64,000 nucleotides of DNA from Nitrospinaceae bacterium (GTDB taxonomy: Bacteria > Nitrospinota > Nitrospinia > Nitrospinales > Nitrospinaceae), in assembly GCA_965223665.1 (NCBI GenBank), contig OZ245011.1, positions 3,456,001 through 3,520,000 on the forward strand, read 5' to 3'. The notes under the pieces were generated by a model, which was not told the DNA's origin, made no database searches, and saw only the letters and a list, made by a program, of their open reading frames with translations. Below, in pieces: positions 1 through 64,000 of the stretch. The position numbers were made by a program, and so were the translations under genes. Within the stretch, counting starts at the first letter, position 1, and each line of letters opens with the position of its first letter.

Positions 1-320
1 TTTTTTAATAATCTATCATCTATTAAAACAAATAATCAACGAAGAATACCTAAAAAATATTGATTTTGTTGTTATTACTTGAGCCAACTTTTCTTTAATT
101 TAAGTGGATTTCAATAAATGAATAATATTTATTTTTTGGAGTCGTTTGGAGATCCACTTTCTAATACGAAAACGGTTTTATTTTTTGAAGCCTTGGTAAA
201 GAGTAAATACTCAAATTAATAAAATAAAAGGTTAAATTTTAAAGCTGCTCAATCTAAGGGGTTTATTCTAAACGGGTTCTGTGGTACCCTCTTGCCTCAT
301 TTTTCCGGTTTGATTTTGTT

Positions 321-348
321 TTGACTTGTCAATGGTTTTGGTTATTAT
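321..348 (+). promoter_or_regulatory. Putative sigma70 promoter of pntAB
   Basis: TTGACT-N16-TATTAT about 50 bp upstream of the pntA ATG. Confidence 0.35.
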
Positions 349-397
349 TCGTTGGCAAATCCATAAAAATTATATCCAATACTAAGGAATAAAAAAA

Positions 398-1957
398 ATG
401 AAAGTAGGGATTCCAAAAGAAGTCCATGCTGGCGAAAGAAGGGTGGCAGTTACCCCTGAAGTTGCCAGCCAACTCATAAAATTAGGTTTTGAAGTCTCAA
501 TAGAGTCAGGGGCGGGTTTAGAGGCAAAGTTTTCTGACTCCGCTTATACCGAGGCAGGGGTTTCCGTGGTAGAGGGCGCTAAATCTATCTGGGATAATAG
601 CGACATTATTTTAAAAGTGCGGCCTCCGGAATTTCATCCCACTCTTAATACTGAGGAAGTCGATTTACTGAGAGAGGGACAAATTTTTATTACATTTCTT
701 TGGCCTGCCCAAAACCCTGAATTATTGAAAAAGTTAGCTGAAAAAAAAGTCACTGCCTTAGCAATGGATAGTGTGCCCAGGATTTCCCGTGCACAAAAAT
801 TAGATGCGCTCAGTTCAATGGCAAACATTGCAGGGTATCGGGCAGTTGTTGAAGCGGCCCAGCATTTTGGTCGTTTTTTTACTGGACAAATCACTGCGGC
901 AGGAAAAATTCCTCCGGCTAAAGTTATGATTATAGGGGCCGGGGTTGCTGGATTGGCTGCTATTGGTGCAGCTAAAAGTATGGGAGCGATTGTAAGGGCA
1001 TTTGATACAAGACCTGAAGTTAAAGAGCAGGTTGAAAGTATGGATGCAGAATTTCTGGAACTTGATTTTGAAGAAGAAGGTTCCGGAACCGGGGGTTACG
1101 CCAAGGTAATGAGTAAGGAATTCATTGAAGCTGAAATGAAGCTTTTTGCAGAGCAAGCAGAAGAAGTAGACATTATTATTACCACAGCATTAATTCCCGG
1201 TAAACCGGCACCCAAGTTAATCACTGCAGATATGGTTGCTTCAATGAAAGATGGAAGTGTGATAGTTGACCTTGCTGCAGAGCAGGGGGGAAATTGCGAA
1301 TTAACTGAAGCTGAAAAAATTGTCAACGTTCACGGAGTTTCTATTATTGGCTATACTGATTTGCCAAGTCGTTTAGCAACTCAATCAAGCCAACTTTATG
1401 GCACTAATTTACGACATCTTTTAACTGACATGTGTCCGGAGAAAGATGGCAAGGTTGTAGTCGATATGGAAGACGAAGTGGTTCGTGGCGCTACTGTTGT
1501 TAAAGATGGCGAAATCACTTGGCCTCCTCCAGCACCCAAATTGTCGGCGGCGCCAGCTAAACCTGCCGAGACTCCTAAACCTGTAGAAACTCCTGAGCCA
1601 GTTGATGAAAAGCCTTCTGTCTTGGGGCCCGCTCTTACATTTGGAGTTGGAGCAATTGCGTTGTTAGGGTTGGGAGCAGTAGCTCCGGCATCTTTTATGA
1701 CTCATTTTACAGTGTTTGTTTTAGCTTGTTTTGTAGGCTATATGGTTATTTGGAATGTAACAGCAGCATTACATACTCCATTGATGAGTGTGACGAATGC
1801 AATTAGTAGCATTATTATTATCGGTGCATTACTTCAAATAAGTTCGCCGGAAGGTTTAATCATGTGGCTGGCGGGGCTGGCTATATTAATCACAGCAATT
1901 AATATTACAGGCGGGTTCGCGGTAACGCGGCGTATGCTTGAAATGTTTCGCAAGTAG
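398..1957 (+). CDS. pntA: NAD(P) transhydrogenase subunit alpha (fused dI and membrane part)
   Basis: MKVGIPKE...ERRVA N-terminus, GAGVAGL Rossmann motif, [16 protein letters not shown]-terminal [13 protein letters not shown]. Confidence 0.97.
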
Positions 1958-1968
1958 GAGGCGATTAG

Positions 1969-3360
1969 ATGAATCAAGGAATCGTAACCGTCTCTTATAT
2001 AGGGGCGACTATTTTATTTATTTTGGCATTAGGTGGCCTGAGCAATCAAGAAACGGCTCGTCGCGGAAACTTATATGGCATTATTGGTATGGCCATTGCG
2101 CTGATTGTTACAATTGCAGGGGTCACAGCTAATTTTGGAATTCTTATTGTTGGATTATTAGCTGGAGCTAGCATTGGGTTAGTTTTAGCCAAACGTGTTC
2201 AAATGACAGAAATGCCCGAGCTGGTTGCAATTTTGCACAGTCTGGTCGGCATGGCTGCCGTTCTGGTAGGGTACGCCAACTTTATGGATCATTCATCCCC
2301 ACTGGTAGGCGTAGAAAAAACAATTCATGATATTGAAACTTACCTCGGAATTCTTATTGGGGCCATCACTTTTTCAGGTTCCGTTATTGCCTTTGGGAAA
2401 CTCAGTGGAAAAATAGGGGGTAACCCAGTATTGTTGCCTGCCAGACATTGGCTCAACCTGGGATTGCTAATTATAACTATTTACTATTGTAAAGTGTTTG
2501 TTGACCAATCTGCGGTTGGGGGTGGTCTCATGCCCCTCGGCATTATGACTGTAATTGCTTTGGCATTTGGGATACATATGGTAATGGCCATTGGTGGGGC
2601 TGATATGCCGGTTGTTGTTTCCATGTTGAATAGTTATTCAGGTTGGGCGGCTTCAGCGACCGGGTTTATGCTTAACAATGATTTGTTGATTGTTACAGGA
2701 GCTTTGGTGGGAAGTAGTGGTGCCATTTTGAGTTACATCATGTGCCGAGCCATGAATCGTAAATTCTTATCAGTAATTGCGGGTGGTTTTGGCACTACCA
2801 CGGGAAGTTCCTCTTCGGCTGCTGCAGGAGAACAAGGGGAAGTTGTGGCCTTGGAAGCTCCAGAAGTGGCAGATTTGCTGTTAGAAGCCAAAGAAGTGAT
2901 GATTATTCCCGGTTATGGGATGGCAGTAGCTCAAGCTCAACATATTGTTTGTGAAATAACAAAGGCGCTGAGAAGTAAAAAAGTAAATGTGCGATTTGGA
3001 ATTCATCCTGTTGCGGGGCGTATGCCCGGTCACATGAACGTTCTCCTGGCGGAAGCTAAGGTTCCCTATGACATTGTTTATGAAATGGATGAAATCAATG
3101 ATGATTTTCCTGATATCGATGTTTCCATAGTCATTGGTGCAAATGATATTGTTAATCCTTCAGCACAAGATGAGCCAGATAGTCCCATTGCTGGAATGCC
3201 AGTGCTTGAAGTCTGGAAAGGTAAAACCACAATTGTCTTGAAAAGAGGTATGGCAACGGGTTATGCGGGTGTGCAGAACCCATTATTTTTTAAAGAAAAT
3301 ACTCGCATGTTATTTGGGGACGCCAGAGCCAGTCTGGATGCCGTTTTCAAGGAGCTTTAA
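1969..3360 (+). CDS. pntB: NAD(P) transhydrogenase subunit beta
   Basis: [71 protein letters not shown]. Confidence 0.97.
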
Positions 3361-3375
3361 ACAGAAAGTGTTAAC

Positions 3376-3411
3376 AATCGGGAAAATGTCATGGATGACA
3401 TAATTCTGATT
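3376..3411 (+). terminator. Possible hairpin terminator after pntB
   Basis: AATCGGGA/TTCTGATT outer stem around the ATGTCAT-GG-ATGACAT palindrome; the U-tract is weak. Confidence 0.35.
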
Positions 3412-3550
3412 ATTTGTAATTGAAATAATTTTACCTGGCAGTTCAAAAAAACCTAAATACCTTTTTCTTACCAGTTTGTAATTAGGGATTTCTACTCCCT
3501 CAATTCTTCTTACCAAGAACAAAGCTCCAAATGTAGTATCATGTCCTAAT

Positions 3551-3859
3551 ATGGTTCAAAAGAATAATATATTTCTAGGTATCTTCTTGCTTGGGCTTAC
3601 CGGTGTAATGATCGGTTGGGTGGTTGAAAGCCCATTCCTATCGGTGGTGGCGGGGGCCTTAGGGACAGGGATTGGTGGACTGCTGGGCTGGCTGGGGGGG
3701 AAAAGGTATTTGATCACGATTTGTTTAGGTGTAGTGATTGGAACGGCACTTGGATACCAAACCGGGGATCAAGATATATTAATTATGGCGGCAGGATCGG
3801 GTGGTGCTATAGCTGGATTTCTAGCCAATTTTATTGAATTGTTTGTCTCCAAAAAATGA
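3551..3859 (+). CDS. Small Gly-rich membrane protein (about 4 TM segments)
   Basis: Hydrophobic GxxxG-rich helices; stop overlaps the next ATG (ATGA). Confidence 0.7.
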   Translation: MVQKNNIFLGIFLLGLTGVMIGWVVESPFLSVVAGALGTGIGGLLGWLGGKRYLITICLGVVIGTALGYQTGDQDILIMAAGSGGAIAGFLANFIELFVSKK

Positions 3860-4575
3860 AAATTAATTTTTATAAAACATTAACATGGGTTGCTATTATT
3901 ATCCTCCACACTTTGGTTTTATCTTCGACTGCTATATCCCAAACTAAGGATATGGTTAAAATTCCTGCTGGAGAATTTTTAATGGGATCACAAGAGTCTG
4001 AAGATGAATTCCCACACCCTGTTTTCGTTTCCGAGTTTTGGATTGATATTTACGAGGTCACTCAAAAACAATTTCAACAAGTGATGGGGGATAATCCTTC
4101 AGACTTTTATGCAGAGGCTTCCCCGGTAGATCAGGTAACCTGGTTTGAAGCGAAGGAGTATTGCCAGAAAATAAATAAACGACTTCCCACCGAAGCTGAA
4201 TGGGAAAAAGCGGCAAGAGCGGGTTCGACGACACGCTATTATTGGGGAGATAAAATTTTAAATGATTTTGCATGGTATTGGGGTAACTCAGAGAAAAGAA
4301 CACATCCTGTCGGACAAAAAAAACCTAATGCTTTCGGTTTGTATGACATGCTTGGAAATGTGTGGGAGTGGACAGGTGATTATTATATAGATAATTATTA
4401 CCCAGTAAGTCCTAAAAAGGATCCGAAGGGCCCTTTTACCAGTAAATATCGAAGTATTAGAGGGGGATCCTGGCGTGACCTGGAAGGTTTCCTCCGTACT
4501 ACCCGACGAAATTATGAACTCCCTTCGGCACGACTTAACCACATTGGGTTTCGTTGCGTCAAATCAAGTTTATGA
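3856..4575 (+). CDS. Exported FGE-sulfatase (SUMF1-like) domain protein
   Basis: Signal peptide; FLMGS, RLPTEAEWEKAARAG, GLYDMLGNVWEW, RGGSW, GFRC. Confidence 0.9.
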   Translation: MKINFYKTLTWVAIIILHTLVLSSTAISQTKDMVKIPAGEFLMGSQESEDEFPHPVFVSEFWIDIYEVTQKQFQQVMGDNPSDFYAEASPVDQVTWFEAKEYCQKINKRLPTEAEWEKAARAGSTTRYYWGDKILNDFAWYWGNSEKRTHPVGQKKPNAFGLYDMLGNVWEWTGDYYIDNYYPVSPKKDPKGPFTSKYRSIRGGSWRDLEGFLRTTRRNYELPSARLNHIGFRCVKSSL

Positions 4576-4589
4576 TGATTTGGACGCCG

Positions 4590-5579
4590 TTAAAATAAAC
4601 CTTGTTGCGGATAAAGGTGGCCTACGAAATCGCCATATCCATTAAGATATTGGGTGAAGCGTTTATTTTCTGTACCTATCAACTTCTCCAGGGTTTGGGG
4701 CCAACGGGGATGTGGAATTTTAGGATTAACATTAGCCGTAAAATCATATTCATGTGGGATCAGGGTATTCCAAAAAGTTTCAGGCTTATAATCTACCAAC
4801 TCAATTTTTTGAATTCCTTTTATACTTTTAAAACCATATTTCCACGGCACTATTAATCGGATAGGGGCACCGTGCTGTTTGGGAAGTGGGTGACCATAAA
4901 TACCGGTGGCTAATAAAGTTAATTCGTTTGCTGCTTCTTTTATCATCAAGGCTTCTGTATAAGGCCAAGGTTGCCAAAATGCTAACTGGGCTTGAGCGGT
5001 GAAGGGTTCATGAAATGAAGTAAATTTTACATATGTAGCTTTTGATAAAGGTTCAACTGTATCCAATAAAGCTTTTAAAGGGAACCCAGTCCAGGGAACT
5101 GCCATTGCCCAGGCTTCAACACAACGTAATCGGTAAAATCTTTCTTCGAGAGTAAACAACTTTAGGAAATCATCAATGTCAAAAGTTCTGGGTTTGTTGA
5201 CTAATCCAGTGACTTCCACTTTCCAGGGTCGTGTGCTCAATGCTTGAGCATGGTGGTGTACATCCTCTTTAGTTTCACTAAACTCATAATAGTTATTGTA
5301 ATTGGCAGCAATGGTTTCTCGAGTTAACTCTCGATCCATTTTGTATTTGGTGCTGCGTTTAGCTGGATACAATTTCTTTTCTAAAGGAGTAAGGTTTATT
5401 TCAGGATGTTGGTTAATAACGGCTTCAGAACCAGGTGTACATCCATATAGTAAGTTAGCGGATAGAATGCTCACCCAACCGGAGGTTTTTAAAAACTCAC
5501 GCCGATTTAAAAAAATGGATTCCGGGGTGATTTCGTTTTCGGGAATTTCCCAATCATTTGGGATGTGTATATGACTCAT
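4590..5579 (-). CDS. msrP: Methionine sulfoxide reductase catalytic subunit MsrP (Mo-pterin, Tat-exported)
   Basis: ITPESIFLNRREFLK Tat motif, YNNYYEF, RLRCVEAW, HGAPIRLIVPWKYGFKSIK, HPRW. Confidence 0.93.
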   Translation of the reverse strand: MSHIHIPNDWEIPENEITPESIFLNRREFLKTSGWVSILSANLLYGCTPGSEAVINQHPEINLTPLEKKLYPAKRSTKYKMDRELTRETIAANYNNYYEFSETKEDVHHHAQALSTRPWKVEVTGLVNKPRTFDIDDFLKLFTLEERFYRLRCVEAWAMAVPWTGFPLKALLDTVEPLSKATYVKFTSFHEPFTAQAQLAFWQPWPYTEALMIKEAANELTLLATGIYGHPLPKQHGAPIRLIVPWKYGFKSIKGIQKIELVDYKPETFWNTLIPHEYDFTANVNPKIPHPRWPQTLEKLIGTENKRFTQYLNGYGDFVGHLYPQQGLF

Positions 5580-5612
5580 ATTAATTCTTAAAGGGTTTTT
5601 CGATTTTGGGAA

Positions 5613-5939
5613 TTACTTTTCCGGTACCCAATTATTAATGCTTTGTAAGTAAGAATCCAAACCATCCACGATCGGCAAGGCGATTACCTCAGGAACATCA
5701 TAACTATGATTTTTCTCGACCCAAAGTTTTAAGTCATCAAATCGATTTGCCCGAGTTTTAACAATTAATAAAAATTCATTATCCACGCATAACTTGCCTT
5801 CCCAAAAATAAGTTGATTGGATTCCTGGTATGGAGTTCACACAAAAAGCCAATTTCGACTCCACCAAACCACGGCTGAGCTTGTTAACTTCTTCTTGCGA
5901 ATCGGTTGTTATTAAAACAACAATATGATCTGCCTTCAT
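5613..5939 (-). CDS. cutA: Divalent cation tolerance protein CutA
   Basis: LAFCVN, SxYFWEGK, HSYDVPEVI. Confidence 0.92.
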   Translation of the reverse strand: MKADHIVVLITTDSQEEVNKLSRGLVESKLAFCVNSIPGIQSTYFWEGKLCVDNEFLLIVKTRANRFDDLKLWVEKNHSYDVPEVIALPIVDGLDSYLQSINNWVPEK

Positions 5940-5951
5940 AATGACCTTTTA

Positions 5952-6533
5952 TTAAAGAATATATTTTAACAATATAAAACCAAATACTAATAGAACAAAA
6001 AATACAATACTAAGAAGGTTAAAATATTTGTCGATATAATTTTTTATAGTAGGACCAAATTTGTATAACAAAATTGCAATTATAAAAAATCGTAATGAAC
6101 GGCTGACTGCAGAAGCTAATACAAAAATTGGAAAGTTTATTTTAAATGCTCCTGCGGCTAATGTGAATACTTTATAGGGTAGTGGTGTGAACCCAGCAGC
6201 AGCTACCGCCCAGGCGTTATATTCATCATACCAACTCCCTATCTTGTCGAACTTTTCTTGGAAGTGATAAAACTCGACTATTTTATTTCCTATAAGGTCC
6301 ATAAATTGCCAACCCAGTAAATACCCGAACATACCACCCAACACGGAAGCAATGGAGCATATGAATGCAAACTTAAACCATCGGGTTGGAACAGCTATTG
6401 TCATAGCAATTAAAAGTACATCGGGTGGGATAGGAAAAAATGAGGACTCTGCAAAAGAAATAAGTGCTAAAGCAGGAAGTGCATGAGGAGTTGAGGACCA
6501 GTGAATGACCCAGTCATAAGTTTTTCTTAGCAT
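5952..6533 (-). CDS. YqaA/DedA (VTT) family membrane protein
   Basis: SFAESSFFPIPPDVLL, AGFTPLPYKVFT, SRSLRFF. Confidence 0.9.
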   Translation of the reverse strand: MLRKTYDWVIHWSSTPHALPALALISFAESSFFPIPPDVLLIAMTIAVPTRWFKFAFICSIASVLGGMFGYLLGWQFMDLIGNKIVEFYHFQEKFDKIGSWYDEYNAWAVAAAGFTPLPYKVFTLAAGAFKINFPIFVLASAVSRSLRFFIIAILLYKFGPTIKNYIDKYFNLLSIVFFVLLVFGFILLKYIL

Positions 6534-6688
6534 AAATTCCTTTCGCTCAACAATGTCTCAAAATGACCAGCCTTGGTAGAAAAAAATCCGAAGGTAGGGT
6601 TTAATAATGAGGAGCCATTCAGACAAGTAATATAATTGAAAACCCAGATTAGGCAGCCAGAAAAAAAATACTTGGCATTTCTATTAGT

Positions 6689-9154
6689 TTACAGCAAATT
6701 TTGTGGATCGACATCAAGAGTAATCTTTATTTTTTTTGAAGACCTTTTTTTCTTTGAAAATGATTCTTGAAAATTTTTTAAAAAATTTTGGAGTACGCAT
6801 GAGTCGGGCGAACGCAAAATGAGATGCCATCTAAACTTATTATTTAATCTATATAGAGCTGCTCGCGAAGGGCCTAATAACTCCACCTCTGGAAATTTAG
6901 ACAAGTTTTCTACAGCAACGTTCTTTAAAGATGTTACAGTGGCTTCACCGGTGGCTTCGTCTTCACTTTCCACCTCGATTCCAGTTAAATGTGTGAATGG
7001 AGGAAATTGCAGACGTTCGCGCATTTGGATTTCTTTTTTAAAAAAGGTTGTGTAGTCGTGATCTTTAACCCAATCCAATACCGGATGGCTTGGATCATGT
7101 GCCTGAATGATGACATGACCAGGAACTTTCCCGCGGCCGGCCCGTCCTCCTACTTGTGTCAAAAGTTGAAAGGACCTCTCGGAGGAACGAAAATCAGGAA
7201 TATGTAATGAAATATCTGCATAGACCACTCCGACCAAAGTCACATTTGGAAAGTCATGTCCCTTGGTGATCATTTGTGTACCAATTAAAATATCAATTTT
7301 TCCAGAATTCATTTCTCGATACATTTTATTAAAAGAATGTCTTTGGCGGACAGTATCTCTATCCAATCGTGCTACCTTTGCATTCGGAAAACTAAGAAGT
7401 GTCTCTTCTTCTAATTTCTGGGTTCCAAAACCGCTAAACCGAATAACTTCTCCTTCACAAGATTTGCAGCCTCTTGGCATTATTGTGGAATAGTTGCAAT
7501 AATGGCATAAGAGTAAATTTGTATTGCCATGAAACGTTAAGGAGACGCTGCAATTTGGACAGTCATAAACATAACCACATTTGCGGCAAAGTAGATAATT
7601 TGCAGTCCCTCGTCTGTTTAGAAATAAAAATATTTGCTCATTGCGTTCCAAACGTTCACGAATGGCCTTTCTTAGAGAAAGGGACAAAATTGAAAAATTT
7701 TTGGCTTCTTTCCGTTCTTTTCTCATGTCAACTACTTGGACGGTTGGAAGCAATCTGTCACCCACTCTTTTGGTTAATGAAAAATAAAGATAATCTTTGG
7801 TATCTGCATAAAATCTGGATTCCAAAGAAGGGGTCGCAGACCCTAAAATAACTAATGCATTGTGATGCTTTGCCCTTAAAATAGCAGCTTCTCGTGCATG
7901 GTAACGCGGGGAAGTGTCCTGCTTATAGGAGTTGTCATGTTCTTCATCGATTACGATAACTCCGATATTTTCAAAAGGGGCAAAAATGGCGGATCGTGCA
8001 CCTACAACAATAGATACTTTCTTTTTTCTAATTTTTTCCCACTCTAAATAACGTTCCACTTGGGTCAGGCCACTATGAAGAATAGCTACTTGATACCCAA
8101 ATCGTTTTTGAAAACGGGCGACCGTTTGTGGAGTTAAAGAAATTTCAGGAACCAGCATTATTGCAGTTTTTCCCATTTTTAAAGCAAGCTGAATGCAACG
8201 CAGGTAAATTTCGGTTTTACCACTACCAGTAATTCCATGGAGAAGGGCGGTTTTGTGTTTCTGTCGCTGGATAATTTTCTCTAATTGTAGATAAACTTCT
8301 TCTTGTTCTTGAGTAAATGGAGGAGGGGTTTCAGGATAATTTTTTTCCTGGGTACTCTGAGTTTTCATTTTCCGTGACTTTTTTTTTGAAACGGTTTTGA
8401 CCAGTTTCTTATCCCTCAACTGTTTTAGGGGGCCTGCATATTTTGGAAATCGTCCTTTTAATTCCTCAAGTGATTTTTCACCTTCCAATAAGAATAAAAA
8501 AATTTCCTTTTGTTTGGGACTGCGTTTGAAAAGTTCTTCAATTTTTTCCGGTGAAAGAGTTTCGGTTATTGGCTGAATAATTTTTTCTTGAAGATACTGA
8601 ATAGAGTGTCGCTTGGTTTCTGCTCTTCCAGTAATGAGCCCAGCCTCTTGAGCTTCTGCCAGAGTATGTGCTTTGAATGCCGTTTTGAGATGACTTTTTA
8701 ATTGTCTACGATTCAAAGGTTTGCTGCTATGAAGTGTTTTTAAAAGTTTTAAGACATTGCCGGATACTTGTTGATTTAACAGAGAGGTGGAACCCTTACC
8801 GGTGATTTCAAAAACTTCGTGCACTTCATCATCCATACCCGAAGGAAGAGCCGCACGGATGGCTTCTCCCCAGCCGGCTTGGTAGTAATTTGCCAAATGT
8901 TGGGTAAGATCTAATATTTCTTGAGGGAGTACGGGTTTTAGATCTGGCAAATCAGAAATAGACTTTATGTTGTATTTGGGGTTATAAGAATTTGTGAATC
9001 CAATTACATATCCGGTCAATTGTCTAGGACCAAAAGGCGCAAGAACTCTCATACCAACCGAAAGTTTTCCTGCAAATGATTCAGGGATTTCGTAAGTGAA
9101 AGGTTCCTTTAGGGGAAGATTGAAAACTATTTGTGCATATGAAGGATTGGGCAT
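6689..9154 (-). CDS. priA: Primosomal protein N' (replication restart helicase)
   Basis: LLHGITGSGKTE Walker A, PEISLTPQ, IDEEH, four CxxC pairs, GTQMITKGHDFP, DVDP C-terminus. Confidence 0.97.
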   Translation of the reverse strand: MPNPSYAQIVFNLPLKEPFTYEIPESFAGKLSVGMRVLAPFGPRQLTGYVIGFTNSYNPKYNIKSISDLPDLKPVLPQEILDLTQHLANYYQAGWGEAIRAALPSGMDDEVHEVFEITGKGSTSLLNQQVSGNVLKLLKTLHSSKPLNRRQLKSHLKTAFKAHTLAEAQEAGLITGRAETKRHSIQYLQEKIIQPITETLSPEKIEELFKRSPKQKEIFLFLLEGEKSLEELKGRFPKYAGPLKQLRDKKLVKTVSKKKSRKMKTQSTQEKNYPETPPPFTQEQEEVYLQLEKIIQRQKHKTALLHGITGSGKTEIYLRCIQLALKMGKTAIMLVPEISLTPQTVARFQKRFGYQVAILHSGLTQVERYLEWEKIRKKKVSIVVGARSAIFAPFENIGVIVIDEEHDNSYKQDTSPRYHAREAAILRAKHHNALVILGSATPSLESRFYADTKDYLYFSLTKRVGDRLLPTVQVVDMRKERKEAKNFSILSLSLRKAIRERLERNEQIFLFLNRRGTANYLLCRKCGYVYDCPNCSVSLTFHGNTNLLLCHYCNYSTIMPRGCKSCEGEVIRFSGFGTQKLEEETLLSFPNAKVARLDRDTVRQRHSFNKMYREMNSGKIDILIGTQMITKGHDFPNVTLVGVVYADISLHIPDFRSSERSFQLLTQVGGRAGRGKVPGHVIIQAHDPSHPVLDWVKDHDYTTFFKKEIQMRERLQFPPFTHLTGIEVESEDEATGEATVTSLKNVAVENLSKFPEVELLGPSRAALYRLNNKFRWHLILRSPDSCVLQNFLKNFQESFSKKKRSSKKIKITLDVDPQNLL

Positions 9155-9385
9155 AGAAGCTATTTAATATACCAATTAATTATAATGAAGCAAAATACGT
9201 GAAAAAAAATTATAACTCAATAATTCATGAATTAATGAAATTAAACTTTGGCCAGAGCGAAATTAAATTGGCTTCAAAAATAATAAATCGGAATTCAACC
9301 TGATTGTTTATTGGTAGTGCTGTTTGTTTTTTAAGGTGAAGTGAAGATGGTTTTATTTCAATTCAGATTTGAGTATAAGAAACCG

Positions 9386-9414
9386 TTGACACAGAAACAA
9401 TTTTCATTTAATTT
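9386..9414 (+). promoter_or_regulatory. Putative sigma70 promoter of the small basic ORF
   Basis: TTGACA-N17-TAATTT. Confidence 0.5.
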
Positions 9415-9475
9415 CTCCAGTCGGATCCAAAAAAAGATTCAGCCTTAAAAAGAACAATATAAGAAGAGGTGGAGT

Positions 9476-9655
9476 ATGAAAGCAGGAGATAAGATTACTA
9501 TCAATTTTGCCGGTAAGAAGAAAGAAGCAATGGTTTATAAGTTGTTCCCCAAGACTGTGTATTTAAAGGTAGACTTTGAACGGGATAAGGGAAAAATTGT
9601 GAAACGAAAACTGAGTGCATTGGAAACCGGTAAGAAAAAGAAAGCTAAAAAGTAA
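9476..9655 (+). CDS. Small very basic 59-aa protein, possibly an SH3/KOW-like beta barrel (not in ORF track)
   Basis: Manual translation MKAGDKITINFAGKKKEAMVYKLFPKTVYLKVDFERDKGKIVKRKLSALETGKKKKAKK; RBS GAGGTGGAG; upstream promoter. Confidence 0.75.
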   Translation: MKAGDKITINFAGKKKEAMVYKLFPKTVYLKVDFERDKGKIVKRKLSALETGKKKKAKK

Positions 9656-9663
9656 TTAGATAT

Positions 9664-10677
9664 TTAGAAATAAACTTTGACCTTAGCTTCCTTGCGTAGG
9701 GAATCTAAATAGGGCTTTTTCTTTTTCTTGATTTCTTCCTGCAAAAAGCTTTGACGGATATTTTCTTTTTCTTCATCAAATCCGCCCTTTGAGCCCTCCA
9801 CAATTCCTGTAAGCTTAAGTAGGTGTAGCCCGTGTTTTGAACGAAAAACGTCCGTTACATCTCCTACCTTTAATTTAAATGCTTTTTCAGCAAAAGGTTT
9901 AAACATATGGTCTTTGGTAAAAAGACCCAAATCTCCTCCTTTTTTGGCAAGAGAGTCCTGGGAGAATTCTTTGGCCAAATCAGAAAACTCGGTTCCCTTC
10001 TTTAATTCGGCTTGAATTTTTTGGATAACTTCTAATGCCTTTTTTTCGGCTTCTGTTTTGTCTTTCCCCTTAATTTTTACCAAAATGACACTTGCGCGAC
10101 GTTGCTCAGGCCGAGTAAATCGTTTTTTGTTTTTTTCATAGTAGTTTTTTAAAATTTCATCGGTTATTTTTATGTGAGCCCCAACCTCTTTTTCCAAAAC
10201 CGCATTTGCCAGAAAGTCATCTGCAAGTTGTTTTTTGTACGTCTCTAGTGTCAAACTTTGAGATTCTAACTTTTTTAAGAATGCTTCTTCAGATTTAAAT
10301 TTTTTTCTTACAGATTCAATTTGATTGTCTACTTTTTGAGTAGGAACGGGTATTTTCAATCCTTGTGCTTTTTGCAGGAGAAGATTGAAATATATTTCAT
10401 TGTCCAATAATTTTTTTGCAGCAATTTTTTCTTGTTCGTTAGTAAGTGCCATGCCGCGCGCTTTATATCGTTTGACACTTCTTTTTAAATCTTCCCAAAT
10501 ATCTTGTTTCTTAATATTCCTCCCATTCACTTGGGCTAATACTTCGGGAAGGGAAATAGAGGGCCCATCATCATGGTCGTGACCCGCATGAGCAAAAACC
10601 TGGGCGGGAACTGATAAGATTATGGATAAGCAAATAATAAATACCCATGTAATTTTGGTATTGGAACTGAAACTCAT
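9664..10677 (-). CDS. Exported SurA/PrsA-like parvulin peptidyl-prolyl isomerase
   Basis: Signal peptide plus HAGHDHDD, SurA-N-like helical region, FSDLAKEFSQD...GGDLG...HGLHLLK. Confidence 0.88.
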   Translation of the reverse strand: MSFSSNTKITWVFIICLSIILSVPAQVFAHAGHDHDDGPSISLPEVLAQVNGRNIKKQDIWEDLKRSVKRYKARGMALTNEQEKIAAKKLLDNEIYFNLLLQKAQGLKIPVPTQKVDNQIESVRKKFKSEEAFLKKLESQSLTLETYKKQLADDFLANAVLEKEVGAHIKITDEILKNYYEKNKKRFTRPEQRRASVILVKIKGKDKTEAEKKALEVIQKIQAELKKGTEFSDLAKEFSQDSLAKKGGDLGLFTKDHMFKPFAEKAFKLKVGDVTDVFRSKHGLHLLKLTGIVEGSKGGFDEEKENIRQSFLQEEIKKKKKPYLDSLRKEAKVKVYF

Positions 10678-10793
10678 GACGTACCCTCTTGAATAAAGTT
10701 AAAATCACTTAATTTTTGGAAGCTTGATAATGAAAATAAATCGCGAGGTAGGGACTTGTCAACCTATTTCTAAATATTGGACTTAGGATTTTA

Positions 10794-11588
10794 TTATGGC
10801 AAAGGGAGGACGGTACGAAATCCGTAAATATTATTTTTTACTGTGGGTAAATTTCTGGCTCTTGTAGTCGCTTTCACCTCATCAATATTATTAACCCAGG
10901 AGCCCCCCCTTAATACTTTCATTTGTTTAGGTTCAGGTCCTTCAGGGTCCAATTCCGGGCTGAATTTGTAATACTCGGGGTCATACCAATCCAGACACCA
11001 TTCCCAGACATTTCCGGCCATATTTAAAACTCCAAATGGACTGGCACCTGATTGATAATAGGTTGCAGGGGCGGTGAATTTATATCGATCTTCCATTCCG
11101 TAAATATTTACAAAAAACAAATTAAATCCTTTAGCCCATTTCTCTCCCCACGGGTATAACCTCCCGTCATTTCCTCGAGCAGCTTTTTCCCATTCCGCTT
11201 CTGTGGGAAGACGTCGTCCTTTCCAACGTGCGTAAGCCATGGCATCAAACCAACTGACACCAACTACGGGTTGGTCGGGTTGGTTAAACCGGTCATCATC
11301 CCAGTATTTGGGCACAGGATGATTGGTCGATTCTACAAATTGCTTATATTCAGAGTTGGAGACTTCGTATTTATCAATAAAGAATGCCGAAGTGAAAACA
11401 TAGTGCAGGGGTTTTTGGTCTTCTTCTCCACTGGCAGTTCCCATAGGAAAATAACCCTCAGGAATATAAATCATACCCTGTGGTGGTTCCGGGTTAGCAA
11501 ACCCAAAAGAAAAAAAACCAAAGACAAAAATAAAGCTTAGATTTAAGCAGAAAAATTTAAAAATAAATTTAAAGTGGTTTTGACTCAT
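10794..11588 (-). CDS. Exported FGE-sulfatase (SUMF1-like) domain protein
   Basis: PVVGVSWFDA, RLPTEAEWEKAARG, NMAGNVWEW, RGGSW, YGFR. Confidence 0.9.
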   Translation of the reverse strand: MSQNHFKFIFKFFCLNLSFIFVFGFFSFGFANPEPPQGMIYIPEGYFPMGTASGEEDQKPLHYVFTSAFFIDKYEVSNSEYKQFVESTNHPVPKYWDDDRFNQPDQPVVGVSWFDAMAYARWKGRRLPTEAEWEKAARGNDGRLYPWGEKWAKGFNLFFVNIYGMEDRYKFTAPATYYQSGASPFGVLNMAGNVWEWCLDWYDPEYYKFSPELDPEGPEPKQMKVLRGGSWVNNIDEVKATTRARNLPTVKNNIYGFRTVLPLP

Positions 11589-11812
11589 GAGACATCGAAG
11601 AATCCGATGTAAGTCACTACGTTGGTTTCGGGATCGATATGTAAATTCTTTTCAATATCTTGAATTTCGATCCATTTATAATGCCCATTCCAACAATGCA
11701 GAGAAAGAATCGAGTTGCCGTACCAATCGGAGCAATGGTTAAGAAACAGAGGGGCTTTGCATTTGTCGCAATGGCCTTCTATTTGAAATGGTTCTTTTTC
11801 TGCTTTTTTCAT
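11585..11812 (-). CDS. Small hypothetical Zn-ribbon-like protein
   Basis: CDKC...CWNGH metal-ligand pattern; ATGA overlap with the downstream FGE gene. Confidence 0.65.
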   Translation of the reverse strand: MKKAEKEPFQIEGHCDKCKAPLFLNHCSDWYGNSILSLHCWNGHYKWIEIQDIEKNLHIDPETNVVTYIGFFDVS

Positions 11813-12069
11813 GAGCCTTAGTTATTAACAATTATTAGGAGTTAATAATTTATAGTATGTATAAAATCTAAAACACTTCAAGTAAATTTTATAAAAAAAT
11901 TAAATTTTTGATGCGCATAAACCCTGATTTGTCAAGTGTTTTATTATGTCGGTTTTAATGGGATGCCAAAATGGGCTTAATAAAGCTAATAAGAAAATTG
12001 CTGTAAAAGCTTGTTTTCCGGGATTTTGATCATCTAATTTTAGGATTTTAATTCTTGTGTTTGTTGAAT

Positions 12070-12645
12070 TTAAAACCCATGATTTTGCAACATCTTTTTT
12101 ACAATTTCTATGGGTAAGCCGACAATGTTTGAGTACGAACCAGACCAGGAGTCAACCAGTTTAGCTCCCTTTCCTTGGATAGCATATGCGCCTGCTTTAT
12201 CCAAGGATTCCCCGGATTTAATATAGGTATCAATGGTTTCCTGAGTTAAGGGTTTAATTTTTACTTTTGAAACTTCGACGTCTTCCCACAAATTTCCCTT
12301 TGGATCAATTAAAGAAACAGCGGTCATGACTTCATGTTCTTTTCCCTTTAAGAGATTTAGAATTTTTGATGCGTCATTTGAATCTATTGGTTTCCCAATT
12401 ATGTTTCCTTCGAGTACAACAATAGTATCGGCTCCCAAAACAAAATGATCTGGATATATTTCATGGATTTTCTGTGCTTTTTTTCTAGCAATGCCTAAAG
12501 CATTTTTTTGGGGATTTAGACGTGGATCGAGGGTTTCTTCAATTGAGGCAGGTTTAACTTCAAAGGAATATCCCTCTGCCTTCAATAATTCGATTCGTCT
12601 AGGGGACTGAGAAGCTAGTATTAAATTGGGAGAATTATAAGTCAT
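12070..12645 (-). CDS. maf: Maf family nucleotide pyrophosphatase
   Basis: ILASQSPRR, LGADTIV, DKAGAYAIQG, NIVGLP. Confidence 0.95.
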   Translation of the reverse strand: MTYNSPNLILASQSPRRIELLKAEGYSFEVKPASIEETLDPRLNPQKNALGIARKKAQKIHEIYPDHFVLGADTIVVLEGNIIGKPIDSNDASKILNLLKGKEHEVMTAVSLIDPKGNLWEDVEVSKVKIKPLTQETIDTYIKSGESLDKAGAYAIQGKGAKLVDSWSGSYSNIVGLPIEIVKKMLQNHGF

Positions 12646-12816
12646 TGGTCACTGGAAATTTAAGCTGAAATAATTTAGTATATTTCCACCCAAACATTCA
12701 AGATTTGGTTGTAAGTTTATTAATAGAAATTTATTGGCTTTTGTAGGTTGATAAAAGATTGGTATTCAAATTACTAATTTTTTGGTAGTCCGTAAATATT
12801 TTGATTAGGTATTATA

Positions 12817-13221
12817 ATGGTTGGTTTTTCCCATAGAATCCAGGTAAGGCATATTGTAGTAGATAAAAAAGAGGTTGCCGATCTATTGAAATCTTCTGTA
12901 GACGAAATTAAAACCTCAGTAGGTCGAATACAAATGGTAATGCGATTGGCTGAAAAATATAGTATTTGTTCGACGAAAGAAGATGGTGGAAATTTAGGTT
13001 GGATAGAGTTAAGTTCAGATGATCCACGTATTAAAGATTATGACCCTGTATTAAAAAATCACGAACTTGAAGAAATTATTCGAAATAGTGTTAGGAACCA
13101 TCAGATATTTAAGGGTAAACTATTTGGCCCGGTACAAACAAAAGAGGGGTTTCATTTGCTTATGATAAGTAACGAGTTTGGGGAAGATCGCTCGACAGAG
13201 TTTACAGGTTCGGCTCTTTAG
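12817..13221 (+). CDS. Cytoplasmic parvulin (PpiC-type) PPIase with insertions
   Basis: VRHIVV, LAEKYSIC, GGNLGW, GPVQTKEGFHLL. Confidence 0.8.
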   Translation: MVGFSHRIQVRHIVVDKKEVADLLKSSVDEIKTSVGRIQMVMRLAEKYSICSTKEDGGNLGWIELSSDDPRIKDYDPVLKNHELEEIIRNSVRNHQIFKGKLFGPVQTKEGFHLLMISNEFGEDRSTEFTGSAL

Positions 13222-14339
13222 GAGTTTGTCCCCAAAAATTGTTCCGCTTGCTCCTGGCTTTTGGCTTCTTGTTCAACAAAATTATATGCAAAGCATCCAC
13301 TTGAGCAACGAACCATGTAATGTGGACATGATTTGCAAGGCTCTTTGGTTTCTGTGTTTTCAAAAACATAATTAAGGAATTTAGATCCCATCTGAGCTGT
13401 TGAAATGGAGTTCACTTCTTTAAATTCTTGTATATTTCCCAGTTTCTGATTGTGGAATGGAAAGCAATTGAAGCAATCCCCTTTAGCGTCGATATCCATT
13501 GGACTTCCATCGGCACAGCCAAAATAAAATTGATGCTGTTTCCATTCCAATAAATCAGGAACCTGTTGAAATCCATGATAATAAAAACGTGAAACAAGAT
13601 CGTATTCATCCTCTTTGACATCATCCAAAAAACAAGGGGGGAAAGAACAATCAAATCGAAAACACATTTGAGGAAATTCTTTTAATAGATCTAACATTTG
13701 TCGCCCAACTTTTGGAAAATCTCTAATAGGTAAATAAATATTATTAATGTCTCCTACAATTGGGAAGGCCGGGCTTATCCTGATGCGGTAAGTTTTGTCT
13801 TTGGGTAATCCTATGTTTTGATAAATGTTGTCGATTTCTTGACATTGAGTGTGAAGATCTTGGTTTTTAGAGTATAAGTTAATGCTAAAGGTGACCCCGT
13901 ATCCATTAAGCTTTAAAAGTCGCCGGGCTACTTCATGGCAACGTTGGTGGTTTTTTTCAGATATATTTTCCAATGTTTGCCAATTCAGTAAAACCGAAAA
14001 GTTTATGTTCCGCTTGATACTTCCATTTACACCAATGGTATGCTCAAGTAACTCCAAAACTTTGTCCGGCATCAGTCCATTAGTAAAAATACCGAGATTG
14101 GAATAGGGTGATAGGTTTTCTAGAGTATTTGAAAAGATTTCATTAAAATGTGGATGGAGGGTAGGCTCACCTCCCATAAAATTGATTACACTAGCTGTTT
14201 TGATTTTTGGAAGTAGCTCATTCTGAAAATAGTCCAATTCTATTGATTTACCAGGAGTACGGACCGTTTCTTCCATATATTCATCTGCAAAGCAGTAATT
14301 ACACTTTAAATTGCAGTAACTATTTAAAATTATGTTCAT
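13218..14339 (-). CDS. Radical SAM/SPASM-domain protein of unknown function
   Basis: CNLKCNYC, GGEPTLHP, FTNG, C-terminal CKSC-x6-CSSGC; start moved to ATG 14339 (RBS GAGGG). Confidence 0.88.
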   Translation of the reverse strand: MNIILNSYCNLKCNYCFADEYMEETVRTPGKSIELDYFQNELLPKIKTASVINFMGGEPTLHPHFNEIFSNTLENLSPYSNLGIFTNGLMPDKVLELLEHTIGVNGSIKRNINFSVLLNWQTLENISEKNHQRCHEVARRLLKLNGYGVTFSINLYSKNQDLHTQCQEIDNIYQNIGLPKDKTYRIRISPAFPIVGDINNIYLPIRDFPKVGRQMLDLLKEFPQMCFRFDCSFPPCFLDDVKEDEYDLVSRFYYHGFQQVPDLLEWKQHQFYFGCADGSPMDIDAKGDCFNCFPFHNQKLGNIQEFKEVNSISTAQMGSKFLNYVFENTETKEPCKSCPHYMVRCSSGCFAYNFVEQEAKSQEQAEQFLGTNS

Positions 14340-14342
14340 TGA

Positions 14343-14436
14343 CTGGCCCTCATTCAGGAGGGGCCAGAGTACAGATTCAAATTCAACTAATTTGTTTTTG
14401 AAAATTAGACATCCCTTCAATAAAGGGAATTTGAAT
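14343..14436 (-). promoter_or_regulatory. Structured 5' leader: three-way junction plus SD-sequestering hairpin
   Basis: Four nested or adjacent complementary helices read directly from the sequence. Confidence 0.45.
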
Positions 14437-14497
14437 TTATGCTGCCTTAATCACAACATATTTTATAAAATCTGTGCGCCAGCCATTTTTAAATGGT

Positions 14498-14779
14498 TTA
14501 TGTTTCAAAAACTTTTTTTCTTCGAACAATTTGCCCGGTTCCAGCTTGTACCAACATTCTTAATTCAAACGGGTACGTGCGGCAGACATTTACAAATTTT
14601 TCAATAGCCAAGTTTTTTGCATCTGTTTCATCTTGCGATTCCACTTTTATTTCCCATGCGGTTTTTAAAGTGGGGATTCTTTCAAAGCAAGCTTCTTCTA
14701 ACCGTAGTGCCATTTCATCGGCAACTTCTTCAGCTAAACCTTGAATTTCTGTAACTACCAAAACATTATACGCTTGCAC
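14498..14779 (-). CDS. Hypothetical 93-aa protein
   Basis: GTG start with GGAGG RBS; co-oriented upstream of the radical SAM gene. Confidence 0.7.
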   Translation of the reverse strand: MQAYNVLVVTEIQGLAEEVADEMALRLEEACFERIPTLKTAWEIKVESQDETDAKNLAIEKFVNVCRTYPFELRMLVQAGTGQIVRRKKVFET

Positions 14780-14988
14780 TGAGGGACCTCCAAAAAAAGA
14801 CGGTCTTGAGTTAACTATTTAGGAAATTTTTTTGTGTATAATATCATATGGAGATAATCAAGGAATAATATCCTCCAAAGTTTCTGAACATCCGATATTC
14901 CTTTTTGCCAATACGCACCAAAAATCTCATCTATTTTTCAAAAGATATTTGATATTCCATTCATTAATTATTTGCCGAGTTAAAATCT

Positions 14989-16485
14989 TTGTCCCCTATA
15001 CAAAGCTTCATTGCTAATATTTCCTGGAACATATTTGGAAAAATCTGGATCCAAATTGTTTATTTTGCTCTTTCGGTGATAATTACTCGCTACTTAGGGA
15101 AAAATGCTTTAGGCCTTTACGCCACCCTACTGGTAATTCCAGCTTTCATGCGACTGGTTAACAGTTTGGGATTAGAAATGGCATTGCATAAAGTGTTGCC
15201 TGAACTGCAAGCAGAGGACCCTTCTTTAGGACAGGGGCGCTTTGTTTTACAAAAAGTACTTTTGGTCCGTCTATCTTCTTCCTTTTTACTATTGGCAGCT
15301 TTTTTCTATTTCCTTCCTCAATATGCTCAATGGATTGCAACTCCTGAACTGCTTAACTATCAAGGGATTTTAGCGATTTATTTTTTGGTGGTTGGAGTTA
15401 ATTCTTTATTCACGGCTGTTTTACAGACTTATTTAGATTACAAGTCGGTGATAATTGGTGAAGGGATTAACGCAATTTTGAATCTTTTCTTTTTACTATT
15501 TTTTATCCAAATGGATGCGGGTATTCAGGGGGTACTTTGGGCCTATGTCTTATCCTCAATTGCAAATTTTGCGTACTATTTTTTCCGGAGTAGAAATTAT
15601 TTTTTTGGGGAGAAAACTCCTACTGATCTGGCTGAAACACGTAGTTTAGCAGGAACTCTTTATTTAGTGAGTCTTATTAGCTTTGGCTTATTAACCCAAA
15701 CGGATGTTCTTTTTATGAATTTTTTCCAGGTGGCTGACGGTCACATTGGTTACTATTATCTGGCGACTTCTTTTGGTGGAATGTTGACTTTTGTTCTTTC
15801 AGGAATTGGAGCTTTGGCTCTCTCATTATTTTCAGATTCCTATACCCGGGAAGGTGAAGAAGGCCTTTCAAAAATTTGGATTTGGATTGTAGGATTTGCG
15901 GTATTTCTTACTGCTCCTATATATGTTTTTGCGGCGATTCAATCAGAACCCCTAATCACTTATGTTTATGGTTCTGCATTTTCTGAAGTAGGTAAGCTTT
16001 TAACTTTATATGTTGTATTTCTTGCTTTTCAACTTTGTCTGGGATCAGAAATGAATGGGTGGGTTTTAGTGGCAGTAGGCAAAAAGAATCAGGTTCTCAG
16101 GGTTAGTGTTGAAGGAAGTTTGCTAAATGTATTATTAGATATGTTATGGATTCCTGATAACGGAGAATGGGGTGCTGTTTTAGCCACTGGATCTACCATG
16201 ACCTTCATGGTATTTCGACAATTATTGATGGTTACTGACGTAATTAATGTTCGCGGAATATTTTCGTTAATTGCGAAATTTATGTGTCTGGCATTATTAG
16301 CTTTAATTCCCTGTTTGTTGGTTTCTTATATGAGAAACACTCATGTCCTTTGGAATGCTGCTATATATGGATCGACTTTTTTCTTTATCCTAGTTTGGGT
16401 AAAACCATTGCGACAAAAACAGTTGGGTTTTTTGTCTCAATGGTATCCTTCTTTAACTCCCGTTTTTGGATGGTTTTCTCGTTAA
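14989..16485 (+). CDS. Wzx-type (MOP superfamily) polysaccharide flippase
   Basis: About 12-14 TM helices; N-terminal IITRYLG...GLYA; GHIGYYYLA; GEWGAVLAT. Confidence 0.85.
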   Translation: MSPIQSFIANISWNIFGKIWIQIVYFALSVIITRYLGKNALGLYATLLVIPAFMRLVNSLGLEMALHKVLPELQAEDPSLGQGRFVLQKVLLVRLSSSFLLLAAFFYFLPQYAQWIATPELLNYQGILAIYFLVVGVNSLFTAVLQTYLDYKSVIIGEGINAILNLFFLLFFIQMDAGIQGVLWAYVLSSIANFAYYFFRSRNYFFGEKTPTDLAETRSLAGTLYLVSLISFGLLTQTDVLFMNFFQVADGHIGYYYLATSFGGMLTFVLSGIGALALSLFSDSYTREGEEGLSKIWIWIVGFAVFLTAPIYVFAAIQSEPLITYVYGSAFSEVGKLLTLYVVFLAFQLCLGSEMNGWVLVAVGKKNQVLRVSVEGSLLNVLLDMLWIPDNGEWGAVLATGSTMTFMVFRQLLMVTDVINVRGIFSLIAKFMCLALLALIPCLLVSYMRNTHVLWNAAIYGSTFFFILVWVKPLRQKQLGFLSQWYPSLTPVFGWFSR

Positions 16486-16535
16486 TCCTCAATGGATGGG
16501 AAATGTTTGCCGATAATAAAATTATTCAGGAGTAA

Positions 16536-17594
16536 ATGGCAATGTCCTTCCCAAATACATTTGAATTTTGTAATAAACTCGTTGGGCCGGGTCTTCCTGC
16601 TTTTGTCATTGCGGAAGTGGGTTTTAATCATAATGGTGATGTTGAGTTAGCCAAACAGTTGATTACTGCTGCTAAGGAAAATGGGGCCGATGCTGTAAAA
16701 CTGCAAACATGGAATGCTAAAGATTTTTATTCCACTCAATTTTTGGCAAAGGATCCCGATCAGCCCAATCAAACTATCGAATTTTACAAGTTTTTCCAAC
16801 GGTATGAGTTGTCAAAAGAGGACTATAAAGTTCTATTTGATTTTTCTAAACAAATAAATATTCCTTTATTTTCCACTCCCTTTGATGATGCTTCACTAGA
16901 CATGTTGGTGGAGATGGGAATGCCTGCAATTAAAATTGCTTCAGGAGATTTGACCCATCACCAGTTTATAAAATATGCTTCATCAAAGGGATTGCCAATT
17001 GTATTGTCAACTGGAATGGGAAACTTGGAGGAAATTGCTGCTGCCTTAGAAATTATTCAAAAGGGAAGTAATCCCCAAATTGTTCTTATGCATTGTGTAT
17101 CCAATTATCCCGCTAAACATGAAGAAATGAATTTGTCATGTATTCCTCATTTATCTTCAAAATTTAATGCCCCCGTTGGATTGTCTGATCATACTCTTGA
17201 TTTATTGGCCTCAACAATTGCTTGCTCATTGGGAGCGGTCATGATTGAAAAACATTTTACTTTGAATAGGGACTTACCTGGGGCCGATCAAAAAATTTCT
17301 ATGGAACCTTGGGATTTAAAACGACTTAAACAAATTACCCAAAGCGTCAATATGGCTTTGGGAGATTCGGAAAAAAAGGCCCAAGCTTCTGAAGAACCTG
17401 TCAAGTTAGGAGCTCGGCGCAGTGTAGTTGCTAAAGTTAAAATTGATTCAGGATCGGTTATTACCTTAGACATGCTTACCGCAAAACGCCCGGGAACCGG
17501 AATTTCGGTAATAGACATTCAACAGGTGGCGGGTCGCAAAGCGAAAGTTGCCATTCAAGAAGATCAAATTCTTACCTGGGACATGGTTACATAA
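16536..17594 (+). CDS. NeuB-family nonulosonic acid synthase with C-terminal SAF domain
   Basis: IAEVGFNHNGD, ADAVKLQ, STPFD, KIASGD, HCVSNYP, GLSDHT, IEKHFT, KRPGTG. Confidence 0.93.
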   Translation: MAMSFPNTFEFCNKLVGPGLPAFVIAEVGFNHNGDVELAKQLITAAKENGADAVKLQTWNAKDFYSTQFLAKDPDQPNQTIEFYKFFQRYELSKEDYKVLFDFSKQINIPLFSTPFDDASLDMLVEMGMPAIKIASGDLTHHQFIKYASSKGLPIVLSTGMGNLEEIAAALEIIQKGSNPQIVLMHCVSNYPAKHEEMNLSCIPHLSSKFNAPVGLSDHTLDLLASTIACSLGAVMIEKHFTLNRDLPGADQKISMEPWDLKRLKQITQSVNMALGDSEKKAQASEEPVKLGARRSVVAKVKIDSGSVITLDMLTAKRPGTGISVIDIQQVAGRKAKVAIQEDQILTWDMVT

Positions 17595-17602
17595 TTTTTA
17601 TT

Positions 17603-20137
17603 TTAATTAATTAAAGCAGGTTCGGGGGGAGTTTTCTCTTTTTCCAAGGATTTTTCTTTTGATGTTTCTGTGAAAATTTCGGGATATTCATAATCCTCAA
17701 AAACTTTCTTATATAATTCTTCAGAAACAGGAGTTTTAGAGAAGTTGATTTTCTTCATGATTTTAAACATGGTTAAGCCAAGTAGAAAGGCCGGCGGCAA
17801 ATATATCCAACCAGTACTTTCTCCAAACACCAACTTTGTAAAACCAATAATCAAGAGTATACCGGCAATTGAAGTCATCAGGGCGCATGCGAATCGTTTC
17901 CACGGAAATACGATATGATGTTTCTCATAGTTGAAGTACTTCACTTCTTCCGGCCACCAACCAAATGGTAAAGCACGCGCGAAAAATCTTCTACGAACCT
18001 CTACAGGTTCAGGTTTCGTGAGCAAAGTAGCGATGATCCAGAAGGGCATGACGGTAAAAACACTAAGAATTAGACGAAAGGACTCTTCCTCTAAATACCA
18101 GGTATCTCCAATCGTTGCTGCAAAAAGATAATGATATATTTTTATCCCGTAAGTTAATTCAAAATCCCAAATTGATTGATGAGCCCACAGCCAAGCTACT
18201 AAGTTATCAATAGGGCCAAATCCATGTAGAAGTACATAAGCTATTAAGGATCCTATGAGCCCTGCCATAATGGAATAACTGTTAATTCTCCAATACCAAA
18301 ACATGCATACGGTGGGAAGTCCTGCGCCGGCTAGGAGTTCAATTGCGAGTTCCCATCCCGTCAATAAATTATCTACATGGAGAACATAGTATAGTAAAAG
18401 AAAAATTAAACCGAGAATGGCAACTTTTCCAACAACAAACTCTTCCAACGGAGATGATTTCTTTTTTCGGAGATTACTCCACAACTCCATAATGTAAGAT
18501 CCACCATGAAAGAGTTGACTGGTCATTGTCGACATATAAGCGCCATAAGCTACCGAAACGAAAAGTCCACCTAAAATGCCGGATCCAAATAATATAAACC
18601 CAGAGATTGCTACAGCTGCATCACCATTTAAATGGACCCCATATGAGTGAATGGAAGGAACTAAGAATAATGATGCGATTCCTAAAACTGTCCAGGGGTG
18701 GTGCCTTAAGGCAAAGGAAAAGGTGGAATGAAATAGACCTGCGCCCACAGCATGAAATTCATTTTTACAATCTTTAAGTCTTTGAACTGCATAACCTCCT
18801 ATAAATGATCCCAATAGCGGTTGCAATCCCAGTAGAGCAATTAACCCTATAATTGAAAAAAATAGTTCATTGGAAAAAGGGTAATGCAAAATCAAACTTC
18901 CCATGGTGTCGGGATTGGTGACACGCTGTCCGGTCAAAAATGCGCAAATCTCAGTTTTTTCGATTCCATGGTGATCTAAAGAAGCAGTGTAGGATTTTAA
19001 ATCTGAGAATTTTTCAGAAGGATACATTCGATCATCCAAGAGACCTGCGGATTGCAGTTGGGCAATTGTTTCCTTGTTTTTAAACCTCCAGGGTTTGGGT
19101 ATAAAATGTTTTTCCCAAAACTGATAAAAGGGATCCTGTTCATTCATATCAACAGCGTTTAGAATAATCCTTTTGCTTAATCCAGTGATCTTTGGATCAA
19201 AAATATATTTATTGGGAAGGTGAGAGGATTCTATAAGGATTTGATTTTTAATCAAACGGTTGGGATCTGCGGTGCTTTTTTGGAAAAGTGCTTTTTCGAT
19301 TTTCACTAATGAGTTACGCGTCTCGCCACTAGCGAGGATAGCTTTGCCCTTATTAACAGTTCCTTTAACACCAAAGTCGTCCCAGATATTGATCATTGCA
19401 CCAAAAAACATAAATGCGGCTAGTATAATTTGGGCATTATCTGCTAAGACCATTCCACGAAATCCAGAAAAAAGACTGAAAACCACTACCGGGACAAGCA
19501 TTGCAAAAAATATAAAGGGTTCCGCAGCAAATGTTATGGACGCATTTAGGGGATAAACTTCACCATGTGGCAAAAAATGTGGAAAAATATCTAATCCCTC
19601 AAATGTGAAATAAACTCCGGAAATATTAAATCCCAAAAGTACTACCATTACCATGGCCTTGCACACTGTTCCCATAACAGCGTTGTTTCTTGCAAGAATT
19701 TCTACCAGGCTTTGGATAACCATGAGAACTCTGGCTCTTTGGCCTCCGAAACGAAGTAATGGAAGGGCAGCGTCTGCATAAAGCCGAAGCCTTACCCAAA
19801 TTTCTGCGTATAAGAAGGTACCTAGAGAAAAGGCGATCAATCCGCTTTGCCAAAACCAGTTCCAACCCACTCCACCTTTTGAACGGATAAAGTCTCCCAC
19901 CACAAAGGGTGTATCACTGGCAAACATGGTGGCGATGATAGCCCCACCGGCTACAAACCAAGTGAAGCGTTTAGATTCTTCGACAACAGAGTATGTTTGT
20001 TTTTTGGTTTTTTGCCCAATTCGCCACCGGTAATAGGCATAGGCCATTAAAATTCCAACAAAGGCGAAAAAGGTCCATTGACCACTGGGGCCTAAGTAGA
20101 CGTTTTCAGCAGGTAATGGGGCTTGAATGGAGTTCAC
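17603..20137 (-). CDS. Sodium:solute symporter (SSF) family protein with a large soluble insertion
   Basis: WFVAGGAIIATMFASDTP, GWNWFW, AYMSTMTSQL, WYWRIN; hydrophilic insert at about aa 255-415. Confidence 0.8.
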   Translation of the reverse strand: MNSIQAPLPAENVYLGPSGQWTFFAFVGILMAYAYYRWRIGQKTKKQTYSVVEESKRFTWFVAGGAIIATMFASDTPFVVGDFIRSKGGVGWNWFWQSGLIAFSLGTFLYAEIWVRLRLYADAALPLLRFGGQRARVLMVIQSLVEILARNNAVMGTVCKAMVMVVLLGFNISGVYFTFEGLDIFPHFLPHGEVYPLNASITFAAEPFIFFAMLVPVVVFSLFSGFRGMVLADNAQIILAAFMFFGAMINIWDDFGVKGTVNKGKAILASGETRNSLVKIEKALFQKSTADPNRLIKNQILIESSHLPNKYIFDPKITGLSKRIILNAVDMNEQDPFYQFWEKHFIPKPWRFKNKETIAQLQSAGLLDDRMYPSEKFSDLKSYTASLDHHGIEKTEICAFLTGQRVTNPDTMGSLILHYPFSNELFFSIIGLIALLGLQPLLGSFIGGYAVQRLKDCKNEFHAVGAGLFHSTFSFALRHHPWTVLGIASLFLVPSIHSYGVHLNGDAAVAISGFILFGSGILGGLFVSVAYGAYMSTMTSQLFHGGSYIMELWSNLRKKKSSPLEEFVVGKVAILGLIFLLLYYVLHVDNLLTGWELAIELLAGAGLPTVCMFWYWRINSYSIMAGLIGSLIAYVLLHGFGPIDNLVAWLWAHQSIWDFELTYGIKIYHYLFAATIGDTWYLEEESFRLILSVFTVMPFWIIATLLTKPEPVEVRRRFFARALPFGWWPEEVKYFNYEKHHIVFPWKRFACALMTSIAGILLIIGFTKLVFGESTGWIYLPPAFLLGLTMFKIMKKINFSKTPVSEELYKKVFEDYEYPEIFTETSKEKSLEKEKTPPEPALIN

Positions 20138-22776
20138 TATAATTTAGGGTCCAAAATTTTAATTTGATTATTTTTTTTAAGATTATTCTTTTTAATGTCT
20201 GCTACAAATATTTTCATTTCATTTTCTTTATGTAAATTTAGAGCTTTCCCATTTAGCTGAATTTCTCTTTCTTGGACGTTAGAAGATTTTCTATAGATGA
20301 TCTCAATTGTTTTATTTTGGTAGACAGTTTGAAAATTGAAATTGTTTAACGGACTTGAGGGATCAGGCTGAATCCTTAAATAATTTATCTCCGGTCGAAA
20401 ACCGAATACATACCAAATTAGTATTTTAAGGAGAACATTTGAGCTCCCCGTTTGCCAATCGTTCATAGATTCACCATCCAATCCTTTGTGTGGATTGTTG
20501 ATGTAAGAATTGGGAATAACGAAGGGAGTCAAGTTGTAATTTTTATGAATTGAAGTAAACGGTAATAGTTTTTCAAGTTGAATCCAGGCTCTTCTCGATT
20601 TTCCGATTTGAAATAAAGACCATACTCCAAATAATGTCGCATGATTATAAGTGGCTCCATTTTCTGCAGTTCCTTTGGGCAGTCTGGGAATTCGACCAAA
20701 CCAATGTTCAGTCCCTCTTTCAAAAGCGGGATAGAAGGTTCGAAGGCCATATTTATCATCAAGGACATCGTAAGCTTCTAATATTTGAGGCAACAAGTTT
20801 ATATTGGATTTATCCACAGCATCTTTGTGGGCTCCACTTAATATCCAATATGCATTGCTGGTTAAGCTGTGACGTGATTTGCCGTCTGGGTCCTTGAAGC
20901 CACCTACTGTGTACTTCGAATCGTCTCCAAATCCATGAACAACTCTTTTAGAATTTCCTTTACGAAGAATGGAATTTTGGGTTAAACCTTTAAAAAGTTT
21001 TTGTTTTGATTTTCTGTAAAGAGATATTTCTTTTTTATATTTAGACCCTGAATCCAGCCAATTTAAAACCTCCAACATATCATTGCAGTTTTGATACAAT
21101 TGCAAACTTCCCATGACAGTAGTTCCAGTCCCAAATTTACTTCCCTTCTTTTTTGTAAAGCCTAATCCATCAAGGGCATCATTCCAATCACCGTACAAAG
21201 CCTTTAGCAGATTTGTTTTGGGATTAATATTTTTAATCAGATAAGATAAAATCTTGATTAAATGATCTAAAATCGTATCCGTTTTCTTAATAGGAGCAAT
21301 AGTTCCAAGATATGGATTGTCGTCTATGATTTGATGGTAGCCGACTTCTTGAAATAAAAAAGAACGGTCTCCAGAAACTTTAATGTATTCCACTACAGTT
21401 TTAATTACCCACAATCCTTGATCGATAAATTCTCTAGTATCTGCAACAAGGCTTCCGGGAAGGTATTGTCGTAGGCATCTTCCATTGGGGCAGGTGTAGC
21501 TCAATCCTTCAATAATTTTTCTTTTTGCCATTTTAGGAGAAAAGTAAATGTAAGCCTCCAAAGCTTGAAAAACATCTCTAATACCTACCAATGACCTAGG
21601 CGCTAATTGCATGTAACCCTTAATTTCCGAGCAAACGGTTACCTGATGCTGAATATTTTTTAAAAAGGGAAAGAAATCTTCATCGTTGATTTGAGTATTT
21701 TTAGTATCAAAACCACCCTTAAGTTTAAAAGTCTGTTTATTTTTGCTTGATAATGATTTTATCTTTGAAATGGATTTGTCAATTGATGTCGTAGAAATTG
21801 GTTTGGCTGAAAGTTTTGCGAGTTCATTTGGATTTTTTATCCTTTGATAAACGAAATCGAACCTTGCCGTTGAGGTTGTTTTTGATTCAAATAAAATGGA
21901 ATTAGAAAAAATTCCTTTATCGTTAAAAACAGTCTCTAATCTTTGATTGGGAAAATGAATTCTATTTAAGGCGGCGGCATTATTTAAATTTCGGTTATTT
22001 CCTCCTACAAATTCATTTCGGGAAGTTGTGGTTTCGTAATCCAAGAACCGTGTTTCACTAAATGTGCAGCGGCCACGAAGTAAGGATAAATGGGTTAAGG
22101 AGGTATTGCGATCAGGATCTTCATAAACAATCAAAGAACTTGCAGGCAAATAAATCTGTGATGAATTCTTCTTTTTAAAGTTATGGGTGGTTTTGGTGGT
22201 CAAGAACCAACGATCCTCGTCAGACTTACTCAAATCGTTTTTTTCATGAGGAGAAAAATATGTCAGGAGTCTGCAGTTAGATCTGGGTCGCTTAAAAGAA
22301 ATAAAAAAAGAAAACAATAACTGGTTTTTAGAGTTTACCGTTACCCTTACGATTGCATTGATATCCTGCCACTCCGTGAAATAATAAGCTGCAAAGAGAC
22401 TAAAAATAGTGTGTCTTTTTGCGCCATCTTTTAAAAAAGGAACAGGGAGTAGTGAAATTACTTTTGTCCCGGTATTGAGAAAAAAAGCAATTTGAGGTTC
22501 TTCTCCTTCCTTCGCAACAGAAAATAATTGATGCAATCCATCGGAAGCGTATATATACCCATTGGCCTGGCACCAAAGAGTAAATCCGTTTGTGCCATAG
22601 ACAAATCGTCCAGGCGGTGAGGGTCCCCAAATAGCTCCTCCACCTTTCTGTAGAAAAGCATATTTTCTAGCTGAATTTTCTTTGTTTACCCGGACTTTGG
22701 AGGCTGCAATAACATCAGAAGGAAATGGCAAAGAAAGTTTTCTAGATTTTTCTTGATGGATTCCGAAATGGAGCAC
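20137..22776 (-). CDS. GH94-family glycoside phosphorylase
   Basis: GIRDVFQ, GDWNDALD (catalytic Asp region), GTAENGATYNHA, WQTGSS; GTG start. Confidence 0.85.
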   Translation of the reverse strand: MLHFGIHQEKSRKLSLPFPSDVIAASKVRVNKENSARKYAFLQKGGGAIWGPSPPGRFVYGTNGFTLWCQANGYIYASDGLHQLFSVAKEGEEPQIAFFLNTGTKVISLLPVPFLKDGAKRHTIFSLFAAYYFTEWQDINAIVRVTVNSKNQLLFSFFISFKRPRSNCRLLTYFSPHEKNDLSKSDEDRWFLTTKTTHNFKKKNSSQIYLPASSLIVYEDPDRNTSLTHLSLLRGRCTFSETRFLDYETTTSRNEFVGGNNRNLNNAAALNRIHFPNQRLETVFNDKGIFSNSILFESKTTSTARFDFVYQRIKNPNELAKLSAKPISTTSIDKSISKIKSLSSKNKQTFKLKGGFDTKNTQINDEDFFPFLKNIQHQVTVCSEIKGYMQLAPRSLVGIRDVFQALEAYIYFSPKMAKRKIIEGLSYTCPNGRCLRQYLPGSLVADTREFIDQGLWVIKTVVEYIKVSGDRSFLFQEVGYHQIIDDNPYLGTIAPIKKTDTILDHLIKILSYLIKNINPKTNLLKALYGDWNDALDGLGFTKKKGSKFGTGTTVMGSLQLYQNCNDMLEVLNWLDSGSKYKKEISLYRKSKQKLFKGLTQNSILRKGNSKRVVHGFGDDSKYTVGGFKDPDGKSRHSLTSNAYWILSGAHKDAVDKSNINLLPQILEAYDVLDDKYGLRTFYPAFERGTEHWFGRIPRLPKGTAENGATYNHATLFGVWSLFQIGKSRRAWIQLEKLLPFTSIHKNYNLTPFVIPNSYINNPHKGLDGESMNDWQTGSSNVLLKILIWYVFGFRPEINYLRIQPDPSSPLNNFNFQTVYQNKTIEIIYRKSSNVQEREIQLNGKALNLHKENEMKIFVADIKKNNLKKNNQIKILDPKL

Positions 22777-22899
22777 AGTAATTACTTGTTATAGATATTT
22801 GACCATTCTCAATTTTTAATTTTCTTTGGAGAATAAAGAATTAATTCTAATAAATAGGTTAAGGGGTTTTCGATATTGTCACAAGGCAGGTTTGTTAAT

Positions 22900-23907
22900 T
22901 TAGACTTTTTTGGGATAGTTTGATCTATTCATTTTAGACGAATGGGGCCATAGACGGCATAAGCCGGCAACTAAACTTCCCAGGATGCAATGCGTTAAGG
23001 CAGAGATAGCACCCGGAACGGTTGCAAGTCCAAAGTTAGTAAAATTACCCCGGGCTAACTCGGTTGCCAATCCAGAATTTTGCATTCCTACTTCTACCGA
23101 AACGGTTCTTGAGTTATTTTCATCAGATCCTAAAGTTTTGGAAATTATATAACCTAAGAAAAACCCTAAGCAGTGCAAAGTTAATATGGAAAAAATTAAT
23201 AATAATCCACTTTCAAGAATGGCTTGTTTTTTGACAGCCAATATAAAGTCCACAATAAACACGATAGATAAGACTGCCAAAAGAGGGGTGTATGGAGTAA
23301 TTTTTTTTACCCACCTATGGCAAAAATGGTTTAGAAGAATTCCAACCGTAACAGGCAAGATGACTACTTGGAACGTGTTAATTAAAAGACCCAAAGTATC
23401 TACATGTATGCCTACCCCAGTCAAATCTTGAGAGAGTGATTCAATTAGCCAAGTAGTTAGAAGGGGAGTCGCTAAAACAGCAATCAAGGTAGAAAAGGTT
23501 GTAAGGGTAACTGATAGAGCGACATTTAGTCGTGCGATAAAGCACACTACATTGGAGGCTGTCCCGCCAGGGCAGCAAGCCACGAGAACTAATCCAATAA
23601 CAAAGTCGAGAGGTAGGTGGAACAGTTTTGAGATGAAATAACCTAATACAGGCATGATTAAATACTGAAGTCCGACTCCGATTAACACGGCTTTAGGAAT
23701 TTCTAATATTCTTAAAAAGTCTTTATAGGTTAAAGTCAATCCCATACTGAGCATAATGATGCCCAGGAAAAATGGAATCCAGGTGGGTTTAAACCATGTG
23801 GCGGTTGCAGGTTCCCAAAATGCCAAAACCGCTCCAGTGATTACCCAAAGGGGAAAAGCGTTGGCAAGGGTTGTGAAAACACGTTGGATTTTGTTCAGGG
23901 AAAACAA
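22900..23907 (-). CDS. Bile acid:sodium symporter (BASS) family transporter
   Basis: LGIIMLSMGLTL, ACCPGGTASNV, EVGMQNSGLA. Confidence 0.92.
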   Translation of the reverse strand: MFSLNKIQRVFTTLANAFPLWVITGAVLAFWEPATATWFKPTWIPFFLGIIMLSMGLTLTYKDFLRILEIPKAVLIGVGLQYLIMPVLGYFISKLFHLPLDFVIGLVLVACCPGGTASNVVCFIARLNVALSVTLTTFSTLIAVLATPLLTTWLIESLSQDLTGVGIHVDTLGLLINTFQVVILPVTVGILLNHFCHRWVKKITPYTPLLAVLSIVFIVDFILAVKKQAILESGLLLIFSILTLHCLGFFLGYIISKTLGSDENNSRTVSVEVGMQNSGLATELARGNFTNFGLATVPGAISALTHCILGSLVAGLCRLWPHSSKMNRSNYPKKV

Positions 23908-24561
23908 TCAAGGTTTTTGTGCAATGATACTGGAATAGGCTTGATGCGCTCCATCATCGAATGCTTGGTATCGAATGATTTTAAAATCTTTAAAGACTTT
24001 AAGTAATTCATTGGTTTCTAAAGCCCATTGACGCCGAAAACCGGAATTATATTTGAGATAATCCACATTATAAGTTTCTACGACTACCATCCCACCGGGT
24101 TTTAAGGCTTCCTTAATTTGATCAAATAAATCCCTTTGCATGTAGTACATCATTAAAATGACATCATAGGAATTTTTTTCTAACGATGCTTTTTCTAAAT
24201 CGACCACTTGAGTTTTAATAGAAACTCCATTTTCTTTTGCTAATCGATGGGCTTTTTGTAGGCCTACCTCAGAAATATCTAACCCTGTGACGTCGAATCC
24301 ATGCGCTGCTAAAAAAACTCCATTTCGACCCTCTCCCATTGCAATATCAAGTGCTTTTCCTTTGGGCAATAGATTTAAGTTTTCCTTGAGAAACGGAACA
24401 GGATTTTTGCCAAAAAGGTATACTTCATTTTCGTATTTGGCATCCCAGCGTTTTTTGTCCCTGGGTTTAGCTTCTAGTTGGAAAGTAAAGAATAAAGAAA
24501 ATACTAACACCCAAACCAAAAAGTTTGAGCATATAAGAAGATTTTTAGAAAGGAAGTGCAT
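23908..24561 (-). CDS. Class I SAM-dependent methyltransferase (TehB-like) with N-terminal hydrophobic segment
   Basis: ALDIAMGEGRNG, GLDIS, LKPGG. Confidence 0.88.
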   Translation of the reverse strand: MHFLSKNLLICSNFLVWVLVFSLFFTFQLEAKPRDKKRWDAKYENEVYLFGKNPVPFLKENLNLLPKGKALDIAMGEGRNGVFLAAHGFDVTGLDISEVGLQKAHRLAKENGVSIKTQVVDLEKASLEKNSYDVILMMYYMQRDLFDQIKEALKPGGMVVVETYNVDYLKYNSGFRRQWALETNELLKVFKDFKIIRYQAFDDGAHQAYSSIIAQKP

Positions 24562-24715
24562 TCAAAGCCTCCTGTCGGCATTTATGGTTCGATTTTACCG
24601 AAACGATGTGGACTGTCAAGCTGATTTACCCGTTTACTTGTACCTATAAGAATTGATAAACTTACAAACATCACAAAACATTAAGAAAATTTATTCTGGC
24701 CATTGGAGTATGACC

Positions 24716-25255
24716 ATGCTTAATAAAGTGAGATTTTTTTGTAAGGTTTTTTTTATTTTTCAGTTTGGTTTTTTTTTCCTTACTTCCCCTATAATGGCGG
24801 AAAATATTTCTAAAAAGCCTGTAAATGTTTCATCAGATCAGAGGTTTCAGGATTTTGGAGATGGAACCATTTTAGATTCCAGTAATCATCTGATGTGGAT
24901 GAAGCAAGATTATTGGCAGATAGAGAAAAAATGGGTGAATTGGTATACGGCTCAAGAATTTGTCCAGCGAATGAATAACAAAAAATTTGCAGGATATAAT
25001 GATTGGAGATTGCCGACTGCTAAAGAAGCCCATGCTTTATATGATCGCCGCCGTCGAAATATTGATAAGGATGGAGATAAGATTTTTATTGATCGGATTT
25101 TTCCCAAAGGATCGGGGTGGGGAACATGGACACAAGAAGAAAAAGGTAGTCAGGCAATTGTTGTTTCATTTAAGGATGAAGGGGGGCAAGCTTATCAGGA
25201 TAAAATCAAGGGTCCTGATGCCTTTTTACGGCTGGTGCGAGGACCTGTTTCTTGA
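24716..25255 (+). CDS. Exported DUF1566 (Lcl-type) domain protein
   Basis: RFQDFGDGTILD..LMW, AGYNDWRLPT..E, RLVR; start placed at the ATG 7 nt after GGAG. Confidence 0.82.
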   Translation: MLNKVRFFCKVFFIFQFGFFFLTSPIMAENISKKPVNVSSDQRFQDFGDGTILDSSNHLMWMKQDYWQIEKKWVNWYTAQEFVQRMNNKKFAGYNDWRLPTAKEAHALYDRRRRNIDKDGDKIFIDRIFPKGSGWGTWTQEEKGSQAIVVSFKDEGGQAYQDKIKGPDAFLRLVRGPVS

Positions 25256-25320
25256 TTTAGTAATTGAATGATTGGTTTATCTGAATTATAAAATTCGAAA
25301 ATTTAATAAAGGAGACCGTC

Positions 25321-25836
25321 GTGCGAATATTAAACTCAGTAATCTTATCTATTATGATAATTTTTGCCGCAACATCAAATTCGTTAGCTGATGAAACTCC
25401 AGGACCCTTAGCAGGCTATACGATTCATGTCACTGCACCTCATATGATGGATGGAGAAGTAGTGGGCCCTTTTCACCATTATTGCAAGCCTATCAATAAA
25501 GATGTAATCCAATGTATTTTATTTGAATCCACAGACCCGAATGCAAGAATGACCGAGGTCGAATATATGGTTTCAAAAGACTTGGCTCGAAAAGTCATTC
25601 CTGGTTGGTCTCATAAAGCAAATTGGCATGATCATAAGCAGGAAATTGAAACAGGCCGAGTAGCCGTTATTCATCCTACCGATGAAAAAGAAGTAAAATC
25701 TTTAGTGGATCATGTAGCAAAAACTGATGGTATTATTTTTCACTTGTGGCCCAAAGATGCACCAATTCCTGATGGAACAGTAGGGATTGCCCAATCTGTA
25801 GGACATTGGGAAGCTTTGCATGGAAAAGTAAAGTAA
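25321..25836 (+). CDS. Exported DUF1264/OBAP-family protein
   Basis: Signal peptide; HHYC, QCILFES..PNAR..EVEY, WHDH..E, FHLW; RBS AAGGAG. Confidence 0.82.
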   Translation: MRILNSVILSIMIIFAATSNSLADETPGPLAGYTIHVTAPHMMDGEVVGPFHHYCKPINKDVIQCILFESTDPNARMTEVEYMVSKDLARKVIPGWSHKANWHDHKQEIETGRVAVIHPTDEKEVKSLVDHVAKTDGIIFHLWPKDAPIPDGTVGIAQSVGHWEALHGKVK

Positions 25837-25865
25837 TGCCATTGAATTTTTAAATTAAATTGAAA

Positions 25866-26303
25866 ATGAATACTATAAGAAAGTTTTCCCCCATAATATT
25901 CTTATGGATTGCAGTGATTTTTCTAATTCAACCCGCTTCTGCATTTCACCCAAGCATTTATGAGCCGCGGGTTCCAAAAGAAGAACTTGAAAATATTCAG
26001 GAAATTGAAAGTCCCTTTGAGGAAACATCTGAAAATATTGAAAAAGGCAGAAAGATTTATTTTGGAAAAGGACTTTGTGTTACCTGCCATAGTAATAATG
26101 GAAAAGGAGTTTTATTACCTGGTCATTCACCCAGGAATTTTACTAATGTGAAATGGCAGGATTTAAGAACCGATGGTGAATTGATGTGGGTGCTGAAAAA
26201 TGGTAGTCCGGGAACAGGAATGCCGATTCGAGTGGGTAAGGTGATATCAGAAGAAGAAGGTTGGTATGTTATTCAATTTATTCGTACATTTAGGGGAAAA
26301 TAA
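25866..26303 (+). CDS. Monoheme c-type cytochrome
   Basis: Signal peptide, CVTCH, PRNFT, KNGSPGTGMP (axial Met). Confidence 0.9.
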   Translation: MNTIRKFSPIIFLWIAVIFLIQPASAFHPSIYEPRVPKEELENIQEIESPFEETSENIEKGRKIYFGKGLCVTCHSNNGKGVLLPGHSPRNFTNVKWQDLRTDGELMWVLKNGSPGTGMPIRVGKVISEEEGWYVIQFIRTFRGK

Positions 26304-26417
26304 AAATTAAGTCACTCTGGTATTTTTATTAGTGAACGTATTAAAATAAACTTGATTGGATAATAAAAATCCAAACCGAACTAATTATTTGAGAATACTT
26401 TCTAGGAGTTTGCAATT

Positions 26418-27419
26418 ATGCGAATAGCATTTAGCCTTATATTAGTCTTGGTTTTAGTATCCTGTAGTCATACCAAAATTCAGGAGCAAGACTCTTCATA
26501 TGAGCCGGTACCAAAAATGGCTTACCCTAAAAATAACCCTTGGTCAAAAGATAAAGAAGAGCTTGGTAAATTACTTTACTTTGACAAAAGACTATCCGGT
26601 GACAATTCAATAAGCTGTGCAACATGCCACGATCCTTCTAAGGGTTGGTCAGATGGATTACCTAGAACCATTGGTTTTGGGAATAAAGAATTGGGCCGAC
26701 ATTCCCCTACCATCATTAATAGTGGTTATTTTGAGGCACAATTCTGGGATGGGAGGGCGAATACTTTAGAAGAACAAGCCGTGGGACCCATTGCCGCTCC
26801 AGGAGAAATGAATCAAAATTTTGATGAATTAATAAAAGAACTTGGTGATATTCCAGAATATAAAAAAAGGTTTAATAAAGTATTTGGTTCATCGGGAATT
26901 TCTAAAGAAAACATTGCAAAAGCCATTGCCACATTTGAACGATCTGTGGTGTCTAAAAACTCCGCTTATGACAAATTTGCTAAAGGTGATCGGTCCGCTA
27001 TGTCAAAGGCTTCTGTTCGAGGAATGAAATTGTTTTTTGGTAAAGCCAAGTGCGGAATTTGCCATAATGGCCCCGTATTTACTGACAGTCAATTTCATAA
27101 CATTGGGGTAAAGCAGCATGGACCGCTTAAAGTAGACTTAGGTCGTTATAATGTTACTAAAGATAATTTCGATAAAGGAGCTTTTAAAACTCCAGGTTTA
27201 CGAAATATTTCCCAAAACCCACCCTATATGCATGATGGTAGTGAGGCGACCCTTAAGGAGGTTGTAGAATTTTATAATCGGGGTGGTGATGTAAAAGAAA
27301 ATTTGAGCCCGTTCATAACTCCATTAAATTTGAATGAGCAAGAGGTTATGGATGTGGTTGCCTTTCTTAAAGCTTTAGATGGAGAACCTTTGCAAATTAA
27401 GGCTCCTAAATTACCTTAG
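26418..27419 (+). CDS. Diheme cytochrome c peroxidase (bCcP/MauG family), lipoprotein
   Basis: Lipobox LVSC; CATCH and CGICH; FWDGRA; FKTPGLRNI; PYMHDG. Confidence 0.92.
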   Translation: MRIAFSLILVLVLVSCSHTKIQEQDSSYEPVPKMAYPKNNPWSKDKEELGKLLYFDKRLSGDNSISCATCHDPSKGWSDGLPRTIGFGNKELGRHSPTIINSGYFEAQFWDGRANTLEEQAVGPIAAPGEMNQNFDELIKELGDIPEYKKRFNKVFGSSGISKENIAKAIATFERSVVSKNSAYDKFAKGDRSAMSKASVRGMKLFFGKAKCGICHNGPVFTDSQFHNIGVKQHGPLKVDLGRYNVTKDNFDKGAFKTPGLRNISQNPPYMHDGSEATLKEVVEFYNRGGDVKENLSPFITPLNLNEQEVMDVVAFLKALDGEPLQIKAPKLP

Positions 27420-27431
27420 TGTTTTTCAAGG

Positions 27432-27938
27432 ATGAACTTTAAGGAGACTATTGTGTTAAAAATAATCAAAATTTTGTGGGTTGGGTTCACTCTTCTATTT
27501 TTGGCACTTTGTTCCACGGTATATGGGCAGAGTATTTTGAACAAAGAAGAACCTTCTGGAATTTGTCCGCAACCCCGAAAAACCCCCAAAGCTCCCGATG
27601 AATATTTAAAGGCTAAAAATCCATTAGAACCGACTTCAAAAAATATTCTTGCGGGTAAAACCTTGTTTATGTTTGATGCTAAACCTAGTGCTTGTAAAAT
27701 ATGTCATGGATTATCAGGAGATGGTTTGGGAATAATGTTTCGTCAAGTTCACCCGAAACCGAGAAATTTTACTTGTGTTTATACGATGGATAAATTACCA
27801 GATGGTCAATTGTTTTGGGTTATAAAGAATGGGTCTCCAGGGACGGCTATGCCCTCTTTTGATTATCTGGATGACAATGAGATTTGGCAATTGGTCCTTT
27901 ATTTGAGAAGTTTTGCGAAGAAAGATTGGAATTTATGA
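27432..27938 (+). CDS. Monoheme c-type cytochrome with an extra Cys pair
   Basis: GICPQ, CKICH, PRNFTC, KNGSPGTAMP. Confidence 0.9.
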   Translation: MNFKETIVLKIIKILWVGFTLLFLALCSTVYGQSILNKEEPSGICPQPRKTPKAPDEYLKAKNPLEPTSKNILAGKTLFMFDAKPSACKICHGLSGDGLGIMFRQVHPKPRNFTCVYTMDKLPDGQLFWVIKNGSPGTAMPSFDYLDDNEIWQLVLYLRSFAKKDWNL

Positions 27939-28525
27939 ACAAATGTTTTAATTTTAGATTAATTCGTTTACTAGGGAAGATTGGGTTTACAATTTTTATT
28001 TTTAGTCTCTTCTTTTATTGCCCTGAGGAAATGTTTGCTGAAGAAAAAATGGAATATTCCGATATTCAATTAATCATGCACCATGGGCGACCTCACGGAG
28101 GGCACCATGGCAGGCATTCTATGCATCATGGAATGGGTAGGAGGAGTCAGGGAATTTGCCCTCAAACTAGAACGACTGCGCATGCTCCGAGCGAAATAGG
28201 GTCTTTGAAAAACCCCTTAGAGTTAACTCGAGAAAATCTGGATCGGGGAGAGTCTCTGTTTCAACGAACTGCAGAACCAACTGCTTGTAAAATATGCCAT
28301 GGTCCTGAAGGTAATGGTTTTGGCATGATGGCTCAAGGGTTGTCACCTATGCCCAGGAATTTTACTTGTAAAGAGACGATGAACGAAATTGCAGATGGTC
28401 AAATGTTTTGGATCATAAAAAATGGTTCCCCCGGAACGGGGATGCCCGCTTTTAAACTTTTTCTCTCTGACGAAGAAATTTGGCAATTAATATTGTATAT
28501 AAGACAATTTTCAAAAAGTAATTGA
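27935..28525 (+). CDS. Monoheme c-type cytochrome with a His/Met-rich segment and an extra Cys pair
   Basis: ATGA overlap start; MHHGRPHGGHHGRHSMHHGM; GICPQ; CKICH; PRNFTC; GSPGTGMP. Confidence 0.9.
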   Translation: MNKCFNFRLIRLLGKIGFTIFIFSLFFYCPEEMFAEEKMEYSDIQLIMHHGRPHGGHHGRHSMHHGMGRRSQGICPQTRTTAHAPSEIGSLKNPLELTRENLDRGESLFQRTAEPTACKICHGPEGNGFGMMAQGLSPMPRNFTCKETMNEIADGQMFWIIKNGSPGTGMPAFKLFLSDEEIWQLILYIRQFSKSN

Positions 28526-28639
28526 AGCTTTGTTAGATGCTTACTTGGCGTTCTATTAGAGGATGGGAGGCGGAGGTAATTTATTCTGAGAAAGCTCAAA
28601 AATGTTTTTTTAGATAGGAAAAAATTTTTGTGTTTGTTA

Positions 28640-28663
28640 GGTTACTTTTAATTAAAAGCAACC
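28640..28663. promoter_or_regulatory. 24-bp near-perfect palindrome (terminator or operator) within the cytochrome cluster
   Basis: GGTTACTTTTAATTAAAAGCAACC followed by a T-rich stretch. Confidence 0.4.
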
Positions 28664-28804
28664 CTTTCTTTTGAGCAGTCTCGCCCTTAAACATTTGCTG
28701 ACCCTTGTAAAATCTTGTCATAGGAAAAGGTTTTCCCGGAAGCAAAAAATTGGGATCCGTCATTTAATACAAACCTGTAATTAATTTTATTTAGGAGGAT
28801 CCTT

Positions 28805-29821
28805 ATGAAAACATTTCTTCAGACCTGTCATTTAAAAATTACCGTGTTGCTTTTTTCATATTTAGTTTTTTTTGGCAGTGTGTCGAATTCCTGGGCAAAT
28901 AGTAACCAAGAAGCAGAAAATTTAATAAAAAATGTTTGCTCCTCCTGCCATCGGTTTTCAGGGACACCGGATTCCAAATTCAAATTGAAGGCACCTGATT
29001 TAATGTGGGGAGGGAATAAGTATCAAAGCGATTGGCTTCGTCGTTGGCTCCAAGGAAAAGAGGAAAATCTATACCCTAATAGTTACAGATGGGATCAGGG
29101 AGGTGGTTCGATAAAGCACATGGCATTGTCTGAAACCCAGGCAAATGCAATTGCAGAATATTTTGAGAAAAATTTACTGGATCCCCGAGTAAAGGAAAAT
29201 GCAATTGACCTTTCCAATTTTAGTGAAATGGAAAACCAATTTGGCGCTGAAATTTATAAAAAGTTTTCCTGTTTAGGGTGTCACCAAATAAAAGAAGAGG
29301 GAAAAAAAATTGGAGGGGCCATTAGTGCCAATCTCTATGACTCTGGAAACCGTTACAATGTGGATTGGCTTTATCGTTTTGCTTTAAATCCACAAGATTT
29401 TACTCCGCATAGTGGAGAATATTTGGCTGATTTAAGTGGATTGGGTGTTCGCTATATTGTGGGCTATTTAATGACTTTGGGGAAATCGGATTATAAATTT
29501 TTTGAACCCTGGAAAACAGAATATTTTAAAAAAGCGGATTCAAACCGAGGTGCTAAAGTTTATAAGAACTATTGTACGCAATGTCATGGCATGAAAGGAA
29601 AAGGGGATGGGCCAGGCGCTGCGGGATTAGACCCTAAGCCTGCCGTACACTCCGAGTTACCATTGAGTGATTATCCAGAAGACTACCTTTTTAACGTAAT
29701 TTACTATGGCGGAAAGAGTGTTGGAAAATCTCCTAATATGCCTGATTGGGGATTAACCTTGCCACCTCAAGATTTAGCTGATGTGATTGCTTATCTTCGA
29801 GCAACTTTTAAAGGTGAATAA
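28805..29821 (+). CDS. Triheme c-type cytochrome
   Basis: Signal peptide; CSSCH, CLGCH, CTQCH; SPNMPDW; RBS AGGAGG. Confidence 0.9.
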   Translation: MKTFLQTCHLKITVLLFSYLVFFGSVSNSWANSNQEAENLIKNVCSSCHRFSGTPDSKFKLKAPDLMWGGNKYQSDWLRRWLQGKEENLYPNSYRWDQGGGSIKHMALSETQANAIAEYFEKNLLDPRVKENAIDLSNFSEMENQFGAEIYKKFSCLGCHQIKEEGKKIGGAISANLYDSGNRYNVDWLYRFALNPQDFTPHSGEYLADLSGLGVRYIVGYLMTLGKSDYKFFEPWKTEYFKKADSNRGAKVYKNYCTQCHGMKGKGDGPGAAGLDPKPAVHSELPLSDYPEDYLFNVIYYGGKSVGKSPNMPDWGLTLPPQDLADVIAYLRATFKGE

Positions 29822-29833
29822 ACTGAATTGATT

Positions 29834-29872
29834 AAAAGGCGGCTCAATTATTTTACTTGAGTCGCCTTTTTA
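29834..29872 (+). terminator. Rho-independent terminator
   Basis: AAAAGGCGGCTCAA...TTGAGTCGCCTTTTT. Confidence 0.85.
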
Positions 29873-30007
29873 GCAATCTTCGGCATAGAGACTATTTTAT
29901 TGTTTGCAATGAAAGGATCAATGGGCGTTCTCCATGTCATTTCACTAAATTGATGATAAAATGAAAAACTTAAAATTTATCAGTTTGAATTATCTTTGGA
30001 TATAGAT

Positions 30008-30496
30008 ATGAAAAAAGTTTTTTTTCTATACTTTTTGTTTATTTTGATTTTGTTTGGTTGTGCGAATTCTGGTTCCAATACTGAAACCCAAATAGAAAAG
30101 CAAAGCATTAAGAAGGTTTCGCTAGGGGATTGCCCCCAAGCTCGAATAACACCTCAGGCACCTAAATCTATGTTGAAAGCTAAAAATCCAGCGGATGCCA
30201 AACCGGAGAATTTTAAAAAAGGGGAAAAATTGTATCAGGAAACTGCTACCCCTTTAGCATGTAAAACTTGTCATGGTGAAAATGGAAGTGGATTAGGTGA
30301 TCCGGACTTTGAAAGTACCCCCGCCGCACGCAATTTTACTTGTAATGAAACTATGCAAAAAATTTCAGATGGACAATTATTTTGGATCATAAAAAATGGT
30401 TCCCCAAACACTTCCATGCCCTCGCATGATAGCTTGCCTGATAAAGATATTTGGAATTTAGTGCTTTATATTCGTGGTTTTGCAAACTCTAATTAA
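30008..30496 (+). CDS. Monoheme c-type cytochrome lipoprotein with an extra Cys pair
   Basis: Lipobox LFGC; GDCPQ; CKTCH; ARNFTC; KNGSPNTSMP. Confidence 0.9.
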   Translation: MKKVFFLYFLFILILFGCANSGSNTETQIEKQSIKKVSLGDCPQARITPQAPKSMLKAKNPADAKPENFKKGEKLYQETATPLACKTCHGENGSGLGDPDFESTPAARNFTCNETMQKISDGQLFWIIKNGSPNTSMPSHDSLPDKDIWNLVLYIRGFANSN

Positions 30497-30515
30497 AAAA
30501 GAAAATTAATTTACA

Positions 30516-31145
30516 TTAATATGCTGACCTACGTTTTTCGAATTTGTATGAAAGAATACTTTTGCGTGCGTTTTCGGTAAGATTTTTTAAGCTCTCTTTG
30601 TTAGATTGTTTTAGGTTTTGAAATTCGTCTACGGAAGAATATTCAACATTTTTTTTGTTGCTAGCCAAAGGGATTACCTTTTTCTGTTTTACTAAATAAA
30701 TGAGTCCTTGAGTTTGAAAAGTAATCGAGGATGAGGTTAGGTTATTTATAGTCCTACGAAAGACCAACAGAAGATCTACATTATACTTTTCTCCTGCGCT
30801 AGTTAACATTTCGCGGGTGAGATTCCCAATTAAGTTTTTCTGAATAGTTACGGGAGCAATGCGAGAAGGGTCCACTTTTCTTAAGATTCGTTTTAGAGTA
30901 TCTGGTTTGCTTAAGATAGCATCCAGTTCATTTTCTTTGAGAGGTGAAAAATTTATAGAATTTTTTGTGAAATATTTTCCCTTTTCTGGTCGAGATTGAA
31001 TGACAGCCATGGACTGGGGAAAATGGATCAATTTAATTGCAGAATCAGGGTCCCTTTTGCTGAATAAGTCATCAGTGGCTTGACTAATATTTGGAGGAAT
31101 ACTCAGTAGGAGAAATAAAATACTTATAACCCAAAAAGATTTCAT
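30516..31145 (-). CDS. Exported hypothetical protein
   Basis: Signal peptide, RBS AAGGAG, 209 aa. Confidence 0.75.
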   Translation of the reverse strand: MKSFWVISILFLLLSIPPNISQATDDLFSKRDPDSAIKLIHFPQSMAVIQSRPEKGKYFTKNSINFSPLKENELDAILSKPDTLKRILRKVDPSRIAPVTIQKNLIGNLTREMLTSAGEKYNVDLLLVFRRTINNLTSSSITFQTQGLIYLVKQKKVIPLASNKKNVEYSSVDEFQNLKQSNKESLKNLTENARKSILSYKFEKRRSAY

Positions 31146-31203
31146 TGTTAGCTTCTCCTTTAAATTAATTTAGAAATTTGAGGATAAGTAAAAATAAATT
31201 TTT

Positions 31204-31851
31204 TCAGGCTTTTTGGAGAATAACAAAATCTTGCCCATTATTGTATATGATTTCCATGTTTAGATTATTTGCGATCCATTGAAATGTTTGTAGGCTATAG
31301 AAACAAATGTGGGTGAGGTCTCTTTTGTAATACCAATTATTAAATTCCTCTAAATTAGGTTCTTTGTTTTGTTGAGGGTAAAGTTTAGTCATGATTGCGC
31401 AAAAACTCTTTGGTTTAAGGAGCCCGTAGATTAGATTTAATTCTTTTTGGGGATTTTGAAAATGTTCAAAAGTTTCAGTTGAGATAACGATATCAAAAAA
31501 ATTTTTTTTAGGTAATGCTGGGAAAAAATGGATGTCGTAAACTTCAGAATCATAACCTTCTTTAATTAATAATTCTTGAAGCACCGGTTCATAACCACAT
31601 CCAAAATCTAAAATCTTTTTTGCATTGGGACAATATAATTTTAATAAATTAATTTTTTTTTGGAACATTTGAACATAACCAAGGTTATCTATACTATTTT
31701 CATGTTCCAGGTATCTTTGGATTTCGTCCTCTTTAGGGAGAAAGAAACGAGGAGGAACAAATATCAGGTTACAGACCTCACAATGAAAAAATTCTCTAAA
31801 TTTGTCAGATGTGAGAATCCAAGTGACGGACTGGCATAATGGACATTTCAT
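31204..31851 (-). CDS. Class I SAM methyltransferase with N-terminal Zn ribbon
   Basis: CPLC...CEVC; LDFGCG; TETFEHF; WYYKRD.TH. Confidence 0.88.
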   Translation of the reverse strand: MKCPLCQSVTWILTSDKFREFFHCEVCNLIFVPPRFFLPKEDEIQRYLEHENSIDNLGYVQMFQKKINLLKLYCPNAKKILDFGCGYEPVLQELLIKEGYDSEVYDIHFFPALPKKNFFDIVISTETFEHFQNPQKELNLIYGLLKPKSFCAIMTKLYPQQNKEPNLEEFNNWYYKRDLTHICFYSLQTFQWIANNLNMEIIYNNGQDFVILQKA

Positions 31852-31994
31852 AAGTCGATATTGTGCCACATTTCAAAATGGTTGCGTTGATGATAAAGAA
31901 TTTGTTTTAATATGGGTCTCATCCAAATGAGAATCTAAAAGAAAAAACTTAATTTATTTCCTCATTTGCTTAAAGGGGAACTTCAGGAGAATTT

Positions 31995-32567
31995 ATGGGG
32001 ACCTATATTAGCGGAAACTCCATCCGCCCGGGTTATGTGATTATTTATAATGATGATTTATACAGGGTTATGTCTGCCGAACATCGAACCCCTGGAAATA
32101 AACGCGCTTTTATGCAGGCAAAATTGAGAAATCTAAAAAATGGAAATCAAACAGAAGTTAAATTCCGGGCAGATGAGGAAATTCAAAGAGCTGTTTTAGA
32201 ACAAGCAGAAATGGAATATTTATATTCAGATACTTCTGGTTATTGCTTTATGAATTGCGAAACTTATGAACAAATTTTTGTAGATGAAGATATCATTTCT
32301 GACTCTAAGTCTTTTCTGCTTCCCAACACAAAAGCGCAAATCGAATTTCATGAAGGGAAACCCATTGGAATCGATTTGCCTGAAACCGTAGACTTGAAAA
32401 TCATTGATACCGAGCCACCTTTAAAAGGAGCCACGGCATCTGGCTCAGGAAAGCCCGCTACTTTGGAAACAGGTTTAGTGGTTACGGTCCCTCAATTTAT
32501 TGAAATTGATGAAGTTGTTCGAGTTTCAACTTCTTCTGGCCAATATTTAGAGAGGGTTAAAAAATAA
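31995..32567 (+). CDS. efp: Translation elongation factor P
   Basis: HRTPGNKRAF, MEYLY, GATASGSGKPATLETG..VPQFI. Confidence 0.96.
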   Translation: MGTYISGNSIRPGYVIIYNDDLYRVMSAEHRTPGNKRAFMQAKLRNLKNGNQTEVKFRADEEIQRAVLEQAEMEYLYSDTSGYCFMNCETYEQIFVDEDIISDSKSFLLPNTKAQIEFHEGKPIGIDLPETVDLKIIDTEPPLKGATASGSGKPATLETGLVVTVPQFIEIDEVVRVSTSSGQYLERVKK

Positions 32568-32755
32568 GTATCCCTATGAGTGGTTTTCGAAGTGTATGAA
32601 AAAATATAAAAGTGTGCCTTATTAGATAACATTTTTTTAATTTGAAAAAATTTTGTTTTTCTATTTTAGGCTTTTAAAATATTTTGGTAATTTATGTGAA
32701 TTAATTTTAAAAGTGTTATCAACGCGTACACAAAGTGAAAAGTTGATCGATTAAA

Positions 32756-32784
32756 TTGACAAAAAATATTATTTAAAATAAACT
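32756..32784 (+). promoter_or_regulatory. Putative sigma70 promoter of the tol operon
   Basis: TTGACA-N17-TAAACT. Confidence 0.55.
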
Positions 32785-32861
32785 TACTAAGTTAGACTGG
32801 TTGAGCTTTTTTAATTAAATTATAGAACTTATCCTCCCTTTAAATTCTTTAGGAATTCTCC

Positions 32862-33605
32862 ATGCAGGAAGTCTCGGACACCATTGATCCATTAAGTGCT
32901 TTGGAATTGATTGCTAGGTCAACTCCCACTGCCAAAGGCGTATTATTGCTTCTTTTGGTGTTTTCAATTGTTTCTTGGGCCATTATTTTTACAAAGTTTT
33001 TTATTTTCAGAAAAGCCCGAGAACAGGACAAAATGTTTATAGACTTTTTTTCCAAAAGTGAAAGCTTGAATAACATTTGTAATTTTTCCAAGGGGTTAAA
33101 GTACAGCCCAGTCGCACGTGTTTTTTTGACGGGCTATAATGAACTTTATGTATATAGGGAAGTTCAAAAATCTCCAAATGGAAACCCTGGAGATAAGACG
33201 GGTTTGACCACTAAAGATTTAAAAGGGATAAATTTAGCACTGAATAAATCCATTAACCGTGAAATAGAACGATTATCAGGCAAGCTGGATTTTTTAGCAA
33301 CCACAGGGAGTACCGCGCCTTTTATTGGATTATTTGGGACGGTGTGGGGGATTATGCACTCTTTCCGATTAATAGGCTTAAAGGGGTCAGCTAGTATAGG
33401 TGGTGTGGCTCCAGGAATAGCAGAAGCTTTGATTGCTACTGCAGCAGGTTTGGTGGCGGCCATTCCTGCAGTGGTATTTTTCAATTACCTAAACGCCAAA
33501 ATTCGCGGATTTTCACACCGGATGGAAGACTTTTCAGAAGATTTTTTATTTATGGTAGAAAAAAACTTTATGAAAGAATCTTCTGATCCTGTTCGTATTG
33601 ACTAG
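32862..33605 (+). CDS. tolQ: TolQ (MotA/TolQ/ExbB family)
   Basis: LATTGSTAPFIGLFGTVWGIM, APGIAEALIATAAGL; first gene of the tol-pal cluster. Confidence 0.93.
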   Translation: MQEVSDTIDPLSALELIARSTPTAKGVLLLLLVFSIVSWAIIFTKFFIFRKAREQDKMFIDFFSKSESLNNICNFSKGLKYSPVARVFLTGYNELYVYREVQKSPNGNPGDKTGLTTKDLKGINLALNKSINREIERLSGKLDFLATTGSTAPFIGLFGTVWGIMHSFRLIGLKGSASIGGVAPGIAEALIATAAGLVAAIPAVVFFNYLNAKIRGFSHRMEDFSEDFLFMVEKNFMKESSDPVRID

Positions 33606-33612
33606 ATAAGAT

Positions 33613-34017
33613 ATGATTGTAAAGCGTAATTCTAATTTAATGGCAGACATTAATGTCACTCCCTTTGTGGATGTAATGCTAGTATTGCTTGTCATATTTA
33701 TGATTACCGCACCCTTGATGCAACATGGCATGGATGTTGAACTTCCTCAGGAGAGTTCTTCTGTGGTTGAAGTTAAAGAAATTCCTTCTGTCACCATTCA
33801 AAATAATCGTAAAATCTATTGGAACGATGAAAATGTTCCTAACCTAATGATCCTAACTGAAAAAATAAATCAATATCTTAAGAATAATGATGAAAAGGCT
33901 GCCGTCTATTTTAGAGCTGATAAAACTTTGGACTATGGTTATGTAATGAAGGTAATGACGACTATCCGCCGTGCCGGAGTGCATAACATTGGTATGATGA
34001 CTGATCCACAGCAATGA
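33613..34017 (+). CDS. tolR: TolR (ExbD/TolR family)
   Basis: DINVTPFVDVMLVLLVIFMITAP, RADK..YG.VM. Confidence 0.92.
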   Translation: MIVKRNSNLMADINVTPFVDVMLVLLVIFMITAPLMQHGMDVELPQESSSVVEVKEIPSVTIQNNRKIYWNDENVPNLMILTEKINQYLKNNDEKAAVYFRADKTLDYGYVMKVMTTIRRAGVHNIGMMTDPQQ

Positions 34018-35591
34018 GAGCAAACCGTATTCCGTTTATTAATTTTAACCAGATGCTGGTCATATCTGTATTTGTTCATTTTGCGTTTTTAACCCTAATG
34101 ATGTTTATGCCCAAAACTCAATTAATGAAACAGAAAATAAAACCTGCATTTATGGTTGATTTGATTGAAATACCCAAATCTCCCAGTCAAGTAACTAAAC
34201 CACAGCCTGTGGTAGAAAAAAAACTGCCTCAAAAAGAACAATCCCCTCCTATTGAAAAGAGTATGGTTCCAAATAAACCAAAGAAGATTGCAAAGCCTAA
34301 ACCCGTTCCTGTGCAGAAAAAAGTGGCAGAAAAACCCAAAATGGAGGCTATAAAAGAACCCCAACCTGAACCTCTTCCCGAATTGAAGCCAATTGTACCT
34401 CCGAAACCAATTGTGACGCCTCTGATGGAAGCTCCTAAACCTTTTGACTATCAATTAAAGCCTGCACCAGAATTAAAAACTTCGGAGTTTAAGCGTAAGG
34501 AAATAGAACAATTTCAACCCGCACAGATTCCAACTCAACAGGAGATCACTGCAAAACCCTCTCTTCAATCTGAAGTAAAAAATCAACCTGTAGCGAACCC
34601 ATTACTAAAAAAATTAGACCAGATGGCAAAAATTGAGCCACAAGTTGCCAAGTCCAAACCAGTGCCAGCCAAACCTACTAGAGATCCTCTATTAGACCAA
34701 ACTTTTCAAGAGTTGAATGAAATTAGACCTGTTCCAAACACAAATCAAAAAAAATCGAAATTGGTGGTACCTGTACCTTCACATGACCCTTTTGAAGATT
34801 TTGAAAATATAAAAATGAAAAAAGATATTCAAAAGGTTGCTCCAAAACAAAATCAGATAGTGGCGGCGGCCCCAAAAAATCCTCAAGAACAAGCTTTTGA
34901 AGAGTTAACTCAAAAAAAGATCAAGTTGGACTCTGTAAAAACCCAACAACTTCCACAGTCCATTCAAAAAGAATTGGAAACGTTAAAAAATTTAAAAAGT
35001 AAGCCCGTTGTTGTGGCAAAATTAGATAAACGTACAAAGACGCGACCAAAACCTTCAAGTAGAAAAAGTTTAGCCCCTATATTAAATAAGAAATTAGATT
35101 CTTTAAAAAAGAAGTCTATTGAAGTTTCTGTGGAAATAAATACAAGTAAGAGCGCTTCAACAAAAACCCCTGCAGATTTAGTCTATAAAAGTAAGATTCG
35201 CAGTATAGAAGCGCCGGATTTAAAAACTAAAGTTGAAGTTGAAACTCCAGGGACTTCTTTTAAAAAAGTAAAACCCATGGGTACTTCCCAAATGGCCCCC
35301 AAGGGTAAGCCTTCCTCAACTGTTATTAATCATTATGCGGCAATGGTTAAAAGTCGGGTGCAAGAGCATTGGAAAGACCCAATCGGTGGAGGAAAAGGCG
35401 TAATTTTAGTTTCTTTTTATGTGTTTCCTGAAGGTAATATTGATAGCCCCGTGATAATACAAGAATCCAATGATTTCCATTTAGATAATTTAGCGATTCG
35501 AGCGATCCAGGATTCAGCACCGTTTCCGGTTTTTCCTGATGATTTAAGAATCCCCAATATGCGATTAACGCTGGAATTTAATTATGAATAA
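34014..35591 (+). CDS. tolA: TolA/TonB-family energy transducer, unusually long
   Basis: N-terminal TM with S-x3-H, long Pro/Lys/Gln-rich linker, C-terminal LDNLAIRAIQDSAPF domain; lies between tolR and tolB. Confidence 0.82.
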   Translation: MRANRIPFINFNQMLVISVFVHFAFLTLMMFMPKTQLMKQKIKPAFMVDLIEIPKSPSQVTKPQPVVEKKLPQKEQSPPIEKSMVPNKPKKIAKPKPVPVQKKVAEKPKMEAIKEPQPEPLPELKPIVPPKPIVTPLMEAPKPFDYQLKPAPELKTSEFKRKEIEQFQPAQIPTQQEITAKPSLQSEVKNQPVANPLLKKLDQMAKIEPQVAKSKPVPAKPTRDPLLDQTFQELNEIRPVPNTNQKKSKLVVPVPSHDPFEDFENIKMKKDIQKVAPKQNQIVAAAPKNPQEQAFEELTQKKIKLDSVKTQQLPQSIQKELETLKNLKSKPVVVAKLDKRTKTRPKPSSRKSLAPILNKKLDSLKKKSIEVSVEINTSKSASTKTPADLVYKSKIRSIEAPDLKTKVEVETPGTSFKKVKPMGTSQMAPKGKPSSTVINHYAAMVKSRVQEHWKDPIGGGKGVILVSFYVFPEGNIDSPVIIQESNDFHLDNLAIRAIQDSAPFPVFPDDLRIPNMRLTLEFNYE

Positions 35592-36927
35592 AATTCCCCT
35601 TAAAATTTTAAAATATTTATTGATAGCATTTCTTGTCTTAAGCATAAATTCAACAATTCATGCTCAGACTGATATTTTAATTGATCTTTCCAAGGAAACC
35701 CGGGAAGAAGTATCAATTGCTGTCACTGGATTTCAAGCGACTACAGAAAATAGCGATCCAGAGGTGGGAGTTAAAGGGCGAAAAATTTTAGAGGATGATC
35801 TAAAATTATTTGAGATATTTGTTCCTTTGGACCATGAATCATATAAAGAACTGGAAAACTTGGAGAATGGCCAAGGTGGTGTAAATTATGGGCAGTGGAA
35901 TTCATTAGGTGCTCAGTGGTTAATAAAGACGCAATATGAAACGCAAGGTAAAGATGGAAAAATTAAATTTACCTTCCGCTTATACGATGTCATTAACGAA
36001 CGATTTTTATTAGGAAAACGTTACCAAGGAACTCGAAGCTTTATCCGAAAAATAATGCACCGTTTTGCCGACAAGGTAATGGAAGAACTTACGGGTAAGC
36101 CGGGTGTGGCAGAAACCCAAATTGCTTTTCTGTCCCGGACAGAGCAGGGCAAGGAAATGTATGCCGTTGATTTTGATGGCGCCAATATTTCAAAACTCAC
36201 TAATGAAAAATCTGTTGTCCTCTCCCCAGATTGGTCTCCAGATGGACGTTCAATTGTATTTACTTCTTTTCAGGACCATAATCCAGATTTAATCATGGTC
36301 GATTCGTCTGGTCGAAGAAGGCGCGTATTATTGAAATTGCCTGGATTAAACTCAGCGCCTGCCTGGTCACCTGATGGAACGAAAATTTCCCTGGTACTAA
36401 GTAGAGATCAGAACTCAGAAATATATATTTTGAACCGTTGGAGAAAATTAACACGTCTCACCAGGCATTTTAATATCGATACCTCCCCAAGTTGGTCACC
36501 GGATGGTAAGAAAATTGCATTTACTTCCGATAGATCTGGGACAGGTCGTCCTCAGGTATATATTATGGATTCTGAAAATGGGGATAGGATGGGTGTGACT
36601 AGAATATCGTATGGATCTACCTATAATGATAATCCTGCTTGGTCACCCGATGGAGATAAAATCGCATATACGTCCTTGGTAGGTAAGGAATTTCAAATAA
36701 AGATTTATTATCCTGAATCTAAAAAAACTGTCCAAATTACAAATGGACCCGGTAGTAAAGAGGAGCCGTCATGGTCTCCAGATGGCAGATTTATTGCCTA
36801 TCACATGACCCAAGGCAAACAGTCTTCTATTCAAGTGAGGAGAATTGGAAGCCCACAAAGTAGGTCAATAACAAAGCTTGATATAGCGGCATTTAGTCCA
36901 ACTTGGTCGCCTTATCCGAATAAATAG
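35584..36927 (+). CDS. tolB: TolB
   Basis: TolB-N domain plus PD40 repeats (P.WSPDG). Confidence 0.93.
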   Translation: MNKIPLKILKYLLIAFLVLSINSTIHAQTDILIDLSKETREEVSIAVTGFQATTENSDPEVGVKGRKILEDDLKLFEIFVPLDHESYKELENLENGQGGVNYGQWNSLGAQWLIKTQYETQGKDGKIKFTFRLYDVINERFLLGKRYQGTRSFIRKIMHRFADKVMEELTGKPGVAETQIAFLSRTEQGKEMYAVDFDGANISKLTNEKSVVLSPDWSPDGRSIVFTSFQDHNPDLIMVDSSGRRRRVLLKLPGLNSAPAWSPDGTKISLVLSRDQNSEIYILNRWRKLTRLTRHFNIDTSPSWSPDGKKIAFTSDRSGTGRPQVYIMDSENGDRMGVTRISYGSTYNDNPAWSPDGDKIAYTSLVGKEFQIKIYYPESKKTVQITNGPGSKEEPSWSPDGRFIAYHMTQGKQSSIQVRRIGSPQSRSITKLDIAAFSPTWSPYPNK

Positions 36928-37044
36928 GTTTAGTCCGAAATCTTAAAGTGATCGATTTTTTTTAATTTGATTATTAGTATTTTTAATTTTGCTAAATCTA
37001 TTGAGAAATTAAATAAATTTATGGTTGGCAAATAGTTGATCTAT

Positions 37045-37074
37045 TTGACATTATGGATTTTGTTTTTCTATAAT
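37045..37074 (+). promoter_or_regulatory. Consensus sigma70 promoter of pal
   Basis: TTGACA-N18-TATAAT. Confidence 0.65.
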
Positions 37075-37212
37075 GGTAATTGTTTGTAAATTTGTCCAAT
37101 GAGGATCGGTATTTAGATATTTGTGTTTAACTTTAGTAAAGAAATTCGATTAGGTATGATCGTTAGTTAAATAAATATTCATTATTTTAAGGTTTCATCA
37201 CGAGGTTTCAAT

Positions 37213-38340
37213 ATGGTAAGAAACAAATTAAACAAAAAAACAAAAAAGACTTACCTTCTAGTTGCACTTTTAGCGATTACGGTTGGTACAGGGTGTGCAA
37301 AAACTTTATCCGCTCCTCCTAGTCCTGAAGCAAATAACTCGGGTTCTGCAGAGTTACAAGCAGAAAACAATGACGGTGTTAACTCCCAAGAAGGCATTGA
37401 TGAGTCAGGATTCCAGGAAAAAGGATTCGATATTCAAGGCGACTCCAGTCAAGTTGAAACATCTCCATTTATTACTGAAAGTTCTTCTGGTGATGGACCT
37501 ATTCCTGCAGATGAACCGGAAATGTCAGCTTCAGATATGGGTGAAGGAGTAGCTCCTGATTTTGATGGCAATTCATCGCAATCTGATTTTGGAGGTGGAA
37601 ACACCGGAGCAATGGCTCTTCAAGATAAACCTTATGAAGCGGACCCTTTTTCTGGTGGATCTGGAAGTGACCAAAACTCTAATTTGTCTGGAATGGACTC
37701 AGGAAATGTTATGGCAGATGGTTCATCGAATACAATGTCTTCAGATGGCTCTTCACCAATAGTGTCTAACTCCTTTACTGATTCTGGAAGCAATTCAGGC
37801 GATACGATGGCAGATGGCTCAGGATCCATGGGTGATGGTTCAGGGTCTATGGGTAATGGTTCTTCCAACAGTGGAAACTCATTTGATATTTTTGCAAATG
37901 AAGAAACCCCTCCAGTAAGTGACGGTGGAGCTTCCGGAGATGGAGGAATTGTTTCTGATTCAAACTCAGGTGCAGAGGAAGCAAGACTTCTGTCCTTTAA
38001 AAGTGAAGACCAATTAGCGGATATTCATTTTGATTTTGATCGCTATGATTTAGACGATAGCAATATGGAAATATTACGTAAAAATGCTGACTGGTTGAAA
38101 AGTAATCCAGCTACAAAGGTTGAAATTCAAGGTCATTGCGATGAAAGAGGAACAAACAACTATAACCTTACCTTAGGCGAACGTCGAGCTTTGGCTACTA
38201 AGAAGTATTTGGTTTCTTTAGGAGTCGAAGAAGACCGATTATTTACAATTAGCTATGGTGAGGAAAAGCCGTTTTGTTTTGAAAGTGATGAAAGTTGCTG
38301 GAAAAATAATCGACGAGCTCACTTTATGGTAGCAGAATAG
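37213..38340 (+). CDS. pal: Peptidoglycan-associated lipoprotein with an acidic low-complexity linker of about 240 aa
   Basis: Lipobox-like GTGC; C-terminal IHFDFD...GHCDERGT..YN..LGERRA...SYGEEKP...NRRA. Confidence 0.9.
   Translation: MVRNKLNKKTKKTYLLVALLAITVGTGCAKTLSAPPSPEANNSGSAELQAENNDGVNSQEGIDESGFQEKGFDIQGDSSQVETSPFITESSSGDGPIPADEPEMSASDMGEGVAPDFDGNSSQSDFGGGNTGAMALQDKPYEADPFSGGSGSDQNSNLSGMDSGNVMADGSSNTMSSDGSSPIVSNSFTDSGSNSGDTMADGSGSMGDGSGSMGNGSSNSGNSFDIFANEETPPVSDGGASGDGGIVSDSNSGAEEARLLSFKSEDQLADIHFDFDRYDLDDSNMEILRKNADWLKSNPATKVEIQGHCDERGTNNYNLTLGERRALATKKYLVSLGVEEDRLFTISYGEEKPFCFESDESCWKNNRRAHFMVAE
37807..37869 (+). repeat. Degenerate 21-bp tandem repeat x3 in the pal linker (MADGSGS/MGDGSGS/MGNGSSN)
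   Basis: atggcagatggctcaggatcc / atgggtgatggttcagggtct / atgggtaatggttcttccaac; related copies near 37711-37755. Confidence 0.8.
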
Positions 38341-38388
38341 GGCTCATTGAAATTATCAAATGGCCTAACCAATTTTACTCTCAACTTT

Positions 38389-38428
38389 ATGACCGCAACG
38401 CGATATACTTGTTGCGGTCATTTTTTTT
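38389..38428 (+). terminator. Rho-independent terminator after pal
   Basis: ATGACCGCAAC/GTTGCGGTCAT 11-bp stem plus T8. Confidence 0.88.
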
Positions 38429-38484
38429 GTTTTTAATACTAGCCTGATTTTACTTCTAATCTCGGTTATTCATTCAACTTTTTT

Positions 38485-40335
38485 ATGGGGATGAGAAAGA
38501 TGATGAAAAAATTTTTCTTACCTAGCATTTTGGTTTTTATGTTGGTTTCTAATAGCCATGCCCAGCTATTTGGAAATAATGAAAAGATGGATAAATTGTT
38601 AACTCGCATTAAATTAATGAATGCGAGTCTTCAAGAAAGTGTTATTCCAAAAATAAATAGTCTTAACACCGAGGTTAAAAATATTAATGGAGAAATCCAA
38701 AATATTAAAGTGAACCAAGCGAAATTATTACAGCAAATGGACTATGTGAAAAGCTCCTTTCCTGGTTTGCAAGGAGCAATTGAACAGAATAGCTCTCAAA
38801 TGATTGAACAGGTCCAGCAAATGGATTTGCGTTTGGAAGATTTAGATTCGCAGGTGAAAAAAGGGTTAGCAAAACAGCTGAATGATTTAGCCATAGCCCT
38901 CAATGATCAGGGATCAAATCAGAAATCGCAATTAGACCAATTTGTTGTGGAACAAAAAGAAAGTATGACTCAATTAATTGGAGAACAAAAAAATGAAATG
39001 GGAAACCTCAAGACTGCAATGGGAAAATTGCAGGAAGGCGTGGGTTCTCATTTAATCCAGGTAAAAGATGCAGTAGCCAAAGAGATTGAACAAATTGTGC
39101 TGCGGAATGAAAAATCGCTGAGTGGATTTTCAAACAAAAATGACCATAATTTTGTAGCAGTCCAAAATGCTTTAAATAAACAAGGGGAGCAGGTGAATCA
39201 GAAAATTGGCGAGGCAATTACTGTTATGCAAGAAGTGGTTACTGCTGTTGAGGGAAACAAGCAATCCATGGACCAAAGCTTCCAGGCAATTCAAGTTCAG
39301 AATGAAAGTATGAAAGAAGGTTTAGGGCTAGTCGATAAAAATACACAATTGATAGATCTAAAAAGTCAAAAAGTGGTTGAAGTGATGGAAAGTAGTTTGC
39401 AAAAGCAAACGGATAGTGATCTCAAACTTAATACCCTAATCGGAAACCTCAATAAAACCAATGAGAATGTTAATAGCAGTAGGGAAGCGATGTTGAGTCT
39501 GAAAAAGATTATGGACCAAAAATTGTCGCAGCTTTCTGCTGTGGGTGGAACGAATCAGGGTAAGTTTGAAAAGTTTGCGCAAAGAATTGATTTGGTAAAA
39601 GATAATTTGCTGATAGCAGATACAAAGTTGAATAAATTAGCGGATGGTTTAAAAGCTATGCAAGATCAAAATATTTCATCCACCAAAGCAATAGTTTCAA
39701 TGCAAGAAAAAGTAGCTCAGGTTCAAAGTTCAAGTCTTCAAACAGATCAAAAGTTTAATAGGCTGATTGACTCAACAAAGTCGATGTTGGCTCATTCATC
39801 TAAGTTAGGGAAAGATGTAGAGCTTTCAATGCAAAAAATAGATGCAGGTAGTAATCAGTCAAATTTAACTCAACAGAAAATAAACGAGTTGATTGAAATA
39901 TTAAAAGCAATTGCAGTTAAACAAAATGAAATTGAAGAGAAGTTTAACAGTCAACAATCTAATATTTTTCAAGCTTTATCAAATTCAAATCAAGCTATTG
40001 AAAAATCCAAGGTGGAATTGGTGAATTCTATAAATGGAACTAAAGTGCAGATTCAAAAAGATATAGGTGATTCTGCCGAACAGCTTCATGCAGAGTTGTC
40101 AAATTCTAAGGTAGACATTGGCAAGGTTATTACAGCTTCTAGAAATGAGCTTTACCAGGCGGTAGCAACTGCAAGAAATGATTTGATGCAAAGTATTGCC
40201 ACCTCACACGGAGAGTCAAAAGCATATTTAAACGATATTCGGACTATGTCTAATGCAAACAATGTTAAGAATGATAATATTCTTAATTCAATCCGTGGTG
40301 TCCGTCGAACAAAGAAATCCACAGCAAAAAAATAG
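38485..40335 (+). CDS. Exported long coiled-coil protein in the cpoB (ybgF) position
   Basis: Signal peptide (SHA|QLFG); Q/K/E/N/L-rich helical sequence with 11-residue periodicity; no TPR domain evident. Confidence 0.8.
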   Translation: MGMRKMMKKFFLPSILVFMLVSNSHAQLFGNNEKMDKLLTRIKLMNASLQESVIPKINSLNTEVKNINGEIQNIKVNQAKLLQQMDYVKSSFPGLQGAIEQNSSQMIEQVQQMDLRLEDLDSQVKKGLAKQLNDLAIALNDQGSNQKSQLDQFVVEQKESMTQLIGEQKNEMGNLKTAMGKLQEGVGSHLIQVKDAVAKEIEQIVLRNEKSLSGFSNKNDHNFVAVQNALNKQGEQVNQKIGEAITVMQEVVTAVEGNKQSMDQSFQAIQVQNESMKEGLGLVDKNTQLIDLKSQKVVEVMESSLQKQTDSDLKLNTLIGNLNKTNENVNSSREAMLSLKKIMDQKLSQLSAVGGTNQGKFEKFAQRIDLVKDNLLIADTKLNKLADGLKAMQDQNISSTKAIVSMQEKVAQVQSSSLQTDQKFNRLIDSTKSMLAHSSKLGKDVELSMQKIDAGSNQSNLTQQKINELIEILKAIAVKQNEIEEKFNSQQSNIFQALSNSNQAIEKSKVELVNSINGTKVQIQKDIGDSAEQLHAELSNSKVDIGKVITASRNELYQAVATARNDLMQSIATSHGESKAYLNDIRTMSNANNVKNDNILNSIRGVRRTKKSTAKK

Positions 40336-40447
40336 TTAAAAAAGACCATAAATTTATAATTGAAGGTTAGAATTTGGCCAGTATGCTTGGACTCTGATCG
40401 GGAATATTCGCCCTTTACCAATACTTAGACTGGTGAAAGACTTTGTG

Positions 40448-40489
40448 AAAATCCTTTTAGAAGTTTTAAGAGGATTTTTGTTTTTTTTC
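40448..40489 (+). terminator. Rho-independent terminator upstream of radA
   Basis: AAAATCCTTTTAG/TTAAGAGGATTTT stem plus long T-tract. Confidence 0.7.
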
Positions 40490-40530
40490 TTTAAAGTTAA
40501 TTATTGAGCAATCTGCTTTGTTTGAGGTTG

Positions 40531-41913
40531 ATGGGAAAAGTGGTCAAGAACCTTACAGTTTATATTTGCCAATCTTGTGGACACCAGGCTCCCAAATGGT
40601 TAGGTAAATGTCCTGAATGTTCTGAGTGGAATTCTTTGGTGGAGGAAAAAATTTCCTCGTCCCATTCTTCACCTAAAAACTCTCTTGCCCTCGATTTAAA
40701 GGTTTCTCCGCTTCGACCTCTGAGTGATATTTCTTCAACCGCTCGAGAGAGAATGACCACTGGAATCGATGAATTTGACCGTGCCTTGGGTGGAGGGATT
40801 GTTTCTGGAAGTTTAATTTTGATTGGTGGAGATCCAGGAATCGGGAAATCAACCCTGGTCTTGCAAAGTATGTCTCAGTTAGCAACTAAGGGTGAAACGT
40901 TACTATATGTTTCTGGTGAAGAATCTTTAGAGCAAATAAAAATGCGAGCGGATCGACTAAAAGTTTCTTCTAATAACCTTTTGGTATATTCAGAAATATG
41001 TATTGAAGAGGTTTTAAAGAAAGTGGAGGAAATTAAACCTGATTTATTAGTTCTAGATTCTATTCAAACTTTTTTTACTTCAGAACTTCAATCTGCACCT
41101 GGAAGTATTGGTCAAGTTAGAGAAGTTGCTTTTAAGCTATTTAAAGAATGTAAACAAAGATCAGTTCCCGCAATTATTATTGGTCATATTACCAAAGAGG
41201 GAGCAATTGCAGGGCCTAAATCCTTAGAGCATATGGTCGATTGCGTATTATATTTTGAAGGAGAACGCGGTCATTCATTTCGTATTTTACGAGCCATTAA
41301 AAATCGATTCGGCTCAACCCCTGAAATGGGAGTTTTTGAAATGGGATTAGAGGGCCTAATACCAGTATCCAATCCTTCGGAGATATTTTTAGCCGAACGA
41401 CCAGAGAATTCTACAGGTTCAGTAATTGCAGCTACCTTAGAAGGGAGCCGACCCTTATTGGTTGAAGTACAAGCTTTGGTTACAGCCTCTTCAACTGTCG
41501 GTATGCCAAGGCGAGTTACCTCGAATTTAGATCCGAATCGGATAAATCTATTGGTGGCGATTATGGAAAAACGTTTAGAGCTGAATTTACAAAGAGAGGA
41601 TATTTTTGTTAATTTAGCTGGAGGAATTAAAGTTACCGAACCCGCGATGGATTTAGCTCTGGCTACTGCCATAGCCAGTAGTTTCCAAAATTTACCCGTT
41701 GATTCTAATACCATTATGATTGGCGAAGTGGGTCTTACGGGAGAAGTAAGATCTGTAATGCAATTGGATTCCAGGCTTAAGGAAGCAGCAAAATTGGGTT
41801 TTAAAAGAGCTGTGATTCCTGAATCTGCCAGGAAATCTAAATATTTATCTAACCATTCAATAGAATTAATTTTTGTGAAAAATTTGCAAGAAGCGTTTGA
41901 AGCAGTTCTATAA
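40531..41913 (+). CDS. radA: DNA repair protein RadA/Sms
   Basis: CQSCG...CPEC Zn finger, GGDPGIGKSTL, KNRFG, Lon-like C-terminal domain. Confidence 0.97.
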   Translation: MGKVVKNLTVYICQSCGHQAPKWLGKCPECSEWNSLVEEKISSSHSSPKNSLALDLKVSPLRPLSDISSTARERMTTGIDEFDRALGGGIVSGSLILIGGDPGIGKSTLVLQSMSQLATKGETLLYVSGEESLEQIKMRADRLKVSSNNLLVYSEICIEEVLKKVEEIKPDLLVLDSIQTFFTSELQSAPGSIGQVREVAFKLFKECKQRSVPAIIIGHITKEGAIAGPKSLEHMVDCVLYFEGERGHSFRILRAIKNRFGSTPEMGVFEMGLEGLIPVSNPSEIFLAERPENSTGSVIAATLEGSRPLLVEVQALVTASSTVGMPRRVTSNLDPNRINLLVAIMEKRLELNLQREDIFVNLAGGIKVTEPAMDLALATAIASSFQNLPVDSNTIMIGEVGLTGEVRSVMQLDSRLKEAAKLGFKRAVIPESARKSKYLSNHSIELIFVKNLQEAFEAVL

Positions 41914-41933
41914 TCTCAGGTTTAAATTAATTT

Positions 41934-42614
41934 ATGAAAGTATCCGCAATTATTCCTGCAGCTGGTCAAGGACTAAGAATGGGAGGAAGAACTCCCAAAC
42001 AGTTTCTGAATTTAAATGGGAAGCCAATTCTTGATTATACGCTTCAAGCGTTTCAACAATGTGAAATTTTAAATTCGGTCATTCTATCTGTTCCTCAATC
42101 GGAAAAGGAAAATGCAACCAAACAGTGGCTTGGGTCCCCTCCAAAAGTTCACCAGGTGGTAACGGGCGGTGAAAAAAGGCAGGATTCAGTTTTTAATGGT
42201 TTTAAAGCGGTTGAAACTGATACCGATATCGTGGTGATTCACGATGGAGTCCGACCTTTTGTCACATCACAACTGATTGAGGATACTATTCAAGCGGCAA
42301 GGAAATATGGAGCAGCAATAACCGCAATACCAGTGAATGACACTCTTAAAAAAGGAAAAGATGATTTTGTAGAAAATACAGTTTCGCGCGAAGGATTGTG
42401 GCGTGTTCAAACCCCTCAGGCATTTACATATGAACTGCTAAACCAGGCATTTGAGAAAGCTAACCGAGATTCATTCTATGGGACTGATGAAGGAAGCTTA
42501 ATTGAGCATTTAGGAGAACCTGTTAAAATCGTAATGGGTTCTGAATGGAATATTAAAATTACCCGAGTAGACGATTTAGTTCTTGGAGAGCACATTGCTA
42601 AAAAAACTATTTGA
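41934..42614 (+). CDS. ispD: 2-C-methyl-D-erythritol 4-phosphate cytidylyltransferase
   Basis: IPAAGQGLRM..PKQF, GGEKRQDSV, IHDGVRPF, VQTPQAF, NIKIT. Confidence 0.96.
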   Translation: MKVSAIIPAAGQGLRMGGRTPKQFLNLNGKPILDYTLQAFQQCEILNSVILSVPQSEKENATKQWLGSPPKVHQVVTGGEKRQDSVFNGFKAVETDTDIVVIHDGVRPFVTSQLIEDTIQAARKYGAAITAIPVNDTLKKGKDDFVENTVSREGLWRVQTPQAFTYELLNQAFEKANRDSFYGTDEGSLIEHLGEPVKIVMGSEWNIKITRVDDLVLGEHIAKKTI

Positions 42615-42642
42615 TAAATAAGTTTTTATAGGAGTTCAAATT

Positions 42643-42888
42643 GTGAAAAGCTTATTAGTTGCAATTGCGGGATTCATAGCATTGATCTATTTGTTGAATC
42701 CAACTGCCGGATTGTTTGAAATTATTCCCGATAATATGCCCTTAATAGGAAACTTAGATGAAGCTACGGCTGTTGCAATTATTTTAGCCGCATTACGTTA
42801 TTTTGGGATCGACTTAACAGATTTTCTACGAAAATTTTTAAAGGATCCTCCAAGTAATAATGATCCTGACAACAATGAGAAATCTTGA
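42643..42888 (+). CDS. DUF1232/YkvA-family small membrane protein
   Basis: YLLNP...IIPDNMPLIGNLDE. Confidence 0.85.
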   Translation: MKSLLVAIAGFIALIYLLNPTAGLFEIIPDNMPLIGNLDEATAVAIILAALRYFGIDLTDFLRKFLKDPPSNNDPDNNEKS

Positions 42889-43010
42889 TCTCGAAAAATA
42901 TTTTTGCTCCTCTGCCCTTTTAAAAGCATCTAACCTAAGTGTTTAACCTATCTTTATTAAAATTCGTTTTAAAAACTTTATTTTATAAACTTACTGGAAG
43001 GAGAATTCCT

Positions 43011-43448
43011 ATGCTAAAAGTAGGGACAGAAGCTCCTGATTTTTTAGTTAATGATCATAATGGTAACCGTGTCAGTTTAAAAGAACTTCGTGGAAAAAAA
43101 GTAATCTTATGGTTTTACCCAAAAGCAGATACTCCAGGATGTACGCAGGAAGGAAAGGGGTTTCGAGATGAGTTCTCCAAGTTTCAAGAAAAAGATGTAA
43201 AAGTATTTGGAGTTAGCTTGGATAATGAATCTGAAAATAAAGCCTTTGCTGAAAAATTTAATTTTCCTTATCCATTGTTGTGCGATGTAGGCCGTGAAAT
43301 TGCCCTTGCCTACCAGGCCATTCAAAGTAAGGACGATGGATATGCATCTCGAATTACATATGTTGTTGATGAGAATGGAATTATTGCTGAGGCTATAGAC
43401 CAGGTAAATACTCAAACCCACGCAAGAGATTTATGTTCTAAATTTTGA
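43011..43448 (+). CDS. bcp: Peroxiredoxin, BCP/PrxQ subfamily
   Basis: FYPKADTPGCT, GVSLD, FPYPLLCD, RITYVVD; RBS AAGGAG (alternative GTG start at 42939). Confidence 0.9.
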   Translation: MLKVGTEAPDFLVNDHNGNRVSLKELRGKKVILWFYPKADTPGCTQEGKGFRDEFSKFQEKDVKVFGVSLDNESENKAFAEKFNFPYPLLCDVGREIALAYQAIQSKDDGYASRITYVVDENGIIAEAIDQVNTQTHARDLCSKF

Positions 43449-43539
43449 CAAAAGCCAGTTAAAAGTTTTCTGAATGGGTTGACCTGAAATCCCTATCACG
43501 TTATTATTCTTGGCTTTGAATGTTAACTGGGGATAATCG

Positions 43540-44640
43540 ATGGCTTATAAGGATTTTTTAAATTCACTTCATAAATTAAATAAAAACGATAAAAAACTTA
43601 AAAAATCCATTTTAAGTACCCGGGTCAACCAAGTTGATTTTGATAAAATTAAAAATATTGCAGACTTGGTCGATTCTTTTAAAGATGCTTCCATCCAGGC
43701 CCGTAACGTGGGTCAATGTGCCAATATTTTTCAAAGGATGCTTAAGGATCGGGAGCGCCCAACCATCATGCTTGGGTTAGCAGGTCCCCTTATTGCCGCA
43801 GGTCTTCGCAAAGTTATCCGTGACTTAATTCATTACAATATGGTTGATGTGATTGTTTCCACAGGAGCAGTTCTGTATCAGGATTTTTACGCTGCTATGG
43901 GGGCGGGCCATTATTATGGAAGCCCAGATGCCGATGATACCCAACTGCGAGACTTATTGATAAATCGAATTTATGATACCTATGTTGATGAAGAAAAATT
44001 TGCGCAGTTCGATTCTCTTATTGGCCAATTTGCTGACTCTTTAGAACCCAGAAGTTATTCCAGTCGAGAATTTATATCTTTATTGTCTGGAGTTATTGAT
44101 GATAAAAACTCCATTTTAGTTACCGCGAGAAAAAAGGGTGTTCCCATTTTTTGTCCAGCCATTAGTGATTCAAGTATTGGAATCGGATTGACCGAGCATT
44201 ACTACGTGGCAAGAAACGAAGGTCGCCCACCCATAACCATTGACGTTATTCGCGATAATTATGAAATCACTCAAATTGTTTGTAAGTCCAAAAGAACGGC
44301 TGCTTTTTATGTAGCCGGGGGCGTACCCAAAAATTATATTAACGATTCTATTGTAATGAGTTATGTTTTTGGTCGTAGCACGGGTGGGCACAAGTATGCT
44401 ATTCAAATGACGACTGATTCTCCACACTGGGGTGGCCTAAGTGGAAGTACACTGGGCGAAGCACAGTCATGGGGAAAAATTAATAAAAAGGCAAACTTTT
44501 GTATGGCCTTTGTGGAGCCCAGTGTTTCATTACCACTAATTTATGGAGCTGCTTATCAAAGTAAATCCCATAAAAATCGAAAAAGGCTTTCCTTTTCATG
44601 GGAAGGGGATGTTTTGAAGGAACTAAAAATTGTAAATTGA
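43540..44640 (+). CDS. Deoxyhypusine-synthase-family protein (probably homospermidine synthesis)
   Basis: IVSTGA, NRIYDTY, PAISDSSIG, GGVPKN, GGLSGSTLGEAQSWGK. Confidence 0.9.
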   Translation: MAYKDFLNSLHKLNKNDKKLKKSILSTRVNQVDFDKIKNIADLVDSFKDASIQARNVGQCANIFQRMLKDRERPTIMLGLAGPLIAAGLRKVIRDLIHYNMVDVIVSTGAVLYQDFYAAMGAGHYYGSPDADDTQLRDLLINRIYDTYVDEEKFAQFDSLIGQFADSLEPRSYSSREFISLLSGVIDDKNSILVTARKKGVPIFCPAISDSSIGIGLTEHYYVARNEGRPPITIDVIRDNYEITQIVCKSKRTAAFYVAGGVPKNYINDSIVMSYVFGRSTGGHKYAIQMTTDSPHWGGLSGSTLGEAQSWGKINKKANFCMAFVEPSVSLPLIYGAAYQSKSHKNRKRLSFSWEGDVLKELKIVN

Positions 44641-44643
44641 ATA

Positions 44644-44967
44644 TTAGTTCTTTTCCTCACCATAAGTATTTTTAAATCCCAAAATATAAAATTCTCTAAA
44701 TTCTAAAGGTTCCAGTGCTGAGGGATAAATCATATCTACAAAACGTTTTGTGGCCGGCGAACTTTGGTGCCTAACAACTGCCTCCTCATTTTCAAAAATC
44801 ATGGTGTGTAGAAAACGTGTGGGTCGGCCCATCTCTTGATTAGCCATATAGAACAAAGTAGTAGGTTCGTTAATTCGAATGTATTTTACAAAGTCCACAA
44901 TCACTTGCTTGCATTGTTCTACATTTTCAGGAAGAACTTGGTAATTGGCGGTCATACAAATAGGCAT
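44644..44967 (-). CDS. ABM-domain (putative quinol monooxygenase-like) protein
   Basis: NEPTTLFY, FENEEAVVRH, typical dimeric alpha-beta barrel size. Confidence 0.75.
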   Translation of the reverse strand: MPICMTANYQVLPENVEQCKQVIVDFVKYIRINEPTTLFYMANQEMGRPTRFLHTMIFENEEAVVRHQSSPATKRFVDMIYPSALEPLEFREFYILGFKNTYGEEKN

Positions 44968-44984
44968 AAAACATCCTCTCCTTG

Positions 44985-46133
44985 CTATTTAAAATTTTCT
45001 GGATATTCGAAAAAAATTCTTACCTCATCAATATGGTCTAAGTTCAGTAGGGTTTCTTTTAACTGATTAATTACTTTTGCCACCATTTTAGTTTCTTTGG
45101 AGTTCTCTTCTAAAAGAAATACTTCCAGAATGGTATGCCCTTTATGATGATGTGTTCGTAAACGCGTAAGTTTAGATATTCCTGGAAAAGAATCTACAAT
45201 AGGTTTGACCTTAGCTTCCAGTTCTCCGCGATTGTGCCAATATAGAGGTTCAAAGTCAGTGTCATCTTCTGTGTCAACATGGACTAGTACATCTTGTACA
45301 TTGTCGAAACGAGAAATTAAGTTTCTTCTAACCGATTCTGCTATTAAGTGACCCTCTGTAACGGAAGCCTCCTTATCGACTTGAACATGAACGTCCATAA
45401 GAATATCTGCTCCAATTTTTCTGGTTCTCAGGTTATGGGTTCGAATGACCCCTGGGATATTATTAATTTCATTTTCTAACCGTGTCGTATCATCTTCACT
45501 CAGACCCGTATCCATTAGATCGGCTAAACTACGAAAAGCAATATCATATCCAACTTTCAAAATCAGAATGGACACTACAATAGCAGCAATTGGATCCATA
45601 ACTGGATATCCAACCATTGCTCCTAAAATTCCTATTAATGCGGCAATTGAAGATACTGCGTCGGAACGATGATGCCAGGCGTTTGCAACAATGGAAGGGC
45701 TGTTTATTTTTTCACCGATGTTTCTGGTGTAATGGAATAACCCTTCATTGACTAGAATTGAAAAAATAGCAGCTATAAGGGAAAATACATTTGGAGTTTG
45801 ATAAGTTTTTTGTGCGATAGATTCTGAAGCTTCAAAGGCCAACCCCAAACCTGCCAGCATTATTATTGCCCCCACCACCGTAGCCCCTATAGATTCTGCT
45901 CGACCATGGCCATAAGGGTGATTTTCATCGGCAGGTTTTTGGGCGATTTTGTAGCTTATTAGTACCACTAAATCTGTTAACAAATCTGAAAAAGAATGAA
46001 TGCCATCGGCAACCATTGCTGAGCTTTTCCCAAAAATGCCTCCAGCAATTTTGAAAAGAGATAAAATTAGATTAGCAATGGCTCCAATAAAGATTACTTT
46101 TGTACCTTCTTCTGATTGTTTAAATTTTTCCAT
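44985..46133 (-). CDS. Cation diffusion facilitator transporter with C-terminal extension
   Basis: ADGIHSFSD, HPYGHGRAE, NAWHHRSD, DVLVHVD. Confidence 0.93.
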   Translation of the reverse strand: MEKFKQSEEGTKVIFIGAIANLILSLFKIAGGIFGKSSAMVADGIHSFSDLLTDLVVLISYKIAQKPADENHPYGHGRAESIGATVVGAIIMLAGLGLAFEASESIAQKTYQTPNVFSLIAAIFSILVNEGLFHYTRNIGEKINSPSIVANAWHHRSDAVSSIAALIGILGAMVGYPVMDPIAAIVVSILILKVGYDIAFRSLADLMDTGLSEDDTTRLENEINNIPGVIRTHNLRTRKIGADILMDVHVQVDKEASVTEGHLIAESVRRNLISRFDNVQDVLVHVDTEDDTDFEPLYWHNRGELEAKVKPIVDSFPGISKLTRLRTHHHKGHTILEVFLLEENSKETKMVAKVINQLKETLLNLDHIDEVRIFFEYPENFK

Positions 46134-46163
46134 AAGGTTTAGAGTAGAACTTTATTGGGGAAA

Positions 46164-47252
46164 TTAAATTGAGGATGATTCATTAGTTAAATACTCTACA
46201 ATTTTTACATTGGCCGCGGGAAAAGTAAATTGTTTTAGTTGCTCTGGAGAAACCCATTTCCATTGGTCACATTGAGATGCTTTGATCCTTCCTGGTTTTA
46301 ATTTACATAAAAAAACGTTGAGCGTTACTCGAAATTGAGTGTAACTGTGTTTTATAGTCATTATTTTTTTTTGTATATTAACCTGCACATCTAATTCTTC
46401 TTGAATTTCTCTCTTAAGACAATCTTCCTCGCTTTCCCTATTTTTTCTTTTTCCCCCAGGGAATTCCCAAAGGCCACCCATTAAGCCTTTATGTGGCCGC
46501 TGCTGAATAAATACTTTTCCATTGCGAAAAATGACAGCTGCGCTTACTTCAATTTTTTTGGATTGTTGTTTTGTTTTTTTAGGCGGATATTCGCTTTCAA
46601 TGTTCTGGGTTTTAGCTTGGCATAGTGTAGCCACTGGACATAATAAGCATAGTGGATTCTTTGGGATACAGATTGTTGCACCAAGTTCCATGAGGGATTG
46701 ATTGAAGTCACCTGGGCGCTTTTTTGGAACTAACTTTTCCGCATAGTTCCAAAGTTTATTTTCGGAGGCACCGTTAGCTCCATTTTCCTTTAATGTAAAC
46801 AATCGAGATATTACTCTCTTTACATTTCCATCTAACACGGGATAGGGCATATCAAAAGCTATACTTAATATAGCTCCAGAAGTATATCTTCCGATACCTG
46901 GCAATTTAATAATGTCATCCATAGTATTGGGCACCTTACCGTTATGCTCAATCAAAATAACTTTTGCCGCTTTATGTAAATTTCTTGCTCGAGAGTAATA
47001 TCCCAATCCTTCCCAAAATTTTAACACTCGGTCCTCACGAGCATGTGCAAGCTTTTCTATGGTGGGAAAGGCTATCATCCATCTTCGAAAATAGGGAATA
47101 ACCGTTTTGACTTGAGTTTGTTGTAACATGATTTCTGAGATCCAGATTTTATAGGGATCTTTGGTGTTGCGCCAAGGCATTTCTCTTTTCTGAGCATCAA
47201 ACCATTTGAGCAATTTATTTTGGAGACTGCGCGGAGAGGATTTTTGATTCAT
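46164..47252 (-). CDS. mutY: A/G-specific adenine glycosylase with C-terminal Nudix (MutT-like) domain
   Basis: SEIMLQQTQV, GLGYYSRARNL, HhH LPGIGRYT, FeS motif C-x6-C-x2-C-x5-C, Nudix box. Confidence 0.95.
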   Translation of the reverse strand: MNQKSSPRSLQNKLLKWFDAQKREMPWRNTKDPYKIWISEIMLQQTQVKTVIPYFRRWMIAFPTIEKLAHAREDRVLKFWEGLGYYSRARNLHKAAKVILIEHNGKVPNTMDDIIKLPGIGRYTSGAILSIAFDMPYPVLDGNVKRVISRLFTLKENGANGASENKLWNYAEKLVPKKRPGDFNQSLMELGATICIPKNPLCLLCPVATLCQAKTQNIESEYPPKKTKQQSKKIEVSAAVIFRNGKVFIQQRPHKGLMGGLWEFPGGKRKNRESEEDCLKREIQEELDVQVNIQKKIMTIKHSYTQFRVTLNVFLCKLKPGRIKASQCDQWKWVSPEQLKQFTFPAANVKIVEYLTNESSSI

Positions 47253-47302
47253 ATTAGGAAGGTTAAGGTTGAAAACTTGATTTGCAAGTTAGTTGGCTAT
47301 TT

Positions 47303-47941
47303 TTAAACTCCAATAGCATCCTTTCCCCAAATAGTTTTATGGAGTTGTTGTTGTATTCTAATTGGAAGATTATCTTGCAACACCCATTCAGTTAAATCTT
47401 TCAAATCCAAACGGTCGTACACTGGAGAAAATAATATGTGAGCTTTTTTATGGATTTCAAATTTATATAGGGTGGATTTGCTCCACTCATAATCTTCTCG
47501 GTTGAGTATGACAAATTTTGCTTCATCTTTTGGTTCTAAGAAATTTAAATTAGCCCATAAGTTTTTAGATACTTCTCCGCTTCCTGGACATTTTATATCT
47601 AAAATTTTGATTACTTCCTTAGGCACTTTTTCTAAGCTTAAAGATCCACCCGTTTCCAGCATTACCTCGTAACCCTGTTCAATTAGAGTGGCCATTAAGG
47701 GGTAAACCTCTTCTTGTAATAAGGGTTCACCTCCAGTGATTTCTACCAAAGAAATTCCTAAGGGTTGAATGGCATTAAGGATTTCATCTACTGTAAAATC
47801 TTTCCCTTCATAGAATGCGTATTCGGTATCGCACCAGGTGCAGCGCAGGTTGCATCCGGTCAACCGAATAAAAATGCAGGGTAGACCTACTTTGGACGAT
47901 TCGCCTTGAATACTTTTGAAGATTTCATTGACCATAAGCAT
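47303..47941 (-). CDS. queE: 7-carboxy-7-deazaguanine synthase
   Basis: EIFKSIQGE, RLTGCNLRCTWCDT, TGGEPL, QLHK. Confidence 0.93.
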   Translation of the reverse strand: MLMVNEIFKSIQGESSKVGLPCIFIRLTGCNLRCTWCDTEYAFYEGKDFTVDEILNAIQPLGISLVEITGGEPLLQEEVYPLMATLIEQGYEVMLETGGSLSLEKVPKEVIKILDIKCPGSGEVSKNLWANLNFLEPKDEAKFVILNREDYEWSKSTLYKFEIHKKAHILFSPVYDRLDLKDLTEWVLQDNLPIRIQQQLHKTIWGKDAIGV

Positions 47942-48018
47942 AGGAAGATTGTACACCAAATAACTAACCCAGGTCACCTGAATCTAATGGTAAATATTTG
48001 ATAGACTTTGGGTATAGA

Positions 48019-49446
48019 TCAAATTCCCATACGTTGGGTGAGGATTTTAGTTCCCATACGGGCCTTGGCCGTAAAATCAGACCAAGATTTTAATTGTGTA
48101 ATTTGCTTCATTAAATAAGTGGGGCTTCTATAAAAACGAGAGTGACATTCATTTTGGATTTGGCGAAGCTCTTCTTCTGAAAAGTCTTTATTCCAAAACC
48201 GAATTTTAAAGTCAGGGGATGGATTCTCCGCAAAGTTTTGCCAATAGTCTTCCTTTACGATTCCTTCCTTTAACATTCGAAAATACAACTCAGTTTTAGG
48301 GTAGGGTGTACAAATCGAAAATTGTGCATAATCGGGTTTTAACCTTTTGGCAAAATCAACGGTTGAGAGCATCTCTCTTTTGGTTTCGTAGGGAATTCCA
48401 ATCATCATATAAGCAAAGAAACCGATACCAGCTTGGCGGGTCCATTTACAAGCACGTTCAATTTTTTGTACATTTTGTCCTTTTTCTAAATAATCCAAAT
48501 GCCTTTGTGAGGATGACTCTATGCCAAAATGAATCCTGTAGCATCCAGCTCGTTTGAGGCTGATCAATAATTCCGGATTAATAGTGTCAACTCTTGCTGA
48601 AATTTTAAAATTGATCTTTAGCCCACGTTTAACAATCAAATCGCAAATACTTATCAGGTTTTTTTTGTTGATTGTAATTGTATCATCCACAAAAAATAAG
48701 TCGTCTACCCCCATGTCTATGATTGATTCAATCTCTTGAACAACGTTCTCAGGAGACCGCTCTCGAAATTTAGTTTTCCGTATATCGCAGAAGGTGCAAG
48801 CTGCCGGGCAACCTCTAGTCGCTTGAATGGTAAAAAATTGTTGTCCTTCTCCTATAATATGCTCGTATTTGGAAACATCAACTAAATGGCGGGCAGGTTG
48901 TGGAAGAGAATCCAGGTTTAATAACTCTGTTTCAGCAGGGTTGACTTGGATATGGTTATTCTGTTTAAATCCCAATCCTTTTATTTTACTTAAAGATTCT
49001 GTTTGGCCGCCTTTTTCTAAAGTTTGAACAAGTTTTGTAAAAATAGGTTCCCCTTCACCATATACAACATAATCAATATCCGGCAATTTTAGGGTTTCCT
49101 GAGGATATAAGTTGACATGGGGGCCACCCAAACAAATTTTTACCTTAGGATTTTCTTGTTTAATTACCTTGGCGGAAGCCATGGCATCTAATAAATTAAA
49201 TGTCATTATGCTCATAGCAACCAGATCAGGGTTCAATTCCCTGAATTTTCTTAACAATTCTGTTTGAGATATTTTTTCTGCAGGGCAATCTATGAAAGTG
49301 GGGCGGTCACCAGTAATTTTTTCATAATAAGCGGCTACATACAATAAGCCCAATTTTGGATAGTAGCCTTTTCCTCCCTCCAGGATTTTGGGCACAGAAG
49401 ATTCAATTGATAAAGTCTCAGGTGGAACTAGGAAAAGAATTTTCAT
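48019..49446 (-). CDS. B12-binding-domain radical SAM protein
   Basis: PKLGLLYVAA, LGGPH, GEGE, RGCPAACTFC, FFVDD, GIES. Confidence 0.9.
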   Translation of the reverse strand: MKILFLVPPETLSIESSVPKILEGGKGYYPKLGLLYVAAYYEKITGDRPTFIDCPAEKISQTELLRKFRELNPDLVAMSIMTFNLLDAMASAKVIKQENPKVKICLGGPHVNLYPQETLKLPDIDYVVYGEGEPIFTKLVQTLEKGGQTESLSKIKGLGFKQNNHIQVNPAETELLNLDSLPQPARHLVDVSKYEHIIGEGQQFFTIQATRGCPAACTFCDIRKTKFRERSPENVVQEIESIIDMGVDDLFFVDDTITINKKNLISICDLIVKRGLKINFKISARVDTINPELLISLKRAGCYRIHFGIESSSQRHLDYLEKGQNVQKIERACKWTRQAGIGFFAYMMIGIPYETKREMLSTVDFAKRLKPDYAQFSICTPYPKTELYFRMLKEGIVKEDYWQNFAENPSPDFKIRFWNKDFSEEELRQIQNECHSRFYRSPTYLMKQITQLKSWSDFTAKARMGTKILTQRMGI

Positions 49447-49520
49447 AAGATAAGAATTTTTAATTGATAAAAATAGGTTAAAAGTAACCCATTCATCATT
49501 CAACCGGAAAAGAGCAAACT

Positions 49521-50486
49521 ATGAAACCTAAAGTCGCCATAACTAATATTTTCCCGGATATAGCGTTGGAAAAATTAAAAACCCGTTGCGATATTCAATA
49601 CAATGACTCGGGAAAATCGCTAACCACCGAAGAATTAGGGGTTTTGGCTGCATCTTGTCAGGCGCTGGTCACTTATTTATCGGATAAAATTGATCAAAGC
49701 ATTATCCATCAAGCCCGGGATTTAAAAGTAATTTCCAATTATGGTGCGGGTTTTAATAATATTAGTGTTGCAAGTGCAAAAGAAAAACAAATTTGGGTGA
49801 CTAATACGCCAGGCGTACTCCACGAAACCACAGCAGATCTGACATGGGCCATGATTTTGGGGATGGCGCGGCAAATTATCCCAGCAGATCAATACACTCG
49901 TGAAGGAAAATTCACGGGCTGGCAAGCAAAGTTATTTTTGGGTAGTGATGTTTTCGGAAAAACTTTGGGTGTAATTGGTTGTGGAGAAATTGGAACGGCA
50001 GTGGCCCGAAGGGCTTCTGGGTTTAATATGGAAGTCCTTTATCATCAAAGAAACCCCTTGCCCCATGAGAAAGAAAAAGAATTGAACGCAAAATTCGTAT
50101 CATTAGAAGAATTGCTTAATCAATCAGATTATATCACTCTTCATGTCCCTTTAACTGATGAAACCAAATACATGATTGGTGAAAAAGAAATTGATCAAAT
50201 GAAACCATCCGCTTATTTAATACATACGGCCCGGGGAAAAGTTGTGGATGACCAGGCCTTGGTTAATGCATTAAAAACTGGGAAATTAGCAGGAGCTGCT
50301 TTAGATGTTTTTGAAAATGAACCTCTCCTTACGGATGGAATGATTGGATTAAAAAATTTAATGATACTTCCACACATTGGTAGTGCCAGCGTTGAAACTC
50401 GAGATAAAATGGCGTTGTTAGTGGCAGACAATGTATTCGATGCATTAGATGGAAATACACCTCGGTCTTTAGTGCCTTCTTGGTAA
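49521..50486 (+). CDS. D-2-hydroxyacid dehydrogenase (glyoxylate/hydroxypyruvate reductase type)
   Basis: TNTPGVL, GCGEIG, ARGKVVD, LDVFENEP, PHIGSA. Confidence 0.92.
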   Translation: MKPKVAITNIFPDIALEKLKTRCDIQYNDSGKSLTTEELGVLAASCQALVTYLSDKIDQSIIHQARDLKVISNYGAGFNNISVASAKEKQIWVTNTPGVLHETTADLTWAMILGMARQIIPADQYTREGKFTGWQAKLFLGSDVFGKTLGVIGCGEIGTAVARRASGFNMEVLYHQRNPLPHEKEKELNAKFVSLEELLNQSDYITLHVPLTDETKYMIGEKEIDQMKPSAYLIHTARGKVVDDQALVNALKTGKLAGAALDVFENEPLLTDGMIGLKNLMILPHIGSASVETRDKMALLVADNVFDALDGNTPRSLVPSW

Positions 50487-50499
50487 TAGGAGTGGATTA

Positions 50500-51363
50500 A
50501 TGAATTTAAGGATTAAATTTTGTGTCTTTTGGATCTTGTTTAATGTTGTCAATTTTTTACCTTTATTAACGTATGCAGCAGATATTCCATTTTGGAAACT
50601 AGTAGGTAAAAGCCATTTAATTGCTCAGGCTACCCTAGAAGTACCTGAAAAAGAAATTAATAAGGTTGTTAGCTCTGGGGAACACAAATTTGTAGAAATT
50701 CAACTTAATATAAAAAATATATTAAAAGGAAATTATGACTCTAAGGAACTTAGCTTTCGTTATTTTACAAATGCTTTGGCATATGGGGGGATTTCGAGTG
50801 AGAGTCTAATTAAGTTAAATGGTAAAGAGGTCATAGTATTTCTTTTTAAGAATAAAAATTATTATCTATCAGCCAATTCACCAAAAACAGTACAAACAGT
50901 AAGTGAAAGTTTATTGAACAAAATAAATGCCGAAATAGTAACCCAAAGGCAGTTTGTAAAAAATTTCGACCGTTTTAGTCATAGTAGTTCCCTCCCTTAT
51001 GAAAAGGAAGTCGAAGAGTTGGTAGACTTTATGATTCATCCTGAACTTCCCCCTGGGAATGCCCAAGCGGTTTATGATGCGGTGATTGATTTGGGCCAAG
51101 AGGCAGTTCCCGCTATCATTAAGTTAATGGATGATCGCCGTCGTTTGACCATCCCTAAAATTTCTTTGGAGTTTTCGGATTCCGGTCAAATACAAACAGT
51201 TCATTACGGACCTGAAGTGGTAACGGATGTGATGACTGCAATATTGATGAAAATTACAGGAGAAAGTTTAACTCAAATTTATAATGGAGGCTCCGAAAAA
51301 GAACGAGAAACAGCAGTGAATTTGTGGAAAATATTGCAATGGCGACAGACAAATAAAATGTAA
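50500..51363 (+). CDS. Exported hypothetical protein
   Basis: Signal peptide, RBS GGAG, 287 aa. Confidence 0.72.
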   Translation: MNLRIKFCVFWILFNVVNFLPLLTYAADIPFWKLVGKSHLIAQATLEVPEKEINKVVSSGEHKFVEIQLNIKNILKGNYDSKELSFRYFTNALAYGGISSESLIKLNGKEVIVFLFKNKNYYLSANSPKTVQTVSESLLNKINAEIVTQRQFVKNFDRFSHSSSLPYEKEVEELVDFMIHPELPPGNAQAVYDAVIDLGQEAVPAIIKLMDDRRRLTIPKISLEFSDSGQIQTVHYGPEVVTDVMTAILMKITGESLTQIYNGGSEKERETAVNLWKILQWRQTNKM

Positions 51364-51380
51364 AAGAGGTTTAATGTTGA

Positions 51381-52478
51381 TTAAACATTAAATCGAAAGG
51401 TGATAATATCTCCATCTTGAACTACATATTCTTTACCTTCTAACCTTAGTTTCCCTGCTTCTTTCACTGCAGCTTCAGACTTGTATTCAACTAAATCGTC
51501 AAAATGGTAAACCACGGCTTTAATAAATCCTTTTTCGAAATCCGAATGAATCTTTCCTGCTGCTTGAGGCGCTTTTGAATTTTTTGAAATGGTCCAGGCG
51601 CGGTTTTCTTTATCGCCCACGGTAAAAAAAGTTTCCAGGTTTAATAATTCATAGCCGGCGCGAATCATTTGATTTTGACCGGGTTCAGATAAACCCATTT
51701 CTTCTAAAAATACTTCCCGCTCTTCAGGATCTTCAATTTCTAATAACTCGGTTTCCAATTTTCCGGCAACGATTACCACGGGTGCAGATTCTTCGTTTGC
51801 AATTTCTTTAACTTTTTTGACAAGGTCTCCATTAATTTCTGCTGGATCACCAATGTTGCACACATAAAGCACAGGTTTAATGGTCAAAAGATTAAGTGAT
51901 TTTACAAAACTTACTTCTGCTGGATGCTGAAAAGTTACTGCGCGAGCGGGCTGCCCATTATCAAAGGCTTCCATTAATTGAGTTATAACACTAATTTGCA
52001 TCCTGGCATCTTTATCTCCACTTTTGGCTAACTTCTCTAGTTTCATTTTTCTTTTTTCGATAGTTTCTATGTCGGCAATCATTAATTCTGTATTGATTTC
52101 ATCAATGTCTACTGAAGGATCAATGACTTTATTTACATGAGGAATATTTTCATCCTCAAAACAACGGACTACATGGGCCATGGCTTCCATTTCTCGAATG
52201 TTAGCTAAAAATTGATTGCCTATTCCTTCCCCTTTCGAAGCTCCCTTAACAAGCCCGGCAATGTCTACAAAATGCATAGTTGTTGGCACTTTCTTTTTAG
52301 CTTCAATTAATTCGTGGATTTTATCAAGTCTGGGGTCGGGGACGTTTACAATGCCAATATTGGGTTTGCTGGTACTGAAGGCATAATTTGACGACTCAGC
52401 TTTCGATTGAGTTAAAGCATTAAAAATTACTGTTTTTCCAACGTTGGGCAAACCTACCAAACCACAAGTGAAACCCAT
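51381..52478 (-). CDS. ychF: Ribosome-binding ATPase YchF
   Basis: GLPNVGK, DIAGLVKGASKGEG, AAGKIHSDFEKGFI, EGKEYVVQDGD. Confidence 0.97.
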   Translation of the reverse strand: MGFTCGLVGLPNVGKTVIFNALTQSKAESSNYAFSTSKPNIGIVNVPDPRLDKIHELIEAKKKVPTTMHFVDIAGLVKGASKGEGIGNQFLANIREMEAMAHVVRCFEDENIPHVNKVIDPSVDIDEINTELMIADIETIEKRKMKLEKLAKSGDKDARMQISVITQLMEAFDNGQPARAVTFQHPAEVSFVKSLNLLTIKPVLYVCNIGDPAEINGDLVKKVKEIANEESAPVVIVAGKLETELLEIEDPEEREVFLEEMGLSEPGQNQMIRAGYELLNLETFFTVGDKENRAWTISKNSKAPQAAGKIHSDFEKGFIKAVVYHFDDLVEYKSEAAVKEAGKLRLEGKEYVVQDGDIITFRFNV

Positions 52479-52494
52479 AAGAGTTAACTCCGTT

Positions 52495-53910
52495 TTATTT
52501 AAAAGAAGAATGCAAAGTATTAAAGGGTTTAAGTAAAAATAAACTGATAAAAACCAAAAAAGCGTAACCGCTTATAATTTTAAAAAATAATGTATCCTCC
52601 ACCAAACTCAGTAAAGTTAAGAAAAAAACAGCTCCAACATTTCCATATGCCCCTACAACTCCAGCCATTTTCCCTGTAAGGTCTTTCCTTATAAGGGGCA
52701 CCATAGCAAAGCATGCACCATTTCCGGCCTGAACAAGTAGTGAACATATAATTGCTAAAGTGATTGCAATTGTTAAAGACCAGGAAGATGAAATGTTTCC
52801 CATAAACCAATAACACAAAATAGACCCAAACACCAAAACTAACATAACAGGTTTACGTCCAAATTTATCAGAAAGCCACCCTCCGCTAGGTCTGGAAATT
52901 AAATTAAAAAAAGCGAAGCTGGACCCCAATACTCCCGCAATGGTAACGGAAAGATTAAAGGAGTTTTCCAAGAATTCAGGAAACATGGAAACGACAGCGA
53001 GTTCTGATCCAAAAGTTAAGGCATAAACTAAGCTTAAAATGACGGTTTGTCTAAACTCATATTTTTTTTCATTAGGTATCGAACTTCTAATCCGAGAAAT
53101 GTTAAACCTATAGCAACGATAAATATTTTGGATAAGTATCCCAAACATCGCGGTAAGAATTACCCAGAAAAATAAATCAGGAATTAATTGAGTGGGAGGG
53201 GTAGATAATTTCCAAATAAAAAACGCAAAGGCGAAGAACAATGGAAACATTAATAAAATTTGTAAAACCAAATCTTTTTGAGAGGTGACCTCAATTGTAT
53301 TTTCCAAGCCAACGGGAAATTGCGGAGCTCGGCTAGGGACTTCGTGGGCATACTTATAGTATATCCAGGCCCAAAAAAAACAGAATCCACCTGAAATTCC
53401 TGTAGCTATACGCCAACCATCTTCAGGAGAAAATAGAGCTGCGATTGGGGGTAAAGTGAAGGCTGCGGCTGCGGCCCCAAAATTTCCCCAACCTGCGTAA
53501 AGACCTTGAGCGGTTCCCATTTTCTCAGGTGGAAACCATTCTGCTATCATTTTTATTCCTACTACAAAACTAGCACCTACAATTCCCATTAATAAACGGG
53601 AGATTATTAAATCAGAAAATGTTTGTGCCAGTGCAAAATGGATACTAATTCCACCGGCAAAAATTAAAATTAAAATAAAAATTTTTTTGGGTCCGTAATG
53701 ATCTACTAATGAACCAATTGCAATGCGAGCTGGAATGGTAAGGGCGACATTGCAAATCATTAAAATTTTGATTTGGTTTGTAGTTATGGATAATGAATTT
53801 TGAAGGGTGGTATTAAAGGGAGCCATGTTGAACCAGGTAAGGAATGTCAGAAAAAAGGCCATCCAAGTTAAATGAAGGATAGCCTTTTGTTTCCTATCAA
53901 ACCCAAACAT
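52495..53910 (-). CDS. narK: NarK/NNP-family nitrate/nitrite MFS transporter
   Basis: LTIPARI, GASFVVG..MIAEWFP, AGWGNFG, TFGSELA, SRPSGGWLSD, GAYGNVG. Confidence 0.88.
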   Translation of the reverse strand: MFGFDRKQKAILHLTWMAFFLTFLTWFNMAPFNTTLQNSLSITTNQIKILMICNVALTIPARIAIGSLVDHYGPKKIFILILIFAGGISIHFALAQTFSDLIISRLLMGIVGASFVVGIKMIAEWFPPEKMGTAQGLYAGWGNFGAAAAAFTLPPIAALFSPEDGWRIATGISGGFCFFWAWIYYKYAHEVPSRAPQFPVGLENTIEVTSQKDLVLQILLMFPLFFAFAFFIWKLSTPPTQLIPDLFFWVILTAMFGILIQNIYRCYRFNISRIRSSIPNEKKYEFRQTVILSLVYALTFGSELAVVSMFPEFLENSFNLSVTIAGVLGSSFAFFNLISRPSGGWLSDKFGRKPVMLVLVFGSILCYWFMGNISSSWSLTIAITLAIICSLLVQAGNGACFAMVPLIRKDLTGKMAGVVGAYGNVGAVFFLTLLSLVEDTLFFKIISGYAFLVFISLFLLKPFNTLHSSFK

Positions 53911-53930
53911 TTCCTGGTAAAAAATTGGGC

Positions 53931-54245
53931 TTAAGATCTGGGAATGTTCGACATGATCTGATGATTACGTACTACGCCATTAGCATCAAATTCGACAATC
54001 AGGTTTTTTGATGTATCATCACCAAACGCTCGATAAGTATTCTGTTCATAGACATAAATGGGATGTCCATTTTGAATTCCAGTCTTATAGGGATCCCCAA
54101 ACATATCTTCAATTTCTTGTTTAGTGGTTTTCCCATTTACGATAGTTTTTGCCAAGTCAATATCAAAATCCTGGCCGACAGTCCCACATGCCGCAAATAA
54201 AAACAGACTCATTAAAATTGCGCCAAGGGATGATAGTCGTTTCAT
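53931..54245 (-). CDS. BamE/SmpA-like outer membrane lipoprotein
   Basis: Lipobox FAAC; GKTTKQEI..FGDP; L.V.FD.NGVV. Confidence 0.78.
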   Translation of the reverse strand: MKRLSSLGAILMSLFLFAACGTVGQDFDIDLAKTIVNGKTTKQEIEDMFGDPYKTGIQNGHPIYVYEQNTYRAFGDDTSKNLIVEFDANGVVRNHQIMSNIPRS

Positions 54246-54396
54246 AATTTCCCTCCTTAGGAAGTTCGTAATTTAGGTAGGATCACAATACCCATGCCGT
54301 TAGCGTATTCTTGCCCCTAATTTTTGAAGAATTTTATCATGAGAAAGCCCATATTCCCAACATCATTTCAAACTAATTAATGGTTGTTAGTAAAAA

Positions 54397-55932
54397 TTAA
54401 GAAATAATGTTGTATTTTTCCTCATGAAGTTTTGGATTGATTTTAACGTTAATTTCGATGTTATAAAGCTTTTCAAGCTCATCAAGAAAAGAGGTTTCCT
54501 CTTCAAAAAGGAGATCGTAAACGGGAGGAGGAACCTCTATTGTAATATTATTTTTGGTGAGGCTATTTCCAACTAATCTCTGGAGAGTGCGGATGACTTC
54601 ATTACATACCGTAGCGGTTGATTTGATATGGCCCTTACCTTCGCAATAGGGGCATGGATCACATAAAGTTTGACTTAAACTTCCGCGGACACGTTTGCGA
54701 GTCATTTCAACTAAGCCAAGTTCAGATATTTTTAAAATATTGGTCCGGGATCGATCAAATTTCAACTCCTGTGTAAGAGCATTCCAAACAATTTCTTTAC
54801 TTTCTTCTTTGGCCATATCAATGAAATCAACAATGATGATTCCCCCAATATTCCTTAAACGAAGCTGGTATACAATTTCTTTGACGGCTTCTAAGTTTGT
54901 TTTTAAGATTGTTTCTTCCGGGTCACTGTGACCTACATATTTACCTGTGTTGACATCAATGGCCACAAGAGCTTCTGTCTGGTCAATCGTAATAAAACCT
55001 CCGGATTTCAACCAAATTTTTCTACCTAAAGCTCTATTGATTTCAATTTCAATCCCGTAAAAATCAAAAATTGGGACGGGTTCTTTATATAATTCTATTT
55101 TGTCTACCAAATGTGGAAGGTAATTTGTGCAAAATTCCATGCATTTCTCAAAGTCCCCTTTAGAATCGACAACTAAGCGAAATACATCTTCGTTGAGAAT
55201 ATCTCGAATCGAACGAAAAATTAAATTTAAATCCTCATAAAGTAAGGAAGGAGCTTGTAATTCTTCTGAACGTCCTTTCAAGTTATCCCATAATTTGTGG
55301 AGAAAACGAAGATCTGACTCAAAATCTTCTTTTTTTCTTCCCAGTGCAGCTGTACGGACAATATAACCATCCCCAGGTCTGGCAATTTCAGCCACTAAAT
55401 TTTTCAAACGTTCTTTTTCATCCTCATCCTCAATACGGCGAGAAACACTGGTTTGGTTTGCTGTAGGCATATACACAATGTGCCTGCCGGCAAGGGTAAT
55501 GAACGTAGTAATTCTGGCGCCTTTAGTGCCGAGGGGATTTTTTGCAACTTGAACTACAATTTCTTGTCCTTCTGTAAGAAGGTCTTGAATGGGAATACTA
55601 GGACCCTGGTCTTTGATAGATTTGTTATCTGTTGAGGTGTCTTGATCTTCATCAAGATTAACTGAATCAGAATCATCTGCATCCTCATCAAAATCATTGA
55701 GATCAATGACATCAATGTCACCCACATAAAGAAATCCTGCTTTTTCTAGCCCAATATCCACAAAAGCAACCTGCATTCCAGGAAGGATTTTGGTGACCAC
55801 TCCCTTATAAATATTTCCAACGATTCCTTTTTTGGATTTATGTTCTATAAATATTTCAGCAAGTTGATTCTTTTCTACCAAGGCAACCCGGATTTCTCTA
55901 GGGTTTGAATTGATAATGATTTCTGATGCCAT
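54397..55932 (-). CDS. rng: Ribonuclease G (Rne/Rng family)
   Basis: GNIYKG, PGMQVAFVDIG, AIDVNTG, RLRNIGGIIIVDFIDM, CPYCEG. Confidence 0.93.
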   Translation of the reverse strand: MASEIIINSNPREIRVALVEKNQLAEIFIEHKSKKGIVGNIYKGVVTKILPGMQVAFVDIGLEKAGFLYVGDIDVIDLNDFDEDADDSDSVNLDEDQDTSTDNKSIKDQGPSIPIQDLLTEGQEIVVQVAKNPLGTKGARITTFITLAGRHIVYMPTANQTSVSRRIEDEDEKERLKNLVAEIARPGDGYIVRTAALGRKKEDFESDLRFLHKLWDNLKGRSEELQAPSLLYEDLNLIFRSIRDILNEDVFRLVVDSKGDFEKCMEFCTNYLPHLVDKIELYKEPVPIFDFYGIEIEINRALGRKIWLKSGGFITIDQTEALVAIDVNTGKYVGHSDPEETILKTNLEAVKEIVYQLRLRNIGGIIIVDFIDMAKEESKEIVWNALTQELKFDRSRTNILKISELGLVEMTRKRVRGSLSQTLCDPCPYCEGKGHIKSTATVCNEVIRTLQRLVGNSLTKNNITIEVPPPVYDLLFEEETSFLDELEKLYNIEINVKINPKLHEEKYNIIS

Positions 55933-56039
55933 GGTTTCTGCCAATAAAAAAAAATTATTAAATTAAAAAATGCCGGAAGGTCAATTATACCATGTAAATG
56001 ATAAATATAAGGATATCTGATTGACGGTCCGCACTTTCC

Positions 56040-57140
56040 TTAATGGACAACCCTTCTCATTTCAATATTCAATAATAACCCTAATGCAAAAAAATTCGTT
56101 AAAAGTGAGGAACCCCCATAACTTAATAGGGGAAGGGGTAGGCCGGTTACCGGGAAAATCCCTACGGTCATTCCAATATTAAAAATAATATAAAAAGAAA
56201 TAGAAGCTACTATTCCCAACCCCAGAAGTAAACCAAATCGATCCGCCGCCCGGAAAGCAATATTGAGTCCTTTTAAAATAAGAACTAAATACAAGATCAT
56301 TAGGATTATAACTCCAACAAATCCGAGTTCTTCTGCAAATACTGAAAAAATAAAATCTGTATGTTTTTCTGGAAGAAAATTAAGACGACTTTGTGTGCCG
56401 GCCATCAAACCTTTTCCCCAAAATCCTCCTGAACCTACTGCAATCTTTGACTGGATTGTATGGTAGCCGGCTCCAAGTGGATCCATTTCCGGATTGAAAA
56501 GTGTTTTTACCCGAGCTTTTTGATAGTCCTTTAAGAAAAACCAAGTCATAGGGGTTAACACCACTCCAGTTAAAATCAATTTTGCCAAAGTACGACCTTC
56601 GATTTCTATAGCCATTACCAAAACAAAGAAAATGAAAAAAATTATCATGGCTGTTCCCAAATCGGGTTGCCGGATGATTAGCCATCCCAACAATCCTGTT
56701 AAAGAAACAGGAATTATGAGGTCTTTAATTGTGTATTTGGGTTGCTGAGTTCGAGATAGGTCAAAGTATTTCGCTAGCACAATAATAAGAGAAAACTTTG
56801 CAAATTCTGAAAATTGAATTGAGAAGGAACCTATATGTATCCATCTTTTTACCCCTGAGGCACCTGTGCCAAAAAATAAGACGGAGATTAAGGCTAATAT
56901 CGTTACAAAATAAATGAAATATGCGTATCGATTGAGTAATCGGTAATCTATTAGTAGGGCAGCCAGCATTGCAATAAGCCCATAAAGAATCCAATAAATT
57001 TGTTTAATATATAGATTTTGATAGAAAGCCTCAGGGCGTGCATGGTTGGCACTATAAATTACAACCACTCCAACCGTAGAAATGGTCAATATTAGAAGTA
57101 AATACCACCAGCTAAAATGGCTTAACATCCTTCGGTCCAT
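56040..57140 (-). CDS. rodA: Rod shape-determining protein RodA (SEDS family)
   Basis: QPDLGTA, GYHTIQSKIAVGSGG..GKG, LPEKHTDFIF, LPLLSYGGSS. Confidence 0.94.
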   Translation of the reverse strand: MDRRMLSHFSWWYLLLILTISTVGVVVIYSANHARPEAFYQNLYIKQIYWILYGLIAMLAALLIDYRLLNRYAYFIYFVTILALISVLFFGTGASGVKRWIHIGSFSIQFSEFAKFSLIIVLAKYFDLSRTQQPKYTIKDLIIPVSLTGLLGWLIIRQPDLGTAMIIFFIFFVLVMAIEIEGRTLAKLILTGVVLTPMTWFFLKDYQKARVKTLFNPEMDPLGAGYHTIQSKIAVGSGGFWGKGLMAGTQSRLNFLPEKHTDFIFSVFAEELGFVGVIILMILYLVLILKGLNIAFRAADRFGLLLGLGIVASISFYIIFNIGMTVGIFPVTGLPLPLLSYGGSSLLTNFFALGLLLNIEMRRVVH

Positions 57141-57414
57141 AAGGTCTCTAATTGGATATTTTTCTATTAATTAATATAAATTTGTTTAAATTTAGTGGTA
57201 ATTTGAATAATTAAATAATAAATTTTATTTAATTTTTTATAGTTTAACCCTAATGAGATAAAAGTATATCACTTTCAATGGTTAATTGATCAACAATGCT
57301 TAGGTCTAAAATAAATATCTCCTTAAAAATCAAAGGTCGTGTTTTTTTGCATAAAAAATAATCGAAGTCCCTTTACGCCTTAATTTTTATTTATTTGGAA
57401 AGTAATTCCCAAAG

Positions 57415-58001
57415 TTTTCCACAGCTTTTTCACAATCTATGTGGATAAAAGCTCTATTAATTCAGTTAGATTGGAGGGAAGGGGTTAGGCCCGTTAATAA
57501 AAACTGTCTAACTTTACCCTATCAAATTAAGCCATAAAGACCCACCCGCTTCAATTCACCTTAAAAGAAAGGCCCTATCCCTCTATTCAATTTTGCATAC
57601 TCTTCTTGCACAATAATGGCAAAGGATGAGAGGTGTTAATTAAGTGATCCTACCGATAAGCCTTTAATTATGAAGGCTCCAGGGGTACGCAAATAATTGT
57701 CTAACATTAACCAAACAATTAGTTCATATTTTTAGAATTAAGTTATGCCTAAACCATTGAAAACAAATTATGGAAATAATTTTTGCTTAATTGGAAGAAA
57801 AATTAAAATCCCTAAAAAACTGTGGAAAACTTTTAAAGGGCAAAAATTTTGGAAAAATTTCAATGCCCTTAATCCAACCAAATTACAAAAGTATTTGAAA
57901 ATATTAAGTTAGAGCGTTTTCTATAATTTTTTTTTATCCAATAACCCAATAGTTTCTACTGATTTCCATTTCTTTTTCCATTTATCCACAGATTACTCAC
58001 A
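57415..58001. other. Candidate chromosomal replication origin (DnaA-box clusters)
   Basis: Five exact TTWTNCACA matches (57415, 57426, 57440 reverse, 57821 reverse, 57982) and two 1-mismatch boxes (57604, 57993) in a 945-bp ORF-free gap. Confidence 0.68.
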
Positions 58002-58084
58002 ATTTCCCAAAAATTGCCCATTATATATATTTGGCAAAACGGAATTCTAATATTCGAAATTAGGGAAAATAAAATAGGCTAATT

Positions 58085-59014
58085 TCATGGGATTTCCTGA
58101 ATCAGAATTTTGCTGGCGTAGGTTCCGAGATCTGGTGGAAAAGGAGATTGAAACTGAAGGATTTGGTTACTTTGCGGGTGTGCGAATTCTATTTCAAATG
58201 CATGGAGTGCTTGTCGGGATATAGAAGGTAATTCTTTCCCAGGGTTACCACCATAAAGAACATCTCCTAAAATTGGATTGCCGATGGAAGCCAAATGTAC
58301 TCGAATTTGATGTGTTCGCCCAGTTCTAGGGTATAAACGGACAAAGCTTGCTTTTGTATTTTGCTCAATAACTTCGTACCTGGTCTCAGCTTCACGGCCC
58401 TCTGAAAAGTTTGAGGACATTTTTTTTCGATTTATTTTATGACGGCCAATGGGCACGTTGATTTTTCCTTTTAAAGGTTTCACTTGTCCTTTGGTAAGAG
58501 CTAAATAGATTTTTTTTATAGTTCTTTGTTTAAATTGTTGACTTAGGGATTGGAGAGCTGAATCAGATTTTGCCACCAGAATAAGCCCTGAAGTATCTTT
58601 ATCCAGTCGATGGACAATTCCAGGTCGTTCCACTCCGCCAATTCCCTTTAAATCATTACAATGATGAAGCAATGCGTTGACTAGTGTCCCGCTGGAATGA
58701 CCCGGAGCTGGATGAACGACTATCCCTGCGGGTTTATCAATAACCAATATATATTTATCTTCAAAAACAATATTTAGGGGGATGGGTTCGGGTTTAACTT
58801 CCAAAGGTTTTGGATCGGGGACGGTCAAATCTACTATATCATCAACCTTAAGCTTATATTTTGCTTTCGCAGGGTTCCCATTTACGTGTACATAATTTTC
58901 TTCAATAAGCTTTTGAATGTAGGAACGTGTCAGGTCATTTTGGACTTCCACTAAAAAGTGATCCAGGCGCTTCTTTTCACAATGGGTGTTGATTTTATAA
59001 TCGTAGTGCAACAT
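58085..59014 (-). CDS. rluD: RluA/RluD-family 23S rRNA pseudouridine synthase (with S4 domain)
   Basis: RLDHFL, KPAGIVVHP, HRLDKDTSG, TGRTHQIRVH, QALHA. Confidence 0.93.
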   Translation of the reverse strand: MLHYDYKINTHCEKKRLDHFLVEVQNDLTRSYIQKLIEENYVHVNGNPAKAKYKLKVDDIVDLTVPDPKPLEVKPEPIPLNIVFEDKYILVIDKPAGIVVHPAPGHSSGTLVNALLHHCNDLKGIGGVERPGIVHRLDKDTSGLILVAKSDSALQSLSQQFKQRTIKKIYLALTKGQVKPLKGKINVPIGRHKINRKKMSSNFSEGREAETRYEVIEQNTKASFVRLYPRTGRTHQIRVHLASIGNPILGDVLYGGNPGKELPSISRQALHAFEIEFAHPQSNQILQFQSPFPPDLGTYASKILIQEIP

Positions 59015-59178
59015 TCCATTTAAAGGAGGTGGAAAAGTTCGGAGAATTTTTTTTTACTTTCCGGTTTTTATTAAACTGATTAATCTGTGAAAGCATATAA
59101 AAATACAAAATTCTTTATTTGTTAATAATTTCTACCTACAATTTATCCCTTTTGGAAATAAAAAACACTTTGTCGCTG

Positions 59179-59697
59179 CTATTTTTCTAACAGCCGTGGC
59201 ATTAATTCTACTAAATTACATGGAGGATTGTTACTGTTTAGCTGATGAACCAGTATTTGGTCCCAGGCATCTTTGCAGGCCCCTGTTGAGCCGGGCAAAG
59301 CAAACATAAATGTCCCATTTGCCACACCTCCAGTGGCACGAGATTGCATGGTAGAAGTTTTAATATTTTGATAACTAAGCCATCGAAACAACTCTCCAAA
59401 TCCGGGTATTGGTTTATCATATAATTCTTCAAACGCCTCGGGAGTCACATCTCTTCCTGTAACCCCAGTACCCCCAGTTGCAATTATTACGTCAACATTT
59501 TTGTCTGCGATCCACTTTTTGAGAATTGCTTGTATGGAATCTTTTTCGTCTTTTATGATTACACGATCCACTACTTGGTGTCTTGCATTTTTAACTCGTT
59601 CGGCTAAGGTATTACCCGATTTATCATCCGCCTCTGTCCTGGTATCAGATACAGTCAAAATGGCAATATTCACACTTTTTGCTACTGGAGCATCCAT
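59179..59697 (-). CDS. moaB: Molybdenum cofactor biosynthesis protein B
   Basis: LTVSDTR...DKSG, TGGTG..RDVTPEA, PGFGELFR, LPGSTGAC. Confidence 0.94.
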   Translation of the reverse strand: MDAPVAKSVNIAILTVSDTRTEADDKSGNTLAERVKNARHQVVDRVIIKDEKDSIQAILKKWIADKNVDVIIATGGTGVTGRDVTPEAFEELYDKPIPGFGELFRWLSYQNIKTSTMQSRATGGVANGTFMFALPGSTGACKDAWDQILVHQLNSNNPPCNLVELMPRLLEK

Positions 59698-59832
59698 AAA
59701 TTTCTCCTAATTTAGAAATGTTTTTAGAATAGTATCAACCTCGTGAAAATGTGTAAAGAGAGGATCCTGCCTGCATAGCCTAAAATTTCAGGGTGTGATA
59801 TAAAATATCCTTTTGTTTAATTAGGAGTAGAA

Positions 59833-60552
59833 ATGCCAACTGCAATTGTTACAGGTGGGGCCGTAAGAATTGGTAAAGCCTTGGCCTATCATTTAGTTGA
59901 AGAAGGTTGGAATTTAGCTATTCATTACCATTCTTCTTCCCCTGAATCTGTATTAAACCATGCTCAAAAATTGGGAGTGGCCTGCAAAGCCTATCAAGGA
60001 GACCTGATGGACGTGAATTTTGCAGATCAATTTATAGATAGAGTGTGTAGAGATTTTACGGATGTTGAGCTATTGATCAATTGTGCTGCGAACTTTATCC
60101 AAGAAAATGTTGAAAATACTACAACCCAGACCCTGATAAATACATTACAGTTGAATTTGATGTCCCCCTATATATTTATGCGAGACTACAAAAAGAAAAT
60201 TAATCGGGGAATGATAATTAATATTTTGGATGAAAGAATTAGTAAAAATATTCCAACGTTTGCGGCTTACTCAGTTTCAAAAGTAGGGTTAGCTCACTTA
60301 ACATCATTAGCTGCTATTGAATGGGGAGAAACTGTGAGGGTAAATGGTATTGCTCCAGGATTAATCCTGCCTCCTGCCGGTCAAGGCGAAGACTATCTTA
60401 CGCGAAATGCCAAAAATATTCCTACAAAAACTCACGGCAATTTAGATGACCTTGTTCACGGACTCGATTATTTTTTAAAGAGTGTTTTTGTCAATGGTGA
60501 GGTTCTTTTCATTGATGGAGGTGAATCCAAGGGAAGACGTAGCCAGGAATAA
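59833..60552 (+). CDS. SDR oxidoreductase, pteridine reductase/FolM-like
   Basis: TGGAVRIG, IHYHSS, YSVSK, RVNGIAPG. Confidence 0.85.
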   Translation: MPTAIVTGGAVRIGKALAYHLVEEGWNLAIHYHSSSPESVLNHAQKLGVACKAYQGDLMDVNFADQFIDRVCRDFTDVELLINCAANFIQENVENTTTQTLINTLQLNLMSPYIFMRDYKKKINRGMIINILDERISKNIPTFAAYSVSKVGLAHLTSLAAIEWGETVRVNGIAPGLILPPAGQGEDYLTRNAKNIPTKTHGNLDDLVHGLDYFLKSVFVNGEVLFIDGGESKGRRSQE

Positions 60553-60568
60553 TTTAATAGTTTATTAA

Positions 60569-62209
60569 TTAAAAACGTGCGCGGGTTAACTTAATATCAG
60601 CATTTCCCCAGATAGCTTCAAATCGTTTTTTTATTGCAGAGGCATCCTTGGTTTTCTTTTGGGCTTCTAAACTTTTCATCAGACCAAATAATGCCCACCC
60701 ATTGTCCTTATGTCGTTCCAGATCTTTTCGGAATACTCGTTCTGCCTCATCCCCATAACCTAATTCCAATAATACTGTTCCTAGTGAATGCCTTGCAGGG
60801 TAATACCAGGCAGGAGGCTCGTCGTATTTTAATTTATCTTCAGCATTAACCGCTTTGGTTAAATGGGAAAGAGCAGACTGAATTTTCTTTTGTTGGTAGG
60901 CAAGTTCACCTTCTAAAAGATGGTCAGCAATTACCAGTAAATCTGAAACATAATTGATATCCCAAAGTGAGATGTTTTTTAAGGAAGGATCTTCCATGAC
61001 CTTTTTCAAGTCTGCTAATTCTTTTTGTGCCTCCTTAACCTTTCCTAATGCAGTAAAAGCCCGACCCCGGGCGTAATGCCAAATACCTAGAGGAAAAACC
61101 ATATCTTTTTCGGGTTTGGGTGCTTTTAAAATTTCTTGCCATTTGCCAAATCTTACCCAAGCATAAAAAGGCATGACCCAATAGTTTTGCAGGGTCCCAT
61201 AACCAGGTTTGCGCATTTCTTGGCGATCTATTGCCTGAGAAAGTTGAATCGCTGCTTGAATTGCTTTTTTGCTCTGGCCGATATTTGCTGCTGCGATCCA
61301 TAAAAAATGTCGATTATGAGGCATATAAGCTAAAGGATAAATTCCTTTGGGTTTATTTTTAGATTTATAAGTTTCGTCATTTGTTATGGCATGCTCATTC
61401 ACTTTTGCGGCATCTTCATAACGGCCTATTCGCATATAAATGTGTGCTGGCATGTGCAGAAGATGGCCGGAATCAGGTGCTAATTCTCTTAATCGGTCAG
61501 CACTTTTCTCAGCACGCTGGGGATTGGGAGAAGCTTCAACCGCATGAATGTGTAAATGATTGGCACCCAATTGGTCAGGATCAATTTTTAATGCTGAATC
61601 AATAGTGTTAATAATTTCAGGTGTCCAAGGTTTAGGAGCGCCGGTTTTATCCCAATAGTCCCATGGGTGTAAATCCATCAGTGATTCAGCAAAAAGTGTG
61701 AGAACCATGGCGTCCTTGGGGAATTCTTTAGCGGCTTGTCTCATCGCATTTGCATAAGCCTGATCTAATAACTTTCTATCCTTGACTGGTTTGGGTGAAT
61801 AGCGTTGAGAAAGAGCCTTAATTAGAGCCTGATCTCTTGGAGATGCTGAGTCAGATAATTTTACTGCTGTTTGAGTAAGGTAGTAAGCCTCTGGTATGGC
61901 ATTATCCTCCATAGGAGCATTAATATTTGGACCCAAAACTAAAGCAGCTCCCCAATAACAAATTGCACATTTAGGATCTAGTTTTGCGGCCTCTTTAAAA
62001 ACTTTATTGGCTTCTGAATGATTAAATCCATATGTTAAAACCAAAGCACGATTGAGCAGGGTTTGTACATTTGTTTTCTTAGTTGGAACCTGCAGCTCCG
62101 GCTGGTTTTTAGGTTTAGTGTTTGACCTTTGAGTTATTGGGGTTTGCTGAGAAGCGCAACCAAAGATGCTTAAGATTAAAACAGCAAGAAAAATTTTATG
62201 AAAATTCAT
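60569..62209 (-). CDS. TPR-like helical lipoprotein with His motifs
   Basis: Lipobox IFGC; YGFNHSEA, LGPNIN, ANHLHIHAVE, GHLLHMPAHIY, YDEPP.W. Confidence 0.85.
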   Translation of the reverse strand: MNFHKIFLAVLILSIFGCASQQTPITQRSNTKPKNQPELQVPTKKTNVQTLLNRALVLTYGFNHSEANKVFKEAAKLDPKCAICYWGAALVLGPNINAPMEDNAIPEAYYLTQTAVKLSDSASPRDQALIKALSQRYSPKPVKDRKLLDQAYANAMRQAAKEFPKDAMVLTLFAESLMDLHPWDYWDKTGAPKPWTPEIINTIDSALKIDPDQLGANHLHIHAVEASPNPQRAEKSADRLRELAPDSGHLLHMPAHIYMRIGRYEDAAKVNEHAITNDETYKSKNKPKGIYPLAYMPHNRHFLWIAAANIGQSKKAIQAAIQLSQAIDRQEMRKPGYGTLQNYWVMPFYAWVRFGKWQEILKAPKPEKDMVFPLGIWHYARGRAFTALGKVKEAQKELADLKKVMEDPSLKNISLWDINYVSDLLVIADHLLEGELAYQQKKIQSALSHLTKAVNAEDKLKYDEPPAWYYPARHSLGTVLLELGYGDEAERVFRKDLERHKDNGWALFGLMKSLEAQKKTKDASAIKKRFEAIWGNADIKLTRARF

Positions 62210-62303
62210 GTCGACCCTCAGGGAGTGGATAGAAAAAGCGATCTTTTTGGAAATTAAAAACTTGTGACTGTAATTATTATAAAGGACTAACTCATAATTA
62301 TGT

Positions 62304-62999
62304 TTAATTTATTGATTGATATGGGATGGGGTCTTTTTCTCCTATTTCTTCAAATCCTTTTAACCTAAGCAAACAGCTATCACAAATTCCACACGCCAGG
62401 CCTTCTCCATTAGGGTTATAACAACTGTGAGTCCAGCTAAAGTCAACTCCTAACAACAACCCTTTTCTAATGATATCTGCTTTGGAAAGATGAATTAGAG
62501 GAGTATGTATTTTAAATTTTGAGGATCCTTGAACTCCTGATTTTGTGGCAAGATTGGCTAAATTTTCAAAAGCCTGTATATATTCCGGGCGGCAATCGGG
62601 ATATCCACTATAATCCACTGCATTAACCCCGATAAAAATATTTTGGGAGTTATTTACTTCCGCTAGAGCTAATGCATAAGAGAGGAAAATTGTATTTCTG
62701 GCTGGAACGTAAGTAATGGGAATATCTGAAGCCATTTCTTTTTGAGATCGCTTAACGGGGACCTCAATATCATCGGTTAATGCCGAGCCTCCAAACTGTC
62801 TTAAGTCTATGGTAACTACCTTGTGCGATATTGCCCCCAAATGCTTTGATATGGATTGGGCTCGGTCTAATTCTAAGTAATGCCTCTGCCCATAATCAAA
62901 ACTTAGAGTAATGGGTGAAAATCCTTCCTTTTTGGCAATTGCCAAGGAAGTAGTAGAATCTAAACCTCCACTTAAAAGGACTATTGCAGTTTTTTTCAT
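62304..62999 (-). CDS. queC: 7-cyano-7-deazaguanine synthase
   Basis: [31 protein letters not shown]...CGICDSC. Confidence 0.97.
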
Positions 63000-63013
63000 G
63001 AATTTAAAACCAA

Positions 63014-63041
63014 TTGACAATAAACAACTGTATTATATACT
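63014..63041 (+). promoter_or_regulatory. Putative sigma70 promoter of ffh
   Basis: TTGACA-N16-TATACT. Confidence 0.6.
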
Positions 63042-63094
63042 AGCTTGTTAACTTTGCTTAAACCCCCACAATATCAAAGGTTATAGAATAAATT

Positions 63095-64000
63095 ATGTTT
63101 GACAATTTATCCAACCGTTTGGAAGCAATTTACAAAAAGTTAAAAGGCCGCGGAAAACTAAAAGAATCCGATGTAGATGAAGCCCTTCGTGAAATTCGAA
63201 TGGCTCTCATAGAAGCCGATGTGAGTTTACCAGTAATTAAGTCTTTTTTGGCAGAAGTTCGAGAATTATCCATTGGCCAGGAAGTACTAATGAGTCTTAC
63301 TCCGGGCCACCAGATGGTTAAAATTGTCAATGACCATCTCGAAAAACTTCTTGGCGACGGGGTGACCGATATTAGCTTTTCCAATGAACCTCCGACTATC
63401 GTGTTAATGGTTGGACTTCAGGGTTCGGGAAAGACTACTACGGTGGGAAAATTGGCAAAAATGTGGAAAAAGCAAGGTAAGAATTGTTTATTGGTTCCTG
63501 CCGATGTTTATCGCCCAGCTGCAATCGAACAATTAAATGTTTTAGGAAAAGATCTGGAAATTGATGTTTACCAAGCGGGGGATGAAAAAGATCCTGTGGC
63601 AATTTGTGAAAAGGCCGTTGAACAGGCAAAAAAGGAATTACGTTATGCCGTAATTTTGGATACTGCCGGACGTCATCAAATTGATGACGATTTAATGGAT
63701 GAAATACGGTCGATTAAGGAAAAGATAGAGCCTGATGAAGTATTATTTGTAGCTGATTCCATGATGGGGCAGCAGGCAGTAAATGTTGCTCAATCATTCA
63801 ATGAAACGGTTGGAATTGATGGTGTTGTTTTAACGAAAATGGATGGTGATGCCCGAGGTGGGGCAGCATTATCCATCAAATCAGTAACTGGAAAACCGAT
63901 AAAATTTATTGGCACCGGTGAAAAATTAGATGCCTTAGAGCCTTTTCATCCTGATCGAATTGTTTCCCGAATTTTAGGAATGGGAGATGTCATGAGCCTT
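63095..64000 (+). CDS. ffh: Signal recognition particle protein Ffh (partial, runs off the window; not in ORF track)
   Basis: Manual translation MFDNLSNRL...EADV, GLQGSGKTT, DVYRPAA, DTAGR, TKMDGDARGGAALS, FHPDRIVSRILGMGD. Confidence 0.97.
   Translation, partial: MFDNLSNRLEAIYKKLKGRGKLKESDVDEALREIRMALIEADVSLPVIKSFLAEVRELSIGQEVLMSLTPGHQMVKIVNDHLEKLLGDGVTDISFSNEPPTIVLMVGLQGSGKTTTVGKLAKMWKKQGKNCLLVPADVYRPAAIEQLNVLGKDLEIDVYQAGDEKDPVAICEKAVEQAKKELRYAVILDTAGRHQIDDDLMDEIRSIKEKIEPDEVLFVADSMMGQQAVNVAQSFNETVGIDGVVLTKMDGDARGGAALSIKSVTGKPIKFIGTGEKLDALEPFHPDRIVSRILGMGDVMSL

Follow-up and report, generated by a model that had tools for sequence, protein, structure and literature searches.

An exported multi-cytochrome locus built around a DUF1264 protein in a Nitrospinaceae bacterium

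The locus lies at positions 24716–30496 of a 64,000-nucleotide stretch of Nitrospinaceae DNA (the window) and holds eight genes, g1–g8, all on the + strand, whose open reading frames (ORFs) were verified at their coordinates. All eight proteins have a hydrophobic N-terminus, judged by eye from the translations to be an export signal, as had been predicted. Lipobox-like motifs were seen, also by eye, in g4 (LVSC) and g8 (LFGC), and a weaker one (LALC) in g5; the original prediction counted two. The predicted nine CxxCH motifs in six proteins were counted again (g3, g5, g6 and g8, one each; g4, two; g7, three); these nine fall within 1,744 aa, vs. none in the 46 other ORFs of the same window (at least 120 aa each; 16,846 aa). 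Pfam assigns g1 to Lcl_C/DUF1566, g2 to DUF1264, g4 to CCP_MauG, and the others to Cytochrom_C or Cytochrome_CBB3. The intergenic gaps from g1 to g8 are 65, 23, 114, 12, -4, 279, and 174 bases, the negative value applying to a g6 start at 27935. The window belongs to a Nitrospinaceae chromosome, being collinear with L001 (84% nucleotide identity), and the complete eight-gene order is also found in L001, L005, and L047. The analysis supports a periplasmic locus of several cytochromes with DUF1264 at its center. No account of it was found in the literature on DUF1264, where the matches listed include none on nitrifiers, or on OBAP with nitrite, where the match listed concerns a plant.

Gene neighborhoods were surveyed at 80 DUF1264 loci. 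The 78 that were assessable for the DUF1264-g3 pair belong to three lineages of nitrite oxidizers (Nitrospinota, Ca. Nitrotoga, and Nitrospirota) and to a single gammaproteobacterial MAG. The first gene of the window cluster, g1 (24716..25255, +), encodes an exported DUF1566/Lcl_C protein (PF07603, 78.9 bits; cutoff 34.9) and has a counterpart upstream of DUF1264 in 23 of the 80 loci, all in Nitrospinota. Several of these have 2–3 kb of other genes in between, for example a histidine kinase and a response regulator in L009. The g1 gene is a syntenic neighbor in Nitrospinaceae, not a part of the conserved core. The regulators that adjoin DUF1264 are of generic types, a GAF-HisKA_3 kinase accompanied by a NarL-type regulator in 12 loci and sigma-54 activators in seven, and none reached a named NCBIfam cutoff.

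The g2 gene (25321..25836, +) encodes an exported protein, 171 aa long and containing 12 His, which scores above the family cutoff on the Pfam DUF1264/OBAP model PF06884 (77.7 bits, profile positions 4–138 of 171). It is shorter than the model, without the C-terminal part retained in longer family members. With the DUF1264/OBAP family g2 shares H53, C55, C65, E81, and H103, which are invariant in 29 members (down to 24% identity), and H52, H105, and E108, which like W102 are conserved in at least 90% of them. It differs from the rest of the family in being exported, in having a c-type cytochrome partner and in being concentrated in nitrite oxidizers, from which nearly all its relatives come. 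The AF2 model of g2 (pLDDT 78.6) gave no Foldseek match in the PDB at E ≤ 1e-3. Two relatives are fusions: P0208 (1100 aa) joins two cupredoxin domains, carrying Cys/His/Met copper-site motifs, to a beta-propeller and DUF1264 in one chain, and P0238 is a beta-propeller fused to DUF1264. No function of bacterial DUF1264 proteins was found established in the literature; the sole functional statement found is a computed prediction, for another member, that a binuclear site occupies a deep pocket (preprint 10.64898/2026.10.18.759936). The g2 protein is the core component and a probable metalloprotein, and DUF1264 probably holds a binuclear metal site built from the conserved His and Glu of the family, metal binding being predicted. 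In the proteome reported for N. marina, a DUF1264 protein of 176 aa, placed beside g2 by family and not by sequence comparison, reaches an NSAF of 0.12–0.18 vs. 0.16–0.25 for NxrA, and its response to low O2 is not significant (adjusted p 0.54; PMC8115632).

The monoheme c-type cytochrome g3 (25866..26303, +) has the heme motif CVTCH and a Met in GSPGTGMP. Its gene starts 23 bases past g2, and the ATG at 25866 has an alternative TTG at 25860. Its best NCBIfam match is cytochrome 579 (72.5 bits; cutoff 280). In 65 of the 78 assessable loci the next gene after DUF1264, on the same strand, is a g3 orthologue, in 62 of them at a distance of at most 225 bases, and over the 65 pairs the identities of the two proteins to those of the window co-vary (r = 0.90). 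In a tree of 127 monoheme domains, 66 form the g3 clade, apart from g5, g6, and g8. The remaining 13 loci have no g3 behind DUF1264 (L010, L022, L029, L034, L037, L046, L052, L054, L056, L059, L066, L071, and L080); a tetraheme g7-like cytochrome takes the place of g3 in three, and eight have no cytochrome match within 10 kb. L010 is counted among these eight, although in that locus DUF1264 is followed by the diheme g4.

In the DUF1264 tree, Nitrotoga stands beside Nitrospinota on short branches and a group of marine Nitrospina falls within Nitrospirota, a topology indicating that the pair has moved between nitrite oxidizers. Since the adjacency persists across lineages in which the other neighbors are wholly different, chance or shared gene-order ancestry is hard to credit. 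The conserved core is DUF1264 plus the monoheme g3 only, g3 being a partner dedicated to DUF1264. Linkage across relatives holds for the full order in three loci and widely for the pair, the peroxidase and DUF1566 falling outside the core. The two proteins are likely to work as a redox pair. The chemistry of DUF1264 may nevertheless be non-redox and g3 a mere co-regulated neighbor, given that plant and fungal members have no cytochrome partner.

The g4 gene (26418..27419, +) encodes a diheme lipoprotein of the bCcP/MauG family (CATCH and CGICH; Pfam CCP_MauG, 199 bits). It resembles the bacterial diheme cytochrome c peroxidases in its two CxxCH, its FWDGRA tryptophan region, and full-length similarity, and its best PDB match is the N. 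europaea peroxidase 1iqc (6.6e-62), solved MauG being more distant (about 1e-21). In contrast to 1iqc, g4 has a Tyr opposite the axial Met of VETMGR, with no Met nearby, and this Tyr is retained in all 10 orthologues having a C-terminus. On this account g4 looks MauG-like; however, an alternative alignment to 3o5c places the region differently, which makes the Tyr/Met equivalence insecure. At the position 16 residues past the first heme His, which we take to be that of the distal His of canonical peroxidases, g4 has Phe and its orthologues F, N, H, or D. The best NCBIfam models, both matched over the full length, are MauG (286.5 bits; cutoff 443.85) and MbnH (230.6 bits; cutoff 362.85), so that g4 falls below both cutoffs. 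Among the eight cluster proteins, Pfam and NCBIfam recognized neither a methylamine dehydrogenase nor MbnP. The earlier label of diheme peroxidase needs correction in that the canonical axial Met is missing in the alignment to 1iqc. Being found in 11 of the 80 loci, all in Nitrospinota, g4 is a lineage-specific addition outside the conserved system. The proposal that the cytochromes link DUF1264 and the peroxidase fails for the core: with g4 so restricted and DUF1566 only loosely linked, it would describe the extension of one lineage.

The other monohemes are g5 (27432..27938, +; CKICH), g6 (27935..28525, +; CKICH), and the lipoprotein g8 (30008..30496, +; CKTCH), with g5 and g8 assigned to a CPQ...NFTC subfamily. 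The start of g6 is most likely not the TTG at 27884 but the ATG at 27935, which gives a 4-base overlap with the g5 stop. Its N-terminus carries a conserved His/Met-rich tail, MHHGRPHGGHHGRHSMHHGMG, and its orthologues in 20 loci keep a His-rich stretch of 2–10 His before the CPQ motif. The motifs RNFT and DG[EQ][LM].W[VI][LI]KNGSP.T.MP are common to g3 and these three proteins, in agreement with the original prediction. Mutual identities are 46–56% among g5, g6, and g8 (48–56% from g5 to the other two) and 31–36% from g3 to them. The paralogy is real, and local duplication is right in kind, but the copies arose before these species diverged, each paralogue having its own orthologue clade in other species (g5, exclusive, 12 loci; g6, 20 loci, support 0.94; g8, five loci). 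Cytochrome 579 is a top NCBIfam match for all four monohemes, at 44–73 bits, far under its cutoff of 280. Like cytochrome 579 of Leptospirillum (NF033864), they are small exported monohemes occurring as several paralogues; the unusual heme of cytochrome 579 is not readable from sequence, and the hosts here are neutrophilic nitrite oxidizers as opposed to acidophilic iron oxidizers.

The triheme cytochrome g7 (28805..29821, +) has the motifs CSSCH, CLGCH, and CTQCH, with a SoxX-like middle domain and a cbb3/c551-type C-terminal domain according to Pfam and NCBIfam. Of the 80 loci, 30 have a protein resembling it no more than 6 kb from DUF1264 (13 loci in Nitrospinota, 16 in Nitrotoga, and one in Nitrospirota). 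In L034, L038, and L076, each from a different lineage, a g7-like protein and a fourth domain of the g5/6/8 type form a single chain, which ties g7 and g8 together. This C-terminal domain has cytochrome 579 among its top NCBIfam matches (44–82 bits over the monohemes and this domain together) and carries the g8 motifs CPQPR...PRNFTC...DGQ..WII, by which g8 is recognized as the split counterpart of the tetraheme fourth domain.

In Nitrotoga, genes for a multicopper oxidase, a diheme c, a monoheme c, and a NirK-like protein precede the DUF1264-g3 pair in 15 of 20 loci, and the diheme and monoheme align to g7 domains at 29 and 36% identity. In the ncgABC-nirK cluster of Nitrosomonas and Nitrobacter, NcgA is a multicopper oxidase and NcgB and NcgC are cytochromes. 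The Nitrotoga pair follows similar genes, the comparison being one of gene content; the cluster of the window, in contrast, is without a multicopper oxidase or NirK. Published work connects ncgABC and nirK with the consumption of NOx and with tolerance to nitrite (PMC5080386). NirK is reported from most Nitrospinota, and norBC from none of the genomes analyzed there (PMC10839748; see also PMC3578206).

Four other explanations may be considered. DUF1264 could bind copper and, with g3, oxidize Cu(I) or reduce Cu(II) for copper enzymes in a copper-handling module that includes the g6 tail and an MbnH-like g4, which appears rather unlikely. The Nitrotoga-type loci suit it, having CusB (with a heavy-metal-binding domain) after the pair in 17 of 20 and CusA in 16, besides the multicopper-oxidase and NirK-like genes before it; the Cus and multicopper-oxidase neighbors are confined to Nitrotoga, however, those in Nitrospinota and Nitrospirota being regulators and cytochromes. 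A Cu/Zn superoxide dismutase gene occurs within about 2 kb in five loci of three lineages, the g6 tail is conserved across 20 loci, and the six to seven conserved His of DUF1264 would fit a dicopper site. The P0208 fusion also points to copper, but its cupredoxins are electron carriers, so that it supports a general redox function equally. MbnH is described as making the copper site of MbnP (PMC11951088); g4 is under the MbnH cutoff, and neither Pfam nor NCBIfam placed any of the eight window proteins in an MbnP-like or other copper-chaperone family. The copper-related neighbors suit copper handling at least as well as a role in reducing nitric oxide (NO) or reactive oxygen species (ROS). It is unlikely that the locus is an ordinary one, with respiratory periplasmic cytochromes c and an H2O2-scavenging cytochrome c peroxidase to which DUF1264 and DUF1566 are unrelated exported neighbors. 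Cytochrome c peroxidase is named in the ROS defense of Nitrospinota (PMC3578206; PMC10839748), cytochrome 579, to which the monohemes are closest among named proteins, is interpreted as a general conduit for electrons in the periplasm (PMC8126622), g4 is far closer to solved peroxidases than to solved MauG, and DUF1566 is loosely linked. The adjacency of DUF1264 and g3 amid wholly different neighbors speaks against this, as do the missing axial Met of g4 and its absence from 69 of the 80 loci.

The same absence bears on the improbable case of g4 as the central enzyme, a MauG-type maturase that would use H2O2 or O2 to form a cofactor from Trp, Tyr, or His in DUF1264 or a neighboring cytochrome: most genomes with DUF1264 and g3 are without g4, which is therefore not required for their function. 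The invariant Tyr would agree with such a role, as all MauGs are described as keeping this Tyr, where peroxidases have Met or His instead (PMC7567364), and MauG and MbnH are the best full-length models. Relatives of cytochrome 579 are reported with an unusual heme and post-translational changes (PMC8126622). The 3o5c alignment weakens the Tyr argument, both model scores are under their cutoffs, and no gene of the cluster was recognized by Pfam or NCBIfam as encoding a mauA/mauB-like or MbnP-like substrate. A ferrous-iron-oxidizing or iron-handling conduit as in Leptospirillum, with DUF1264 as a di-iron ferroxidase passing electrons to cytochrome-579-like carriers, is highly improbable. The cytochrome 579 matches and a His/Glu constellation that would be typical of di-iron sites favor it, but those matches are far under the cutoff, a gene resembling outer-membrane cytochrome 572 was not seen, neither the 80 loci nor the named matches include a Leptospirillum record, and the hosts are nitrite oxidizers. 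A ferritin-like gene near the second DUF1264 copy of L029 has also been counted in favor of iron.

The explanation preferred here, with a probability of roughly 0.45, is a periplasmic redox module of nitrite-oxidizing bacteria, in which a DUF1264 metal site and g3 form the core, this Nitrospinaceae lineage adds an extension and a small oxidant, proposed to be NO or an oxygen-derived species, is reduced. The extension comprises the MauG-like g4, the cytochrome-579-like g5 and g6, the triheme g7, and the split-off fourth domain g8. Electrons from the respiratory c-type cytochrome pool fed by nitrite oxidation would pass through g7/g8 and g5/g6 to g3, and from g3 to the DUF1264 metal site. The site may reduce a small periplasmic oxidant, the first choice being NO made by NirK or oxygen-derived species; if the substrate is oxidized instead, the wire could run backwards. 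The g4 enzyme might consume H2O2 via the same cytochromes or oxidatively mature a neighboring protein. Which way the electrons run, which metal is bound, and what the substrate is are all inferred. The link to NO comes from the Nitrotoga gene order and the absence of known NO reductases; NO or ROS as substrate is a doubtful assignment, and ranking these first and copper second is a guess. ROS, N-oxides, and metal redox, the roles in the original prediction, all stay live candidates. On the best reading, DUF1264 and g3 would provide nitrite oxidizers with a periplasmic metallo-oxidoreductase and its dedicated cytochrome wire.

All eight co-oriented ORFs of the predicted cluster are present at window positions 24716-30496 (+), six of their products share the nine CxxCH motifs counted in the original prediction, and the export signals claimed for them correspond to a hydrophobic N-terminus, judged by eye, in every g1-g8 product. 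The genes, all on the + strand, encode a DUF1566/Lcl_C protein (g1, 24716-25255), a DUF1264 protein with 12 His (g2, 25321-25836), a monoheme cytochrome (g3, 25866-26303), a diheme lipoprotein of the bCcP/MauG family (g4, 26418-27419), two more monoheme cytochromes (g5, 27432-27938; g6, best start 27935), a triheme cytochrome (g7, 28805-29821), and a monoheme lipoprotein (g8, 30008-30496). Pfam and NCBIfam agree on the families of the cluster proteins, and g1 is a member of PF07603 (DUF1566/Lcl_C; 78.9 bits, gathering cutoff 34.9). Outside the cluster, CxxCH is found 0 times in the 16,846 residues of the window's other 46 ORFs of at least 120 aa.

The window has a G+C content of ~37%, and its stretch 15323-35813 is collinear, at 84% nucleotide identity, with a locus of a Nitrospinaceae MAG (L001), in which all eight genes are found in the same order with 77-92% protein identity. 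Because of this collinearity and gene order, and of the housekeeping genes in the window (pntAB, priA, tolQRAB-pal, efp, radA, and ffh), the DNA is considered a piece of a Nitrospinaceae nitrite-oxidiser chromosome. A Leptospira origin, suggested by the low G+C, DUF1566, and an Lsa25 match, was rejected after L001 and the other loci had pointed to Nitrospinaceae. A NarK-type nitrate/nitrite MFS transporter at 52495-53910 (-), scoring 306.1 against an NCBIfam cutoff of 311.7, fits a nitrite oxidiser. Rfam gave no match over the whole window. Between 24000 and 31500, 13 promoter-like sites (23.6 in shuffles) and eight terminator-like sites (6.2 by chance) are uninformative on operon limits.

Several other features of the window were recorded. 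The ORF at 23908-24561 (-) encodes a TehB-like SAM methyltransferase that begins with a hydrophobic segment; in 20 Nitrospinota loci among the best 80 of 428, it keeps its place beside both the cluster and an SBF-family transporter (22900-23907 in the window). Two abutting ORFs of 844 and 879 aa (17603-20137, - and 20137-22776, -) had no NCBIfam match at E <= 1e-10; the product of the former resembles a polytopic membrane protein, and that of the latter is 84% identical in L001. Two paralogous FGE-sulfatase/GldK-like proteins are encoded at 3856-4575 (+) and 10794-11588 (-), and five other Nitrospinota loci, L008 among them, have a gene with this domain no more than 6 kb from DUF1264, with one further such gene in L018. 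The best specific NCBIfam models of a cation-diffusion-facilitator transporter (44985-46133, -) are magnetosome MamB and MamM, both below cutoff.

Relatives of g2 were sought in one genome per species, which yielded 428 stretches, and the best 80 of these 428 loci were analyzed. By label they comprise 48 Nitrospinota, 20 Nitrotoga-type, eight Nitrospirota, and three Gemmatimonadota loci, with one each labelled Gammaproteobacteria, Alphaproteobacteria, and 'uncultured bacterium' also among them. The gene content of two short contigs, one labelled Bacteroidota and one Alphaproteobacteria, suggests mis-binning. Named g2 relatives in the protein collection come from Nitrospinota, Ca. Nitrotoga, Nitrospira, and one gammaproteobacterial MAG.

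Comparison of gene neighborhoods, proposed as a check on the eight-gene system, upheld one part of it. Among the best 80 of 428 loci, 65 of the 78 assessable loci have a g3 orthologue downstream of DUF1264 in the same orientation, and in 62 of these 65 pairs it lies within 225 bases; L055 and L079 were left out of the count because their contigs end 136 bases after DUF1264. The remainder of the cluster is conserved less widely in the same set, with g4 in 11/80 and g1 in 23/80 loci, both exclusively in Nitrospinota, and the full set of eight genes in L001, L005, and L047 only. When neighbors within 6 kb of DUF1264 were clustered in these best 80 of 428 loci, only g3 and g7-like cytochromes recurred across lineages. 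The conserved core is thus smaller than the eight-gene cluster.

No g3 follows DUF1264 in 13 of the 78 loci (L010, L022, L029, L034, L037, L046, L052, L054, L056, L059, L066, L071, and L080). In L034, L052, and L054 a tetraheme cytochrome takes its place, and several of the g3-less loci are second copies in genomes that also have a complete pair. One second copy, in the genome closest to the window and on the contig of L001 (L029:10001-10549), is 66% identical to g2, has no adjoining cytochrome, and is preceded by a ferritin-like gene and a sigma-54 activator; no common theme was found among the neighbors of the Gemmatimonadota loci and of this copy. In L018 and L037, an ORF of 171-173 aa without Pfam family lies directly downstream of DUF1264 (L018:10552-11067; L037:10563-11084), in the former between DUF1264 and g3 and in the latter with g3 absent.

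The DUF1264 tree consists of two clades. One places Nitrotoga beside Nitrospinota on short branches, and the second has ten marine Nitrospina sequences nested inside Nitrospirota. The g3 cytochrome tracks DUF1264 (r = 0.90), and judging from these results the two genes have been transferred together between nitrite oxidisers. Horizontal spread among nitrite oxidisers also applies to the lifestyle based on periplasmic nitrite oxidoreductase.

The g2 protein is a member of PF06884 (DUF1264/OBAP; 77.7 bits, cutoff 25), matching profile positions 4-138 of 171. Across 29 DUF1264 sequences with 24-72% identity to g2, H53, C55, C65, E81, and H103 are invariant, and H52, W102, H105, and E108 are at least 90% conserved; the 40 positions invariant in 22 close relatives include H36, H41, H53, C55, C65, H103, D104, H105, and H141. 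Foldseek with the AF2 model of g2 (pLDDT 78.6) found no match in the PDB at E <= 1e-3, a sequence search of the PDB gave chance-level ankyrin-repeat matches only, and a search of the ESM Atlas returned DUF1264 clusters only. For another DUF1264 member, a 2026 preprint reports a predicted binuclear metal site within a deep pocket, and classes the fold as new (10.64898/2026.10.18.759936). An exhaustive HMMER search of 1.84 billion representatives recovered no more than 592 with E <= 1e-3. This search also recovered two fusion proteins that had been missed by a word search for longer g2 relatives: P0208 (1100 aa), an exported multidomain protein with two cupredoxins, a beta-propeller, DUF1264, and cupredoxin-like C-terminal parts, and P0238 (549 aa), in which a beta-propeller is joined to DUF1264. 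The fusion of an electron-carrier domain to DUF1264 is a separate line of evidence that supports a redox role outside the membrane. A co-fold of DUF1264 residues 24-171 with g3 residues 27-145 and heme scored 0.00, with no controls, and has no bearing on binding.

The motifs said to be common to the monoheme proteins do recur in all four (g3, g5, g6, and g8), and a tree of 127 monoheme domains separates a g3 clade (66 domains from 63 loci) from a g5/g6/g8 clade (61 domains, support 1.0). In 50 of the 61 domains of the latter, an extra Cys in NFTC is matched by a Cys in the N-terminal CPQ. As g5, g6, and g8 each have a separate orthologue clade (12, 20, and five loci, respectively), the duplications of these cytochromes are old. 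Orthologues of g6 retain a His/Met-rich tail. Cytochromes similar to g7 occur within 6 kb of DUF1264 in 30 of the best 80 of 428 loci. A tetraheme protein combining g7 and a g5/6/8-type domain in one chain is encoded in one genome each of Nitrospinales (L034:10863-12323, +, directly behind DUF1264), Nitrotoga (L038:8022-9551, -), and Nitrospirae (L076:15888-17321, +). In the window, this unit is thus divided between g7 and g8. Cytochrome 579 of Leptospirillum (NF033864) is among the top NCBIfam matches for all the window monohemes, but none qualifies, with 72.5 (g3), 45.8 (g5), 49.9 (g6), and 43.8 bits (g8) being far under the cutoff of 280. That protein is described as octameric, with a modified heme and a 579 nm band, and has been interpreted as a periplasmic electron conduit (PMC8126622).

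The diheme protein g4 (heme motifs CATCH and CGICH) has the N. europaea peroxidase 1iqc as its closest match, and its inter-heme Trp region, AQFWDGRA, is identical in that enzyme, a trait of canonical peroxidases. The axial Met of 1iqc (VETMGR), the other such trait, is aligned with a Tyr in g4 (VEFYNRGG), which is kept, in a stretch without Met, in 10/10 g4 orthologues having the C-terminus. Alignment with 3o5c places the gaps differently and still shows no Met at that site. In MauG, the six-coordinate heme has a Tyr axial ligand, Tyr294 of P. denitrificans. The phmmer match of g4 to the solved MauG ends at residue 288, and a possible equivalence of the two Tyr is drawn from the 1iqc alignment. 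Tyr is reported at this ligand site in all MauGs, and Met or His in peroxidases (PMC7567364). MauG (TIGR03791, 286.5 bits, cutoff 443.85) and MbnH (TIGR04039, 230.6 bits, cutoff 362.85) are the best NCBIfam models for g4, both below cutoff; a scan of 12 proteins from the cluster and its surroundings found no methylamine dehydrogenase family, and nothing within the cluster matched an MbnP-like partner. The g4 protein is assigned to neither family, and both an unusually ligated peroxidase and an enzyme that modifies other proteins are candidate readings.

Neighbors of the pair differ among lineages. The Nitrotoga-type order is multicopper oxidase, diheme c, monoheme c, NirK-like, DUF1264, g3, CusB, and CusA, with CusB in 17/20 and CusA in 16/20 such loci among the best 80 of 428. 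The window cluster differs from the ncgABC-nirK cluster in the absence of the multicopper oxidase and NirK that flank two cytochromes there, and among the best 80 of 428 loci these two genes adjoin DUF1264 only in Nitrotoga-type loci (15/20). In 12 Nitrospinota loci of the same 80 of 428, a GAF-HisKA_3 kinase and a NarL-type regulator are directly upstream and co-oriented, and in Nitrospirota sigma-54 activators are found near DUF1264. None of these regulators reached the cutoff of a named NCBIfam, and their reading as NorR- or DosS-type NO sensors was dropped as evidence. A Cu/Zn superoxide dismutase gene lies within ~2 kb of DUF1264 in five of the best 80 of 428 loci.

In N. marina, a 176-aa protein annotated as DUF1264 has an NSAF abundance about that of NxrA and no significant change at low O2 (PMC8115632, supplementary file 3); the product of the adjoining gene is absent from the proteome table. 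Among the N. marina proteins with the strongest induction under low O2 are a multicopper oxidase of 1627 aa (16-fold) and a superoxide dismutase of the Cu/Zn type (28-fold) (PMC8115632, supplementary file 3), and genes of these two kinds adjoin DUF1264 in some loci. The term 'DUF1264' is absent from supplements of two nitrifier papers, one of them on the N. moscoviensis transcriptome, and in PMC8115632 occurs as an annotation line only.

In the favored reading, DUF1264 would be a metallo-oxidoreductase of the periplasm and g3 the cytochrome dedicated to it, the extra window cytochromes would act as a wire to the respiratory cytochrome pool, and g4 would be a lineage-specific helper. The candidate substrates are NO or reactive oxygen as first choice and copper as second. 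Nitrospinota are reported to have NirK and to be without norBC (PMC10839748), and N. gracilis to be without SOD and catalase (PMC3578206). If the substrate is NO, the enzyme and its partner, a c-type cytochrome, would either reduce it or return it to nitrite by oxidation. The full reading, in which DUF1264 with its cytochrome represents a novel type of periplasmic metalloenzyme, has a fold without solved relative, is the missing NO-handling enzyme of NirK-containing nitrite oxidisers without known NO reductase, has spread horizontally among Nitrospinota, Nitrotoga, and Nitrospirota, and ranks with the abundant proteins in at least one cultured species, is a long shot, with a joint probability of about 0.15. 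A periplasmic enzyme with a dedicated cytochrome is a known general kind; what appears to be undescribed is the enzyme family, together with its fold and the restriction to nitrite oxidisers. No description of the pair was found in the listed literature on DUF1264, none of it on nitrifiers, or on OBAP with nitrite, where the listed paper concerns a plant.

Nearly all nitrate on Earth is made by nitrite oxidisers. Their periplasmic carriers, the purpose of NirK, and the handling of NO and reactive oxygen without the usual enzymes are presented as open questions (PMC3578206, PMC10839748). The DUF1264-g3 pair is a concrete candidate for these gaps, based on its adjacency in three unrelated nitrite-oxidiser lineages, the exchange between them, and its abundance in one proteome, and it is testable, as the proteins can be expressed and strains are in culture. 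To our knowledge, the DUF1264 family has so far been described from plant oil bodies and otherwise carries no more than a DUF label, and confirmation of such a role would give its bacterial branch a first function.
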